Below are positions 1 through 56,061 of a stretch of 56,061 bases of DNA, piece after piece. Source of the stretch: Clostridia bacterium. Its GTDB lineage: Bacteria; Bacillota; Clostridia; Oscillospirales; CAG-272. The translations under genes and the position numbers were made by a program. The notes below the pieces were generated by a model. That model ran no database searches. It saw only the letters and a program-made list of their open reading frames with translations, and was not told where the DNA came from. The stretch is taken from contig JAFTCY010000139.1 in the NCBI GenBank assembly GCA_017454465.1, forward strand, positions 1 through 56,061. Reading direction: 5' to 3'. How positions within the stretch are numbered: position 1 is the first letter of the stretch; every line of letters starts with the position of its first letter.

Positions 1-971
1 AGAAGCGGAAACTCGGAGATATCGCACCGGCCCGCCTCCGAAAGCTTTCTCACGGCTCTCGCCACCCGCTCGGCCACGACCAGGGACTCAAGGGTCACCC
101 CGTTCAGTTCTTCCTTCGCCTCGCCTATGGAATATCCTTTTCCCAGCAGTATCCCCACCAGTCTGGTGCGGCCGCCGTATACCGTCACGTAAAGGTCCCC
201 GATACCCACGCAGAGATTGTCAAGGCTCCCGGCCCCCTGAAGGTCCAGGAGCTTCTTCATTTCCCGGGCTGCCTGCCCGAATACCGCTGCCTGGGAGTTG
301 TAATGAAGAGGGGAGTCATCGCCGTATGCCGCCTTGTTCAGGCCTATGGTAAGCGCCACCGCCAGCGCGTAACCGTTCTTCAGCGCGACGGCGCTCTCGA
401 CTCCGGTCACGTCGGTGGAAATACTGATGTGATAATAGTCTGTGGAAAGAAGCTCTCTCAGGCGTTTGAGTATCTCAGGGTCTTCGCCGCAGAAGGCAAC
501 CTCGGTCTGGTCATGCTGCGCCAGCTCGTAGCTGGTGCAGGGACCGCCCACCGCGTTGAGGGAAAGCTTCTTTCCCCGCTCAGCGAGTTTTCTTTTCCAC
601 AATTCAGGATATGTGATGAGGGTTCCGTCTTCCAGGTCCATCAGGCCCTTGGTCACCGAGAGCACCGGCGTATCCTCCGGGATCAGCGGCAGGATCCTGT
701 CTCCGAACCAGCTGACGCCAAAGCTGCTGACTCCGCCGATCACAAGGTCGGCTCCCTTTATCGCCGCCTCAGCCTCTTCGACCCTGTGAAAGCTGACGCC
801 CTCAGGGAAAGGTACCGGAAGCTTCGGATGCCTGTTGGTGCTTCTGCATATGTCGATTATTCCGGAATCAAGATGGGTCCCCACGAGTCTGACCTCATGG
901 CCGTTCTCCCTGGCCGGAAAAGCCAGGGCCGAGCCCATCATGCCCGACCCTATTATGGTTATTGCAGCCAT
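1..971 (-). CDS. NAD(P)H-dependent glycerol-3-phosphate dehydrogenase family protein (start inside window, C-terminus runs off the window edge)
   Basis: Hand translation of the minus strand from ATG (971-969) gives MAAITIIGSGMMGSALAFPARENGHEV (Rossmann GxGxxG), then ...VESAVALKNGYALAVAL..., which is GpsA-like. It is absent from the ORF track because it has no stop in the window. The + ORF 303-986 is its antisense shadow. Confidence 0.7.
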   Translation of the reverse strand, partial: MAAITIIGSGMMGSALAFPARENGHEVRLVGTHLDSGIIDICRSTNRHPKLPVPFPEGVSFHRVEEAEAAIKGADLVIGGVSSFGVSWFGDRILPLIPEDTPVLSVTKGLMDLEDGTLITYPELWKRKLAERGKKLSLNAVGGPCTSYELAQHDQTEVAFCGEDPEILKRLRELLSTDYYHISISTDVTGVESAVALKNGYALAVALTIGLNKAAYGDDSPLHYNSQAAVFGQAAREMKKLLDLQGAGSLDNLCVGIGDLYVTVYGGRTRLVGILLGKGYSIGEAKEELNGVTLESLVVAERVARAVRKLSEAGRCDISEFPL

Positions 972-975
972 TGTC

Positions 976-1737
976 TCACTTCATGAAGTGCTCGTGCAGG
1001 TAGTCAGAGGAAATCTTGATCGAATCGAAGGGATCCCCCGGGTACTCGTCCTGCTCGACCACATAGTATTTGACGCCGATCTTTTCAGCGGTCTCAATGA
1101 TGCCTTCCCACCACAGGTTGCCGTTTCCTATCTCGGTGATGTACTGTTCATCCGGCTCTCTGCGCTTTGCCATATCTTTCAGGTGAATCAGGTCTATCCT
1201 GCCTGCCAGTCTTTCCATAAGATGCCTGATGTCGGCGCCACCGTGCTGTACCCAGTACGTATCAAGGACAAATGAAGTTTTCTTGGGATCAAGTCCCTCA
1301 ATCAGCATCTCCATGGGCATCCTTCCGTCAGGGAACCTTGTGAATTCATGGCTGTGGTTGTGGTATGTGAATTTCATGCCCTCTTCGTAGATGCGGTCAG
1401 CGATTTTGTTGGCCTGTTCTATGAAGCGCTCTGTCTCCTCGGCCGTATTGCACATGAACCCGCCGATGCCCATCAGGTTCGTGCCCATGATCTTGTGCGC
1501 CTCGATCTCCTTATCGAGATCATCCAGCATATATTCAAACTCTTCGTGAGTTCCCCAGATCTCTATTCCCTCCTCATGAGCGATCCTTGCGTAATCCGCG
1601 TAAGGGATCCTGCAGCCCGCGGTCTGGGCGCCGTCGTAGCCCAGCTCTTTCATTTTTCTGAAGGCCATCCTGATGCCTTCCGGTGTGTCCATGTGATCCC
1701 TGAGGGTCCACATCTGAAGTCCGATCTGCTTAATCAT
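976..1737 (-). CDS. sugar phosphate isomerase/epimerase (xylose isomerase-like TIM barrel)
   Basis: 253-aa ORF; MIKQIGLQMWTLRD..., ...FTYHNHSHEF..., ...IHLKD..., ...VVEQD... match the AP-endonuclease-2/xylose-isomerase-like TIM-barrel pattern. It lies 5 nt upstream of the gpsA-like start. Confidence 0.8.
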   Translation of the reverse strand: MIKQIGLQMWTLRDHMDTPEGIRMAFRKMKELGYDGAQTAGCRIPYADYARIAHEEGIEIWGTHEEFEYMLDDLDKEIEAHKIMGTNLMGIGGFMCNTAEETERFIEQANKIADRIYEEGMKFTYHNHSHEFTRFPDGRMPMEMLIEGLDPKKTSFVLDTYWVQHGGADIRHLMERLAGRIDLIHLKDMAKRREPDEQYITEIGNGNLWWEGIIETAEKIGVKYYVVEQDEYPGDPFDSIKISSDYLHEHFMK

Positions 1738-1752
1738 ATCATATCCCCTTTT

Positions 1753-3531
1753 CTAAACTGTCCTTTCGGACATTTTTTTGACATTATCAGCGTCCGGCGT
1801 CACATACGCCGTCCAGTTGCTGGTATAGATAACGAAGCCGGGCTTCGATCCTGCGGGCTTCTTTACCTTTGATACGGTAGTATAGTCCACCGGTACCATG
1901 ACGCCCGCCCTCGCGGAGGAGTTGTACGCCGCGATCTCGGCTGCCTCGGTGAATGCCAGTTCCGGGGGATCGCTCTCCCCCTCGTTGTTGATGAGCACCA
2001 CATGGGATCCGGGCTGGTTCTTCACATGGAACCACCAGTCCCCTTTCGATGCATATTTCGTGGTAAGGTAATCGTTGGAGGTATTGTTCCGCCCGCAGAG
2101 CACCAGATGGCCGTCTGATGTCACGTACCGTCTTATCTGCGGCTTCGGGTTCTTTTTCTCCGTATAGTTCTTCATTTTGGAGGCGTAGCCGCTGTGATAC
2201 AGTTCCGCCCTGATTTCTCCCAGATCCGCCTCGTTCTCCGCTCTTTCCAGAGCGTCGGCCACGGTCCTGAGATAGACCAGTTCAGATTCCGCTGACTCTA
2301 TCTGCTGAGCCAGCACCACTTTCGCGACTTTTGCCTTTGAGTATTTTTTATAGTACAGCTGCGCGTTTGCCTGGGGGGAGAGCCTCTTGTCAAGAGGTAT
2401 GTTTTCCTTCCCGAGGCCGGGATCCTCCCAGTTCTCCAGCTCGCAGCTCTCCATGCCCTTTTTCAGCCTGAATATGTTCCCGGTGATCAGGTCTCCCCAG
2501 AGCTTGTACCGGTCCCCTGCCTCGCAGTCAGCAAGCTCCTGCCTCTGGGCCGAGATCTTTCTCTCTATCCTTCCCTCCGCGTTTTTGAGAAGTCTGGATA
2601 TATCCGAAGATTTCTTCCTGATCCTATCCTCAAGGCCCCTTTTCCCGTAATACGCGTCCAGAAGCTCCCCGAATGTGGGATATTCCGCGCAGGAATCCGG
2701 GCCGTACTGGCTGATTTCAATAAATGAGTACTCCACCGGGTGCCCCGTAGCGTCCCTGACAAGGCACGGTTTGCCGCCGCATTCTTTTATCTTTCCGGTC
2801 ACATCCGAAAAAGCCTTCCAGAGGCCCCTCGCGCAGTCGTCAAGGGTCGCCCCGTCAGCGCCCCCTGCGGAGGAGGAAGCTCCGGCAGCTATCTCTCTCG
2901 CCACGAGAGGCGCGATGCCTGAAAAAGCAGCCATTATGAACTTGTCCGCCTTCATGTCCCCCGGAAAACCGGCGGCTATGGAATTGAAGGCCTTTTCATC
3001 AAGGGCCGGATCGGTCGGATCACGCTTGTCCTGGGGAGGCGGGAGCTCGTATTTCAGGCCTGACAGCACCTGGCGCTTTTCGCTGGTGGAGAAATCCACC
3101 GTTTTCAGCTGCCCGATTATGACTCCCCGGCTGTCCGTCAGGATTATATTCGCGAATCTGCCAATCATCTCGCAGACGATGTTCTTTTCCGCTGTCTCTC
3201 CCAGCTCGTCCCTGGTCTCGAATACGAGGACCGCCACTCTTTCAAAGCCCGGCATCCTGGCCTCGATGAACTTTGCTCCTGAAAAATGCTTTCTCAGTAG
3301 CATGCAGAACATGGGGGGCACCTGCGGGTTCTCAGGCCTCTCGTTCGTGATATGGATCCTCGGTCCGTTGCCTCCCGCGGAGATATACAGTCTCCTGTCC
3401 TCTCCCTGGCAGCGGATGCCTATTACTATCTCGTCTCTTGAAGGCTGGCTGATACGGTCGATCCTGCCGCCTGCAAGATGGGCGTTCAGTTCATGGCATA
3501 TATGCCTCAGAAAGCCTGCGTCAAATGCCAT
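1753..3531 (-). CDS. rqcH: ribosome quality control protein RqcH (NFACT family, FbpA-like)
   Basis: The N-terminus MAFDAGFLRHICHELN...GGRIDRISQPSRDEIVI is a typical NFACT-N domain. A central coiled coil and C-terminal ...WWFHVKNQPGSHVVL... (NFACT-R) follow. I prefer the internal ATG at 3531; the longest ORF starts at 3555. Confidence 0.8.
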   Translation of the reverse strand: MAFDAGFLRHICHELNAHLAGGRIDRISQPSRDEIVIGIRCQGEDRRLYISAGGNGPRIHITNERPENPQVPPMFCMLLRKHFSGAKFIEARMPGFERVAVLVFETRDELGETAEKNIVCEMIGRFANIILTDSRGVIIGQLKTVDFSTSEKRQVLSGLKYELPPPQDKRDPTDPALDEKAFNSIAAGFPGDMKADKFIMAAFSGIAPLVAREIAAGASSSAGGADGATLDDCARGLWKAFSDVTGKIKECGGKPCLVRDATGHPVEYSFIEISQYGPDSCAEYPTFGELLDAYYGKRGLEDRIRKKSSDISRLLKNAEGRIERKISAQRQELADCEAGDRYKLWGDLITGNIFRLKKGMESCELENWEDPGLGKENIPLDKRLSPQANAQLYYKKYSKAKVAKVVLAQQIESAESELVYLRTVADALERAENEADLGEIRAELYHSGYASKMKNYTEKKNPKPQIRRYVTSDGHLVLCGRNNTSNDYLTTKYASKGDWWFHVKNQPGSHVVLINNEGESDPPELAFTEAAEIAAYNSSARAGVMVPVDYTTVSKVKKPAGSKPGFVIYTSNWTAYVTPDADNVKKMSERTV

Positions 3532-4252
3532 ACGTGCCCTCCGGCCCTCCGTCACATTTCTGTTTCATGAATACGAAGGACATTACCGTCTTGGTGTATC
3601 TGAACCCTGCTCTCAGGGCGGTCTTTTCACTGGCTGTATTCCTGTCGGAACACACATATACCACTTTTTCCCCCATATCAGACAGGTACCGTGCAAGTTT
3701 TTCAGCGCAGGCGCTGGCGTATCCCCGCCTTCTGTACCCGGGAGCGCATTCGACGTTTATCTCAATGGCTCCTCCTTCTGACATGTCGTTAACTCCAGCA
3801 AAGCATACCACCTTGCCGTCCTCGATCAGGACTGCCATCCTGTCGGTGGGCACATCCGAAAAGAGCTCATATTCCTCCACCGGCAGTTCCTCGTCAAATA
3901 CGTAATCCTTCAGCCTGTCGATGATCACGCAGTCACCGATCCTGGCCGAGACTGCCCCTCCGGGTTCAAACTCGAACTCCTTCCGGAATTTGAAAGGCTC
4001 AAAAACGGGAATATACCCAAGCGATTCCATCGCCGGAGCCAGTCTTTCCTTAAGGAAATCCTTCGCTTCATCAGAAAACGGGCAGGAAGCGAACCGGGAA
4101 TGGTACTCTTCCGCCGCAGCCTTCGTTATTCTGTATGTCAGAACGTCTGTGTCCCGGCCGTACCCGAAGTCCGAGACCTCCACCGGCACGGCAAAGCAGG
4201 AGGAGCCTTCGGCGACTGCCTTTTCATATTCTTTTTCCTCAAGTCTTACCAT
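3521..4252 (-). CDS. GNAT family N-acetyltransferase
   Basis: 243-aa ORF with acetyl-CoA-binding motif ...VECAPGYRRRGYASACAEKLARYL...; an SD-like AGGGGTGAG lies upstream of the ATG. Confidence 0.75.
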   Translation of the reverse strand: MVRLEEKEYEKAVAEGSSCFAVPVEVSDFGYGRDTDVLTYRITKAAAEEYHSRFASCPFSDEAKDFLKERLAPAMESLGYIPVFEPFKFRKEFEFEPGGAVSARIGDCVIIDRLKDYVFDEELPVEEYELFSDVPTDRMAVLIEDGKVVCFAGVNDMSEGGAIEINVECAPGYRRRGYASACAEKLARYLSDMGEKVVYVCSDRNTASEKTALRAGFRYTKTVMSFVFMKQKCDGGPEGTYGI

Positions 4253-4481
4253 TCACGGCTCACCCCTTTCTCGGTCATATTATACACCCCGGAAGTGATA
4301 AAGAAAAGAGCATTTTCTCCGAGCCGGGTCTATTTGCAGGCGTGATAACTATTTTTTAGGAACCGCTGTATTCCCCGCGGACAGCCATGACATATATTCC
4401 CACGGCACAGGACTGCTCCCGGTACATGCTTGGTTTTATCAAAAATATTGGGCCCGGCCCTACTTTTTGGCTTGTTTTGGT

Positions 4482-4510
4482 GGAAAAAGCGGCGGAAATA
4501 TGATATAATT
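4482..4510 (+). promoter_or_regulatory. putative lon promoter with extended -10 (TGATATAAT) and weak -35 (TGGAAA)
   Basis: tgatataat at 4502-4510 fits TGnTATAAT. tggaaa sits 17 nt upstream at 4482-4487. The site is about 75 nt upstream of the lon ATG. Confidence 0.5.
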
Positions 4511-4529
4511 CAATGATACAATTGCCAGA

Positions 4530-4552
4530 TTTTCAGCTTCCGGCTGAAAATC
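4530..4552 (+). promoter_or_regulatory. perfect 9-bp inverted repeat (attttcagc-ttccg-gctgaaaat) in the lon leader
   Basis: Read directly from the sequence. It lies between the putative -10 (4505-4510) and the lon start (4586). Confidence 0.4.
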
Positions 4553-4585
4553 CTGAAATAAGCATTTTTTGAAAGGATCATTCCT

Positions 4586-7057
4586 ATGCCCAGATATATA
4601 GAAAAAGCCGAAATGCTGACCCTTCCGGCCATCGCGCTCAGGGGGCTCGTGGCATTTCCCTCTATTCCTGTTTCCTGCGAACTCGAGCGGGAAGCATCGA
4701 AAAAAGCAGCAAAGGCAGCCCTTGACTCAGACATGCTGATCTTTCTGGTCCCCCAGAGGGATATAGACTGCGAAGAGCCCGGGCAGGACGACCTGTACGA
4801 GGTCGGATGCGTTGCGAAGATCTCCAACAGTCTGTCAAAGTCAGGAAGCGACACGGTGAGGATCACTGTCGAGGGATACTGCCGCGCTTCCCTTATCGAA
4901 TTAAGAAACGAGAACGGGTGCCTTTGGGCTGACGTTCTCTCAAAGACCGTGACTGCGGACTTTTCGATAAAGGATATAAAGACCGAAGCCACCATAAAGG
5001 AACTGCTGGACACGCTTCTGGAAATGACCAGATTCATGCCCAGGTATGCCGAAGATTTCATGAGAGCCGTGAAATCCATGGAAAATCCCGGCATGATCTC
5101 CGACTTTATCGCGGCAAACGCCTTTGTCCGTTATCAGGACAAAGCTGATATCCTTGCGGAATTCGAGCCGTTCAGGAGAGCTGAGCGGTGTATAGTCCTG
5201 ATGCAGAGCGAAGTCAAGCTGCTGCAGACCCAGCTGGACATCCAGATCAAAGTCAAGCAGGCAATGGACGACAATCAGAGGGACTATTTCCTCAGAGAGC
5301 AGATCCGTGCAATAGAAAATGAACTTGGCATAGACAGTGATGAGCAGGAGCTACAGAAACGGCTTGATTCGACCAAGCTTCCGGAAGAGGTCAGGAACCG
5401 CCTCAGCAAAGAGATACTGAAGCTTGCAAAAACGCCCCAGGGCTCACCGGATTCCTCAGTCATCAGAAACTACATAGAGACCTGTCTCGACATCCCGTGG
5501 GACAAGAAGACCAAGGACAGGCTGAACATAGCGCAGGCAAAAAAGATCCTTGACAACGACCATGACGGCCTGACCAAGATCAAGGACAGGATCCTTGAGT
5601 TCCTTGCCGTAAAACAGCTCAATACCGAACTGAAGAACCAGATACTGTGCTTCGTTGGCCCTCCGGGAACCGGAAAGACCTCTCTGGGCGCCTCGATCGC
5701 CCGCGCTCTGAACAGAAAATATGTAAGAGTGTCGCTGGGCGGCGTCAGAGACGAGTCCGACATCAGGGGCCACAGGAAGACCTACATAGGATCTATGCCC
5801 GGGCGTATCATTACCGCCCTGACCCAGTGCGGGTCCATGAACCCGGTAATGCTCCTTGACGAAGTTGACAAGATGTGTTCCGATATGAGAGGCGACCCCG
5901 CCTCTGCGCTTCTTGAGGTCCTTGACAGTGAGCAGAACAAGGCGTTCAGGGATCATTTCATTGAACTTCCGGTGGATCTGTCGGATATACTTTTCATAAC
6001 CACGGCAAACACGCTGGACACAGTACCGAGGCCCCTGCTCGACAGGATGGAGGTGCTGGAGCTCAACACATATACACCGTCGGAAAAGCTTTCTATCGCA
6101 AAGAATCACCTTATACCGAAGCAGATCTCGCGCCACGGGCTCACCAAAAAGTCATTCAAAATGACAGATGACGCCATAACCGAGCTCATCGCCGGCTATA
6201 CCAGGGAGTCCGGAGTCCGCAACCTTGAAAGAGAGATATCCTCTCTCTGCAGGAAGGCCGCGAAAAAAATGATAGAAGAAGATCAGAAGTCGGTAAAGAT
6301 CACGGCCGGCGATCTTGAAGCATATCTGGGCCCGAGAAAGATCATTGACGATCCCATAGGTGACGCGGATCTTGTCGGCGTCACCAACGGAATGGCGTAC
6401 ACTGAGGTGGGCGGCGACCTGCTCAAAGTAGAAGTCCTTCCGGTGGAGGGCACCGGAAAGATAGAGCTCACGGGCACACTGGGAGACGTGATGAAGGAAT
6501 CAGCCCACATCGCCGTCACATACACAAGGGCCCACTGCGAAGAGTACGGGATACCTGAAGACTTTTACAAGACAAAAGACATACACATCCACGTGCCTGA
6601 AGGAGCCACCCCCAAGGACGGTCCATCAGCGGGCGTCACCATGTGCACTTCGCTTATAAGCGCGCTTTCCGGATTCCGTGTCCGCCACGACATCTCGATG
6701 ACAGGCGAGATAACCCTTACCGGACGTGTGCTTCCTATCGGAGGACTGAGAGAAAAGGCAACAGCAGCATATTCAGCCGGAATCAGAACGATCCTGATCC
6801 CCAAAGAGAACATGAGGGATATCAAAGAACTTGACCGCGAAGTCGCGGACAACGTCACTTTCATTCCATGCTCAAACCTTGACGACGTTCTTTCGTTCGC
6901 TCTCATCAGGCCCCAGAAGGCACAGGAGACTCATACCGTTCTGCCGGCACTGGAGGAAAATCCGATCCTGGCAGAGATAAAAGAGGAATCAAAGGAATCT
7001 CCCGCAGCAAAGTATCCGCCCCGCCGTAAAAGGCCTTACACAAACATCAACCGATGA
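4586..7057 (+). CDS. lon: ATP-dependent Lon protease (LonA, endopeptidase La)
   Basis: 823 aa with an N-terminal LON domain, Walker A GPPGTGKTS and the protease serine motif PKDGPSAGVTM. It is followed by engB, as in the Bacillus lonA-ysxC arrangement. Confidence 0.95.
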   Translation: MPRYIEKAEMLTLPAIALRGLVAFPSIPVSCELEREASKKAAKAALDSDMLIFLVPQRDIDCEEPGQDDLYEVGCVAKISNSLSKSGSDTVRITVEGYCRASLIELRNENGCLWADVLSKTVTADFSIKDIKTEATIKELLDTLLEMTRFMPRYAEDFMRAVKSMENPGMISDFIAANAFVRYQDKADILAEFEPFRRAERCIVLMQSEVKLLQTQLDIQIKVKQAMDDNQRDYFLREQIRAIENELGIDSDEQELQKRLDSTKLPEEVRNRLSKEILKLAKTPQGSPDSSVIRNYIETCLDIPWDKKTKDRLNIAQAKKILDNDHDGLTKIKDRILEFLAVKQLNTELKNQILCFVGPPGTGKTSLGASIARALNRKYVRVSLGGVRDESDIRGHRKTYIGSMPGRIITALTQCGSMNPVMLLDEVDKMCSDMRGDPASALLEVLDSEQNKAFRDHFIELPVDLSDILFITTANTLDTVPRPLLDRMEVLELNTYTPSEKLSIAKNHLIPKQISRHGLTKKSFKMTDDAITELIAGYTRESGVRNLEREISSLCRKAAKKMIEEDQKSVKITAGDLEAYLGPRKIIDDPIGDADLVGVTNGMAYTEVGGDLLKVEVLPVEGTGKIELTGTLGDVMKESAHIAVTYTRAHCEEYGIPEDFYKTKDIHIHVPEGATPKDGPSAGVTMCTSLISALSGFRVRHDISMTGEITLTGRVLPIGGLREKATAAYSAGIRTILIPKENMRDIKELDREVADNVTFIPCSNLDDVLSFALIRPQKAQETHTVLPALEENPILAEIKEESKESPAAKYPPRRKRPYTNINR

Positions 7058-7653
7058 AACTGAATCTCAACAACATAACATTGAAGATATCGGCGGGCTT
7101 CAAAAAGCAGTTCCCTGCCGACAGGATCCCCCAGGTGGCCTTTTCCGGCCGTTCCAATGTGGGGAAAAGTTCCCTCATCAATTCCCTTCTGGGCAGAAAA
7201 AGCCTGGCCAGGGTCAGCGCGGAGCCCGGCAAGACCATAACCATAAATTTCTATGACATAGACGGCAGACTGTATTTCGTGGATCTTCCCGGATACGGCT
7301 ACGCGAAAAGGACAAAGGCGGACCAGGAAAAATGGTCGTCCCTTACGGACGGATTTTTCACGTCGAACCGGAATATAGACTCCGTGAAGCTGATATGCCA
7401 GCTGATCGACTCAAGGACAGGTCCCACGAGGGACGACCTGGCCATGATAGATTACCTGCAGCAGACCGGAATGCCCTATGTCACTGTCGCCACAAAATAT
7501 GACAAGCTGAACGCGTCGGAAAAGAAAAAATTCCATGACGCCCTTCAGGCCGAGCCGCTGTGCGCAGACAGGCCATGTATCTGCTGCTCATCAAAGACGG
7601 GAGAAGGCAGGGACGAGCTCTGGGCAATGATAACCGAAAGCTGCGGGCTGTGA
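7054..7653 (+). CDS. engB: ribosome biogenesis GTP-binding protein YihA/YsxC
   Basis: G1 motif GRSNVGKSSLIN and DLPGYGYA are present. An ATGA start/stop overlap links it to lon. Confidence 0.9.
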   Translation: MKLNLNNITLKISAGFKKQFPADRIPQVAFSGRSNVGKSSLINSLLGRKSLARVSAEPGKTITINFYDIDGRLYFVDLPGYGYAKRTKADQEKWSSLTDGFFTSNRNIDSVKLICQLIDSRTGPTRDDLAMIDYLQQTGMPYVTVATKYDKLNASEKKKFHDALQAEPLCADRPCICCSSKTGEGRDELWAMITESCGL

Positions 7654-7675
7654 ACAGTCCGCTGTGAGGTGCGAT

Positions 7676-8974
7676 ATGATACTTCATCCTTCATTTGACA
7701 CAAATGAAAAAGGCCATCTCACCGTGTGCGGATACGATGCGGTGGATCTGGCGAAAGAGCACGGGACGCCCGCATACATACTTGACACGGACGCCGTACG
7801 GGGAATGTGCCGCATGTATAAGCGGGCTTTCCGTGAACACTTCGGAGAGGATTCTTTTCCCGTATACGCCGGAAAAGCCCTGTGCTACAAGAACCTCTAC
7901 AGGATCATCACACAGGAGGGCATGTTCGCGGACTGCGTTTCCTCCGGCGAGCTGTATACCGCCAGCAAGGCCGGGTTTCCCATGGAAAACGTGTTCTTCC
8001 ACGGCAACAACAAGACGGACTATGATCTTCAGTATGCCCTCGCCCTCGGCGTGGGATATATCGTTGTTGACTCTGTCGATGAGCTGAATGCCCTGGAGGC
8101 GGTCTGTCGCGAGACTTCAATGGACGCGGATATCCTTATAAGGGTCACGCCCGGCATAGATCCCCATACCCATAAAAAGATAATTACCGGAAGCGTCGAT
8201 TCCAAATTCGGATCCGCCATCGAGACCGGACAGGCGATGAAGATCACCGAACTGGCGCTGTCAAAGGAAAGGATCCATCTCAAAGGGTTCCACTGTCACG
8301 TGGGCTCACAGATCTTCGACATAGAGCCCTTCGCGGACGCATGCTCCATAATGCTGGGATTCATAAAGACAGTACGCGGGAGAACGGGATTTGAGGCGGC
8401 GATGCTCAACATCGGCGGAGGGTTCGGCGTAAGATATACCGACAAGGATCCCGAGATCGACTATGAGGCGAATATAGCAGCTCTCGGAAAGAGGATCAGC
8501 GCCCTGTGCCTTGAGCTGGGGGTAAAGAAACCTGCCCTGTTCATGGAGCCGGGCCGTTCCATAGTGGCCGCTGCCGGAGCGACTCTCTATAAATGCGGAA
8601 GCGTTAAGGAGATTCCCGGATTCAGAAATTACGTTTCCGTGGACGGAGGCATGCCGGATAATCCGCGTTACGCACTTTACCAGGCGGAATACACGGCGGT
8701 CAACGCCTCAAAGGCAAAAGATCCGGCAGAATACGAATGCACGCTCGGAGGAAGATGCTGCGAGAGCGGCGACCTTCTGGCTGAAGGCATAAAGATCGCA
8801 AAGCCGGAGAGAGGGGATATAATAGCAGTCCTCGTCACCGGAGCATACAACTTTTCAATGGCTTCAAACTACAACAGGATACCAAGGCCTCCGGTCATAG
8901 AGGTATCAAAGGAGAAGGTGTTCTGCTCGGTCAGAAGACAGACATTTACTGACATCACAGCCCTGGACATTTAG
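7676..8974 (+). CDS. lysA: diaminopimelate decarboxylase
   Basis: Fold-III PLP decarboxylase pattern (...YAGKAL..., ...GGGFGV..., ...GGRCCESGDLL...). I prefer the ATG at 7676, preceded by GAGGTG, over the GTG at 7664 used by the ORF track. Confidence 0.9.
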   Translation: MILHPSFDTNEKGHLTVCGYDAVDLAKEHGTPAYILDTDAVRGMCRMYKRAFREHFGEDSFPVYAGKALCYKNLYRIITQEGMFADCVSSGELYTASKAGFPMENVFFHGNNKTDYDLQYALALGVGYIVVDSVDELNALEAVCRETSMDADILIRVTPGIDPHTHKKIITGSVDSKFGSAIETGQAMKITELALSKERIHLKGFHCHVGSQIFDIEPFADACSIMLGFIKTVRGRTGFEAAMLNIGGGFGVRYTDKDPEIDYEANIAALGKRISALCLELGVKKPALFMEPGRSIVAAAGATLYKCGSVKEIPGFRNYVSVDGGMPDNPRYALYQAEYTAVNASKAKDPAEYECTLGGRCCESGDLLAEGIKIAKPERGDIIAVLVTGAYNFSMASNYNRIPRPPVIEVSKEKVFCSVRRQTFTDITALDI

Positions 8975-8988
8975 ACAAGGAGTATACT

Positions 8989-9681
8989 ATGGGTATTGTT
9001 CGATACATCCAATCCCTGTTCACCGTAGACGGACTCATCTCCCTGCTGCTCAGGATACCGTGTATTATCGTGGCCATCAGTTTCCACGAATGCGCCCATG
9101 CCTTTGTGGCGGACAAACTGGGAGACGATACGGCAAGGTACATGGGACGGCTCACGCTCAACCCGATAAAGCATTTCGACATCGTAGGCGGCATATGCAT
9201 GCTGCTTCTGGGATTCGGATGGGCGAAGCCCGTGCCTGTCAGTATGAAAAACTTCAAGCACCCGAGACGCGACATGGCTCTCGTGGCTGCTGCCGGTCCG
9301 GTGACAAACTTTATCATCGCCATAGTGTTCGCGTTCCTGTACGGCGGTGTGCTGCGGATCTTCCTCACAAACGGAGTCATAATACCTCCCGCTGACTTCA
9401 GCCTGGCATATATGCTCCTGCAGTTCCTGATCACCATGTTCACACTGAACCTCTCACTGACTATCTTCAATCTCATACCTGTCAATCCCCTTGACGGATC
9501 AAGGATCTTGGGAATGCTCCTTCCGGACAAGGCCTACTGGTGGCTGATGAAATATGAAAGATACATTTATTTCGGATTCATTCTCCTCCTTGCCACCGGC
9601 CTTCTCTCAGGGCCTCTTTCCACCGCGATCGGGTGGATATCCGACAGGATACTTGATCTCGTATATCTGATCTTCTTCTAA
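8989..9681 (+). CDS. site-2 protease family (peptidase M50) membrane metalloprotease
   Basis: HExxH (HECAHAF) and NLIPVNPLDGSRI motifs are present in a multi-TM protein. The SD is AAGGAG. Confidence 0.85.
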   Translation: MGIVRYIQSLFTVDGLISLLLRIPCIIVAISFHECAHAFVADKLGDDTARYMGRLTLNPIKHFDIVGGICMLLLGFGWAKPVPVSMKNFKHPRRDMALVAAAGPVTNFIIAIVFAFLYGGVLRIFLTNGVIIPPADFSLAYMLLQFLITMFTLNLSLTIFNLIPVNPLDGSRILGMLLPDKAYWWLMKYERYIYFGFILLLATGLLSGPLSTAIGWISDRILDLVYLIFF

Positions 9682-9691
9682 GGAAATATTA

Positions 9692-10465
9692 ATGGATACC
9701 ATAAGTTACAAGCTCGAGACATTCGAAGGCCCTCTGGACCTTCTGGTCAGTCTTGTGGAAAAGAACAAACTGGACATCAAGGACATCCCCATCGACATTC
9801 TTTGCTCACAGTACATGGATTACATGAACCGGGCATCGGAAGCCAATGTGGAACTGGCCTGCGATTTCTTGTACATGGCAAGCGAACTCATGCTCATAAA
9901 GAGCCGCATGCTTCTGCCCCGGGATCCTGAGAAAGATGAGGACCCAAGGAAGCCTCTCGTGGACGCCATCATCGAGTACCAGAAAACCAAGATGGCGGCG
10001 GCTGAGCTGGCTGACCTGTATGCCAGATTCGGTTCCAGAATGGCTAAGGAAACAGACGAGATCTCGCCTGACAGGACTTTCGTGAGAGACCAGCCGGCTG
10101 AACTTCTGATGCAGGCTCTGGCCAGAGTGCTGCAGGAAGCCGATCTTTCCGAAAAAACACTGCATAAGGATTTTGACGTCATAGTAAACGCGCCCCGGAT
10201 ACCCGTCCAGGATGTCATAAGAAACCTGGTCATTGATCTGAAGCAGGGTGATGTGTATCTGGATACATACTTCCGTTCATCCGCCAACAGGCAGGAAATG
10301 ATCGCGAAATTCATAAGCATCCTTGAGCTTCTGAAATCCCACACTGTCTCAGTGGAGGAAGAGGAGGCGTCCGAGACCGGAGTTACCGATATCTCCTCAC
10401 ATCTGAAGATCACGCTCCTCAAGGAAGACTTTGAGGTGACTGATGAAGACTTGGAATCATACTGA
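9692..10465 (+). CDS. scpA: segregation and condensation protein A
   Basis: The N-terminus ...FEGPLDLLVSLVEKNKLDIKDIPI... is the canonical ScpA kleisin start. scpB follows. Confidence 0.9.
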   Translation: MDTISYKLETFEGPLDLLVSLVEKNKLDIKDIPIDILCSQYMDYMNRASEANVELACDFLYMASELMLIKSRMLLPRDPEKDEDPRKPLVDAIIEYQKTKMAAAELADLYARFGSRMAKETDEISPDRTFVRDQPAELLMQALARVLQEADLSEKTLHKDFDVIVNAPRIPVQDVIRNLVIDLKQGDVYLDTYFRSSANRQEMIAKFISILELLKSHTVSVEEEEASETGVTDISSHLKITLLKEDFEVTDEDLESY

Positions 10466-10484
10466 TTCCGAATCATACTGATTC
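10454..10484. repeat. tandem duplication of a 15-nt palindromic unit (gaatca-tac-tgattc) with period 16
   Basis: gaatcatactgattc occurs at 10454-10468 and again at 10470-10484. Each unit is a 6-bp inverted repeat with a 3-nt spacer. The first copy contains the scpA stop codon (10463-10465). Confidence 0.8.
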
Positions 10485-10520
10485 TGCATTGCCAAAACCT
10501 TTCGATTTACCGAGGATACA

Positions 10521-11180
10521 ATGGAAAATACCGAACAGATAAGCTTTACCGACGAAACCGTATACACATTTGAGGACAGAGTGTCGATCATAGAAGCCTG
10601 CCTATTCGCGGCAGGCCACCCCCTGACGTACGAAAAGCTGGGGGAAGTCCTTAACATTTCCGAAGCAGAATGCAAAGATACCGTGGAAAAGATGGACGCC
10701 ATCTACAACAACGACTCTCCCTTCACCAGAGGCATCATACTTGCCCGTTTCCCTGATTCCTGCCAGCTGTGCACAAGGGAAAGATTCGGAGCCCAGATCA
10801 AGGCTGCTCTCGGCATGAAGAGAAGCGGAAACCTTTCCCAGTCTCTTATGGAAACTCTGGCCGTCATCGCCTATAACCAGCCGACGACGAGGGCTTACGT
10901 GGATGCTGTCCGCGGTGTGGATTCCTCCTATGCCGTAGGAGCCCTTCTCGAGAAAGACCTTATCGAGCAGTGCGGAAGGCTTGACGCCCCCGGAAGGCCC
11001 TCCCTTTACAGGACTACCGTAAAATTTCTCAGGGTATTCGGAATATCCGAGATAGGGGAACTGCCGAAAATAGTCCTGAGGAAAGACAACGGTGAGCAGA
11101 TAGAGATCTCAGCAACAGCGTATCAGGAACCTGAAGCCAAGACCGGAGATCCTGACCAGCAGACCCTGGCCGTCAACTGA
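10521..11180 (+). CDS. scpB: segregation and condensation protein B
   Basis: ...IIEACLFAAGHPLTYEKL... and ...LETLAVIAYNQPTTRAYVDAVRGV... match the ScpB winged-helix repeats. Confidence 0.9.
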   Translation: MENTEQISFTDETVYTFEDRVSIIEACLFAAGHPLTYEKLGEVLNISEAECKDTVEKMDAIYNNDSPFTRGIILARFPDSCQLCTRERFGAQIKAALGMKRSGNLSQSLMETLAVIAYNQPTTRAYVDAVRGVDSSYAVGALLEKDLIEQCGRLDAPGRPSLYRTTVKFLRVFGISEIGELPKIVLRKDNGEQIEISATAYQEPEAKTGDPDQQTLAVN

Positions 11181-11215
11181 CAGTATATCAAAAAACACAG
11201 AAAGGAAGTGAGGCT

Positions 11216-11983
11216 TTGATCGCCCTGTACATAATTCTCGGCATCCTTGCCTTCATACTTCTGCTTCTGTGCCTTATATGCTGCCTGTGCGCCAAGGCCA
11301 GGATCATTCTGAAGGATCAGTTCACGCTCAAAGTCGGAGCGGGTCCCGTAATGATCACGGTGGTGCCCGGGAAAGAGGAAAAGATAAAGGCGTCAGACTA
11401 CACCTACAAAAAGCATAAGAAACGCCTGGAAAAGGAAAAGAAAAAAGCCGAACTCAAAGCGAAGAAAGAAGAAGAGAAAAAGCTTAAGAAGAAAGCCGAG
11501 AATGCAAAGGAAGAGGAGAAGACAGGAAGCAAGCTGTCTTCCATCATGGATCTTGTTAAATTCGGTCTGGGAGAGCTGGGCACTCTGGCAAAAAAGGTCA
11601 GGATCAAAGTCAATGCCCTGCATGTCACGGCTTCAGGGGATGACGCCGCAAAGACAGCCCAGAACTACGGGATCCTGTCCGCTCTCATGAGCACATCCCT
11701 TGAGTTCCTGTCGAGCACATCGACTCTTAAGGACCCGAAGGACGGAACTATCTCCCTGTCAGCGGATTTTCTCGGCGAAAAGACCCGGTATGACGTGGAC
11801 ATTATATTCAGCCTGAGGATATTCCATGTGGTCATGACCGGCCTGAGGGCTTTGAAGATGTTCATAAAACAGAAAGCGTCAAAAGGCAAGCCGGACAAGA
11901 ACACCGACAATCTCAAGTACCATATCTTCGATCCCGAAGAAAAGACAAAGCGCGTTAAGGGAAGAAACAAAAAAGCCGGCTGA
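11216..11983 (+). CDS. DUF2953-like (YtfI-like) sporulation-associated membrane protein
   Basis: TTG start after AGGAAGTGAGG. It has an N-terminal TM, a K/E-rich linker and a conserved C-terminal part. Its position just upstream of ytfJ is typical in Firmicutes. Confidence 0.55.
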   Translation: MIALYIILGILAFILLLLCLICCLCAKARIILKDQFTLKVGAGPVMITVVPGKEEKIKASDYTYKKHKKRLEKEKKKAELKAKKEEEKKLKKKAENAKEEEKTGSKLSSIMDLVKFGLGELGTLAKKVRIKVNALHVTASGDDAAKTAQNYGILSALMSTSLEFLSSTSTLKDPKDGTISLSADFLGEKTRYDVDIIFSLRIFHVVMTGLRALKMFIKQKASKGKPDKNTDNLKYHIFDPEEKTKRVKGRNKKAG

Positions 11984-12047
11984 GCTTGCCGGGCAAAACA
12001 AGATAAATATATAAATCACTCTCAAATACCATAAACGGAGGCATATC

Positions 12048-12473
12048 ATGGCTGACAACACCAACAGACTCGGAGATCTCAACAGAGCTTCACTGGACTC
12101 CATCAAATCAATGCTGGACGCGAACACCATCGTCGGAGACCCCATAGAGACAAAATCCGGCACATGCATAATTCCCATCTCAAAGATCACTGTGGGATAC
12201 GCATCCGGCGGTCTTGATTTCGCAAAAAAAGACGCGGAGCAGAAACCCAACAATTTCGGCGGAGGCGGAGGGACCGGCATCACCGTGGCGCCTGTGGCTT
12301 TCCTTGTAATAGCTCCCAACGGCGAAGTCAACATGCTGAGCGTCAACACCAGCAACTCGCAGGCTCCCGCGGACACCGTGACCCAGGTCGTCGGACTTAT
12401 TGAAAAGTCTCCTGAGCTCATCGAGAGAGTCAAATCCGTATTTACAAAGAAGAACGAGGATAATTCGATCTGA
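12048..12473 (+). CDS. ytfJ: GerW/YtfJ family sporulation protein
   Basis: ...IIPISKITVGYASGGLDF...GGGGGTGITVAPVAFLVI... is characteristic of YtfJ/GerW. SD is GGAGG. Confidence 0.8.
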   Translation: MADNTNRLGDLNRASLDSIKSMLDANTIVGDPIETKSGTCIIPISKITVGYASGGLDFAKKDAEQKPNNFGGGGGTGITVAPVAFLVIAPNGEVNMLSVNTSNSQAPADTVTQVVGLIEKSPELIERVKSVFTKKNEDNSI

Positions 12474-12474
12474 C

Positions 12475-13203
12475 ATGGCGGACGTACGGCTTCAGAAGTT
12501 TCTGAGCGATGCCGGAATAATGTCCCGGCGGGCCGCTGAAAAAGCGATATCCGAAGGCAGGATAACCGTCAACGGATCGCCTGCCCTCACGGGAATGAAA
12601 GTGGATCCTGAAAAGGATACAGTTATCCTTGACGGAAAAAAGGTCACCCGTGATCCCTCCTGCGTATATATTGCGCTCAACAAGCCTTCAGGGGTCATCA
12701 CCTCCATGTCGGACGAAAAAGGCAGACCGACTGTCGCTCAGCTGGTCTCGGACTGCGGGAGAAGGGTATATCCCTGCGGAAGACTGGACATGTACTCGGA
12801 AGGGCTCCTTCTGCTCACTGATGACGGGGACGTGGCAAACAGGATAATGCATCCTTCCCACAGCATATCTAAGCAATATGCGGCGACTGTGACACGCGAG
12901 CTGTCAGAGGCGGAAGTAAGGGAGCTGTCAGTTCCTTTTGAACTTGACGGTTACATGCTCAGGCCTTTTGAGGTCTGGCTCGACGGATATCAGCATGACA
13001 TAAGCGGCAAAACATTTACAAAGCTGAGATTCACTCTCCACGAGGGAAGAAACAGGGAGATACGTAATATCTGCGCCCGTCACGGACTGAAGATAGCCCG
13101 TCTCACGAGGATATCCGTCGGAAAGATCACTCTTGACAGAATAGAGCCCGGAAAGTGGAGATACCTCAGCCAGGATGAAATCGACTATTTGAAAGGGATA
13201 TAG
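12475..13203 (+). CDS. rluB: 23S rRNA pseudouridine synthase, RsuA/RluB family
   Basis: S4 domain (RLQKFLSDAGIMSRRAAEKAI) and catalytic motif GRLDMYSEGLLLLTDDG. I chose the ATG at 12475; the track ORF extends upstream into ytfJ. Confidence 0.85.
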   Translation: MADVRLQKFLSDAGIMSRRAAEKAISEGRITVNGSPALTGMKVDPEKDTVILDGKKVTRDPSCVYIALNKPSGVITSMSDEKGRPTVAQLVSDCGRRVYPCGRLDMYSEGLLLLTDDGDVANRIMHPSHSISKQYAATVTRELSEAEVRELSVPFELDGYMLRPFEVWLDGYQHDISGKTFTKLRFTLHEGRNREIRNICARHGLKIARLTRISVGKITLDRIEPGKWRYLSQDEIDYLKGI

Positions 13204-13205
13204 GA

Positions 13206-13640
13206 ATGTACCAGATCCAGCCTGTAAGATCAAGGAAGCTTCAAAAGGAACTGGCCGAAAAGCTCGGCACGGAATTCGTTCCGCACACATATGCCATGTT
13301 CGCGGGAGAACTGGCTGACGACTACGCAACAGTGACTGAACTGATAGCCATGTGCCAGTTCACTTTCGGTGAAAAAGAGGCTGAGATCATGTCTGTGGGT
13401 ATCGCCGAAGGCCATGAGGAAGACGAGGCCGTCACCGTTCTCATAAGAGCCATGATGTCTCTGGTGAACAATGCTGAGATACCTGTCGTCTCCATAACCG
13501 GTGCCGTACTGTCCCCGGACAGGATCAAAAAGCTGGGATTCAGGCAAGTCCCCGGTCAGACGGACAAATGGGCGATAGATCTTGAGGAATTTTATAAGGC
13601 CCCCTGCGCTTATACCGCAGGGCAGAAACAGGAACAATAA
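13206..13640 (+). CDS. hypothetical protein (144 aa)
   Basis: The ORF starts 2 nt after the rluB stop. I recognised no motif. Codon usage looks like the neighbouring genes. Confidence 0.45.
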   Translation: MYQIQPVRSRKLQKELAEKLGTEFVPHTYAMFAGELADDYATVTELIAMCQFTFGEKEAEIMSVGIAEGHEEDEAVTVLIRAMMSLVNNAEIPVVSITGAVLSPDRIKKLGFRQVPGQTDKWAIDLEEFYKAPCAYTAGQKQEQ

Positions 13641-13674
13641 CGGTGCCGTGGAAACAGACACCGGATCTGAGATG

Positions 13675-13701
13675 ATCTCCCTGACCAACGATCAGGGAGA
13701 T
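13675..13701 (+). terminator. 10-bp hairpin (atctccctga/tcagggagat) with short T tract
   Basis: Perfect stem read from the sequence, followed by ttt. It is a weak candidate terminator for the + strand unit. Confidence 0.35.
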
Positions 13702-13706
13702 TTGCG

Positions 13707-13752
13707 AAAAAAAAGCAGACGCGGATCTTTTACCAGATCCGCGTCTTTTCGT
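13707..13752. terminator. bidirectional rho-independent terminator
   Basis: Perfect 11-bp stem agacgcggatc/gatccgcgtct (13717-13727 and 13736-13746), flanked by A8 upstream and TTTTCGTT downstream. It sits between the convergent genes ending at 13640 (+) and 13783 (-). Confidence 0.8.
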
Positions 13753-13782
13753 TATGCTGTTTTATCTTTTGGACAGGTGTTA

Positions 13783-16593
13783 TCAGGAGTGCTCGGAAAT
13801 ATATGTTCTCGCCCTGCCCGCGATGATCCTTGCCGTCTCCTCAGCGCTCTTTGTGCCGCCGAAGAAAGACGAAAGCTCATCCTTTATAATCTCCACAAGG
13901 CCCAGGTCGGTCCGTGCGACCATGGTAGCGCCTTTTACTATATCATAGGCCTGCTGTACCGCTTCCTCAGAGAACTGCACGTTCCTGGATGTCTGGTAGT
14001 TTATGTATTCCTCGGAATATCCGGATTCCTTCCACCAGTTCAGCGTCCACTCATCGATGTAGTCTTCTCCGCCCCACCAGTTATCCTTTGCCGTAGCGGC
14101 CTTGTTATCCATATATTCCTTATTCACGCAGAATCCCCAGTAATTGTTATAGAAGTCGTCATCTTCAAGAACGAATTTTATGAATTCCCAGGCCTGGTCT
14201 TTTGCTTTTGATCTGGCGCCTATGGCCATCTCGGTCTGGGGAACGATAATCGCCCCGTTGCCGGATCTGCAGGGATACCCGATCGCCGTTATATCCTTCG
14301 TGGCGAATTCCTGCTGCGCCTGCAGTATTGCGGTCATATCGTTCATATAGAGCAGTTCAAGAAGAGCCTTATCGTTGAAATACCTGAGCTGTTGCATTTC
14401 CTCGAACTGCCTGTATTTGTCCTCGTCGTAGCTGTCGCCCATCTGGCCGTAGAACTCTTCGTATATGTTCGTTTCCCTGCAGTTCTTCAGATATTTTATG
14501 AAATCGATGAATCCCTTGGTCTCAAATTCAGTTTCTCCCGTATCCCAGTTTACAAGGGAATTCAGCGCTCTCTGGAAGAAGATCTCCATGATCTCATTGC
14601 GGCTCTGCCCCCAGAAAGCCTCCATGCCCTCGGGCATCGTGCTCAGCAACTGGGTGAACTTTTCAAAAGTCCATCCGGGCTCTGTCCCGACGAACTTTGA
14701 TTTTGCGAACATGGTCTGTATGGAGAACGTAAGTATAAGCGAGTACATCTTTTCTCCCACTTTTGTGGCATCGAAGATGTTTGTAAGGTACTTGCTGCTG
14801 TCAAGAGTTGCGACATACCTTGAAATATCCTCGAATACTTTGTTCCTGTACAGGCTTTCAACGGGCATGTTTTCATTCATGAAAATAATGTCCGGGACCT
14901 TTCCTGTCGAAAGATCCTTATTGAACTGGTCATATCCGCCTCTCCAGTCCGTATCCGCGTCGTTGTATTTTTCGTAAGATTCAAGCTGAACCCTTACTCC
15001 GGTGTTTCTCTTGTTGAATCTTATCATGGAACGTACCAGGTTGTAGTCGTTGACAGCGGAGCCGATGGTGACGAGCACTTCTTCAGCCATATCCTCATCG
15101 GGGATCCGCTCATAGATCTCGACTGTCATCTTCTGGCTGGGATTCATGGGTTTCGCTATGCTGTCATAAACTATTCCGCCGCCGTATCTGTTGGATATGA
15201 AGCATACTCTTCCGTCGCTGAGTACTCCGGCAACGCTGCCGCCGAAATATTCCACGTCGCAGTTGATATAGTTGAGATATTCCGTCATCTGTCCGGTAGT
15301 CAAGTCATAGGCATTTATGCAGTCTGTGCCGTTCAGATATAGAACATTATCGTTGCCGCCGAGGAATCCGTAATAAGTGTTGCTGTCAAGGCCCTCCAGC
15401 TGCAGCGGCTCGACCTGGCCATTCACGGCGCGCTGGTATTTGATGTTCCCCATGTCATCGGAAGACATTATTATGAATCCCTTGCCCACGGACATTATAT
15501 TGTTTACCCAGCCGTCTATATCGGATTTTCCCACCAGGCTGCCGTCTTTGCCAATGAACAGGATGGAGGTATCTATCGTAACGGCAAGAGTGCCGTCCGA
15601 ATCATATGCCACCTGGTACAGCCATGTGTTCTGCATATCGAGCTTCAGGCTTTCAAACAACTCGGAAAGGTCCTTTGAATCCTTTATCTTGCCTGTGGAA
15701 AGGTCGATGGTATCGATGGTATACCAGTGCCTGTATTCGTAATCGTCGGTAATGTCTATCGGCTCGTCTATGTCATAACCGGTATCAGAAGGCTCCGAAA
15801 AGTCATCATTGGTCTCGGCTTCTTCAGTTACAATCTCTTCTTCTGTCTCAATTTCCTCTTTAGGTATTACGGGATAATCGATCTGACCTGATCCGTAGCG
15901 GTAGTATTCACGGAGCATCACAAGATCGCCGTCTCCGTTAACGAATATGTTGACCATGCTCGAGCCGCCGTTTTCGTTGCTCTGATCCTCAATGTCGATG
16001 TCGATCACCTTTGAGGTGTACTTTGCGGGCGAGTTCTTGTCAAGATCCGCCACACAGACGGATGGGACGTTTCTGTACTTCATGGTCCACTTGTCAGGCA
16101 GAAGCAGCGCGTTTTCGCTCGATCCTTCAGTGACCTCGTCAACATGCTTGTTCCAGAGATCCTCAGGCTCATCCGGTCCCCCGGTCTGCGCCGGTTTTGT
16201 GTCCACCGGCACATATGAGTCTTCTGCCGCGTATGTGCCATAGATTATCACTTCGTCATCAGGGTATTCCAAGTTGACTCCGCCGTTTTCCTGCCAGTAG
16301 TATCCCTTTCTCGTTTCCACTTCATTGCCGTCCGCGTCTATTATAGTCGTATAATCAGTGGAAAAAGTGAGATACAGAGCTGTGTCGGAGCAGAAAACGT
16401 TCTGGGTATATCCGATATCTTCCGGAATCTTTATCTCGGTAGCTCCGAACACATTGGTCCTTCTTGATTTCGGTGGCTCATCCTTTTTAGGACCTTCTCC
16501 TCCGTTATTGTTATTGCATCCTGCGGCTGTCATCATTGCGCCGAATATGAATAAAAAGGCGAGCAAAAGAGCCGTGATCTTTCTGAAATGCAT
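13783..16593 (-). CDS. 936-aa lipoprotein: N-terminal unknown module plus C-terminal extracellular solute-binding (ABC SBP family 1-like) domain
   Basis: Signal peptide with lipobox (LLAFLFIFGAMMTAAGC). The C-terminal ~450 aa look SBP-like (...VPDIIFMNENMP..., ...ITAIGYP...). SD is GGAGG. This is the last gene of the five-gene operon. Confidence 0.7.
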   Translation of the reverse strand: MHFRKITALLLAFLFIFGAMMTAAGCNNNNGGEGPKKDEPPKSRRTNVFGATEIKIPEDIGYTQNVFCSDTALYLTFSTDYTTIIDADGNEVETRKGYYWQENGGVNLEYPDDEVIIYGTYAAEDSYVPVDTKPAQTGGPDEPEDLWNKHVDEVTEGSSENALLLPDKWTMKYRNVPSVCVADLDKNSPAKYTSKVIDIDIEDQSNENGGSSMVNIFVNGDGDLVMLREYYRYGSGQIDYPVIPKEEIETEEEIVTEEAETNDDFSEPSDTGYDIDEPIDITDDYEYRHWYTIDTIDLSTGKIKDSKDLSELFESLKLDMQNTWLYQVAYDSDGTLAVTIDTSILFIGKDGSLVGKSDIDGWVNNIMSVGKGFIIMSSDDMGNIKYQRAVNGQVEPLQLEGLDSNTYYGFLGGNDNVLYLNGTDCINAYDLTTGQMTEYLNYINCDVEYFGGSVAGVLSDGRVCFISNRYGGGIVYDSIAKPMNPSQKMTVEIYERIPDEDMAEEVLVTIGSAVNDYNLVRSMIRFNKRNTGVRVQLESYEKYNDADTDWRGGYDQFNKDLSTGKVPDIIFMNENMPVESLYRNKVFEDISRYVATLDSSKYLTNIFDATKVGEKMYSLILTFSIQTMFAKSKFVGTEPGWTFEKFTQLLSTMPEGMEAFWGQSRNEIMEIFFQRALNSLVNWDTGETEFETKGFIDFIKYLKNCRETNIYEEFYGQMGDSYDEDKYRQFEEMQQLRYFNDKALLELLYMNDMTAILQAQQEFATKDITAIGYPCRSGNGAIIVPQTEMAIGARSKAKDQAWEFIKFVLEDDDFYNNYWGFCVNKEYMDNKAATAKDNWWGGEDYIDEWTLNWWKESGYSEEYINYQTSRNVQFSEEAVQQAYDIVKGATMVARTDLGLVEIIKDELSSFFGGTKSAEETARIIAGRARTYISEHS

Positions 16594-16606
16594 TTTCTGT
16601 CCTCCG

Positions 16607-17659
16607 TTAATGCTGTATTTCCAGGTTTCTTATCTTATGCTTTGCCGTGATCCGTCTGATTATCTTCCACGGAGAAAATCCTGACTTCCCGAGGAAGATC
16701 AGTGACAGCAGCAGACAGATCGCCGCCGCTATCAGGAGCACGAACTGAACAATGGTCAGGACCGACGCGTGATAGTCGTATATCCTTGCCTCGTTTTCCC
16801 AGTACGGGTACTCTACTTTGTTTTGACGTGTAAGTGAGTACTGAAGTTCCCCTGCCCGGTCCCATCTGTTTTTAATTGAGAACCGGTCGCTGACTTCACA
16901 GGCCGAGGCGGTCTGCTGGTCAAATGTCACCGCGCTGTCGAATATGTTTTTCGCGAATCCCTTCACTGCGTCCGGGAGAGCCGCCTCAAAGCATGTAAGG
17001 GACACCGATGACACTTTTGAGAAGCCTGCGTAACTCATATACGCTCTGAGTCCGGTGCCGTACGTGCTGCCGTAGGGTCCGCTGTCGCTTTCGGGGCTTG
17101 CTATTCCGGTCACCACGTAATCATAGTCGCCTACGGAAAGGGTCATGCCTATTATATTCTCAGCTCCGAAAAGCCTCCAGGCCAGATTCCTGTCAAGGAC
17201 TATTCCCATGGGATTCGAGTCATCGTTGAGATACGCGGTGCCGTACGTGTACTTCATGGGATGGAATACGAAGAAATCTCCCATTGTCACGGTCACGACA
17301 GCGTTCTCGGATGACTTGGGGCCCATCAGGCTGAGTTCCGAATGGCCGGACGCGGTCCAAGCCCAGGAACTTGCGTTCTCATGGGGAGTTATGGACGCTT
17401 CTATGAGTTTTTCATCCATGCTGTGGACCCAGTTCTCAACATCCTGTGTGCTGATGGCGCCCTCCTCGGAGTACAGCGCGATGGTCGCGTACCTTTCCGA
17501 GTCGGAGGACCACCTGTCGCCCGCGTGTATGAATTCCAGACGGCCCGAGAATCCTGAGATAACAAGCTCGATGACCCCGGCCGACGCGACGAGCGCCAGG
17601 CATAGCAGGAATATGATCCCGCATACCTTCAGCTTCTTTTTGTCCAAGTCTTTAAACAT
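16607..17659 (-). CDS. two-TM membrane protein resembling the MacB/FtsX-type periplasmic core domain only
   Basis: N-terminal TM (VCGIIFLLCLALVASAGVI), a ~270-aa extracytoplasmic part with ...NIIGMTLSVGDYDYVVTGIASP..., and one C-terminal TM (VLTIVQFVLLIAAAICLLLSLIFL). The FtsX TM3-TM4 segment is absent. Confidence 0.5.
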   Translation of the reverse strand: MFKDLDKKKLKVCGIIFLLCLALVASAGVIELVISGFSGRLEFIHAGDRWSSDSERYATIALYSEEGAISTQDVENWVHSMDEKLIEASITPHENASSWAWTASGHSELSLMGPKSSENAVVTVTMGDFFVFHPMKYTYGTAYLNDDSNPMGIVLDRNLAWRLFGAENIIGMTLSVGDYDYVVTGIASPESDSGPYGSTYGTGLRAYMSYAGFSKVSSVSLTCFEAALPDAVKGFAKNIFDSAVTFDQQTASACEVSDRFSIKNRWDRAGELQYSLTRQNKVEYPYWENEARIYDYHASVLTIVQFVLLIAAAICLLLSLIFLGKSGFSPWKIIRRITAKHKIRNLEIQH

Positions 17660-17674
17660 GTCGGCTTCTCCGGC

Positions 17675-19771
17675 TTACTTTTCTTCGGCGAGCCTGACCT
17701 GCTGCTTGTCCGAGATCGGGGATGTGGCGTTCGTAATGACGAACTCGCTGCCGGTCAGTCCCGTGACCGCGGACTGGGTGTCGTCAGACGCCACCACTGT
17801 TACAGCTATCCTTCTCGCGTTGTACTTCATTCCGAGAGGCGTGCTCTTGGACTCGACCACAAGCACGTATTTTCCGTCGTTGTCGACCCTTATGGCCGAA
17901 TTGGGAAGAACGTTCGAATAATACTGTGAACTGTCGCCTATCTGGAAGTTTACGGACTGTCCGTCATACACGTCGCCGGTGACAGACAGGGTGATTATCC
18001 TCTGCTTTCCCTGGGTCTGGGGGTCGGATCTTATGTTCGTGACCTGTGCCTCGATATTTGAATACCACCAGGAATTCACCACGGATACGGGGGATCCCAC
18101 CTGGACTTTTTTCGCCTCGTCCGCTGAAAGCGTGACCTCGCACGTATATCCTTTGTCGGTTATGTCAAGTGTGGCGACCGTGTTGCCGGATGAGACCTTG
18201 CTGCCCACAGTATTGTACAGGGTCACGACACGTCCCGACGTGGGAGCCACGATGTCGGATGTGGAAGGCGCGTTCTGATAGCTCTGGATCTTTGCCTGAA
18301 GCTCTTCCATCTGCTTTCTCTGCTCTTCCCTCTCGCGCTTCGTGCTTTCATTGGATCTGCCCTGCTGAGCCACGGTTATCTGATACTGGGTCTCAAGGGA
18401 TCTTATGTTGTCTTCCTGGCTCTTGATGGATTCCGCCAGGGTCTCCGGATCCTGGATGACATTGTTGTCTATCTTGCGCTGTGTATCCGCGACCTCCTTG
18501 TTCAGGTTCTTCTGGTCAGCCTGCAGCTGGGAGAGCCTGTTTTTGAGCTCAAGGAGCTTTGTCTCGTTCTGGGGCAGGTTTCCCACGTCCTCGTTTATCT
18601 TTGTCAGGTTATCGTATTCGGATTTTGCCGTATTGTATTTTTCCTGTGCCTCTCCGAGAGGTGCTCTTTTCTTTTCAAGATCCTTCTGGAGGTCGCTGAG
18701 CTGTCTGTTAAAGGCGTACAGCGTCAGCTCGTCCACGGTCTCCATGCCGATGATCTCCAGCTTGATATACTGTTCTTCAAGATTGCTCTTCCTGGCGGAT
18801 ATCTGGTCATAAATTGCGTCGATCTGATCTGCTATATCCTCGTTGTACCCTTCCTCGCTGAACAGCTGCAGCCTCAGTTCAGCCGCCTGCTCCTTCAGCG
18901 ACTCGATCTCGGAGTTCAGGGACTCGATCACCTGGGTGATGCTGCGGGCTTCCGTCATATCGGAGATCTGCTCTGACAGTTCGGAGATCTGCGCCTCAAG
19001 GCTGTCGCATGTGTTCTTGAGGGCAGTGTATTCCTCCTCGGCCGTGATGTAGTTCCACTGGGCGTCCTGCAGTCTTGTCACCAGTTCCTCGGAGCTCGTG
19101 CCTGACTCCTTCAGCAGCATCTTTGCCTGGGAGACAGCCGATTCGGTCTCGGAGATCTCGGCGGATACGCCCTCCATCTCCTCGTTGAGCTTTTCAAGGT
19201 CTTCCTGGAGCTTCTCAAGCTGTGTCTGAAGGATAGCCCCCGTGTCCTTGCCCTGGAGAGAAGCCTGGTATGTCTCCCTCATCCTCTGGAGACTGTCTTT
19301 CGCGTTTTCTATCTCTTTTCTGGCGCTCTCGAGCCTCTGGTTGTCCGACATGCTGTTGATGTTGTCGTCCAGGACTGAAAGGTCATACTGGTTCTTCAGT
19401 GAGTCGTACTGCTCTATGGCGGATTTCAGTTCGTCGCTGAATTCCTGGGAAACGGTCATGATCACCTGTCCCTCGCTGACCATGTCCCCCTCTCTCACGT
19501 ACACGGACAGGACTTTCCTTGTCTGGACCATGTCGGCATCCTTGACATTCTCATATACCACGTCAAGGGTGTTCCGGGATCTGATGGTGCCGGTGACCTT
19601 TACAGAGGAGGAAAGGGTCGTGTATTTCGGATACTGCGCCGAGACCTCAGGCAGGGACGCCTTCAGTATCGTATTGGAAAAGAACGTCAGTATCAAAAGA
19701 AGGATCAGGAATATAATGGCTATATTCTTTATAATGTCCTTCCGGCTGGTCTTCTTTTTTTCTTTTTCCAT
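17675..19771 (-). CDS. HlyD-family membrane-fusion (periplasmic adaptor) protein with very long coiled coil
   Basis: N-terminal TM, lipoyl-like hairpin (VYVREGDMVSEGQVIMTV...APTSGRVVTL) and ~400 aa of E/K/Q/L-rich heptad-like sequence between the two halves. I prefer the ATG at 19771 after AAAGGGTGAG; a GTG at 19780 would overlap the upstream stop. Confidence 0.75.
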   Translation of the reverse strand: MEKEKKKTSRKDIIKNIAIIFLILLLILTFFSNTILKASLPEVSAQYPKYTTLSSSVKVTGTIRSRNTLDVVYENVKDADMVQTRKVLSVYVREGDMVSEGQVIMTVSQEFSDELKSAIEQYDSLKNQYDLSVLDDNINSMSDNQRLESARKEIENAKDSLQRMRETYQASLQGKDTGAILQTQLEKLQEDLEKLNEEMEGVSAEISETESAVSQAKMLLKESGTSSEELVTRLQDAQWNYITAEEEYTALKNTCDSLEAQISELSEQISDMTEARSITQVIESLNSEIESLKEQAAELRLQLFSEEGYNEDIADQIDAIYDQISARKSNLEEQYIKLEIIGMETVDELTLYAFNRQLSDLQKDLEKKRAPLGEAQEKYNTAKSEYDNLTKINEDVGNLPQNETKLLELKNRLSQLQADQKNLNKEVADTQRKIDNNVIQDPETLAESIKSQEDNIRSLETQYQITVAQQGRSNESTKREREEQRKQMEELQAKIQSYQNAPSTSDIVAPTSGRVVTLYNTVGSKVSSGNTVATLDITDKGYTCEVTLSADEAKKVQVGSPVSVVNSWWYSNIEAQVTNIRSDPQTQGKQRIITLSVTGDVYDGQSVNFQIGDSSQYYSNVLPNSAIRVDNDGKYVLVVESKSTPLGMKYNARRIAVTVVASDDTQSAVTGLTGSEFVITNATSPISDKQQVRLAEEK

Positions 19772-19776
19772 ATCAC

Positions 19777-20733
19777 TCACCCTTTCACTGAAGCGGAATA
19801 TGCGATTCCCTCTATCAGGTAGTCCTCGCTGTACAGGAACAGAAGCACAGGAGGTATCATATATATAGTTGCCGTGGCAAATGCGATGCCCGTGTCGCCC
19901 TCATTGATCTTTGACAGGAACACCGAGAGTGGGTAGAGCTCCGTGTCCCTCAGCAGCACCAGAGGCTGCTCCACCATGTTCCAGTAGTCTATGAACACCA
20001 GGATCGCCACCGAGTACAGCGTGCCCTTGCACAGCGGGATGAATATCTTCCAGAAAATGGTCCATTCCCCTGCCCCGTCAAGCTTTGCCGCCTCCACCAC
20101 CGCCTTCGGTATCCTGCGCATGAACTTGGTCAGGATGAATACCGCGAACGGCGAGAAGATCCCTGGCAGGATTATCGCCCACCTCGTGTCTATCAGGGAC
20201 AGCCTGTCAAGCACCAGATAGTTTGGCACCAGGGTCACCTGGTACGGCATCAGCATCAGCACGATATACGCGAAGAAGATGAACGCCCTGAATTTCGTCT
20301 CCATCCTGGCAAAGGCGTAGGCTGCGCCCGACGCCACGGCCAGCTGGAATATGACTATGGGAACGACGTAGATAACGGAGTTCCAGAATTTCACAAGATA
20401 CTGCGGAGACTTGAAAAGCACCGTCTCATACTGCGAGAGGGAAACTTTCATGGGGATCAGCTGGAGGCTGACCTTTTCTCCGATGAACACGTGGCCGCCG
20501 TCCCCCGATATCCCCAGTCCCGTGAAGATCTTGCCGTAGTTGGCCGAGATCTCTGTGGTGGACATGAAGGAGTTGGTAAACGTAAATACCGTGGGAAACA
20601 GGAACAGGGCCGCGAAAGTAAGCAGGATCAGGAAAGCCAGGACAAGAAAGATGACCCGTCTGACTTTTACTTTTTTGCGCCTTTTGGGCCTTTCGGGAAA
20701 CAGGTCCCGGTTCAGGGTTATGTCGCCTGTCAT
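19777..20733 (-). CDS. carbohydrate ABC transporter permease (MalG/UgpE-like)
   Basis: Six-TM pattern and EAA loop ...EAAKLDGAGEWTIFWKIFIPL.... ATGA overlap with the upstream permease. Confidence 0.9.
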   Translation of the reverse strand: MTGDITLNRDLFPERPKRRKKVKVRRVIFLVLAFLILLTFAALFLFPTVFTFTNSFMSTTEISANYGKIFTGLGISGDGGHVFIGEKVSLQLIPMKVSLSQYETVLFKSPQYLVKFWNSVIYVVPIVIFQLAVASGAAYAFARMETKFRAFIFFAYIVLMLMPYQVTLVPNYLVLDRLSLIDTRWAIILPGIFSPFAVFILTKFMRRIPKAVVEAAKLDGAGEWTIFWKIFIPLCKGTLYSVAILVFIDYWNMVEQPLVLLRDTELYPLSVFLSKINEGDTGIAFATATIYMIPPVLLFLYSEDYLIEGIAYSASVKG

Positions 20734-21752
20734 TCTTCAAGCCCCCTTCCCACGCGGCTGTCGACCAGCAGCAGTATCGAGATTATAGCTATCATTATGA
20801 GGGAGAGAACGATGGCGGCGCTTGAAAGCTTCTGGTAGTCGAAGCGCCCGAAAGTATTGTTCATGAAATGCTGCAGCGTATACATGGCTTCATAGGGATA
20901 GTCGCCCGTGAGCAGGTATACCTCCCTGAACACCTTGAATGAGTTGATCAGGGACATGATCGTAACGAATGATATGGTGGAAGCCAGATATCTCAGTTTT
21001 ATGGAGAAGAAGCGCCTCACGCTGCTGCAGCCGTCGAGCATGGCCACTTCTATTATATCCTTCGGTATGGCGGACAGCGCCGACATGAACATTATCATAT
21101 TGTATCCGATGTTTTTCCAGAGGAACAGTAGCACCACGATGATAATGCCGTAATCGCTCTTGAACCACTCCACCGACGTGCCTCCGAACTGCTGTACCAG
21201 TTCGTTCACCACTCCGTGATAGTCGAACAGCACCTGCCAGATAAGGATGACTGACGCGGCAGGGACGATCATCGGGCTCAGAAAGATAGTCCTGAACGTG
21301 CTCTTTAATGGAATGTTCGACTCAAGGAGCATTCCGAGAAGCAGCGGGATTATGACCACCAGGGGAACGGAAATGAGGGAAAAGATCCCGGTATTCCTCA
21401 AAGCCAGCCTGAACGCGCTGTTTTCGAACAGGGCCGCGAAATTCTCGAATCCCACGAAGTCGTAGTTTGTGTTGTCACTTACGAAAGCATATACGATGAC
21501 GGCTATAAAAGGCAGCACAAAAAAGACCAAAACGCCCAAAAGAGACGGGGTCATAAACACGATGGTGTTCCTGATCTCCCGGCGTTCCCGTTTTGATCTT
21601 TTCATGAGTTTTCTGTCTTCAGCCTGCTGCGCCCGCTGAAGGCGTTTCATCTCGCTTCTGTCTGCTGTTCTGTTCATAAGTGACCGGTCAGATATGTCTT
21701 CTTCTGTTTTTTCTTCTTTTGACGTGTGTTGTCCCGAAAAGTTCCGGACCAT
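20730..21752 (-). CDS. sugar ABC transporter permease (MalF/UgpA-like); start codon uncertain
   Basis: EAA loop ...EVAMLDGCSSVRRFFSIKLRYL.... The longest ORF adds a ~60-aa highly charged N-terminus. Alternative in-frame ATGs lie at 21677, 21650 and 21605, and none has a strong SD. Confidence 0.85.
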   Translation of the reverse strand: MVRNFSGQHTSKEEKTEEDISDRSLMNRTADRSEMKRLQRAQQAEDRKLMKRSKRERREIRNTIVFMTPSLLGVLVFFVLPFIAVIVYAFVSDNTNYDFVGFENFAALFENSAFRLALRNTGIFSLISVPLVVIIPLLLGMLLESNIPLKSTFRTIFLSPMIVPAASVILIWQVLFDYHGVVNELVQQFGGTSVEWFKSDYGIIIVVLLFLWKNIGYNMIMFMSALSAIPKDIIEVAMLDGCSSVRRFFSIKLRYLASTISFVTIMSLINSFKVFREVYLLTGDYPYEAMYTLQHFMNNTFGRFDYQKLSSAAIVLSLIMIAIISILLLVDSRVGRGLEE

Positions 21753-21772
21753 TATATATTAAACCCGTATTC

Positions 21773-21801
21773 ATTATATCTTTTTTTATCTTTTATGTGT
21801 A
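21773..21801 (-). promoter_or_regulatory. candidate promoter of the five-gene operon (TACACA-17-TATAAT)
   Basis: On the minus strand, tataat (+ coords 21773-21778) and tacaca (21796-21801) are separated by 17 nt. Confidence 0.3.
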
Positions 21802-21821
21802 GGATTTGCCTTTTTTCCGCC

Positions 21822-22559
21822 TTATATATGCCATCCGTCAGCTCCGGCTTTCTCCAGAGCTCCGATCACCCTTTTGCACACGCCTTTCGACTCTCTTTCC
21901 TTTTCCCTGAGAAACTCATGCGCGGCTTCCCGCTCGGTATTTCCGTTCTCGGGACAGGTGCTCGCGACCACAGGCAGCCCGGCTTTTTTGGCAAAGCTGC
22001 GGATCAGCTTCTCGCTTGTGTAAATAAAGGGACGGATCACGGATATCCCGTTGTCCGGGTAGTATGTCACAGGGCAGAAGCTGCCGAAAGTCCCTTCGTA
22101 GAGCAGCCTCAGAAGCGCTGTTCCCGCCGCGTCCTCCATGTGATGGCCCAGGGCGATCTTGTTGCACCCGATGCGCATGGCCTCGGAGTTGAGAGCCCCT
22201 CTTCTCAGGGTGGCGCACAGGGAGCAGGGCCTCTTTTCCTTTTTTTCCTCGAATACTATCGAATATATCTCCGTATCCACCACGCTGTATTCCACATCAA
22301 GGTCCCCTGCCAGCTCCCTGACTTTGTCAAATGACACCGGATCCGGAAAGCCGACATTGACGGAAACGGCCTTAAGGCTGAACCGCTTCGGGTAGAACTT
22401 CCGCATCTCCGCCAGGGCGCACAGAAGCGCCAGCGAGTCTTTTCCGCCGGAGACTCCCACCGCGACCCGGTCACCCTCTTCGATCATGGAATAGTGCTGC
22501 ATGGCGCGCCGGGCTCCGGACATGAGCTGCTGCAGCTCCTTTGCGGCCGCCCCTGTCAT
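21822..22559 (-). CDS. PP-loop ATP pyrophosphatase, TtcA-family tRNA thiolase-like
   Basis: PP-loop SGGKDS, CxxC (CSLCATLRRG) and ...ALGHHMEDA.... ATGA overlap with the trmD stop. Confidence 0.7.
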   Translation of the reverse strand: MTGAAAKELQQLMSGARRAMQHYSMIEEGDRVAVGVSGGKDSLALLCALAEMRKFYPKRFSLKAVSVNVGFPDPVSFDKVRELAGDLDVEYSVVDTEIYSIVFEEKKEKRPCSLCATLRRGALNSEAMRIGCNKIALGHHMEDAAGTALLRLLYEGTFGSFCPVTYYPDNGISVIRPFIYTSEKLIRSFAKKAGLPVVASTCPENGNTEREAAHEFLREKERESKGVCKRVIGALEKAGADGWHI

Positions 22560-23278
22560 GATCGCTCCTCTTCCGGAGGATCCTTCATCTCAAGCAGATC
22601 AGGTCTCTTTTCGCGTGTCTTCTCAAGGGCTGCCTCAGCCCGCCATTTTTCGATGTTGGCGTGGTGTCCGCTTATAAGGACCTCAGGCACCTCCCTGCCC
22701 ATCCATACCGGCGGCCTGGTATACTGGGGATACTCAAGCACCCCGTCCTCAAAGCTCTCCTTCTCGTAGCATTCGGGCTCCGACAGGACGCCGTCGCAAA
22801 GTCTTCCCACGGCGTCCGCAACGAGGCAGGCCGGGATCTCTCCACCCGTCAGAACGAAATCGCCTATCGAGATCTCTTCATCAACTATCTCGTCAATGAG
22901 CCGCTGGTCCACGCCTTCGTAGTGTCCGCACAGCAGCGTAATCTCCTTCTTTTTCGCCAGTCTTTTGGCGTCTTCCTGAGTAAAGACTTTCCCCGCCGGG
23001 GACATGTAGATGACGTACGGCTCTTCGTCCTCCGTTTCGCTCCGGAGGCTGTCTCTCACCGCCTCATAGCATCTGTAGATCGGAGGGGCCGCCATGAGCA
23101 TTCCTTTTCCTCCCCCGTAGGGAGTGTCATCCACCCTTCTGTGCTTGTCCTCGGAATAATCCCTTATGTTATATGTCCTGATATCGAGCTTGCCGGCTTT
23201 TCTGGCCCGTCCGATTATGCTTTCAGACAGAACATAGTCCACGAATTCCGGGAAAAGGGTCATGATATCTATTCTCAT
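22556..23278 (-). CDS. trmD: tRNA (guanine37-N1)-methyltransferase
   Basis: MRIDIMTLFPEF..., ...DDTPYGGGKGM..., ...LLCGHYEGVDQR... are canonical TrmD. Confidence 0.95.
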   Translation of the reverse strand: MRIDIMTLFPEFVDYVLSESIIGRARKAGKLDIRTYNIRDYSEDKHRRVDDTPYGGGKGMLMAAPPIYRCYEAVRDSLRSETEDEEPYVIYMSPAGKVFTQEDAKRLAKKKEITLLCGHYEGVDQRLIDEIVDEEISIGDFVLTGGEIPACLVADAVGRLCDGVLSEPECYEKESFEDGVLEYPQYTRPPVWMGREVPEVLISGHHANIEKWRAEAALEKTREKRPDLLEMKDPPEEERS

Positions 23279-23802
23279 CTGGTCTCCCTCATTCCCTCTA
23301 TGAGCCGGACATATATGCCGGCGCCCTCTCCCTCGGGAACGATGCGTTTTATGAACTCACCGACCACCGGTATCATGAAGGTGCCGCCGTTCACGTCCTC
23401 CACCACATATATCTCCCGGCCGGCCGGCGAGATGACCTCTGAAAGCGTGCCTGTCTTCTCTCCGCTCTCCTCATCTATCACGTCAAGGCCGATTATGTCA
23501 GCAACGAAGACTCCGCCTTTTTTCAGCTTTATGTCCTCCCTGTCGCAGAAGAACACTGTCCCCTTGAAAGGTATGGCCTGCTCCACGGTATCAAGGTCAT
23601 GGAAGGAGACCAGGACCATGTTCTTCTGGACCGACGCGGCCCTGACTCTCATGGGAACGAACTCTCCCGCCCTGTTCTTTATATACAGCGTGCGGAGCTT
23701 CGCAAGGGTCTCCGGCGTGTCGCAGTATGACTCGAGCCTCAGCGTCCCCCTTATTCCGTGGGTGCTGACCGCTTTTCCGCACTCAAGATATTTCTGTTTC
23801 AA
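23275..23802 (-). CDS. rimM: 16S rRNA processing protein RimM
   Basis: ...GKAVSTHGIRGTLRL... RimM N-terminus plus a PRC barrel. The stop overlaps the trmD start. Confidence 0.9.
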   Translation of the reverse strand: MKQKYLECGKAVSTHGIRGTLRLESYCDTPETLAKLRTLYIKNRAGEFVPMRVRAASVQKNMVLVSFHDLDTVEQAIPFKGTVFFCDREDIKLKKGGVFVADIIGLDVIDEESGEKTGTLSEVISPAGREIYVVEDVNGGTFMIPVVGEFIKRIVPEGEGAGIYVRLIEGMRETR

Positions 23803-23854
23803 GTCTATTTCCCCATCTTTCTAAGAGAAAACCCCGGATTCCGGGAACCGAGGT

Positions 23855-24799
23855 CTATTCTGGTCTTTTGTCTGTTTTTTCTGGGCCGGACAGATAAGAC
23901 GCCAGCATGCAGAAATCCGCCGCTGACAGTTTTTCGCCCCGTATATCCGGCCTGAATCCGGCCTTCTCAAGGGCGTCTGTCACGTCTTCCCTTGCGTACT
24001 TTGAGAGAAGCGCGTTTACAAGGGTCTTCCTTCTCATGCCGAATGCCAGCGATATGAGTTCCCTCACCCTGCCGTCAAACTCAGATATCCGGTCCGGACT
24101 GCCGGGGGCGCCGGGAAACTTCCTGATCCCTTCATGGGGCCTGAACATCACCACTGAAGATGTGACCTTCGGCGGAGGCATGAAATTGCCTGGTGACACG
24201 TCGAACAGTTTTTCCACGTCCGCCCTGAGGGCTATGGACGCCGTGATCGCTCCGTAATCGGGGGATCCTGCTTTCGCCGCCAGTCTCCTCGCCACCTCGG
24301 TCTGGACCATGAATGTCATGAACGCAAGGGGCATGGGTCCTGCCGGATCGAAGGATTCCATTATCTTCATTATCACAGGCGACGTTATATAGTAAGGCAG
24401 GTTCGCGCATATGCCCACCGTTCCCCCGCCGCGGATCAGGTCCGAAAAATGATCGCTGATAAACGCTGGAAGATCCGTCTTGAGGAAATCCCCTTCCACC
24501 ACCGTGACGTTCCGGTACTCCCCGAGGACCTCCCCCAAAAGGGGTATAAGGCCTCTGTCAAGCTCCACCGCCACCACCCGGTCAAATTCCTGAGCCAGGA
24601 ACTGGGTAAGGGCCCCGGCACCGGGACCGATCTCTATGACTCCGCATGGAGAGCCGGCACGGCTCACCGCCTCACGGGCGATCCGCTCCGGGACCGACGG
24701 GTTTATGAGGAAATTCTGTCCGAAGGACTTTTTGGTGCCGACGGAATACTTTTCCATCAGCTCCCGCACAGTCCTCATATTGCAAAGGTCATAGTACAT
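23855..24799 (-). CDS. rsmA: 16S rRNA (adenine1518/1519-N6)-dimethyltransferase
   Basis: KKSFGQNFL and SAM motif VIEIGPGAGALT. It starts 2 nt after the upstream stop. Confidence 0.9.
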   Translation of the reverse strand: MYYDLCNMRTVRELMEKYSVGTKKSFGQNFLINPSVPERIAREAVSRAGSPCGVIEIGPGAGALTQFLAQEFDRVVAVELDRGLIPLLGEVLGEYRNVTVVEGDFLKTDLPAFISDHFSDLIRGGGTVGICANLPYYITSPVIMKIMESFDPAGPMPLAFMTFMVQTEVARRLAAKAGSPDYGAITASIALRADVEKLFDVSPGNFMPPPKVTSSVVMFRPHEGIRKFPGAPGSPDRISEFDGRVRELISLAFGMRRKTLVNALLSKYAREDVTDALEKAGFRPDIRGEKLSAADFCMLASYLSGPEKTDKRPE

Positions 24800-24801
24800 G
24801 G

Positions 24802-25680
24802 CTAGATGATCTCTATGCTGTATCCGACTGTGTATGATCCTCCGGGGGCAAGGGTCTTCGCGTATTTCTTGCTTGAAGCCTCTCTTGTCTCATCCGTGCC
24901 GGCGGGCAGACCGTTCCAGGGCTCTATGCATATGAACGGAGAGTGTTTCCCGATGGGGGTCCAGAGACCCAGGGCGTCGAAGCCGTCGAACATGAACCTG
25001 AATCCCCGTCCGCTCTTCTTTGAAGTCAGGGTCAGGGCTTTCTCCGGCAGGCCCTCGATTATGAGGGCGTCATTGTCGAAATCGGAATATTTCAGCGGGA
25101 GCCTGTTCGTCCTCTTCAGTTTGTTCAGTTTCGGTACCGAGGGATCCATATATGAATCTTTCGTAAGGGAAACCGTGCATTTTTTCGCGTTGTCGAACAC
25201 TATGACATGGTCCTCGAACCCGCCGTCTTCCGGCCTCAGGGGCACGTTGAACCCCGGGTGGCCGCCGAGGCAGAACACCATCTCGTTCCTGTCAAGGTTC
25301 CTCACCGTGAACTTTGCCGAGAAGCCCTTGTCCGAGATCCTGTAATCGGCGTCAAGGACATAGAAGAAAGGAAACATCTCAAGGGTCTCTTCGGTAGCTC
25401 TCTGCTCCACGACGACCCTGTCCTTTGATATGACAACAGGCTCGAACTGCCTTTTCCTGGCAATACCGTGCTTGGGCATGGGATATTCCTTCCCGCCGAA
25501 GGCGATCAGGTCATCCTTTGCCCTGCAGCATACGGGGAACAGTATGGGCGCCCTTCCGTTCCAGTGTTCCGGAATTCCCTGCCATACATATTCGGTCTCC
25601 CCGTTGATATAGGAGACCAGCTCCCCGCCGTACGTATCCACGCAACCGCGTGAATTTTCCGACCTTATGTTGATCAGCAT
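24802..25680 (-). CDS. aldose 1-epimerase family protein (LacX-like)
   Basis: ...WNGRAPILFPV...KHGIARK...GGHPGFN... is the pattern of the galactose-mutarotase-like family. Confidence 0.8.
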   Translation of the reverse strand: MLINIRSENSRGCVDTYGGELVSYINGETEYVWQGIPEHWNGRAPILFPVCCRAKDDLIAFGGKEYPMPKHGIARKRQFEPVVISKDRVVVEQRATEETLEMFPFFYVLDADYRISDKGFSAKFTVRNLDRNEMVFCLGGHPGFNVPLRPEDGGFEDHVIVFDNAKKCTVSLTKDSYMDPSVPKLNKLKRTNRLPLKYSDFDNDALIIEGLPEKALTLTSKKSGRGFRFMFDGFDALGLWTPIGKHSPFICIEPWNGLPAGTDETREASSKKYAKTLAPGGSYTVGYSIEII

Positions 25681-25693
25681 ATAGACTCCGATC

Positions 25694-27103
25694 TTAAAAT
25701 TCCAGCTTTTCCTCTATATATCTGCTCACTTCGGATATGGGCATGCGCACCTGTTCCATCGTATCCCTGTCACGGATCGTCACGCAGCCGTCCTCAACGG
25801 AATCGAAGTCATAGCAGATACAGAAGGGTGTGCCTATCTCATCCTGACGTCTGTATCTCTTGCCTATGGAACCTGCATCGTCAAATTCCACATTGTATTT
25901 CTTTGAAAGCTCATCGAAGAGCTCAGAAGCGTTCTCGCTCAGTTTCTTTGAAAGGGGAAGCACGGCGGCCTTTACGGGAGCAAGGGCCGGATGCAGGTGG
26001 AGAACGACTCTTGTGTCATTCTTCTCGGGATCCACCACTTCCTCGTCATATGCGTCGCAAAGCACGGCCAGAACGCTTCTCTCCACGCCCAGCGAAGGCT
26101 CGATGACATACGGGATGTAGCGCTCGTTGGTCTCGGGATCGAAGTATGTCAGGTCCTTGCCGGACACGGTCTGGTGCTGGGTAAGGTCGTAATCCGTGCG
26201 GTCGGCCACGCCCCACAGCTCGCCCCAGCCGAAGGGGAACAGGAACTCGAAGTCAGTGGTGGCCTTGGAATAGAAGCACAGCTCCTCGGGATCGTGGTCA
26301 CGGAGCCTGAGGCTCTCGTCCCTGAGTCCTATGGAGAGCAGCCAGTTGTGGCAGAAGGATCTCCAGTAGTTGAACCACTCAAGGTCGGTGCCCGGTTTGC
26401 AGAAGAACTCAAGTTCCATCTGCTCGAATTCCCTGACTCTGAAGATGAAGTTGCCGGGAGTAATCTCGTTCCTGAAGGACTTGCCGATCTGGCCTATGCC
26501 GAAGGGCATCTTTTTTCTGGATGTGCGCTGCACGTTCACGAAGTTGGTGAAAATGCCCTGGGCAGTTTCCGGACGGAGGTATACCGTGTTCTTCGCGTCT
26601 TCCGTAACGCCCTGGAAAGTCTTGAACATGAGGTTGAACTGGCGTATGTCGGTAAAGTTATGCTTGCCGCATGTGGGGCAAGGGATCTCATGGCTTTCGA
26701 TGAATTCCTTCATCTCCGCCTGTGAGAAGGCGTCTATGGGCTTCGGAAGCTCGAATCCGTTCTCGCCGCACCAGTCCTCGATCAGTTTGTCCGCGCGGAA
26801 TCTCTCATGACATTCGCGGCAGTCCATAAGCGGATCGGAAAATCCTGCCAGGTGACCGCTGGCTACCCATGTCTGGGGGTTCATGAGGATGGCCGCGTCA
26901 AGGCCGACATTGTATTTGTTCTCCTGGACGAATTTCTTCCACCAGGCTTTTTTGATGTTGTTCTTCAGCTCCACGCCGAGCGGGCCGTAGTCCCATGTGT
27001 TCGCAAGGCCGCCGTAGATCTCGGAGCCCGCGTATACGAAGCCTCTGTTCTTACAGAGGGCCACGATCTTGTCCATGGTTTTCTGTTCATTAGGCATTCT
27101 CAT
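25694..27103 (-). CDS. glyQS: glycine--tRNA ligase (alpha2 type)
   Basis: ...[24 protein letters not shown]... and class II synthetase motifs. SD AAAGAGGA precedes the ATG at 27103. Confidence 0.95.
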
Positions 27104-27118
27104 ATCTGTATCCTCTTT

Positions 27119-28399
27119 TCAGTTTGCTGATGTCTTTCTGTATTTTGAATAAAGCTGTGTGCCCTTGCTGGATGTGTAATCGAAGAAGGATTCCACGGTC
27201 TCAGCCGCCGGATGGTAGCTGCAGGGGCAGATTATGACTTTCTTTTCATATCTCAGGGAGGCTTTCACCAGATCATATATCTCGTAGAAATCCTCGATGA
27301 CAAAATTGCTTTCCACAATGGAATCGTACGGTTCGGTCAGCCCCTCGTTGGCCGCCCCCACCGCGGGGTAGAGAACGAAATAGTCTCCGTACTGTGTGGT
27401 CCCCCTGGGGTTCGTCACGGCGTTGGCCATGTTTTCCATGTCGTACCAGCGGTTGCTGGTGGTAAGCAGCTGGATCAGGGTGCATTTCAGGGTGTATTCG
27501 TTAAGGGACGCCAGATTCTCATAGTACCTGCTGGCCGCGCTGATGGCGTATCCCTGCTTCTCGCTGAGTTCGGAAGAACTGTCTTCCCTGGCGGAAAGCA
27601 CATCGTAGAGCACGTCGCCGCTCAGGTTCACATACCCCGCCGACAGAACGAACTGGTTCGCCCTCTTGACCGTTCTCCTGGTGCCGCTCTCGGGGTCTGT
27701 TTCCTCTATGTCCTTCTGGGACTTGAACGTGTTGTATATCCCGTCGTTGTATATCGTAAGGGGAAGGTCTATCCCCACGGTGTTTGTCAGCTGCACGAAC
27801 TCGTCCAGGTTGTACCCGTTCACAAGGAAGGTATAGTCTATGCTGCACCCGGTTATCGAGTAGACATACTGGGAGATCTTGTCCATTCCGAAAAGCGCAA
27901 GAGCCTCGCCCAGGGATTTGTATCCGAATTCCGTTGAGACTCTGATCTTCGGGGAGATATATGAATACACCACTTCCTCATTTTCCTTGTCCACCCGTAT
28001 GAAGATGATGGAAGAGGCTCTCCAGTCCCTGTATTCCTTTGAAAGGTACCCCATCAGGCTCACCGGGTCCATGGCCGCCCAGTCCATGCTGTACATGGCG
28101 CTCATGGAAGGCTTGTAATCATAATACCTTTCCGGCCTGTAGTCTGATGTGACGAACAGCATGTTGAAGCTCTTGCCGTAGATCTCATCGGCAACTCCCG
28201 GATCGTCCGACCCGGTATCCGTGTCCGGATCTGTTTCCTTGGTCTCGTTGTTTATGATACTGTCAAGCTCTGTTCTCTCATCGGCCAGTATGTCACGGAT
28301 CGTCCCGGTGATCATTCTGGTGGCGAAAAAGGCTATCACGCCGAAGATCAGCAGGGCTATCAGAAGCGTTATGCCGAAGTTTTTCAAGGCAGATGCCAT
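27119..28399 (-). CDS. membrane-anchored extracytoplasmic protein, possibly a divergent LytR-CpsA-Psr (LCP) fold
   Basis: N-terminal TM (ITLLIALLIFGVIAFFA). ...FNMLFVTSDYRP... and ...IIFIRVDKENEEVVYSYISPKIRV... loosely resemble LCP core strands. SD is AAAGGAG. Confidence 0.4.
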   Translation of the reverse strand: MASALKNFGITLLIALLIFGVIAFFATRMITGTIRDILADERTELDSIINNETKETDPDTDTGSDDPGVADEIYGKSFNMLFVTSDYRPERYYDYKPSMSAMYSMDWAAMDPVSLMGYLSKEYRDWRASSIIFIRVDKENEEVVYSYISPKIRVSTEFGYKSLGEALALFGMDKISQYVYSITGCSIDYTFLVNGYNLDEFVQLTNTVGIDLPLTIYNDGIYNTFKSQKDIEETDPESGTRRTVKRANQFVLSAGYVNLSGDVLYDVLSAREDSSSELSEKQGYAISAASRYYENLASLNEYTLKCTLIQLLTTSNRWYDMENMANAVTNPRGTTQYGDYFVLYPAVGAANEGLTEPYDSIVESNFVIEDFYEIYDLVKASLRYEKKVIICPCSYHPAAETVESFFDYTSSKGTQLYSKYRKTSAN

Positions 28400-28440
28400 A
28401 CGAACACACTCCTTTCACAGATTTTCCCAATATATGGTGT

Positions 28441-28469
28441 ATTGTACATCAAAAAGGCCGTTTTTGCAA
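28441..28469 (-). promoter_or_regulatory. promoter TTGCAA-17-TACAAT for the LCP-like/glyQS unit
   Basis: On the minus strand, ttgcaa (28464-28469), a 17-nt spacer and tacaat (28441-28446), about 40 nt upstream of the ATG at 28399. Confidence 0.6.
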
Positions 28470-28499
28470 TACATATTGTGTTATCAGGCCTGTTTCGCC

Positions 28500-28529
28500 T
28501 TGACTTTGGAACAGGTGAGAATGTATAAT
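28500..28529 (+). promoter_or_regulatory. promoter-like TTGACT-18-TATAAT overlapping the queH ATG
   Basis: ttgact 28500-28505 and tataat 28524-28529. The only in-frame ATG of queH (28521) sits just before and inside this -10 region. Confidence 0.4.
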
Positions 28530-29228
28530 CTCAGCGTACGGAAAAGCGGCGGAAAGGAGGCGGCTGAAACGAAAAACAGGATCAATTATTACAGGATATT
28601 TGAAGAGACCCTCAGGGAAGCGGATCTTTCGGCGGAAAACGGGAAAAAGCCCTCTCTGCTGCTCCATGCCTGCTGCGCCCCCTGCTCTTCCCATGTTCTC
28701 GAGTGCCTGTCCGGACACTTTGAGATAACCATGTTCTACTACAACCCCAACATCTCGCCCGAACCCGAGTTCAAGACCAGGCTGAACGAGCTGTCAAGGT
28801 TCCTGAAGGACGCAGGGTACGGATACGGGATAGAGAGCCCGCCATATGTGAAGGAAGAGTTCGACCGTGCCGTGTCGGGACTTGAACAGCTCGGTGAGGG
28901 CTCAAAAAGGTGTTACCGCTGCTACGAGCTCCGGCTGAGGAAGACCGCCGAGGCGGCTCTTTCCGGCGGGTTCAGCTTTTTCACCACGACCCTGTCCATA
29001 AGTCCCTACAAGAATTCGGAGTGGCTGAACGAGATAGGGATCAGACTCGAAAAAGAGTACGGAGTGAGATACCTGTGCTCCGATTTCAAGAAGAAGAACG
29101 GATACAAAAGATCGATAGAACTGTCAGAGAAATACGGGCTCTACCGCCAGGACTACTGCGGCTGCGAATACAGCCGGAAAGAGGCGGAGAGCAGAAGGAA
29201 AAGCAGAAGCGAAAGCTTTCCCGGCTAG
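28521..29228 (+). CDS. queH: epoxyqueuosine reductase QueH (DUF208)
   Basis: ...INYYRIFEETL...KPSLLLHACCAPCSSHVLE...FYYNPNISP...DYCGCEYS... is canonical QueH. The track ORF from 28221 is an antisense extension into the neighbouring gene. The exact start is ambiguous (see finding). Confidence 0.85.
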   Translation: MYNLSVRKSGGKEAAETKNRINYYRIFEETLREADLSAENGKKPSLLLHACCAPCSSHVLECLSGHFEITMFYYNPNISPEPEFKTRLNELSRFLKDAGYGYGIESPPYVKEEFDRAVSGLEQLGEGSKRCYRCYELRLRKTAEAALSGGFSFFTTTLSISPYKNSEWLNEIGIRLEKEYGVRYLCSDFKKKNGYKRSIELSEKYGLYRQDYCGCEYSRKEAESRRKSRSESFPG

Positions 29229-29242
29229 ATAAGCAAAATTTC

Positions 29243-29277
29243 GCCCCTGTCTTCGCAAGGAAGGCAGGGGCTTTTCA
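29243..29277. terminator. rho-independent terminator between convergent queH and GH3 genes
   Basis: Stem gcccctg-t-cttc / gaag-g-caggggc (29243-29271) followed by TTTTCAT. A weaker T tract is present on the opposite strand. Confidence 0.8.
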
Positions 29278-29289
29278 TATATGCTGTTC

Positions 29290-31767
29290 TTATTTCCCGG
29301 ATAGGTACGTATAGGTCCTGTAGACTATAAGGATCGCCTGTTCTGTCGTCAGGTCTCCTCCCGGGGAGAATCTGGCGTTGCCCACGCCCTTGATGATCCC
29401 GGCGTAGACCGGCCATCCCAACTCTGGTCCCACCCACTCGTAATTGCCCGTTATGTCAGTGAAACCGAAATCCGTCTTGTCTCCTTCGGTAGTATCAATG
29501 CCGCACAGACGGGCTATCCTGTTGATGATGGCTGCGATATGGGCTCTCTTCAGCGTGCCTTCGGGCGTGAACTTGTTCTCGGAAGTGCCGTTGATCACTC
29601 CAAGGGCATTGGCCGAGAAGACATCCCTGTCAGACGTGTCGGTGAACTTCTCAGTGTCCACTGAAAGACCCTTTTCATCTATGATGTCATCCACAGTCTT
29701 TCCGAGGATCTTTTCGATGAGATTGATGAACAGCCTCGTGACCTGTCCTCTGGTGACGGGTCTTCTGTATTCCTTCTGCAGCTCAGCGGGGACCAGGCCC
29801 TCGGAGACAGCGGCTTCCACTTCCTCCACCGCCCAGTCTGACGGGGTGTTCTCAAATCCCTTGTATCTGAGGCCGAATCCTCTCCTGTACAGGACAGTGT
29901 CAGTAAATCTGTATTCCTGATCCAGGGCGGGGATGTTCAGCGGCAGCTTGCCCACAGGGCTCTCGTCGTCCTTGAACATGAGGTAGAGGGCCGCGGGCAT
30001 GTTCGGGCCGTATTTCGGGATACCGGTCTCTCTTACCCTGGGATCCTCGCTCATGGCCTGGGACGAATAAGCGAGCACCATGGCGTCTGCGCCTGTGTAC
30101 CGGGCCGCGTCATAGGGAAGCCTGATGCTCATCGCCACGAACCTGCCGCCGTTTGAGTGAACGTATTCCATGATCCGGTCCACCAGCACGGAATCGCTGT
30201 CGTAAAGTCCGCTGATGCTGCTGGTAAAGGTGCTGGCTATAACGTATTCGGATCCGCTTATGGACGGGATCAGATCTTCAAATGTCTTGTTCGCGTATGA
30301 TACGATCCGGAAATCGCATTCCGGGGAAACATACCCTTCCTCACGCAGTCTCTCGTAGGCGTACTGCATGGAGAGCACGGCGCCGTCGGTAGCTGTCAGA
30401 ACGGTCACAGCCTTGACGCCACGTGGCACCGGCAGGGTGTCATTGTCATTCTTGACGAGGGTGATGGCCTTTTTGGTGATCTCCCATTCGATCTCATGGT
30501 GTTCTCTGGAGCCGACCGTGGACACGGCGCGCTCCACCATGGCCTCCACGTCCCCTCCTTCATACTTGTTGAGAAGGCCTTTTCTCTCCTTCAGTTTCAG
30601 TATGCGGTATACCGCCGCGTCGATCTTGTCCATGGGAAGAGTGCCGTTTTCCGCCATGGCCACAAGGTCCGCGATATATCTGTCAAACTGGGCGTATCCC
30701 TCTTCGCTGCTGAGATCCACAGGCATGAGCACTATGTCGACGCCTGCTTCAACAGCCAGCGCGAAGGAATCAAGAGGCCTGAAGTGCTTGGCGATGGCGT
30801 CCATGTTCATGGCGTCCGTCACCACCACTCCCTCAAATCCCATGTCGCCTCTGAGAATGTCTGTGATGATGGTCTTCGAAAGGGTAGCCGGCAAAAAGAT
30901 CTGCTCGCCGGTGGTAATGGATGTGTACTGCTTCGTCTCTATCCGGGGATACTGGATATGGGCGGTCATTATCATTTCCGTCCCGGCGTCCACGCATGCC
31001 TTGAAAGGAACGAGGTCGCTGTTTTTCAGTTCCTCATATGTCTTGTTTATGACCACCATCCCGGTGTGGGAATCGGTGGCTGTGTCCCCGTGTCCCGGGA
31101 AATGCTTCAGCGTGGCGATGACGCCCGTGGAATCCAGGCCTCTCATAAGGCTGACGCTCTGCTCTGCCACATACGCCGGGTCGTCAGAGAACGACCTGAC
31201 TCCAATAACGGGGTTGTATGGGTTGCTGTTGACGTCGACCACCGGGGCAAAATCCATGTTGAATCCCAAAGCTGCCAGTTCCTCTCCCATGAGTCTGCCG
31301 GTCCGCTCAGTCTCCTGGAGGTCTCCCACGGCTCCCAGAGCCATGTTGCCGCCCATGGACGTGCCCTGTCCCAGTCTGGTCACGATGCCGCCTTCCTGGT
31401 CCACGGCTGTGAAGAGCTGGGCTCTTCCCTCACTGCCTGCCAGGTTCGCCTTCTGCATGGCGTCAAGGAGACGCACGGTCTTTTCGTTATTGGCCGCGTT
31501 CTGCGCGAACAGGATGACGCCTGAGAAATAGTATCTGGAAAGCGTTCCGGCGATCCGGTCGCTGATCTCCTCCACTCCCACCAGCTTGCCGTCCACCGTG
31601 GCGTATCTGAATGTGGGCATGAGCATCTGGGTTATCTTTTCTTCCGTGGAGAGCCCGTTAAGGATATCACGGCTTACGTCGGTCTCATCCGCTGACACGA
31701 ATATCACAGCTCCCTGGATGATCAGGAGAGCGAGGGCAAGAGCGAGTATTTTTCTGATCTTTTTCAT
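29290..31767 (-). CDS. secreted GH3 beta-N-acetylhexosaminidase-like enzyme with C-terminal SLH domains
   Basis: Signal peptide (MKKIRKILALALALLIIQGAVIFVSA), GH3 motif KHFPGHGDT, and C-terminal SLH repeats (...FTDTSDRDVFSANALGVINGT..., ...FTDITGNYEWVG...). The ATG at 31767 follows GAGGTGG. Confidence 0.85.
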   Translation of the reverse strand: MKKIRKILALALALLIIQGAVIFVSADETDVSRDILNGLSTEEKITQMLMPTFRYATVDGKLVGVEEISDRIAGTLSRYYFSGVILFAQNAANNEKTVRLLDAMQKANLAGSEGRAQLFTAVDQEGGIVTRLGQGTSMGGNMALGAVGDLQETERTGRLMGEELAALGFNMDFAPVVDVNSNPYNPVIGVRSFSDDPAYVAEQSVSLMRGLDSTGVIATLKHFPGHGDTATDSHTGMVVINKTYEELKNSDLVPFKACVDAGTEMIMTAHIQYPRIETKQYTSITTGEQIFLPATLSKTIITDILRGDMGFEGVVVTDAMNMDAIAKHFRPLDSFALAVEAGVDIVLMPVDLSSEEGYAQFDRYIADLVAMAENGTLPMDKIDAAVYRILKLKERKGLLNKYEGGDVEAMVERAVSTVGSREHHEIEWEITKKAITLVKNDNDTLPVPRGVKAVTVLTATDGAVLSMQYAYERLREEGYVSPECDFRIVSYANKTFEDLIPSISGSEYVIASTFTSSISGLYDSDSVLVDRIMEYVHSNGGRFVAMSIRLPYDAARYTGADAMVLAYSSQAMSEDPRVRETGIPKYGPNMPAALYLMFKDDESPVGKLPLNIPALDQEYRFTDTVLYRRGFGLRYKGFENTPSDWAVEEVEAAVSEGLVPAELQKEYRRPVTRGQVTRLFINLIEKILGKTVDDIIDEKGLSVDTEKFTDTSDRDVFSANALGVINGTSENKFTPEGTLKRAHIAAIINRIARLCGIDTTEGDKTDFGFTDITGNYEWVGPELGWPVYAGIIKGVGNARFSPGGDLTTEQAILIVYRTYTYLSGK

Positions 31768-31778
31768 ATCAATCCACC

Positions 31779-33149
31779 TCATTCTACAGGATCCGGGCAG
31801 GTATACAGGGTGATATCCCTGAATTCCGCACGGTCTCTTGCCGATGTCACGAAAATAAATATCTTGTCAAGATAGAAGTCCCTGAGTTTGCATATCTTCT
31901 TGTGGCCTACCGTGAAGCCCTCGAAGAACTGCTCGTCTCCGTCCTTGTAGGCGATATGGAAGTTCTCCACTCTCTGCCCGAAATTCTCGATGTCCTCTCT
32001 CAGGACAACGTATCTGATCCTCTGGTTCCCGTTTTTGAACTTCAGGGTGAACTTTGACTGGGTGGGGCTCACGTCCTCCCTCGTCAGTTCGTAATCTATC
32101 TTCTTTTCCTCCGCGAATTCAGAACTGATGAGGTCGCCCAGTTCCTTCAGTCTGGCGATGTCCCTTGGATCCAGCCTGCCGCTGGGCATCGGCGGAACGT
32201 TCAGGTTGAAGGAAGTGTTGTTTCCAACTGAGTTCAGGTACGTATTGAACAGCCTCTCAAGGGAATGGGCCTCCTGGCTGGGATGGTAGAACCAGCCCGG
32301 ACGCATGGACATGTCGATCTCGGCTCCCGCGAATACCAGTCCCCTGGAGTACATTATATTATTGATCTCGCCGATGTTGCCATCGTAGTTCTGGATAAAG
32401 TCAAGGGAACCCTGGTCAACCATCGGGCCTTCCCCTGTCTGGGTCTCGCACCTGAAGCACAGTTCCTTCGGCACCACCGCCCATTCTCCGCGTCTCGCGT
32501 TGCCGCCCTCGTTCCCGCACCAGCGGACATCCGGGCCGTGGTCGTTGAAGATGACCGCGTTGGGCTGGTATTTTCTTATAAGCTCTATGTATCTCGGGAA
32601 ATCGTATACCTGCTTTCTGCCGCCGGGGCCCTCAAAGCAGGCGCCGTCGAACCACAGCATGAACAGCTCGCCGTAGCCCGTCAGCAGCTCCTCCAGCTGG
32701 TGGCAGTAGAAATCGTTGTACTCGTCAGTACCGTATGACTTGGCGTTCCTGTCCCAGGGGGAGAGATACACGCCGAACTTGATGCCGCCGCGCCTGCAGG
32801 CTTCGGCGCACTCTTTGACGACGTCGCCTTTACCGTCCTTCCACAGCTTGCTGTTTTTGACGCAGTGTTCAGTGTACTTGGAAGGCCACAGGCAGAATCC
32901 GTCATGGTGCTTGGCCGTAAGGACTATGCCCTTCATGCCCGCCGCTTTCACCGCCTCGACCCACTCGTCGCAGTTCAGGTCGTAGGGATTGAACAGCATC
33001 TCGTCCTCAGTCCCGTCTCCGATCTCGGCGTCAAGGGCCGTGGGCATGGTAAAGTGGACGAAGGCGTAGAATTCAGTCTCGTACCAGTTCATCTGTCTTT
33101 TGGTCGGCTTAACGTTGGCCGCTTCTTTGAGAAAAGCTTTGAGTTCCAT
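31779..33149 (-). CDS. alpha-L-fucosidase (GH29), no signal peptide
   Basis: ...QMNWYETEFYAFVHF..., ...VLTAKHHDGFCLWPSKYT..., ...YLSPWD... are GH29 hallmarks. SD is AGGGGG. Confidence 0.9.
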   Translation of the reverse strand: MELKAFLKEAANVKPTKRQMNWYETEFYAFVHFTMPTALDAEIGDGTEDEMLFNPYDLNCDEWVEAVKAAGMKGIVLTAKHHDGFCLWPSKYTEHCVKNSKLWKDGKGDVVKECAEACRRGGIKFGVYLSPWDRNAKSYGTDEYNDFYCHQLEELLTGYGELFMLWFDGACFEGPGGRKQVYDFPRYIELIRKYQPNAVIFNDHGPDVRWCGNEGGNARRGEWAVVPKELCFRCETQTGEGPMVDQGSLDFIQNYDGNIGEINNIMYSRGLVFAGAEIDMSMRPGWFYHPSQEAHSLERLFNTYLNSVGNNTSFNLNVPPMPSGRLDPRDIARLKELGDLISSEFAEEKKIDYELTREDVSPTQSKFTLKFKNGNQRIRYVVLREDIENFGQRVENFHIAYKDGDEQFFEGFTVGHKKICKLRDFYLDKIFIFVTSARDRAEFRDITLYTCPDPVE

Positions 33150-33166
33150 AATTCCCCCTGAATAGA

Positions 33167-33577
33167 TTAAAAGATAATTCTCACATCAAACTTCCCGCCG
33201 CATTTCGGGCACTTGACAGTATGCCTGCCCGTGACTTTCGGAAGCTTTATCAGTGCCTTGCAGTGCCTGCATTTTCTGTATCTGGCGGTCTTTATGTCCC
33301 TGATCCTGTCCTTCAGGAGCAGTATCTCCCTCTTTACCGGATTGAAGAATTTAAGGAAGAAGGCGTTTTCCTTCCTTCTGGCCTCTATATTCTTCGACAT
33401 GGACCTGAATATCATGAGAAGCATTATGACGATGCTTATGACATAAAAAACTGGGTGCCTCACGATCAGTCCCGCCACGGAGATGATGATCCAGATGGCA
33501 AACATGAAATAGTACAGGTGATCCGTACCGTACCTCCCGTACAGGAATCTTACAAGTTTATCACGGAAATTTCCCAT
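33167..33577 (-). CDS. small membrane protein with C-terminal zinc ribbon
   Basis: Two TM segments followed by CRHC...CPKC (CxxC-x16-CxxC). The ATG at 33577 lies 5 nt after GGAGG; the longer GTG start at 33607 lacks an SD. Confidence 0.55.
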   Translation of the reverse strand: MGNFRDKLVRFLYGRYGTDHLYYFMFAIWIIISVAGLIVRHPVFYVISIVIMLLMIFRSMSKNIEARRKENAFFLKFFNPVKREILLLKDRIRDIKTARYRKCRHCKALIKLPKVTGRHTVKCPKCGGKFDVRIIF

Positions 33578-33624
33578 TCTGACCTCCGGAGCGGGGCGCC
33601 TCTGCACCTCATCCGCCTGCTGAA

Positions 33625-33653
33625 ATTATATCGTCAACGGACGGTGATGTCAA
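33625..33653 (-). promoter_or_regulatory. consensus promoter TTGACA-17-TATAAT for the Zn-ribbon/GH29/GH3 unit
   Basis: On the minus strand, ttgaca (33648-33653), exactly 17 nt, then tataat (33625-33630). Confidence 0.65.
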
Positions 33654-33740
33654 TAATGATTTTCTTCGTCTTTCCCCGTCCGGCAGCGCTCCGGCGCTGT
33701 ATGTTTCATGCATATTTATACTGATTTTTTCGTCAAAACG

Positions 33741-33769
33741 TTGCAAATATGCGTTATCTGCTCTATAAT
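33741..33769 (+). promoter_or_regulatory. promoter TTGCAA-17-TATAAT for ilvE
   Basis: ttgcaa 33741-33746 and tataat 33764-33769. The predicted TSS falls just upstream of the GGAGG at 33787-33791. Confidence 0.65.
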
Positions 33770-33798
33770 ATAGAAAATTTATGCACGGAGGCTCAGAC

Positions 33799-34869
33799 AT
33801 GCTGAACATCAGAATCGAAAAGACGCCTTCTCCGAAGACGAAACCCGACTACTCGAAACTTGGATTTGGAAGATATTTCACCGACCACATGTTCCTTATG
33901 AACTATTCAACGGACAAAGGATGGCACGACCCGAGGATCGTCCCCTACGGTCCCATAGAACTGGATCCCTCAGCCATGGTATTCCACTACGCCCAGGAGC
34001 TGTTCGAAGGCCTTAAGGCCTACAGAAGAGCCGACGGCGGGATCCAGCTGTTCAGACCCAACAAGAATATCGAGAGGATGGAGAACACCTGCGACCGTCT
34101 CTGTGTTCCCAGGATCCCGGAGGAAGACGTGCTCCAGGCCATCAAGGCCGTAGTGAGCGCGGACCGCGACTGGGTGCCCACCTCAGAAGGAACTTCCCTG
34201 TACATCCGTCCCTTCATCATAGCCACCGACCCCCAGCTGGGCGTTCATCCTTCACACACATACCTGTTCGCCATCATCCTTTCCCCTGTGGGATCCTATT
34301 ACGCCGCCGGCATCAACCCGGTAAAGATCTATGTGGAGAGAGAATATGTAAGATGCGTAAAGGGCGGTACCGGCAGAGCGAAGGCAGGCGGAAACTACGC
34401 CGCTTCCCTGATCGGCCAGCAGAGAGCCGAGGACATGGGCTGCGCCCAGGTGCTGTGGCTTGACGGCGTGCACAGGAAGTACATAGACGAAGTCGGAGCG
34501 ATGAACGTGTTCTTCGTGATCGACGGCGTGGTGGTGACACCTGAGCTCACCGACGGAAATATCCTTCCGGGAGTTACCAGGGCCTCCTGCGTGGAACTTC
34601 TTAAGAAATGGGGAGTTCCGGTGGAGGAAAGAAAAGTATCCATAGACGAGGTCCTTGAAGCCGCCGACAACGGCAAGCTGGACGAAGCCTTCGGAACAGG
34701 CACCGCGGCTGTGATCTCTCCCGTGGGAGAACTCTACGACGGCGACCGCGAGATCGTGATCAACAACAACGAGATCGGTCCCATCTCAAAGAGGCTCTAT
34801 GACGCCATCACAGGCATCCAGTGGGGCAAGGCCGAAGACATCATGGGATGGATCGAGAAGATCGACTGA
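33799..34869 (+). CDS. ilvE: branched-chain amino acid aminotransferase
   Basis: ...LGFGRYFTDHMF..., ...YAQELFEGLKAY..., ...KAGGNYAASL... are class IV aminotransferase features. The ATG at 33799 lies 7 nt after GGAGG; the ATG at 33781 would have no room for a leader. Confidence 0.9.
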   Translation: MLNIRIEKTPSPKTKPDYSKLGFGRYFTDHMFLMNYSTDKGWHDPRIVPYGPIELDPSAMVFHYAQELFEGLKAYRRADGGIQLFRPNKNIERMENTCDRLCVPRIPEEDVLQAIKAVVSADRDWVPTSEGTSLYIRPFIIATDPQLGVHPSHTYLFAIILSPVGSYYAAGINPVKIYVEREYVRCVKGGTGRAKAGGNYAASLIGQQRAEDMGCAQVLWLDGVHRKYIDEVGAMNVFFVIDGVVVTPELTDGNILPGVTRASCVELLKKWGVPVEERKVSIDEVLEAADNGKLDEAFGTGTAAVISPVGELYDGDREIVINNNEIGPISKRLYDAITGIQWGKAEDIMGWIEKID

Positions 34870-34886
34870 CGGAATGAACGGAATAT

Positions 34887-34935
34887 ATGGCAGAGGCTGT
34901 GATCATATCACTGAAAAGCCCCTGCCATTTTTTTA
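34887..34935 (+). terminator. ilvE rho-independent terminator
   Basis: Long imperfect hairpin atggcagaggctgtgat-cat-atcac...gcccctgccat followed by T7 (34929-34935). Confidence 0.7.
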
Positions 34936-34941
34936 ATGGAT

Positions 34942-34981
34942 AAAAAAGACCGCCCCGCGGCCGTTCATGACCGCGGAGCGG
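34942..34981 (-). terminator. fumC rho-independent terminator
   Basis: On the minus strand, ccgctccgcgg...ccgcggggcgg is followed by TCTTTTTT (A-run at 34942-34947 on the + strand). Confidence 0.7.
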
Positions 34982-35016
34982 AGCAATCTTCCTTATGTAT
35001 TTGTCCGGGACACGTC

Positions 35017-36396
35017 CTATGCCATGTCCTCAGGCCTGAATACCTCGTCGAACTTCTCCGGGCTAAGGAACCCCAGCCCCACGCAGGCCTCCTTAAGGGA
35101 GATGTTCTCGTCAAAGGCCTTCTTCGCGACTTTAGCGGCTTTCTCATACCCTATATGGGGATTCAGGGCCGTCACCAGCATGAGGGAATTGTGAAGGTTT
35201 GATCGCATCTTTTCCCTGTTCGCCGTGATCCCGGAAACGCAGTTGTCGCAGAAGGAGACCATGGCGTCGGCCAGCAGCCTCGCGGACTGTATGAAATCGT
35301 AAGCCAGAACAGGCATGAACACGTTGAGCTCGAAATTTCCCTGGGACGCGGCGAAGGAGACCGCTGAGTCGTTGCCCATTACCTGGCACGCCACCATGGT
35401 GACCGCCTCGCACTGTGTGGGATTCACTTTGCCGGGCATGATGGAGGATCCCGGCTCGTTGGCCGGTATGGTGATCTCCCCGAGCCCCAGCCTGGGTCCC
35501 GAGGCCAGCCACCTTATATCATTCGCTATCTTCATGAGATCGCAGGCGAGAGCCTTCAGGGCCCCGTGGGCGAATACCGCCTCGTCGCGGCTGGTCAGGG
35601 CGTGGAATTTGTTTTCCGCCGTCTCGAACTGCTTGCCGGTTATATCAGAGATCCGGCGGGCCGCTTCCCTGTCGAATCCTTCAGGGCAGTTGAGACCCGT
35701 GCCCACGGCGGTGCCTCCGAGAGCCAGCTTCCTGAGGGGCTTCAGGCTCGTGTTCAGCATATCTATGTCTGTTTCAACAGAAGCTCTCCAGCCGGAGATC
35801 TCCTGGGAGAATCTGATGGGGACCGCGTCCTGAAGATGGGTCCTGCCGCTCTTCACTATTCCTTCATTGGCTTTTTCCAGTTTCCTCAGAGCCGTGACCA
35901 GCCTGAAGGCAGCGGGGATCACCCGGTCCTCGCATACCGTCACCATGGCGATATGCATGGCCGTGGGGAATGTGTCGTTTGAGGACTGGCTCATGTTCAC
36001 GTCATCATTGGGATGGCACAGTTTCCTGCCCGCCAGCCCGTTCGCCCGGTTGGCGATCACCTCGTTGGCGTTCATATTGGACTGGGTTCCGGAACCGGTC
36101 TGGAAGACGACCAGAGGGAAATGGTCCATCAGCTTTCCGGAAATGACCTCGTCGCAGGCCTGTGAGATATACCTGAGCTTCTCCTCCGTCATCCTGTCCG
36201 GGCATATCCTGCCGTTGGCCAGAGCGGCCGCCTTTTTCAGGCATCCGAAGGCCTTTATGATCTCCTCGGGCATGGTCTCTTTCCCCGCGCCTATCCTGAA
36301 ATTGTTGCGGCTTCTCTCGGTCTGGGCTCCCCAGTATCTGTCAGAGGGGACTCTGACCTCCCCCATAGAATCATGTTCTGTCCTGTATTCCATCAC
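35017..36396 (-). CDS. fumC: class II fumarate hydratase
   Basis: ...DSMGEVRVPSDRYWGAQTERS... and signature GSSIMPGKVNPTQCEA (fumarase rather than aspartase variant). SD is GGGAGG. Confidence 0.9.
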   Translation of the reverse strand: MMEYRTEHDSMGEVRVPSDRYWGAQTERSRNNFRIGAGKETMPEEIIKAFGCLKKAAALANGRICPDRMTEEKLRYISQACDEVISGKLMDHFPLVVFQTGSGTQSNMNANEVIANRANGLAGRKLCHPNDDVNMSQSSNDTFPTAMHIAMVTVCEDRVIPAAFRLVTALRKLEKANEGIVKSGRTHLQDAVPIRFSQEISGWRASVETDIDMLNTSLKPLRKLALGGTAVGTGLNCPEGFDREAARRISDITGKQFETAENKFHALTSRDEAVFAHGALKALACDLMKIANDIRWLASGPRLGLGEITIPANEPGSSIMPGKVNPTQCEAVTMVACQVMGNDSAVSFAASQGNFELNVFMPVLAYDFIQSARLLADAMVSFCDNCVSGITANREKMRSNLHNSLMLVTALNPHIGYEKAAKVAKKAFDENISLKEACVGLGFLSPEKFDEVFRPEDMA

Positions 36397-36430
36397 GGCC
36401 TCCCGTATATCGAGACTTGTTCTTTATGAG

Positions 36431-36459
36431 ATTATACCAAATACGGAAAAGGCTTGCAA
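36431..36459 (-). promoter_or_regulatory. promoter TTGCAA-17-(TGG)TATAAT for fumC
   Basis: On the minus strand, ttgcaa (36454-36459), a 17-nt spacer ending in TGG, and tataat (36431-36436). Confidence 0.65.
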
Positions 36460-36487
36460 TAATATTTCGGATCACAGACATTTCATA

Positions 36488-36516
36488 TTGAAAAACCCGG
36501 GGCCGGAGGATATAAT
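36488..36516 (+). promoter_or_regulatory. promoter TTGAAA-17-TATAAT for the beta-helix gene
   Basis: ttgaaa 36488-36493 and tataat 36511-36516. It is divergent from the fumC promoter. Confidence 0.65.
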
Positions 36517-36550
36517 CGGAGGGAAGGAAACCACCGGAGAGGAGAAAAAC

Positions 36551-38587
36551 ATGGACATTTTCGTATCCCCGAAAAACATAAGGAACGACCCGCAAAAAAG
36601 AGGGTCTGAAGGCAATCCCGCCTCTTCCCTGGCCGAAGCTCTGGACCTGGTAAGAGAGGCCGTCAAAGGAGGCCTGTCGGCTCCCCTTACCGTCCGTCTC
36701 GCCGAAGGCGAATACAGGACTGACGGCCTGGTGATGGGAGAAGAGGCGTCTGGGACGCCTGAATATCCCGTAATCTGGAAAGCCGACGGAAAAGTCACCG
36801 TGAACGGAGGGCTGACACTGACATCAGACCTGTTCCGCGGTCTCTGTGACGAAGAAAAAGGCCGTCTCCACGGGGACGCCTGTGAAAAGGTCGTGAAATG
36901 CGACCTCACGGAACTGGGTCTCACCAGGGACGACTGGGGCGAAATGTGCGCCATAGGCAACTATCACTCCGGCGGAAACTATGACGGTTCAGTGGTCTCC
37001 CCCATGTGGTGCGAGCTGTTCGTGAACGGCACGCGCCAGGAGATCGCCCGCTACCCCGACCGGGACTTTCTGTACTGCGGGGAGCCGGTAAAGGCCGGGC
37101 ACGACAAATACAAGGATCTTCTTGAGGAAGAGTTCAACCGGGTAAGGAACCCCGGGACCGACATATACACCATCGACCCCGATACCGCGAAAAGAGCGGC
37201 GGGCTGGAAGTCTTTCGACGATGTGTGGATGTTCGGATATCCCATGTTCGGCTGGTGCGACATGTCCTCTCCCGTGATATCGATAGATCCCGGAAAATGC
37301 ACCATGGAGACCGCGTGGATCTCCTGCGCCGGCATCAGGGATCACGCCCCCTATTACCTGTACAACATATTCGAGGAACTTGACTCCCCGGGCGAGTGGT
37401 ATCTGGACCGCGAGAAAGGGATCCTGTACCTTTATCCCGCATCGGACCTTCAAACGGCTGATATCAAGCTGTCCCTCATCACCGAAGGCCTTTTCAAGAT
37501 CGACGGCGGCCATGACATCGTGATCTCCGGCATCAGCTTCACCGGAACGAGGGGCGACGGTCTCGAGATAAAGGGAGACCGTATAAGGGTCGAGAACTGC
37601 ACGGTAAGGAACGTCGCGGGCTGGGCCATCGTAATGGACGGCGAGGAATGCGCCGTCACCTGGTCCGAGATCGAGCGCACCGGCCGGGGCGGAATAAGGC
37701 TCTACGGCGGAGACAGGGATACGCTGAGACCTTCCGGAAACGTCATAAGCTTCAACCATATCCACCATATAGCCGAGATTTTCAGAACATACAACGCGGC
37801 GGTGGAGCTGTTCGGAGTGGGACATCTGGTGACCCACAACGAGATCCACGACTCCGCCCACGTGGCCATCCTCTTCCACGGCAACAACCACATTATGACC
37901 TTCAACGAGATCTATGAGGTGTGCAAGATAGCGGACGACTCCTCGGCGATCTACGCCGGGCGGGACTACACCATCGCCGGCAACATGATAAAATACAATT
38001 GTTTCCACGACATGAAGAGCGACGCGGACAACAGCATCGGGATCTTCGGCACTTACTGTGACGACAACATGGGACTCACATACATAGAGAACAACGTTTT
38101 CATCCGCTGCCAGTCGGCGGTGCTGTTCCACGGAGGCCACGACCTGAAGTTCAGGGGCAACCTGATAGCCCTTCACTGCCCGAAATCCGTATACTCAATA
38201 AGATTCCACCGGTTCTTCTACTGGAGGGCGCTCCTTCCCGGCGGATACCACATGGAAAGAGTCAAGGCGGTGCCGTGGCAGAGCAGGAAATGGCAGGAAT
38301 CGTATCCCCACCTGTCTGAATATTTCACCTGGGAGCCTGAGAAGGTCCAGAGCTGCCCCCACTACTGCGATGTGTCCGGAAACGTGCTCATAGACCACAT
38401 GCCCATAGACATCAACTTCGACTGGGCCGACGAAAGCTTCCACAACAAGGTAGAAAACAACACAATAATCGAAAAACTGCCTACGGACGACTTCAGGGAA
38501 CTGTGCGAAAAGACCATCCCCGAGACCGTCAAAGACTTTAGGCCGATCCCCTTCAGCGAGATCGGAAGAAAGCCCATGCAGCTGTAG
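36551..38587 (+). CDS. right-handed parallel beta-helix repeat protein (pectate-lyase-fold, probable glycan-active enzyme), no signal peptide
   Basis: ATG at 36551 after GGAGAGGAG. The N-terminus ...GSEGNPASSLAEALDLV... and repeated ...GGIRLYGG.../...NEIHDSAHVAILFHGNNH.../...NNVFIRC... turns are typical of beta-helix repeats. The track ORF from 35867 is the antisense of fumC. Confidence 0.75.
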   Translation: MDIFVSPKNIRNDPQKRGSEGNPASSLAEALDLVREAVKGGLSAPLTVRLAEGEYRTDGLVMGEEASGTPEYPVIWKADGKVTVNGGLTLTSDLFRGLCDEEKGRLHGDACEKVVKCDLTELGLTRDDWGEMCAIGNYHSGGNYDGSVVSPMWCELFVNGTRQEIARYPDRDFLYCGEPVKAGHDKYKDLLEEEFNRVRNPGTDIYTIDPDTAKRAAGWKSFDDVWMFGYPMFGWCDMSSPVISIDPGKCTMETAWISCAGIRDHAPYYLYNIFEELDSPGEWYLDREKGILYLYPASDLQTADIKLSLITEGLFKIDGGHDIVISGISFTGTRGDGLEIKGDRIRVENCTVRNVAGWAIVMDGEECAVTWSEIERTGRGGIRLYGGDRDTLRPSGNVISFNHIHHIAEIFRTYNAAVELFGVGHLVTHNEIHDSAHVAILFHGNNHIMTFNEIYEVCKIADDSSAIYAGRDYTIAGNMIKYNCFHDMKSDADNSIGIFGTYCDDNMGLTYIENNVFIRCQSAVLFHGGHDLKFRGNLIALHCPKSVYSIRFHRFFYWRALLPGGYHMERVKAVPWQSRKWQESYPHLSEYFTWEPEKVQSCPHYCDVSGNVLIDHMPIDINFDWADESFHNKVENNTIIEKLPTDDFRELCEKTIPETVKDFRPIPFSEIGRKPMQL

Positions 38588-38632
38588 AAAAAAAGGACAC
38601 CCGCCGTCACAAAAGACCGGCGGGCGCTTTTT
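38588..38632. terminator. shared hairpin terminator overlapping the 3' end of the minus-strand CDS
   Basis: A7, then stem cccgccg (38600-38606) / cggcggg (38618-38624), then cgcTTTTT. The right arm encodes the last residues (..APAGLL) of the 38607-40346 gene. Confidence 0.55.
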
Positions 38633-40346
38633 CATATTTCACAACATGATTCACGGCGCACAGGTACAGTCTCCATACCGACAGCACGGCCTGCTCGCCC
38701 GTATAGTTTCCTTTGGGCGAGAACATGTTCTGCCCCGTGCCGCCCATGACGGCCGTTCCTGCCTGGGTCTTCAGAGTGCCTATGGCGGCCACGGCGTCTG
38801 CCGCCCAGGAGGACACAAGGTCTCCGTCAGAATAGGAAGGAATATCATTTCCGTAGGCGAACCCCATGACGTCGGCGGCCCTTTTCATCATGGTCGCGGC
38901 CTGCTCCCGGGTGATGCCACCGTCAGGGTTGAATCTGCCCTGCCCGACGCCGTTCACTATCCCGAGAGCCGCGGCTGCCGTGATATCGTCATCATATACG
39001 TCCACGAACATTCGCCCGGGATACCCGGTCTCCTTCATTTCCAGAAGCTCCCTCGGGGAGCTTTTGCCGTAATACGTGCACATCATCTGCATAAGGAGGC
39101 GGCAGAAGGATCCCCTCGATACCGGCTCCCTGTATTCTCTCTGCACAGTGTGAGGGACTATCCCGGCCAGGATGGCGTCCCACACCTCTTCCTTTGCCCA
39201 GTCATGGGGCGTGTCTTCATCGTCGGAGTCCATGCGGTATATGGTCTTGTGGCTCCAGGCAAGCATCTCATCGGTTATGTCGAAATAGTTCGGAGGCCCC
39301 AGTTTTCCCTTGAGAAACTTCCCGTTCTCCCTGATCCTGTCAGGCGTCGAGTCCCAGGTGGGATCCATGATGACCCAGCGCCCGTTCACGTACGCCTCGC
39401 AGTATACGTGGTTGGCGTCCTCAGCGCCGCTGTTTTCCCCGTCGAAATAGTCACCGCTGTCGGAGGTGCCGAGAGCGTATGTCATGACCATGATGCATGG
39501 GATGCCCTGGGTCCTGCAAAGAGCGGTCAGCAGCGACGCGTAGCCGCTGCATACCCCGAACCCGGCCCGCATGACCTGCATCGGGTCGATCATCAGGGCA
39601 TAGTCATCCGTCATGGGCCCGTTCAGCCAGTTTATGTAGTCGTTGTCGTAATATATGTTTTCCACCACCCAGCGGTGAAGGAGATATATCTTTTTGTAAT
39701 CGTCCGTCTCGTCTCCCACTATCTCGTCGCTCTTGCTCCTGACGGCGGACTCGTACATCCTGTAGCTGGGATCAGACGTAAGATTCCTGAAATAGTCGTC
39801 AAAATTCTCGTCGCGAAGCTGGCCTGAGTACACAAGACCCGCGTATGTGGGAAAGAACGCCGTCACGTCCCCCAGATTGATCCATTCGTCCTTCCAGCTG
39901 AGGTTGTTCTCAAGGACAGGGGAATCGGCGAAATAGAATTCGTGCCCTGTTTCCCGGATCATGACTCCCTTGGGAATGTATCTCTTGAAATACATGTACC
40001 CGTAGCCGTTCTGTTCCCCGTCGGAGGTCATGAGCTGCACCGGAAAGAATCCGGGCGAGGTGGCAAGGGAGACATCGAAAGAAAAATGTTCCCCGCCCCG
40101 GGCTTCCACCCAGGTATCGGTGCTCTGCTCTATCCTGACCAGCACATACTTAAGGTCGTCATAGTCAAGGACCCCCTCCACATGAAGGGTCTGGTCCTCG
40201 ATGGTGAATTTCACATAATTGTCCGGATCATATGAAGTGACGAACACTTTTTTGCCGGGCTCACCTTCCCCTGAAGCGGATATGCACACCTGGGACATCA
40301 GAAAGGCAGCGCATAGAACGAGAGCGAGTATCCTGGCTTTTCTCAT
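38607..40346 (-). CDS. secreted transglutaminase-like cysteine protease-fold protein with C-terminal SLH domains
   Basis: Signal peptide, transglutaminase-core motif ...GFGVCSGYASLLTALCRTQGIPC...HVYCEAYVNGRW...DPTWD (Cys-His-Asp), and C-terminal SLH repeats (...DWAKEEVWDAI..., ...FVDVYDDDITAAAALGIVNG...). Confidence 0.8.
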   Translation of the reverse strand: MRKARILALVLCAAFLMSQVCISASGEGEPGKKVFVTSYDPDNYVKFTIEDQTLHVEGVLDYDDLKYVLVRIEQSTDTWVEARGGEHFSFDVSLATSPGFFPVQLMTSDGEQNGYGYMYFKRYIPKGVMIRETGHEFYFADSPVLENNLSWKDEWINLGDVTAFFPTYAGLVYSGQLRDENFDDYFRNLTSDPSYRMYESAVRSKSDEIVGDETDDYKKIYLLHRWVVENIYYDNDYINWLNGPMTDDYALMIDPMQVMRAGFGVCSGYASLLTALCRTQGIPCIMVMTYALGTSDSGDYFDGENSGAEDANHVYCEAYVNGRWVIMDPTWDSTPDRIRENGKFLKGKLGPPNYFDITDEMLAWSHKTIYRMDSDDEDTPHDWAKEEVWDAILAGIVPHTVQREYREPVSRGSFCRLLMQMMCTYYGKSSPRELLEMKETGYPGRMFVDVYDDDITAAAALGIVNGVGQGRFNPDGGITREQAATMMKRAADVMGFAYGNDIPSYSDGDLVSSWAADAVAAIGTLKTQAGTAVMGGTGQNMFSPKGNYTGEQAVLSVWRLYLCAVNHVVKYEKAPAGLL

Positions 40347-41863
40347 ACCGTTCCCCCTTTGTCACCGCGGATAAGCATGATTGCGGAAGGCAGCGCCCGC
40401 ACAGTATCGGAAGCTGTCATGGAGATGCTCCCGACCAGAGACTGGGCGATCTCCCCCGCGAATCCGTTGATATACGCGGCGGCCCACATGGCGGAGAGCT
40501 CGTCCGCGCAGTAGCCCAGGAGTGCGCAGGAGATCCCTGACAGGACATCGCCGCTTCCGGCGGTGGCCATTCCCGGGCATCCCCTGTCGCATATATATGT
40601 GTCCGCTCCGTCGGTGATGACGGTGGAAGGTCCCTTGAGCAGAACCACGGCGCCTGTCTTCCGCGCGTATTCCTCCGCGTGCCTCACCGGGTCGCTGAGG
40701 ATCTCGCTGATATCAAGTCCGGTCAGGCGTGAAAACTCCTTCACATGTGGAGTTATAACGAGGCTGCATGACCTTTCGCGTATCCGGCTGTCATCCAGGG
40801 CTGCCAGCATGGTCAGCCCGTCGGCGTCCACCAGGAGCCTGCCGCCGTAATTCCGGAGCAGCCAGCCCAGGATCTTCCCGGCTCCCTCGGGGGAGCTGCC
40901 GATCCCCATCCCGAAGGCGCAGGACTTCGTATTCTTTGTAAGGGCCGTGAGGGATCCTTCGTCGAATCTCATCCTCCCGCCCTCGTCGGGCATGGGAAAC
41001 AGAGTGCTCTCAAGAATATGGGGCACAAGAAGACGGCCCAGGGATCCGGGAACCGCGACTTTCACGACCCCCGCTCCCGACCTCATGGCGGCATCCGCCA
41101 TCGCCGCCAGTCTCACGGCGCCGCTGTATTCAAGGCATCCGCCTATTATGGCGCTGTATCCGTATGTTCCCTTGTTCGAATTGTTCTTTCTCTCCGGCAG
41201 CACGGCTCTCACGTCGGCTTTTTCTATGAGACGGATTGACCTGCCCCGGGGCGCTATCCCTATGTCCCGGTTGACCTTCCTCTTCATAACATCCTTTGCC
41301 ATGCCGAGAAAATGCCCGGGCTTGTAGCTCCCCACAGAGACCGTGAGATCAGACTCAACGCACAGCTCCGCCATGCCGGAGTCTCCGCCCAGGCCGCTGT
41401 TTATGTCAACGGACACCACCGCCGCGCCGCTTTCGTTTATCGCCGCTATGGCTTCCGCCTCTGTTCCTTCGGGCCTTCCCCGGAAGCCTGTACCGAATAT
41501 GCAGTCAGCGACTGAGGCGTATCTCTTAAGGTCCATACCCGTCTTCCAGGTGATGACTCCGGCCTTTCCGTTTTCAAGAAGGTCGAAATAGTACCGCCCG
41601 TCGGAGGAGAATCTGTCTCCCAGCAGGATCACGTCACACTCGTATCCCTTTTCACACAGGATCCCCGCCAGAGCGTAACCGTCCCCGGCGTTGTTGCCGG
41701 ATCCGCACACCACGCACACAGGAGATCTCCAGATGCCCGCGGACTCTCCTTCCTCAAAGACCGCGGCCGCGGCCCTTCCCATGAGTTCCTTTCCGGGCAC
41801 TCCGCCGCTTATGGCCGCGGCGTCGCTTTCTCTCATGACTTTTGTCGTAAGGATCTCAGTCAT
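40343..41863 (-). CDS. nnr: bifunctional NAD(P)H-hydrate epimerase / ADP-dependent dehydratase
   Basis: YjeF-N motif CGSGNNAGDG and the C-terminal kinase-like domain with ...ATAGSGDVLSG.... Confidence 0.9.
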   Translation of the reverse strand: MTEILTTKVMRESDAAAISGGVPGKELMGRAAAAVFEEGESAGIWRSPVCVVCGSGNNAGDGYALAGILCEKGYECDVILLGDRFSSDGRYYFDLLENGKAGVITWKTGMDLKRYASVADCIFGTGFRGRPEGTEAEAIAAINESGAAVVSVDINSGLGGDSGMAELCVESDLTVSVGSYKPGHFLGMAKDVMKRKVNRDIGIAPRGRSIRLIEKADVRAVLPERKNNSNKGTYGYSAIIGGCLEYSGAVRLAAMADAAMRSGAGVVKVAVPGSLGRLLVPHILESTLFPMPDEGGRMRFDEGSLTALTKNTKSCAFGMGIGSSPEGAGKILGWLLRNYGGRLLVDADGLTMLAALDDSRIRERSCSLVITPHVKEFSRLTGLDISEILSDPVRHAEEYARKTGAVVLLKGPSTVITDGADTYICDRGCPGMATAGSGDVLSGISCALLGYCADELSAMWAAAYINGFAGEIAQSLVGSISMTASDTVRALPSAIMLIRGDKGGTV

Positions 41864-42339
41864 CCTGTCTCTCTTCCTTTTCCTTTTTCTTCCGCTTCAC
41901 GCATCTTCTGACGTTTTTTAAGGCGTTTTTTCCTTATATGGAATATGAGGAGCCCTATGGCGGAACCTATGGCGATGCCTATGGCATCCACCCAGACGTC
42001 GCTGACAAGGGATCCCCGCCCCGAGAATATCTGCACTGTCTCGTCTATCAGCGCGGCAAGGATGCCTGCGGACGCGGTCTTCAGTACAGAGCCGTCAAAC
42101 AGTGCCGACAGAGCCAGCCCCAGGGCCGTGAACTCAGTTATGTGGGCGATCTTCCTCACTATATGGTCGGTGAATTCCACGCCGAATATCTTTCCCAGAA
42201 ATCCGTTGAAAAGGAAATCGGTGAACCATCCGCTCTCCTCGGCGGAATACGCCGTCGGAATGGCGGAATGGATCCAGATGAACAGCAGGACCGCCGCGAC
42301 GATGATTATGATCCAAAGCTTTTTCTTTATGAATGTCAT
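41860..42339 (-). CDS. VanZ family membrane protein
   Basis: Four-TM small protein with ...DHIVRKIAHITEFTALG... and ...DETVQIF..GRG....DVWVD..G, the VanZ pattern. The ATG at 42339 follows GAGGCGGG. Confidence 0.75.
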   Translation of the reverse strand: MTFIKKKLWIIIIVAAVLLFIWIHSAIPTAYSAEESGWFTDFLFNGFLGKIFGVEFTDHIVRKIAHITEFTALGLALSALFDGSVLKTASAGILAALIDETVQIFSGRGSLVSDVWVDAIGIAIGSAIGLLIFHIRKKRLKKRQKMREAEEKGKGRETG

Positions 42340-42409
42340 AGACCCGCCTCTAAAAAGATGCCGTGACCGGCATGACCGTGTCACGGCTTATTTCTGTTTT
42401 CCGGAGCCG

Positions 42410-44383
42410 TCAGGCCGGGTGATAGGTCGATACCACCTTCGCGACTTCGTCTTTCATTTTTTCCTCGCTGTTGGCATACGCCGTATTCATGAGGCCTTCA
42501 AGCTGCCCGAGGAAAATGTCGTTGTCGAAGGGGATGGGGCATCCGATGTGGATGAGATCGTTCTCAGTCTTTCTCAGTCCCTCTTCCGCCATGAGCTTTT
42601 CTTCGTACAGTTTTTCTCCGGGCCTCAGTCCGGTGTATTCTATCTTTATGTCCACGTCGGGCTTGAATCCGGACAGCCTTATGAGGTTCCGGGCCAGGGT
42701 GTCTATCTTCACGGGCTCTCCCATGTCCAGAACGAAGATTTCTCCTCCGTGGGCATATGTTCCGGCCTGGAGCACCAGGCTCACCGCCTCGGGAATGGTC
42801 ATGAAGTATCTCACGATATCCGGATGCGTTACCGTCACGGGCCCGCCTTTTTCTATCTGTTTCTTGAAGATCGGTATGACGGAGCCGTTGGAACCGAGAA
42901 CGTTTCCGAACCTCACGGCCACGAATTCAGTACTGATGTTTTTGAATACCTCGCCCGACCCGTCCTTGTCGGCGTTCTCGTATCCGTTATGGGTGAACAA
43001 CTGGGGCAGCTCGTTCGCCTTCCCCGCCTTGATCTTCGCGTCGAAGGACTGGATGATCATCTCGCACAGGCGCTTGGAGGCCCCCATGATATTGGTGGGG
43101 TTCACCGCCTTGTCGGTGGAGATGAGAACGAAGTGGCGGCATCCGTGGATCATTGCCGCGTACGCTGTCTTGTATGTGCCGAGAGCGTTGTTCTTTATGG
43201 CCTCGCAGGGACTGGTCTCCATCAGCGGGACATGCTTGTGGGCCGCCGCGTGGTACACTATCTCAGGCCTGTATTTCTTGAACACGCCGAAGATCCTTCT
43301 GCTGTCACGGACAGAGCCTATAAGGGCGACTATGTCGAGCTCCGGGTACTTTTCCCTGAGCTCCAGCTCTATGGCGTAGGCGCTGTTTTCATATATATCG
43401 AAGATTATGAGCTGTTTCGGGGAGTGGGCCGCTATCTGCCTGCAAAGCTCGGATCCTATGGATCCGCCGCCTCCCGTGACCATGACGGTCTTGCCGGAGA
43501 TGAAGGAGAAAACGCTTTCCATCTCAAGCTTGATGGGCTCCCTGCCCAGGAGGTCTTCCACAGCCACCTTCTTCATGGAGCTTACGGTCACTTCTCCCTG
43601 CATCAGCTGGAACATGCCGGGCAGGTTCTTCATCTCACACCCGGTCTCGGAGCAGATATTGAGGATGTCTCTTCTTTCTGACGCCGGGGCGCTGGGTATC
43701 GCCACGTATATGCAGTCGACTTCGTATTTTTCGGCTGCAGACAGTATCTCGTCCCGCCCGCCTATGATCTTCACGCCGTCGATGTACCTTCCCCATTTGT
43801 TCTGGTCGTCATCGATGATGCATACCACACGTCCGCCCTGCTCGCCGCTGGTCCGGACGTCCCGCAGGATCATCTGTCCGGCGGAGCCTCCGCCGATCAG
43901 CATGATGTTCTTTACTTTGTCCCTCTTGCCGACGGGCGTCCTGTGTCTCACCACCATCAGGATGAACCTGTAGGCGAAGCGTATAACGCCTGTGAAGACG
44001 AACTGGAGCATGGGCCCTATGAAATAGTAGGATATGGGCATCTTGCCGAATATGAGGTTCATCAGAAGGACGTGGAGCCCGCCTGTTACAAGGGTCGCCA
44101 GTATGATCTTGAGAAGCTCGGAATAGCTGGCGTATCTCCATATGGTCCTGTAAAGCCTGAAAATGAAGAGCACCGCCACGCAGATCACCGCGTATATGGG
44201 TGTGAACTTCAGCCAGTTCATCAGATAGTCGCCGGGAATATTGGAAATAGAAAAATCCCATCTGATCCACAGCCCGCAGAAATACGCCAGGTTCACGGCT
44301 AGGATATCGTAAAGGATCAGAAGGAATGCTACCTTCTGCCATCTTTCCAGGTGGAATCTCTTATTGTTTTCGGAATCGTTCAT
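42410..44383 (-). CDS. membrane-bound polysaccharide biosynthesis protein, CapD/PglF/WbpM-like NDP-sugar 4,6-dehydratase
   Basis: Four N-terminal TMs and two Rossmann motifs (LIGGGSAGQ and VTGGGGSIGSEL). ...NVLGSNGSV... is typical of the CapD family. SD is AGGAGG. Confidence 0.9.
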   Translation of the reverse strand: MNDSENNKRFHLERWQKVAFLLILYDILAVNLAYFCGLWIRWDFSISNIPGDYLMNWLKFTPIYAVICVAVLFIFRLYRTIWRYASYSELLKIILATLVTGGLHVLLMNLIFGKMPISYYFIGPMLQFVFTGVIRFAYRFILMVVRHRTPVGKRDKVKNIMLIGGGSAGQMILRDVRTSGEQGGRVVCIIDDDQNKWGRYIDGVKIIGGRDEILSAAEKYEVDCIYVAIPSAPASERRDILNICSETGCEMKNLPGMFQLMQGEVTVSSMKKVAVEDLLGREPIKLEMESVFSFISGKTVMVTGGGGSIGSELCRQIAAHSPKQLIIFDIYENSAYAIELELREKYPELDIVALIGSVRDSRRIFGVFKKYRPEIVYHAAAHKHVPLMETSPCEAIKNNALGTYKTAYAAMIHGCRHFVLISTDKAVNPTNIMGASKRLCEMIIQSFDAKIKAGKANELPQLFTHNGYENADKDGSGEVFKNISTEFVAVRFGNVLGSNGSVIPIFKKQIEKGGPVTVTHPDIVRYFMTIPEAVSLVLQAGTYAHGGEIFVLDMGEPVKIDTLARNLIRLSGFKPDVDIKIEYTGLRPGEKLYEEKLMAEEGLRKTENDLIHIGCPIPFDNDIFLGQLEGLMNTAYANSEEKMKDEVAKVVSTYHPA

Positions 44384-44458
44384 ATGACCTCCTGGGCCCG
44401 AAAATCAGTATATTTTGTGGCAGCCGGGCTCCGGATTCTTACTTGCTTCAGCTATTGT

Positions 44459-44487
44459 ATTATATAATCAACTTAATTAAATGTCAA
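44459..44487 (-). promoter_or_regulatory. consensus promoter TTGACA-17-TATAAT for the capD-like operon
   Basis: On the minus strand, ttgaca (44482-44487), 17 nt, then tataat (44459-44464). Confidence 0.7.
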
Positions 44488-44551
44488 TGACCCCTTCTTC
44501 CGGTGCCGCGGATCACGGCCGCGGGCGGTGCCGGGCAGGCTGCGGGAAGCG

Positions 44552-44588
44552 AAAAACGGGCACCCGGATGTTAAGTCCGCGATGCCCG
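44552..44588 (-). terminator. terminator after the Gfo/Idh/MocA gene
   Basis: On the minus strand, cgggca...tgcccg is followed by TTTTT (A5 at 44552-44556 on the + strand). Confidence 0.5.
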
Positions 44589-44607
44589 CTGTTTCTGTTT
44601 CCTAATG

Positions 44608-45846
44608 TTATCTGAATTTCTCGTCCAGCAGTTCGCTGATGGAAATTATCCTGCCTTCTTTGATGGACTTGTTGCCGGCCACGCCCACGAGTATGGAATA
44701 GGCGCCGTCCATGGTGCCTGCCCTGTGTCCGAGAGGATCCGGCACGTTCTCCCTGAAGATCATGTCGCGCATCCTTATGTCTCCGCCGCCGTGGTCTCCG
44801 CCTTTTCTCGTCACGCGGTACTCGGTCATGTTGTTGTCAAGGTCGAAGACTTTCACAACGTCTTCGGGGGCTTTTGACTGGAAGCCTGTCTCGTATTCCG
44901 CAGCCTCCATCCTTCCCTTTGACCCGTTGAACACGATCTTCCATCCTTCATAGGCCGCCGTGGCGTTGAGGCAGTATGACATGACGGCGCCGCCGTCATA
45001 TTCCACGTTCAGGGACATGGTGTCGTAGATGTCGATGTCATCGGCGAACACGCACTTGTCCTTGATGTAGCCGTCATATTTCTCGTTGTCCTTGTAGTAT
45101 TCCACCTCAAAGGGGGCCAGCTTGTAGGAGAACTCGCATTCGTTCATGTGGGGACAGTCCCAGCACCTGGAGGTGTTCCCGTACTTCGCGTTCTTCGCCC
45201 CGTAGAGATTGAGCTTTCCGAAGGCTGACACCCTGGCGGGTTTCTGGTCTATCCACCAGTTCACCAGATCGAAGTGGTGAGTAGCCTTGTGGACCAGAAG
45301 TCCTCCGGATTTCGCCATCCTGGCGTTCCAGCGCCTGAAATAGCTGGTGCCGTGGGCTCCGAACTCCTTTACCCGGTCAAGCATCCACTCGAAGTGAACA
45401 CTGTAAACGTCTCCTATGACTCCCGATTTCAGAAGTTCCTTGATCTTTGTCTTGAAGGGAGCGAAACGGTAGTTGAACGTCACGATGACTTCCCTGCCGT
45501 ATTTCTTCTGGGCCTCAAGTATCGCGTTGCACCTGTCTTCGCTGATGGTCATGGGCTTTTCGGTGATAACGTCGTATCCCAGTTCCATGGACCTGATTAT
45601 ATAGTCGCTGTGGTAGGCGTCAACTGTGGTAACGATGACACAATCCGGCTTTACCGTATTCAGCATCACGTCGAAATCATCGAATACGGACATGTTGTTG
45701 AGTTTCCCGGAAAAGACCTTTGCCCTGCCGTGGTTGATGTCGTACACGCCGCACATCTCGCAGACGTCGGCCAGTTCGTTCATCATCGGTTTGCCGTACA
45801 TCCAAAAAGCTCTTGAGGAAGCGCCGGCAAATACATATCTTTTCAT
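44608..45846 (-). CDS. Gfo/Idh/MocA family oxidoreductase
   Basis: N-terminal Rossmann fold (YVFAGASSRA...), ...VIVTTVDAYHSDYI... and EKPM motif. Confidence 0.85.
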   Translation of the reverse strand: MKRYVFAGASSRAFWMYGKPMMNELADVCEMCGVYDINHGRAKVFSGKLNNMSVFDDFDVMLNTVKPDCVIVTTVDAYHSDYIIRSMELGYDVITEKPMTISEDRCNAILEAQKKYGREVIVTFNYRFAPFKTKIKELLKSGVIGDVYSVHFEWMLDRVKEFGAHGTSYFRRWNARMAKSGGLLVHKATHHFDLVNWWIDQKPARVSAFGKLNLYGAKNAKYGNTSRCWDCPHMNECEFSYKLAPFEVEYYKDNEKYDGYIKDKCVFADDIDIYDTMSLNVEYDGGAVMSYCLNATAAYEGWKIVFNGSKGRMEAAEYETGFQSKAPEDVVKVFDLDNNMTEYRVTRKGGDHGGGDIRMRDMIFRENVPDPLGHRAGTMDGAYSILVGVAGNKSIKEGRIISISELLDEKFR

Positions 45847-47075
45847 TTTGAGTTCTCCTTCTTAAGTCTGTCTATCGCTTCGATCCTCTGGGCCAGCGTG
45901 GGATGTGAATACTCAAGCTTCACAAGAGCCGGGTGGGGAGAGAGATCGCTGAAATTCTGTCTGGCCAGTTTTTTCAAAGCGGATACCAGCTCATCCGCAT
46001 ACCCTTCCTTCACAGCCTGGGCATCGGCCCTGTATTCCGCTCTTCTGGATACCGCGTTTGCCAGCAGCCCGAACAGAGGGGATATGAGAGCGAACTCGAC
46101 TGTCATGATGAGAAGGACCGCAAACCCGTAGTTGATCCGGTCGAATCCGAAAGCCGCAAACAGCTCCGGTGTACGGAGAGTCAGCCACGCAAGAACTCCT
46201 ATGATCAGCATCTGAAGCACTGACAGAAGCTGGTTCTTGAGCGTGTCCCTGTGAAGGCCGTGGCCCATCTCGTGGGCAAACACGGCGCAGATCTCGTCAG
46301 GCTCCATGGCCTCCACAAGAGTGTCATACAGGACGATGGTCTTCATCTTTTCGAAACCGGTGAAATACGCGTTCGACTTGGTGGTGCGCCTGGAGGCGTC
46401 CATCACCTTTATGTCCCTGACATGATATCCGTGGCTCTCCAACATCTCTGCCAGCTTCGATCTCAGCTCGCCCTCCTCAAGAGGTTTGAACTTGTTGAAG
46501 ATCTTGCTGAACACCGGATACAGGAAGGAAATGGCAAGGCCGATCAGCACCATGGCGCCGGCGAATACCAGGATCAGCCAGTCACCTAGAGCCCTGTGTA
46601 TGAGCATCAGAATGGTGGCGATGCCCCAGGTCAGGATGACCGAGATGATGAAATTCTTTATCTGATCCGAGAAGAAAGTCTTCTTCGACGTCTTGTTGAA
46701 GCCGTACTTCGCCTCGATGATCATGGTGTCGTAATACTCGAAGGGGATGATCGGCAGAGACGCCAGCGCGCTCAGCAGCACCACGGCAAAGATCTTTAGA
46801 TGGTCATTCCCAGGAAACAGGGACGCGAATCCGGCATACGCGTTGCTCATGAGCAGAGCCATTTCTATGATGAAGCTGGCCGTCAGGGCGAATATGGAAT
46901 GCCTGCTTTTTTCGGCGTTGTACTGTTTCCGTCTGGCATAGGTCTCAGGATCATACACGTCCGAAACACATTCCGGCACCGGCCGCTCCCCTGATCTCCA
47001 GTTCATTATCCGGACAGCCAGGCTGTAGACATATGTCAGGATCAGGGCCAGCGCGCAAATCAGCTTGAACAGCAT
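45843..47075 (-). CDS. M48 family (Ste24/HtpX-like) membrane metalloprotease
   Basis: Multi-TM protein with HEMGH and a downstream ...EYRADA... motif. Confidence 0.85.
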   Translation of the reverse strand: MLFKLICALALILTYVYSLAVRIMNWRSGERPVPECVSDVYDPETYARRKQYNAEKSRHSIFALTASFIIEMALLMSNAYAGFASLFPGNDHLKIFAVVLLSALASLPIIPFEYYDTMIIEAKYGFNKTSKKTFFSDQIKNFIISVILTWGIATILMLIHRALGDWLILVFAGAMVLIGLAISFLYPVFSKIFNKFKPLEEGELRSKLAEMLESHGYHVRDIKVMDASRRTTKSNAYFTGFEKMKTIVLYDTLVEAMEPDEICAVFAHEMGHGLHRDTLKNQLLSVLQMLIIGVLAWLTLRTPELFAAFGFDRINYGFAVLLIMTVEFALISPLFGLLANAVSRRAEYRADAQAVKEGYADELVSALKKLARQNFSDLSPHPALVKLEYSHPTLAQRIEAIDRLKKENSK

Positions 47076-47098
47076 ATTTTCCTCCGTTGCGCCCCGGC

Positions 47099-48853
47099 TT
47101 ATTTCACGCCGTAGTATTCCGCGAGGCTCGCTATGTCTTCAGAGGTGATGGCGCGGGAGAATATGACTATGTCGTCGAGTTTGGCCGGAAGCTTGATGAA
47201 ATAGTTTCCGGAGCCGTCGGAACCGAAGTTAATTCCCCTCATTTTGCCGTTGAAGGATACGTCCTTCATGTATTCGGGAATCTCATAGGTCAAGATTTCG
47301 CCGAAGTCATAGCAGAGTCCGATCTCGCCCTTGTCCCTGTCGACTATGAAGTCCACATGGACCCAGCCTTCCCTGAAGTCCTCGGGAAGCGGGAAGTTCG
47401 CGTATTCGAATTCGGTTCCGTTGCCGATATTGAAGTGGAGGTGGTCATCCTCAAGGGCCAGAGTGAATCCCGGGCTCTCAAAGTTATACCAGTCCTTGTC
47501 GGAAATGATGGGCGGGTTTCCGCCTGACGCCTGGGCGTTGAGCCAGAAGGAGATCGAGAAGTTGTTATTTCCCGGTATGAACTGGGACAGGACATATCCG
47601 TCGATCATCGTCATGCTCTTGCCGAGGAATCCGTCAACGAAATAGGTCTTCCCCTTGGATACGGTCCTGATCTTGCCCAGGGAGTCGGACACCTGGTCGT
47701 CCATCGTGATGTAGGCCGCCAGGTCCTCAGCCTTGAAGAAGTCCGTTATATATTTTCCTGAACCGGGGGCCGGAGTCTCTCCGCCCTGGTTCTCAAACCT
47801 TATGTTCTCAACATATTCGTATACAGGTCTCTCTTTTGCAGTGACGCCCTCAAAGAGTCCGGAAGGAACTCTGCCCGTCCAGCCCTTGGGCTGCTCCAGT
47901 CCCAGGGCGTATACGGTGATGGAGGCGATATCGCGGATGCCCATCTCGCCGATCTGTCCTTTTTTCACGACAGTTTTGCCGCAGGCCGCCACCATGATAT
48001 TCATCTCGTCGTAGGAGTCGCCGCCGTGGGATCCCGTCCAGTTTCCGTCCTGGTCCTTATACATGGTGCCGCCGTGGTCGGCGGTCACGATAAAGAGAGT
48101 GTCGTCCGCAAAGCCTTTTTCCTCAAGCTTCGCGTATATTTCGCCGATATACCCGTCGATGTCATGGATCTTGTCAAGCTGGATCTGGCTGCCGAAGCCG
48201 TTATAGTGGCCCGCTCCGTCCGCCTCGTCGAACTGGACGAACAGGATTTTCGGGTCATGGCTGTCGAGATATTCCAGGACAATTTCCGTGACCTTCGAGT
48301 CGTCTTCTTCAAACCCGTCAAAATAGATACCGATCTTGTCCTCCAGCAATCCCCTGTTTATGGTGCCCCAGTCAACGATGGAAGCCAGATCGGCATCCGG
48401 AAACGCGTCTCTGGTGACCCTGAAGAAGCTCGGGAATTCGCTGCTCATGGGGAACGCTATGCCAGAGGCGTTGGTAAGCTTGTGGAATTCCGGTGTCACA
48501 CCGTGGAAAAGGGCTCCCCAGCATTCCGCGCTGATGGAGGGCGTGGAGGTGATGCAGTTGTATGTTATCGCGCCGTTCTCGAAGATCCTGTCGATATTGG
48601 GGGTGTCGGCTTTCTTGAAGAACGCGCCGGCGCCGTCGACGCCTATTATGACCACTCTATCGTATACATATGATCCGGGCACTGTGTCGTCCGGCTTTTC
48701 CGCGTCCGTGTCCTCTTTCTGTGAAAAGAGCCAGCCGTACGCTTTTGACTTTACGAATCTGATGCCGAAAGGCTCGTCGTCGGCAGCGATCGTGGCTACC
48801 GCAGCCGCGGCGAAAAGGCACACGGCCAGTATGATGGAAATGACTTTCTTCAT
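47099..48853 (-). CDS. secreted alkaline-phosphatase-superfamily (nucleotide pyrophosphatase/phosphodiesterase-like) protein with C-terminal LamG-like domain
   Basis: Signal peptide, ...VVIIGVDGAGAFF... and ...FIVTADHGG... metal-site motifs. The C-terminal ~200 aa have a concanavalin/LamG-like pattern (...FSISFWLN...LDDIVIFSRAIT...). SD is GGAGG. Confidence 0.75.
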   Translation of the reverse strand: MKKVISIILAVCLFAAAAVATIAADDEPFGIRFVKSKAYGWLFSQKEDTDAEKPDDTVPGSYVYDRVVIIGVDGAGAFFKKADTPNIDRIFENGAITYNCITSTPSISAECWGALFHGVTPEFHKLTNASGIAFPMSSEFPSFFRVTRDAFPDADLASIVDWGTINRGLLEDKIGIYFDGFEEDDSKVTEIVLEYLDSHDPKILFVQFDEADGAGHYNGFGSQIQLDKIHDIDGYIGEIYAKLEEKGFADDTLFIVTADHGGTMYKDQDGNWTGSHGGDSYDEMNIMVAACGKTVVKKGQIGEMGIRDIASITVYALGLEQPKGWTGRVPSGLFEGVTAKERPVYEYVENIRFENQGGETPAPGSGKYITDFFKAEDLAAYITMDDQVSDSLGKIRTVSKGKTYFVDGFLGKSMTMIDGYVLSQFIPGNNNFSISFWLNAQASGGNPPIISDKDWYNFESPGFTLALEDDHLHFNIGNGTEFEYANFPLPEDFREGWVHVDFIVDRDKGEIGLCYDFGEILTYEIPEYMKDVSFNGKMRGINFGSDGSGNYFIKLPAKLDDIVIFSRAITSEDIASLAEYYGVK

Positions 48854-48863
48854 AAATATATAA

Positions 48864-48903
48864 CCTCCGCTGTGGAATCTGTTTCATTATACCACAACGG
48901 AGG
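48864..48903 (-). promoter_or_regulatory. 12-bp inverted repeat (11/12) enclosing an extended -10 (TGGTATAAT); one arm contains the SD of the downstream gene
   Basis: cctccgctgtgg (48864-48875) pairs with ccacaacggagg (48892-48903). On the minus strand the loop holds tggtataat (+ coords 48886-48894). Confidence 0.4.
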
Positions 48904-48947
48904 CTCAAATATCAGTTTTTGAAAAATATTTATTAAATAATTTTTTG

Positions 48948-49451
48948 TCAGGCGGAGTACAGTCCGTGAAGGGCTGTGATAAGATCGTCCTCGCCGGAGA
49001 TCATAAGCCTCGGTCCCATGGCGTATGTGCCGTTTTTTCCGTTTATTCCGTTCAGGATCTTGATGCCCTTTCCCCCGGAGGTGCACCAGTTCCTGAGGTT
49101 CAGGGAATAGTCGTCGCAGAGCACGTCGTTCTCCGAGACCTGTCCCACGGCGTCCGCCTTGTTCTGCCCGCAAAGGGTGAATATCCTGTGATCCGGGGCA
49201 ATGACCGGCAGGTGCTCGTTCAGCCATTCGTTCTTCTCACGGGTAGCCTCTTCCCTTATCCCGGGGATCACGGCGGAAAGCACGTAAACGTCATATTCCC
49301 CGCTGGCGGCCAGTTTCTTCACGGCCTCCACATTGCCGCTTATGGGGGCAAGCTCCCTGAAATACCCCTTTCTCTCAAGTTCCTTCAGATCCTTTACCCT
49401 GTTATATTCACACAGGACTCCGTCCATGTCTATAAAGACTCTTTTTTTCAT
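48948..49451 (-). CDS. HAD-superfamily 5'(3')-deoxyribonucleotidase-like phosphatase
   Basis: HAD motif I FIDMDGVL near the N-terminus. The ATG at 49451 lies after GGAGGTG; the track ORF starts 19 codons earlier without an SD. Confidence 0.7.
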   Translation of the reverse strand: MKKRVFIDMDGVLCEYNRVKDLKELERKGYFRELAPISGNVEAVKKLAASGEYDVYVLSAVIPGIREEATREKNEWLNEHLPVIAPDHRIFTLCGQNKADAVGQVSENDVLCDDYSLNLRNWCTSGGKGIKILNGINGKNGTYAMGPRLMISGEDDLITALHGLYSA

Positions 49452-49492
49452 ATCGGCACCTCCGTTTAAAATGTTTCCCAAAGTATCCGATG

Positions 49493-49540
49493 AATGCTTT
49501 TCCTGCAAAAGTTATATCTATACAGCAAAAGAAAAGCATT
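49493..49540. repeat. perfect 10-bp inverted repeat (aatgcttttc ... gaaaagcatt) with 28-nt spacer
   Basis: Read from the sequence in the divergent HAD/chrA intergenic region. The spacer contains the direct repeats ctgcaaaag and cagcaaaag. Confidence 0.4.
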
Positions 49541-49657
49541 AAAAACAAGAATTTAAACTTGCAAACTAGAACTTACTTTTCCAATTCAGGTTAACTGTAT
49601 TATACAACATCGACTATCCCATATATGGTACACATAAAGGGTTTTCCGGGACACCTC

Positions 49658-49686
49658 TTTACAAAACTGTGAATAAAGTGTAAAAT
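49658..49686 (+). promoter_or_regulatory. promoter TTTACA-17-TAAAAT for the chrA pair
   Basis: tttaca 49658-49663 and taaaat 49681-49686. Confidence 0.5.
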
Positions 49687-49728
49687 GTTTGCAAACGAAA
49701 AACCACCTGGAGGCTGTTCAGACCCAAA

Positions 49729-50289
49729 ATGAAGGAAAAACTCAGAAAACTGCCGGAGCTGTTCGTCACCTTCCTGAAGATCGGAGCGTTCACTTTCGGA
49801 GGCGGGTACGCAATGATCCCCCTCATCCAGAAGGAAGCCGTGGAAAAGAAGGGATGGATAAAAGACGATGACATACTTGAGATCGTAGCCATAGCGGAAT
49901 CCACCCCGGGGCCCATCGCGGTAAACGCCGCCACCTTCGTGGGATTCAGAACGGCCGGGTTCTGGGGCGCGTTTTCCGCCACCCTGGGACTTGTGATCCC
50001 ATCATTCGCCATCATCCTTCTGATCTCGTTCCTTCTGCGGGAATTCCGGGAGATCAGGGCTGTGCGCTACGCGTTCATCGGCATCAGGGCGGCAGTGCTG
50101 GCCCTTATCGTAAGAGCCCTCATCTCCATGTACAAACAATCCCCGAAAAAGATCATCTCCTATGTGATAATGGCGGCGTCCCTGATACTTGTGGCCTTCT
50201 TCAGGATCAACGTCATATTCGTGATCCTGGGATGCGGGCTGTGCGGCCTCGTCTTCTCCCTCATCGAAAGAAGGAGGCAGGCGAAATGA
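49729..50289 (+). CDS. chrA: short-chain chromate transporter (CHR family) subunit 1
   Basis: ...FLKIGAFTFGGGYAMIPLIQ... and ...ESTPGPIAVN... are CHR signatures. Confidence 0.85.
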   Translation: MKEKLRKLPELFVTFLKIGAFTFGGGYAMIPLIQKEAVEKKGWIKDDDILEIVAIAESTPGPIAVNAATFVGFRTAGFWGAFSATLGLVIPSFAIILLISFLLREFREIRAVRYAFIGIRAAVLALIVRALISMYKQSPKKIISYVIMAASLILVAFFRINVIFVILGCGLCGLVFSLIERRRQAK

Positions 50290-50852
50290 TCTATCTCGAG
50301 CTGTTCCTGACATTTTTCAAGATCGGAGCCTTCACCTTCGGAGGAGGGTACGCCATGCTCCCACTGATACAGGAGGCGGTCCTTGAGAAGGGATGGGCCG
50401 ACGCCGAAAGCCTAATAGACTTTGTGGCGGTCAGTGAGAGCACGCCGGGTCCCTTTGCCGTGAACCTTGCCACATATGTGGGCTCGGATACAGCGGGTAT
50501 CCCCGGCGCCCTGTGCGCTACTCTGGGAGTGGTGCTCCCCTCATTCATCGTAATCCTTATTGTGGCGGGATTCTATGAAAGATTCCGTTCCTCCTTTGCC
50601 GTCCGGGGCGTCATGTCAGGTCTGAAGCCGGCGGTGGTGGGGCTTATCGGAGCTGCCGCACTGTCGGTATTCGTCACCGTATTCCTGCCGGACGGGCTCA
50701 GCGTCTCCCTTCTGTCCTCTCCCGTACTGTATATCTCGGCCGCCCTCTTCGCGGTCTCCGTGCTCCTTTCACAAAAAAAAGCCCACCCCGTCATGATAAT
50801 CCTGATCTCGGCTCTGATAGGTGTGGGATGCGGATACATATTCAATTTATGA
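50286..50852 (+). CDS. chrA: short-chain chromate transporter (CHR family) subunit 2
   Basis: ...FFKIGAFTFGGGYAMLPLIQ... and ...ESTPGPFAVN.... The ATG at 50286 overlaps the upstream TGA (ATGA). Confidence 0.85.
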   Translation: MIYLELFLTFFKIGAFTFGGGYAMLPLIQEAVLEKGWADAESLIDFVAVSESTPGPFAVNLATYVGSDTAGIPGALCATLGVVLPSFIVILIVAGFYERFRSSFAVRGVMSGLKPAVVGLIGAAALSVFVTVFLPDGLSVSLLSSPVLYISAALFAVSVLLSQKKAHPVMIILISALIGVGCGYIFNL

Positions 50853-50872
50853 CCGTAAGGACCCTGTTTTTG

Positions 50873-50901
50873 TTGACAAAAACCTTTTGCTGTGGTATTG
50901 T
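50873..50901 (+). promoter_or_regulatory. promoter TTGACA-17-(TGG)TATTGT for gpmA
   Basis: ttgaca 50873-50878, a spacer ending in TGG, and tattgt 50896-50901. AAGGAG lies at 50935-50940. Confidence 0.65.
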
Positions 50902-50948
50902 ACCTATTGCGAAAACAACATACGATTTTTATGTAAGGAGATATTAAG

Positions 50949-51695
50949 ATGACAAAACTTGTGCTGCTCAGACACGGCGAGAGCGAATGGAACAAGCTGA
51001 ATCTCTTCACCGGATGGACCGACGTTGAGCTCAGCGACAAAGGCCGCGAGGAAGCGAAGAACGCCGGCCGCGTTATGAAGGCGGAAGGATACGATTTTGA
51101 CGTATGCTATACCTCATATCTCAAGAGAGCGATCCACACACTGAATATCGCCCTTGACGAGATGGACAGGGCGTGGCTCCCCGTGATCAAGAGCTGGAAG
51201 CTCAATGAAAGACACTACGGCGCCCTCCAGGGCCTGAACAAGGCGGAGACAGCCGAGAAATACGGCGAGGAACAGGTAAAGATCTGGCGCCGCTCCTTCG
51301 ACGTGAAGCCCCCGGCACTTGATCCCGACGACGAGAGAAGCGCTGCAAAGCAGCCCATGTTCAGGAACGTTGATCCCGCGCTCCTTCCGGCCAACGAAAG
51401 CCTGGAGACCACCATCGAGCGCGTGGTGCCCTACTATGAGGAAGTAATAAAGAAGGACATGGAAGCCGGCAAGAGAGTCATCATCGCCGCTCACGGCAAC
51501 TCCCTCCGCGCTCTCGTGAAATACTTCGATAACATCTCAAGCGAAGACATCATCGGCGTGAACATCCCCACAGGCGTTCCGCTGGTATATGAGTTCGACG
51601 AGAACTTCAAGGCAGTCCGCCATTACTACCTGGGCGACCAGAGCGAGATCAACGCCAAGATGCAGGCTGTGGCAAACCAGGGAAAAAAGAAATAA
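50949..51695 (+). CDS. gpmA: 2,3-bisphosphoglycerate-dependent phosphoglycerate mutase
   Basis: [12 protein letters not shown] catalytic His motif, ...ERHYGALQG... and ...[10 protein letters not shown].... Confidence 0.95.
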
Positions 51696-51716
51696 TAAAC
51701 AGCGTTTATAAATAGC

Positions 51717-51746
51717 AAAAAAGGCTCAGAAGTGAGCCTTTTTTGC
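51717..51746. terminator. bidirectional terminator between gpmA and udg
   Basis: aaaaaaggctca-gaag-tgagcctttttt: an 8-bp GC-containing stem flanked by A and T runs. Confidence 0.8.
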
Positions 51747-51756
51747 TGTTCCTGTT

Positions 51757-52311
51757 CTATTTTTTCAGGTCATCCAGAAACTCCCTGATCTTTTTCATGT
51801 CGTAATACATGTCCTCTTTTTTTGAAGGATCCCTCAGTATGGCGGCGGGATGGAAGAGCGCGATCATTGAAAAAGCGCCTTTTTTAATTAAGATCCCGTG
51901 CTCTCTCACTATGGGATAATCCGGTTTCATTAGTTTGGACGCGGCCACCTTCCCGAGGCAGGCTATGAGTTTCGGCCGGATCAGCTTCACCTGGGCCCTC
52001 AGGTAGTCTATGCACGCTTCCTCTTCATCTTCTCTCGGATTTCTGTTTTCGGGAGGCCGGCATTTCACGATATTGGCGATGTACACGTCATCCATGGAGA
52101 TCCCCGAAGCGGCAAGATATTTGTCAAGGAGCTGTCCGGCGGCGCCCACGAAAGGCTGCCCCGTCAGATCCTCCTGCTCCCCCGGTCCCTCTCCCACGAA
52201 CATGACCGGAGCCGTCCTTGATCCCCTGCCTATGACAACATTGTGACGGGTCTCCCACAGGCGGCATTTCCTGCATCCTCCGCACTCATTTTCAAGCTCA
52301 GTCCAGTCCAC
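51757..52311 (-). CDS. uracil-DNA glycosylase, family 4
   Basis: 4Fe-4S Cys pattern (CGGCRKCRL) and motif FVGEGPGEQEDLTGQPFVGAAGQLL. Confidence 0.9.
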   Translation of the reverse strand: MDWTELENECGGCRKCRLWETRHNVVIGRGSRTAPVMFVGEGPGEQEDLTGQPFVGAAGQLLDKYLAASGISMDDVYIANIVKCRPPENRNPREDEEEACIDYLRAQVKLIRPKLIACLGKVAASKLMKPDYPIVREHGILIKKGAFSMIALFHPAAILRDPSKKEDMYYDMKKIREFLDDLKK

Positions 52312-52328
52312 AGCCGTCCTCCTTGTTG

Positions 52329-52357
52329 TTGACTAGCGGTTTACGCGATGGTATAAT
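52329..52357 (+). promoter_or_regulatory. promoter TTGACT-17-(TGG)TATAAT for the pfkB/mtlD-like/CAT-like unit
   Basis: ttgact 52329-52334, a 17-nt spacer ending in TGG, and tataat 52352-52357. Confidence 0.65.
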
Positions 52358-52443
52358 TGCATAATGAAGAATTATGGGAAAAAACACAATAACTTCCCCG
52401 TAACAGTATATCACACCGGAACAGAAAAAGAAAGGCAGATATT

Positions 52444-53466
52444 ATGAGGAACAGCATCGTAGTAGCCGGCAATATCGTGGTCGATTACCTGTATCCCATC
52501 ACCGGATATCCGGAAAGAGGACAGCTCACGACCATCGAGAACAATATCGGCAGATCCACCGGAGGATCCGTTTGCAATGTGGGCATCGACCTGAAGAAAC
52601 TCATGCCGGAGCGCTCCATTGGAGGACTCGGCCTCGTAGGAAACGACGAAGGCGGGGATTTCGCCCTGGAAGTCATGAACAGAGAGGGCCTTGACACCTC
52701 CCTGATAGGAAAGGCAAAAGGAGCCACCTCCTTTACCGCTGTCATGTCCGACAATATCTCCCATGAAAGGACGTTCTTCCACTGCAGGGGTGGAAACGCG
52801 GAATTCTCGGAAGATTCATTCTCCTGGGACGACGTGGACTGCGACCTTCTGCACATAGCCTACATTCTTCTCCTTGACAGGCTGGACGAGGAGGATCCGG
52901 AATACGGAACGAAAATGGCGCGGCTGCTTTGCCACGCGAAGGAGAGGGGGATAAAGACCTCCATCGACGTGGTCAGCGAGGCCGGTGAAAGATTCTCCAG
53001 GCTGGTTCCCCCTGCCCTTAAGTATACCGACTACTGCGTGATCAACGAGATAGAAGCCGAGCACACCACGGGAATAAAGCTCAGGGCTGAAGACGGATCC
53101 CTGATATTCGGAAACATAAAGCCGGCTCTTCAGGCGATGCTTGATCTGGGCGTGGGCATATGGGCCATAATCCACTGTCCCGAAGGCGGTTTCGGCCTTG
53201 ACAGGGAAGGCAATTTCGCGAAATACGGCCAGATAAAGAATCCGAAGGATTTCGTAAAGGGCAAAGTAGGGGCAGGCGACGCGTTCTGCGCGGGAGTCCT
53301 GGCTGCCGCGGTTAAGGGAGAATCCCTTGAATACGCCCTGAAGCTTGCCAACGCCTCGGCTACCGCATCCCTCGCGGCCCCCGGAGCCACGGAGGCCATG
53401 ATGACCATCGATGAATGCCTGGAGCTTGCGGACAGGTTCGGCGCAAAAGAGCTCCCGGAAATGTAA
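52444..53466 (+). CDS. PfkB-family carbohydrate kinase
   Basis: N-terminal ...VVAGNIVVD... and the C-terminal ATP/anion-hole motif GAGDAFCAGVL. Confidence 0.85.
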   Translation: MRNSIVVAGNIVVDYLYPITGYPERGQLTTIENNIGRSTGGSVCNVGIDLKKLMPERSIGGLGLVGNDEGGDFALEVMNREGLDTSLIGKAKGATSFTAVMSDNISHERTFFHCRGGNAEFSEDSFSWDDVDCDLLHIAYILLLDRLDEEDPEYGTKMARLLCHAKERGIKTSIDVVSEAGERFSRLVPPALKYTDYCVINEIEAEHTTGIKLRAEDGSLIFGNIKPALQAMLDLGVGIWAIIHCPEGGFGLDREGNFAKYGQIKNPKDFVKGKVGAGDAFCAGVLAAAVKGESLEYALKLANASATASLAAPGATEAMMTIDECLELADRFGAKELPEM

Positions 53467-53503
53467 TATATCCATATACAGCACAAGAAAGAAGGCGGAA
53501 CTT

Positions 53504-54682
53504 TTGAAAACAGCCCTTATAACCGGAGCCGGCAACATCGGACGCGGATTCATAGGCCAGATAATGTATGAAGCCGGATACCGGGTATGTTTCCTCGACG
53601 TGGTGGAGAACATGGTGAATTCCCTCAACGAGGCAGGGGAATACCCCCTTGACATCGTATCCTCAAAGGGAGTCACGAGAAAAATGATCAGAAACGTGTC
53701 GGCAGTGAACGGGAACGACCGGGCGGCCGCGGCAAGAGCCATTGCCGACTGCTCCATCCTCGTCACATGCGTAGGCGCGAAAGCCATAAAATACACTATC
53801 CCGAACCTGGTAGCCGGGATAAAACTCAGATATTCGGAGAACAAAGGTCCTCTCAATCTTCTCATATGCGAGAACCTGATGGACGCCGACAAATACATCA
53901 GGGGACTCCTGGAGCCCGAGCTGACCGCGGAAGAGCTGGGATCGGTGGGCCTGATCGAGACCTCCGTGGGAAGGATGGTCCCCCTGCCGGACAAGGCGCT
54001 GCTTGAAAAAGAGCCCCTGCTGGTAAGAGCCGAGGCCTATCCTGTACTGCCATGCGACAGGGACGCCTTCGTTGGAGAGATCCCGGAGATCGGCAATGTG
54101 ATACCCGTATCTCCCTTCAGATTCATTATAGAAAGAAAACTGTATATACACAACATGGGGCACGCGGTGACGGCCTACCTCGGAAAATACAAGGGATACA
54201 CATATATCTGGGAAGCCATCTCGGATCCCGAGATAAGAGTAGTCACAAGAGAGGCCATGACGGAGTCGGCAGCGGCTCTTTCAAAGAAATATGACAAGCC
54301 TCTTTCCGAGATACTGCTCCATACAGACGACCTTATACGCCGGTTCGGAAATACCGCCCTGGGCGACACCTGCGAAAGAGTTGGAGCCGATGTCCCGAGA
54401 AAGATGGCCAACAGCGACAGGCTGACGGGAGCTTCCCTCAATGTCGCCGGAACAGGCGGGCATCCGGTATATATCTCCATCGGAGCGGCAGCTGCCCTGT
54501 TCTCATACGCTCCCGATTCCGCCCCCTCAGAAACGCTGAAAGAGCTTTCGGGAGTATGCGACGGTGAGTATCACGATCTTGTGGTGCGCTTCTTCGATAT
54601 GATGAAAAAAGGCGCCGGAGTTCCCGAGCTCATTGCCGAAGCCGACAGCTGCCTGTCCTCGATCTATACAAACGTGATCTGA
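53504..54682 (+). CDS. mtlD: mannitol-1-phosphate 5-dehydrogenase-like (long-chain mannitol dehydrogenase family)
   Basis: ...ALITGAGNIGRGFIGQ...GY.V.F.DV... and ...IERKLYIHNMGHAVTAYLG... parallel Bacillus MtlD as I remember it. A TTG start at 53504 after GAAGGCGG avoids overlap with pfkB; the track ATG at 53411 lies inside pfkB. Confidence 0.75.
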   Translation: MKTALITGAGNIGRGFIGQIMYEAGYRVCFLDVVENMVNSLNEAGEYPLDIVSSKGVTRKMIRNVSAVNGNDRAAAARAIADCSILVTCVGAKAIKYTIPNLVAGIKLRYSENKGPLNLLICENLMDADKYIRGLLEPELTAEELGSVGLIETSVGRMVPLPDKALLEKEPLLVRAEAYPVLPCDRDAFVGEIPEIGNVIPVSPFRFIIERKLYIHNMGHAVTAYLGKYKGYTYIWEAISDPEIRVVTREAMTESAAALSKKYDKPLSEILLHTDDLIRRFGNTALGDTCERVGADVPRKMANSDRLTGASLNVAGTGGHPVYISIGAAAALFSYAPDSAPSETLKELSGVCDGEYHDLVVRFFDMMKKGAGVPELIAEADSCLSSIYTNVI

Positions 54683-54683
54683 C

Positions 54684-55328
54684 ATGGAATACGAAAAGAT
54701 CGATCTTGACACCTGGGAAAGAAAAGACTCCTTTCTCTTCTACTCAAAGATCTCCCATCCCTTCTATGTCTGCGCATTCCGTCAGGACGTGACAGGCGTA
54801 TATGCTTTCGCCAAACGCCACGGGGTATCCTTCTATTACTCCCTGGTCTGGGCATGCACCATGGCGCTGAATGATATCGACGCCTTCAGGACTGTCATCG
54901 TGGACGGGGTGCCCTGCAGAATCGCCTGCCGCCATCCCAGCTTCACGGACCTCAGGAAAGGGTCGGAGCAGTTCCATATCGTGACCATGAAATATGACAG
55001 AGATCCCCTGCGGTTCGCTGAGCTCGCGAAAAAGACCAGCCTGGCCCAGAAGACATTCATTGAGCAGGATGAGGAATCGGAGGACCTTGTGTATTTTACA
55101 TGCCTCCCCTGGATAGACATGACCGCACTCACCAATGAGCGGGATATAAAGGAAGGCTACGCGAACTCAAGCATACCCCAGATAGCGTGGGGAAAGTATA
55201 CCGAGGAAAACGGCAGAAAGACCCTCGGCATGTCGATGGAAGTAAACCACAGATTCATAGACGGACTCAATATCGGAAGGTTTTCCGAGAAACTCGCAGA
55301 ATACATCTCTATCCTCGAAAATTCATGA
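54684..55328 (+). CDS. chloramphenicol acetyltransferase (CAT, type A)-family acetyltransferase
   Basis: N-terminus ...IDLDTWERKDSFLFY... and C-terminal ...SMEVNHRFIDGLNIGRF... parallel CAT (..HHAVCDGFH..). It starts 1 nt after the mtlD-like stop. Confidence 0.75.
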   Translation: MEYEKIDLDTWERKDSFLFYSKISHPFYVCAFRQDVTGVYAFAKRHGVSFYYSLVWACTMALNDIDAFRTVIVDGVPCRIACRHPSFTDLRKGSEQFHIVTMKYDRDPLRFAELAKKTSLAQKTFIEQDEESEDLVYFTCLPWIDMTALTNERDIKEGYANSSIPQIAWGKYTEENGRKTLGMSMEVNHRFIDGLNIGRFSEKLAEYISILENS

Positions 55329-55362
55329 CACGGATCCGAAAGGAAAAGAAGTTTTGAAGAGA

Positions 55363-56061
55363 ATGATCAACAGAAAATACCCGGGGCCGGGCATCCTTGC
55401 CCTTTGCCTCGCTGTGATGATGATCCTGCCGGTCACGGTATATGCCGCGTTCCCGGACTGCGAAGACCACTGGGCCTCGGAGGCCGTTGAATACTGGAGC
55501 AACCCGGACGGCAGCGGCCGGGAACAGATCCTCACCGGGTATCCCGACGGAAATTTCCGTCCTGACAAAAGCATAACCAGAGCCGAGGCCGCGGTCATAA
55601 TGGCAAGGCTCCTGGGCCTTCAGGCAGAGGAGCGTCTTCCCTCGTTCTATGACGTACCAATGGACCACTGGGCGTACAGCGCGGTGGAAGCATGCAGGAG
55701 TTTCGGGCTCATAACCGGTTTTGAAGGAAAGTTCAGGCCGGAGGACAGGATCACAAGGCAGGAAGCCGTGACGATCCTCATGAGAGCCTGCGATCTGCCG
55801 GAAGACTCCGGTTCGGAAACCGCCCTGGACTCCGTCTCCGACAAGGACGATATCGCGGCCTGGGCAAGAGAATCCTTCTCTGTCCTGCTGGGTCAGGACG
55901 TGCTGTCAGGGTTCCCCGACGGGACATTAAAACCTTTCGGACCCACCAGCCGTGCCGAGTTCTCCACCATGATGATGAAGATCGACAGGATAGGCCTGTG
56001 GCAGGATTTCACTTTTCCCGTAAAGCAGCTTGAGATAACCTCCCAGGGAACCGGGGACATA
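55363..56061 (+). CDS. SLH-domain cell-surface protein (N-terminal part; continues beyond window)
   Basis: Hand translation gives MINRKYPGPGILALCLAVMMILPVTVYA (signal), then three SLH repeats (FPDCEDHWASEAVEYW..., FYDVPMDHWAYSAVEAC..., ...DIAAWARESFSVLL...). It is open to the window end; an alternative TTG start lies at 55354. Confidence 0.8.
   Translation, partial: MINRKYPGPGILALCLAVMMILPVTVYAAFPDCEDHWASEAVEYWSNPDGSGREQILTGYPDGNFRPDKSITRAEAAVIMARLLGLQAEERLPSFYDVPMDHWAYSAVEACRSFGLITGFEGKFRPEDRITRQEAVTILMRACDLPEDSGSETALDSVSDKDDIAAWARESFSVLLGQDVLSGFPDGTLKPFGPTSRAEFSTMMMKIDRIGLWQDFTFPVKQLEITSQGTGDI

Follow-up and report, generated by a model that had tools for sequence, protein, structure and literature searches.

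A conserved clostridial five-gene unit combining a sugar-importer permease pair with a membrane-fusion-type adaptor, a free-standing MacB-type ectodomain and a giant lipoprotein

Five adjacent genes in a 56-kb stretch of clostridial DNA (the whole of the stretch analyzed, hereafter the window) join an ordinary sugar-uptake core to two parts so far known from efflux or extraction systems, together with an oversized lipoprotein. The five components are adjacent in 35 of 57 related loci, that is, in every locus long enough to show them; the others end at contig borders, and internal loss is seen in none. We tentatively read the genes, with somewhat less than even confidence, as encoding one conserved envelope machine around a type I (CUT1, MalFGK2-like) importer, with the adaptor and ectodomain proteins as its scaffold; how the parts assemble, what they transport and in which direction are matters of inference. 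The unit may reveal a route of nutrient entry in thick-walled bacteria.

Organization and conservation of the unit

All five genes lie on the minus strand, as do the features given below unless stated otherwise. They encode permease 1 (20730-21752; 340 aa as called), permease 2 (19777-20733; 318 aa), an HlyD/MacA-type adaptor (17675-19780; 701 aa, GTG start), a TM1-PCD-TM2 protein, where PCD denotes the MacB-type ectodomain (16607-17659; 350 aa), and a giant substrate-binding (SBP) lipoprotein (13783-16593; 936 aa). Permease 1 overlaps permease 2 by 4 nt (20730-20733), as permease 2 does the adaptor (19777-19780), and gaps of 15 nt (17660-17674) and 13 nt (16594-16606) separate the PCD gene from the adaptor and SBP genes, respectively. 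These coordinates and junctions match exactly those of a preliminary description that had proposed five packed same-strand ORFs. The control signals it had proposed are likewise present. SD-like GGAGG and GGAGAA sequences precede the SBP and PCD genes. The weak promoter candidate, TACACA-17-TATAAT (21773-21801), lies 21 nt 5′ of the annotated first start, agrees with the consensus at 10 of 12 positions and, by consensus match only, is the top-scoring promoter-like site within 13400-22700. A bidirectional intrinsic terminator (13717-13746; 12-bp stem with seven G-C pairs, T-runs on both strands) ends the unit. An intergenic gap of only ~69 nt follows the PP-loop (TtcA-like) gene on the upstream side, and the operon might therefore also be transcribed by read-through from rimM-trmD-ttcA. 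Its position amid these housekeeping genes is an unusual setting for a nutrient-specific CUT1 locus.

The related loci derive from two clostridial families (Oscillospiraceae-like and Lachnospiraceae genomes), and the unit occurs in gut and rumen Clostridia. Three gene orders are found (PP-MFP-PCD-SBP, SBP-PP-MFP-PCD and SBP-PP-MFP-PCD-SBP; P, permease; MFP, membrane-fusion protein), such that adjacency of the five components is kept through rearrangement of gene order at about 25%-identity divergence. Clustering of all flanking ORFs of the loci revealed no sixth conserved partner or ATPase, and genes for glycoside hydrolases, sugar kinases or sugar regulators show no consistent linkage. GH38/ROK/SIS genes are linked to the unit in a single locus (L001), and an Amidase_3 gene is a conserved neighbor in the Oscillospiraceae-like clade. 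No description of the five-part combination was found in Pfam, NCBIfam or a full-text literature search, in agreement with the initial impression that the architecture is undescribed.

A six-frame scan of the window detected no ABC signature, and its sole Walker A motif is Lon-like (at 5657), which bears out the earlier statement that neither operon nor window encodes an ABC ATPase. An unlinked shared ATPase has been documented for clostridial CUT1 systems, namely MsmK of Anaerocellum bescii (PMC12838199). The window also encodes SLH-domain proteins, and therefore the source organism has an S-layer.

Features of the five proteins

Both permeases exceed the Pfam gathering cut-off for BPD_transp_1 (1.5e-13 for permease 1 and 7.8e-12 for permease 2). 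Permease 1 matches the UgpA (1.6e-28) and MalF (4e-17) profiles and, among PDB entries, MalF (8e-16), SugA and AlgM1; permease 2 matches the GlcU (4e-29) and MalG (1e-19) profiles and, in the PDB, AlgM2 best (1.8e-21), followed by SugB and MalG. On sequence grounds, the two are CUT1 membrane subunits of the MalF/UgpA/SugA and MalG/UgpE/SugB/AlgM2 types, respectively, with 59% and 62% identity between clades. The EAA loops reported previously are visible in both sequences and are conserved. In the EAA-type coupling loop of permease 1, EVAMLDGCSSVRRFFSIKLR (20991-21050; aa 235-254), conservation across 35 homologues is at least 95% at E235 and V236 and at least 80% at A237 and G241, and in the canonical loop of permease 2, EAAKLDGAGEWTIFWKIFIPL (20032-20094; aa 214-234), E-A-A and D-G-A are at least 95% conserved across 33 homologues. 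The first ~60 residues of permease 1 are unconserved among homologues and in-frame ATGs occur at 21677, 21650 and 21605; the true start may lie downstream of that called.

Assignment of the third protein to the HlyD/MacA-type membrane-fusion proteins is supported by Pfam matches above gathering cut-offs (HlyD_3, 4e-10; Biotin_lipoyl_2, 4e-9), by the RND_mfp (3e-15) and type_I_hlyD (3e-14) profiles, and by a weak PDB match to MexJ. The adaptor carries every MFP module, and its homologues span 511-971 aa. Its N-terminal TM helix (19661-19732; about aa 17-40, alignment A5) and juxtamembrane stretch (LTFFSNTI..SLPEVS) are near-invariant in both clades, with I22, L31, T32, F34, S35, T37, L43 and V46 invariant in A5. 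Residues 15-50 are 64% identical between clades, a value like those of the permeases, compared with 19% for the helical hairpin. This hairpin of ~390 aa (18269-19444; aa 113-504) is inserted between two lipoyl halves (aa 86-111 and about 505-540), and is estimated to be several times longer than that of MacA or HlyD. Its Gly/Pro breaks are symmetric about G311 (179 with 445, 227 with 400), near which the predicted turn probably lies. Homologues differ greatly in hairpin length, from about 200 to 660 aa, and share no conserved tip.

MacB_PCD (1e-7, above its gathering cut-off) is the sole Pfam domain of the fourth protein, for which the same search returned neither an FtsX domain (TM3-4) nor an NBD. 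The family profile matches the MacB periplasmic domain in the PDB (1.4e-5). In an AF2 model (pLDDT 80), helices 7-40 and 286-325 flank an alpha/beta domain, and no coupling helix precedes TM1. Foldseek matches to this model include MacB (5gko, 1e-12), isolated PCDs at a TM-score of about 0.6, and the periplasmic domains of YknZ and LolC/E. The protein is a membrane-anchored MacB-type ectodomain and nothing else, much as first described. A family signature, YPYWENEAR (16784-16810), is located at the outer end of TM2; P285, E288, N289 and E290 are invariant in alignments A1 and A3, and P285, E288 and N289 in A4. The signature region (aa 284-296) retains 65% identity between clades and the two TM helices 14%. 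Judged by sequence clustering, the PCD-only family is large and discrete, with 674 clusters (50% identity, E<=1e-30), nearly all of 330-450 aa, and with the nearest ordinary FtsX permease scoring just 1.6e-6. Two PCD-SBP fusion proteins exist with consistent topology; one, in which a lipoprotein signal is kept internally, may be an artefact of read-through.

The lipoprotein has a signal peptide and a visible lipobox (AAGC, with Cys26), an all-beta N-domain (about aa 37-488) and a CUT1 sugar-SBP domain (aa 489-936). As had been surmised, its C-terminal half is SBP-like, and it resembles CUT1 sugar SBPs: SBP_bac_1 matches residues 525-812 above the gathering cut-off (2e-7), the AF2 model (pLDDT 74 overall) reaches 85-95 in this half, and Foldseek retrieves CbpC (7x0o, 4e-13) along with YesO, MalE and Lmo0181. 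The N-domain gives only weak, propeller-family matches; hhalign shows it to be homologous between clades (99.9%, E 5e-35), and it is family-specific. Some related loci hold two SBP genes; nutrient importers of several specificities likewise have more than one SBP.

Relation to known systems

The unit shares with CUT1 importers that use a shared ATPase (MalEFGK2 of E. coli, AraNPQ-MsmX of B. subtilis, and Athe_0595-0598 with MsmK of A. bescii) two EAA-loop BPD_transp_1 permeases, a family-1 sugar-type SBP lipoprotein and an ATPase-free operon. However, its SBP is double the normal size and bears the extra N-domain, and neither a sugar regulator nor catabolic genes are found at its locus. We know of no CUT1 system with an MFP or a MacB-type ectodomain subunit. 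Such parts occur in MacAB-TolC and in Gram-positive MacAB-like pumps (Spr0693-0694-0695 of S. pneumoniae and YknXYZ of Bacillus), which also have an HlyD/MacA-type adaptor with an N-terminal TM and a MacB-fold PCD between two TMs, and, like Spr0693 and YknX, the unit belongs to a monoderm. In contrast to MacB, the PCD protein lacks TM3-4, coupling helix and NBD, and a pair of type I importer subunits takes the place of a type VII permease in the membrane.

AlgM2, the best PDB sequence match of permease 2, belongs to the alginate superchannel of Sphingomonas sp. A1 (AlgM1M2SS, AlgQ1/Q2), a CUT1-type system in which polymer uptake is aided by extra envelope components. That system is Gram-negative, with a cell-surface pit and periplasmic SBPs and with no MFP or PCD, and its likeness to the unit is an untested functional analogy only. 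FtsEX-EnvC/PcsB likewise pairs a PCD-type ectodomain with a long coiled-coil partner (EnvC or PcsB), and in LolCDE a PCD-type ectodomain handles lipoprotein. These ectodomains belong to FtsX-type permeases that have four TMs and NBDs of their own to drive them, whereas the ectodomain of the unit stands alone, with poorly conserved TM helices.

Possible functions of the unit

The data favor a single assembly with a scaffold role for adaptor and ectodomain, without establishing either. In such an importer, an unlinked MsmX/MsmK-type ATPase would dock on the EAA loops and drive the import of what the SBP delivers, a carbohydrate-like substrate and probably a glycan, although this is inferred without substrate data. 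The adaptor would contact the two permeases by way of the invariant segment that its TM and juxtamembrane residues form; for MacA, the TM helix is required for stimulating the ATPase of its transporter (PMC5985334). The adaptor barrel and membrane-proximal domains would rest on the PCD protein, as MacA does on MacB, and the long, length-variable hairpin might reach about 15-50 nm outward as a strut or conduit, crossing the periplasm-like zone, wall and S-layer. The PCD protein would be a static scaffold, not a driven mechanotransducer, keeping the adaptor in place and the giant SBP tethered beside the permeases. The unit as a whole might capture a large or wall-excluded glycan or thread it to the membrane importer of a thick-walled monoderm. 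In MacAB structures, a closed MacA-like hexamer on a PCD dimer gives a ~50-kDa SBP plus propeller no access to the permease face, and thus a simple funnel-onto-importer geometry is sterically doubtful. Also counting against this reading are the unusual housekeeping location without consistently linked sugar-catabolic or regulator genes, and a sub-clade with MacB-type ABC genes directly adjacent.

It is unlikely, but still tenable, that the unit is instead an extracytoplasmic mechanotransducer, in which the MalFG-like core opens and closes under ATP, gated by the SBP as ligand sensor, and passes this motion to PCD and adaptor. On the outer side of the membrane, these two would then extract, release or remodel a polymer associated with wall or membrane, or do similar work, in the manner of FtsEX-EnvC/PcsB or LolCDE. 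PCD folds are working parts of type VII mechanotransducers (PMC5985334; see Foldseek matches above). The housekeeping genomic position without linked catabolic genes, the Amidase_3 neighbor of one clade and permease conservation unusually strong for a sugar importer would also fit. Nonetheless, force would have to pass through the TM helices of the PCD protein, which are the least conserved parts, and TM1 has no coupling helix before it. The locus has no conserved hydrolase or carrier partner, and the SBPs resemble nutrient receptors in being duplicated and evolving fast.

Rather doubtful is the proposal that two systems share one operon, namely an ordinary CUT1 importer formed by the two permeases and the SBP, and the adaptor/PCD pair, which would serve a MacB-type ATPase/permease encoded elsewhere. 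Gram-positive MFP genes normally accompany macB homologues (PMC5985334), and MacB-type genes do adjoin the unit in a small sub-clade: two NBD-FtsX fusions lie directly downstream in L048, and a giant FtsX permease gene with an Rce1-like gene lies directly upstream on the same strand in L052, L053 and L057, preceded by an ABC_tran gene in the latter two (L052 is cut within the FtsX gene). Such neighbors are, however, absent from the window and from the other loci with 10-kb flanks. The linkage of the five genes through rearrangement, co-conservation of the adaptor TM segment with the permeases, and the fusions connecting an ‘efflux’ half with an ‘import’ half also speak against separate systems, and an extra free PCD would be redundant because a full MacB already contains one. 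Of the preliminary interpretation, the conserved arrangement, predicted folds and lack of a described match hold, but partnership with a MacB-type ATPase/permease elsewhere is not excluded, and the mechanisms it had offered, a scaffold or conduit across the wall or a hybrid machine, are still inferences.

Export, or bidirectional transport, appears improbable. The MalFG-like core and adaptor tube would expel a glycan, glycolipid or peptide through the wall, with the lipoprotein as outside acceptor or chaperone. The long tube-like hairpin fits an outward conduit, and all systems so far known to contain MFPs or PCDs carry out export or extraction; yet the closest solved relatives (MalFG, SugAB and AlgM1M2) import, no biosynthetic genes are linked, and to our knowledge every BPD_transp_1/CUT1 transporter that has a cognate family-1 SBP is an importer. 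Finally, we give next to no credence to the fourth gene being a decayed FtsX permease fragment in a chance cluster, for which the missing TM3-4 is the sole support and which is refuted by the conservation data, namely the stable length and invariant motifs of the many family clusters and the perfect synteny, along with the confident AF2 model.

Composition of the five-gene unit

The five minus-strand genes at 13783-21752 are best read as encoding an ABC importer whose accessory subunits are without precedent, in that parts of export type, a membrane-fusion protein (MFP) and a MacB-type ectodomain, are found in fixed genetic linkage with the core of an importer and a giant lipoprotein of binding type. 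MFPs and MacB-type ectodomains are textbook components of export systems, and the role of such adaptors in bacteria that lack an outer membrane is an open question. The open reading frames encode permease 1 (20730-21752, 340 aa), permease 2 (19777-20733, 318 aa), the MFP or adaptor (17675-19780, 701 aa, with a GTG start), a protein with a periplasmic core domain, or PCD (16607-17659, 350 aa), and the lipoprotein (13783-16593, 936 aa), all at precisely the positions assigned in the preliminary description. Their tight packing is also as described, with 4-nt overlaps at the first two junctions and gaps of 15 and 13 nt at the third and fourth. Shine-Dalgarno motifs (GGAGG and GGAGAA) are found ahead of the last two genes. 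The unit is closed by the expected bidirectional terminator, a hairpin at 13717-13746 whose 12-bp stem contains 7 G-C pairs, accompanied by T-runs on both strands. The suspected promoter (TACACA-17-TATAAT at 21801-21773) is the strongest promoter-like match in the region. An Rfam search of 13000-24000 detected neither riboswitches nor leader RNAs. The first ∼60 residues of permease 1 (21590-21752, minus strand) are highly charged and unconserved among homologues, and therefore its real start may be a downstream ATG. In-frame candidates are present at 21677, 21650 and 21605, none of which has an obvious Shine-Dalgarno sequence.

Both permeases exceed the Pfam cut-off for BPD_transp_1, consistent with their designation as MalF/MalG-type importer subunits. 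Among NCBIfam models, permease 1 resembles UgpA/MalF and permease 2 resembles GlcU/UgpE/MalG, and the nearest PDB relatives (MalF/SugA/AlgM1 and AlgM2/SugB/MalG, respectively) all belong to type I importers. The EAA loops reside at aa 235-254 and 214-234 and are kept in 33-35 homologues, and the conservation of both coupling loops implies that an ATPase still docks there. As anticipated, a six-frame scan of the 56-kb window for Walker A and LSGGQ sequences yielded no ABC signature motif, and the sole Walker A is Lon-like. A MalK/MsmX-type ATPase is likewise absent within the unit at every related locus, although whole genomes lay outside the scan, and the flanks of these loci contain just scattered, non-conserved ABC genes. 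The ATPase aside, the unit shares the sequence-level criteria of CUT1 importers (TC 3.A.1.1), namely a permease pair, EAA loops and a family-1 solute-binding protein (SBP).

The third protein is an MFP, as had been inferred, with matches to HlyD_3 (residues 510-611) and Biotin_lipoyl_2 (89-110) in Pfam and to RND_mfp (428-697) and type_I_hlyD in NCBIfam. On the basis of these matches, its sequence and an alignment of homologues, with no three-dimensional model, it carries a transmembrane (TM) anchor, a split lipoyl domain, a helical hairpin, a beta-barrel and a membrane-proximal domain, and thus has the defining domain set of the HlyD/MacA/RND adaptor family (TC 8.A.1). Approximately 390 helical residues separate the two lipoyl halves. 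The symmetric placement of Gly/Pro breaks around G311 suggests that the hairpin is antiparallel, each arm spanning ∼195 residues, and a length of ∼29 nm is estimated if it is fully helical. Among homologues, the hairpin varies between ∼200 and 660 residues (whole adaptors, 511-971 aa) and has no conserved tip, a pattern that fits a spacer rather than a docking device. In one related locus (L011, adaptor at 8093-9994) a masked run, translated as X, lies inside the hairpin, and the apparent length of 633 aa is therefore unreliable.

MacB_PCD (1e-7) is the only Pfam domain of the fourth protein, which was correctly described as a MacB-type core domain between two TM segments, and a profile of its family matches MacB periplasmic domains in the PDB (1.4e-5). 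In its AlphaFold2 model (pLDDT 80), an alpha/beta domain lies between two long TM helices, one at each end of the chain. Foldseek retrieves MacB, Spr0695, YknZ, YbbP, HrtB and LolC/E (best E 1e-12), with a TM value of about 0.6 against isolated core domains. The absence of TM3-4 was also borne out, as there is no match to PF02687 and the chain stops ∼25 residues past TM2, and the 674 clusters of its family (330-450 aa; see below) likewise lack the FtsX domain. The PCD protein shares with MacB and other type VII ABC transporters the core domain between TM1 and TM2, but those transporters have a four-TM FtsX domain and a cognate nucleotide-binding domain (NBD), and it has neither. No NBD for it is encoded in the unit or the window, and the model has no coupling helix before TM1, only a ∼10-residue N-terminus followed by one continuous helix (7-40). 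Because it fails two MacB/FtsX hallmarks, the four-TM domain and NBD coupling, the PCD protein is not a type VII transporter.

An exhaustive profile search of 50%-identity clusters recovered 674 clusters at E≤1e-30, and 977 when the limit was relaxed to E≤1e-10. The several hundred clusters of the family belong to Clostridia that are abundant in the gut and rumen. All 41 close clusters encode proteins of 339-404 aa, the best 150 are nearly all full-length matches (330-450 aa), and the nearest ordinary FtsX permease scores just 1.6e-6. These counts, the stable length and the gap to FtsX permeases therefore define a large, discrete and unnamed family, for which neither Pfam nor NCBIfam has a model. 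Its size and conservation refute the notion that the gene is a decayed or truncated FtsX pseudogene. Two library members have additional domains, NTP_transf_3 and His_Phos_1 ahead of the PCD protein in P0147 and a HAD hydrolase domain after TM2 in P0162; both could reflect gene-calling read-through.

The fifth protein is a lipoprotein with an AAGC lipobox (Cys26), and the predicted SBP-like C-terminal half was recognized by both Pfam (SBP_bac_1) and Foldseek (sugar SBPs, E 4e-13). This half is modeled confidently by AlphaFold2 and matches the CUT1 sugar SBPs CbpC, YesO, MalE and Lmo0181. The overall model (pLDDT 74) has an all-beta N-terminal half built from four-strand repeats. Two disordered acidic inserts (aa 99-165 and 234-286, pLDDT <50; window 15736-16299, minus strand) interrupt this domain. 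An additional N-domain is atypical of CUT1 family-1 SBPs. Pfam searches with nine homologues gave only sub-threshold propeller-type matches (SGL, Reg_prop, SBBP), no Pfam or NCBIfam model corresponds to the domain, and Foldseek was run on the whole model, where the SBP half dominates, with no separate N-domain model. The N-domains of the two clades that carry the unit are homologous (hhalign 99.9%, E 5e-35), and the domain is therefore a dedicated part of the five-gene system.

Conservation of the unit across two clades

BLAST comparisons of the five window proteins with all ORFs of 51 related loci, 29 of them complete, confirmed that the five genes are adjacent wherever the contig allows; contig-limited loci retain contiguous subsets only, with no internal loss. 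Six further genomic contexts agree. When one genome per GTDB species was searched with two strict peptide patterns, 45 loci were identified. Of these, ∼32 belong to Oscillospiraceae-like MAGs of rumen and gut origin (40-77% identity) and 13 to Lachnospiraceae (24-28% identity), among the latter a cultured isolate, AC2031, and one Butyrivibrio MAG. Three gene orders are found: permease-permease-adaptor-PCD-SBP, SBP-permease-permease-adaptor-PCD, and a core with a giant SBP gene at both ends. The last of these occurs in some Lachnospiraceae-type units (L052 3929-13406, L054 4207-13690, L055 4142-13678 and L056 910-10517). Chance adjacency is ruled out, as the unit persists in three orders across ∼25%-identity divergence. 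That the linkage outlasts such rearrangement is evidence, at the level of sequence, that the five parts may work together. No account of this architecture was obtained from full-text literature searches, and the combination of components has no model in Pfam or NCBIfam, in keeping with the view that it is not a described system. One apparent literature match, “MACB” in PMC12838199, is a strain name.

Between the two clades, the parts diverge to very different extents. The permeases (59% and 62% identity) are matched by the TM and juxtamembrane segment of the adaptor (64%), and the remainder of the adaptor is less similar (32% for the barrel/lipoyl N-half, 37% for the C-terminal barrel and membrane-proximal region, 19% for the hairpin). 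The membrane helix of the adaptor is thus constrained like the permeases, which suggests that adaptor and permeases touch each other directly within the membrane. The TM helix of MacA is needed for stimulating the MacB ATPase (PMC5985334). Identity is 27% for the PCD ectodomain, 65% for its YPYWENEAR motif region (aa 284-296) and 14% for its TM helices, and 26% and 18% for the SBP domain and N-domain, respectively.

No sixth conserved gene emerged from clustering all flanking ORFs of the related loci. In a sub-clade (L053 1-6308 and L057 1-5896), the stretch immediately upstream of the unit encodes GntR, ABC_tran (234 aa), an FtsX permease (1113-1168 aa, containing a coiled-coil insert) and an Rce1-like CPBP protease, all but GntR on the strand of the unit. 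The contig of L052 ends inside the FtsX gene (1-3794), leaving ABC_tran and GntR out of view. Two MacB-type NBD-FtsX fusions lie directly downstream of the unit in L048 (11391-16427). As candidates for a missing partner, FtsX-type neighbors were judged non-conserved (∼5 of the long-flank loci). On a single metagenomic contig (L001 13980-18193), the genes that come after the unit encode a GH38 alpha-mannosidase, a ROK kinase and a SIS-domain protein; these genes, which are not conserved, are the single possible hint to a substrate.

Proposed function and alternative explanations

Beyond the identity and linkage of the components, we infer, with confidence somewhat short of even, that the unit is an SBP-dependent type I importer equipped with an envelope scaffold formed by the adaptor and PCD protein. 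A carbohydrate-like ligand would be taken up through the SBP and permeases, with inward transport itself an inference, and power would come from an unlinked MsmX/MsmK-type ATPase. Such unlinked, shared ATPases are documented in Clostridia (PMC12838199). The TM segment of the adaptor would anchor it to the permeases, and the adaptor would rest on the PCD protein. Its long helical part would extend as a strut or tube across the periplasm-like zone, the wall and the S-layer. The PCD protein would serve as a scaffold for the adaptor and as a tether for the giant SBP.

A further sign that the parts work together comes from two single-chain fusions of PCD protein and SBP (P0131, 1089 aa; P0172, 1131 aa). 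Their topology is consistent, in that TM2 ends in the cytoplasm and the chain returns to the outside through the signal or anchor helix of the SBP. In P0172 this is an internal non-cleavable TM anchor without a Cys; P0131 keeps an internal lipobox (LTGC) and could be a read-through artefact. Several points speak against the importer model. Neither catabolic genes nor a regulator are linked to the unit, which is located among housekeeping genes, and there would be no space for an SBP beneath a closed MacA-like hexamer. Given the size of the SBP, a simple closed hexamer of this type on the importer is sterically doubtful.

A more far-reaching version of the importer model, which we consider possible but unlikely, is that the unit represents a new class, in which a type I importer has a type VII-style ectodomain and a giant tube- or strut-like MFP as permanent attachments and forms with them a wall- and S-layer-spanning uptake apparatus. 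If so, this would be the first MFP working for import, and a Gram-positive counterpart of the diderm conduits that carry nutrients from outer to inner membrane. Should the five proteins assemble into a single machine, adaptors would be capable of serving uptake, and this would offer one answer to how large or wall-excluded glycans get past a thick wall and an S-layer to transporters in the membrane. The question is directly testable, since at least one carrier, Lachnospiraceae bacterium AC2031, is cultured.

It is also conceivable, but doubtful, that the SBP gates a mechanotransducer working extracytoplasmically. From their sequences, the TM helices of the PCD protein look like mere anchors, which argues against this protein as a driven mechanotransmission element. 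We regard as improbable that two systems are merely co-transcribed, with the adaptor and PCD protein serving a MacB-type pump encoded elsewhere. Gram-positive adaptors do accompany macB homologues (PMC5985334), and the giant FtsX permease and Rce1-like genes upstream in L052, L053 and L057 (preceded by ABC_tran in the latter two) and the downstream fusions in L048 would suit such an arrangement, but MacB-type neighbors are not seen at other loci or in the window. An exporter or hybrid machine is considered less probable still. No exporter is conserved in the neighborhoods of the unit, where only a sub-clade has MacB-type genes, and exporter partners of the adaptor encoded elsewhere are not excluded.

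Genomic surroundings

Three long contigs have an identical five-gene order beside rimM-trmD-(amidase_3)-ttcA. The unit in the window also adjoins rimM-trmD-ttcA, where trmD and ttcA overlap with no amidase_3 gene between them. In most Oscillospiraceae-like loci, a gene for an N-acetylmuramoyl-L-alanine amidase (Amidase_3) lies between trmD and ttcA on the opposite strand (for example, L001 4236-4796, L003 4053-4610 and L005 3799-4359).

ORFs at 11216-11983 (plus strand, 255 aa), 13206-13640 (plus strand, 144 aa) and 27119-28399 (minus strand, 426 aa) have no Pfam match. A GH3 glycosidase (29290-31782, minus strand) and a transglutaminase-like protein (38607-40346, minus strand) each carry SLH domains, and the organism therefore has an anchoring system of S-layer or secondary-cell-wall-polymer type. 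A gene for a GH29-type alpha-L-fucosidase (31779-33149) overlaps the start of the GH3 gene by 4 nt. The organism is a spore-former, as shown by the gene for the sporulation protein YtfJ at 12048-12473.
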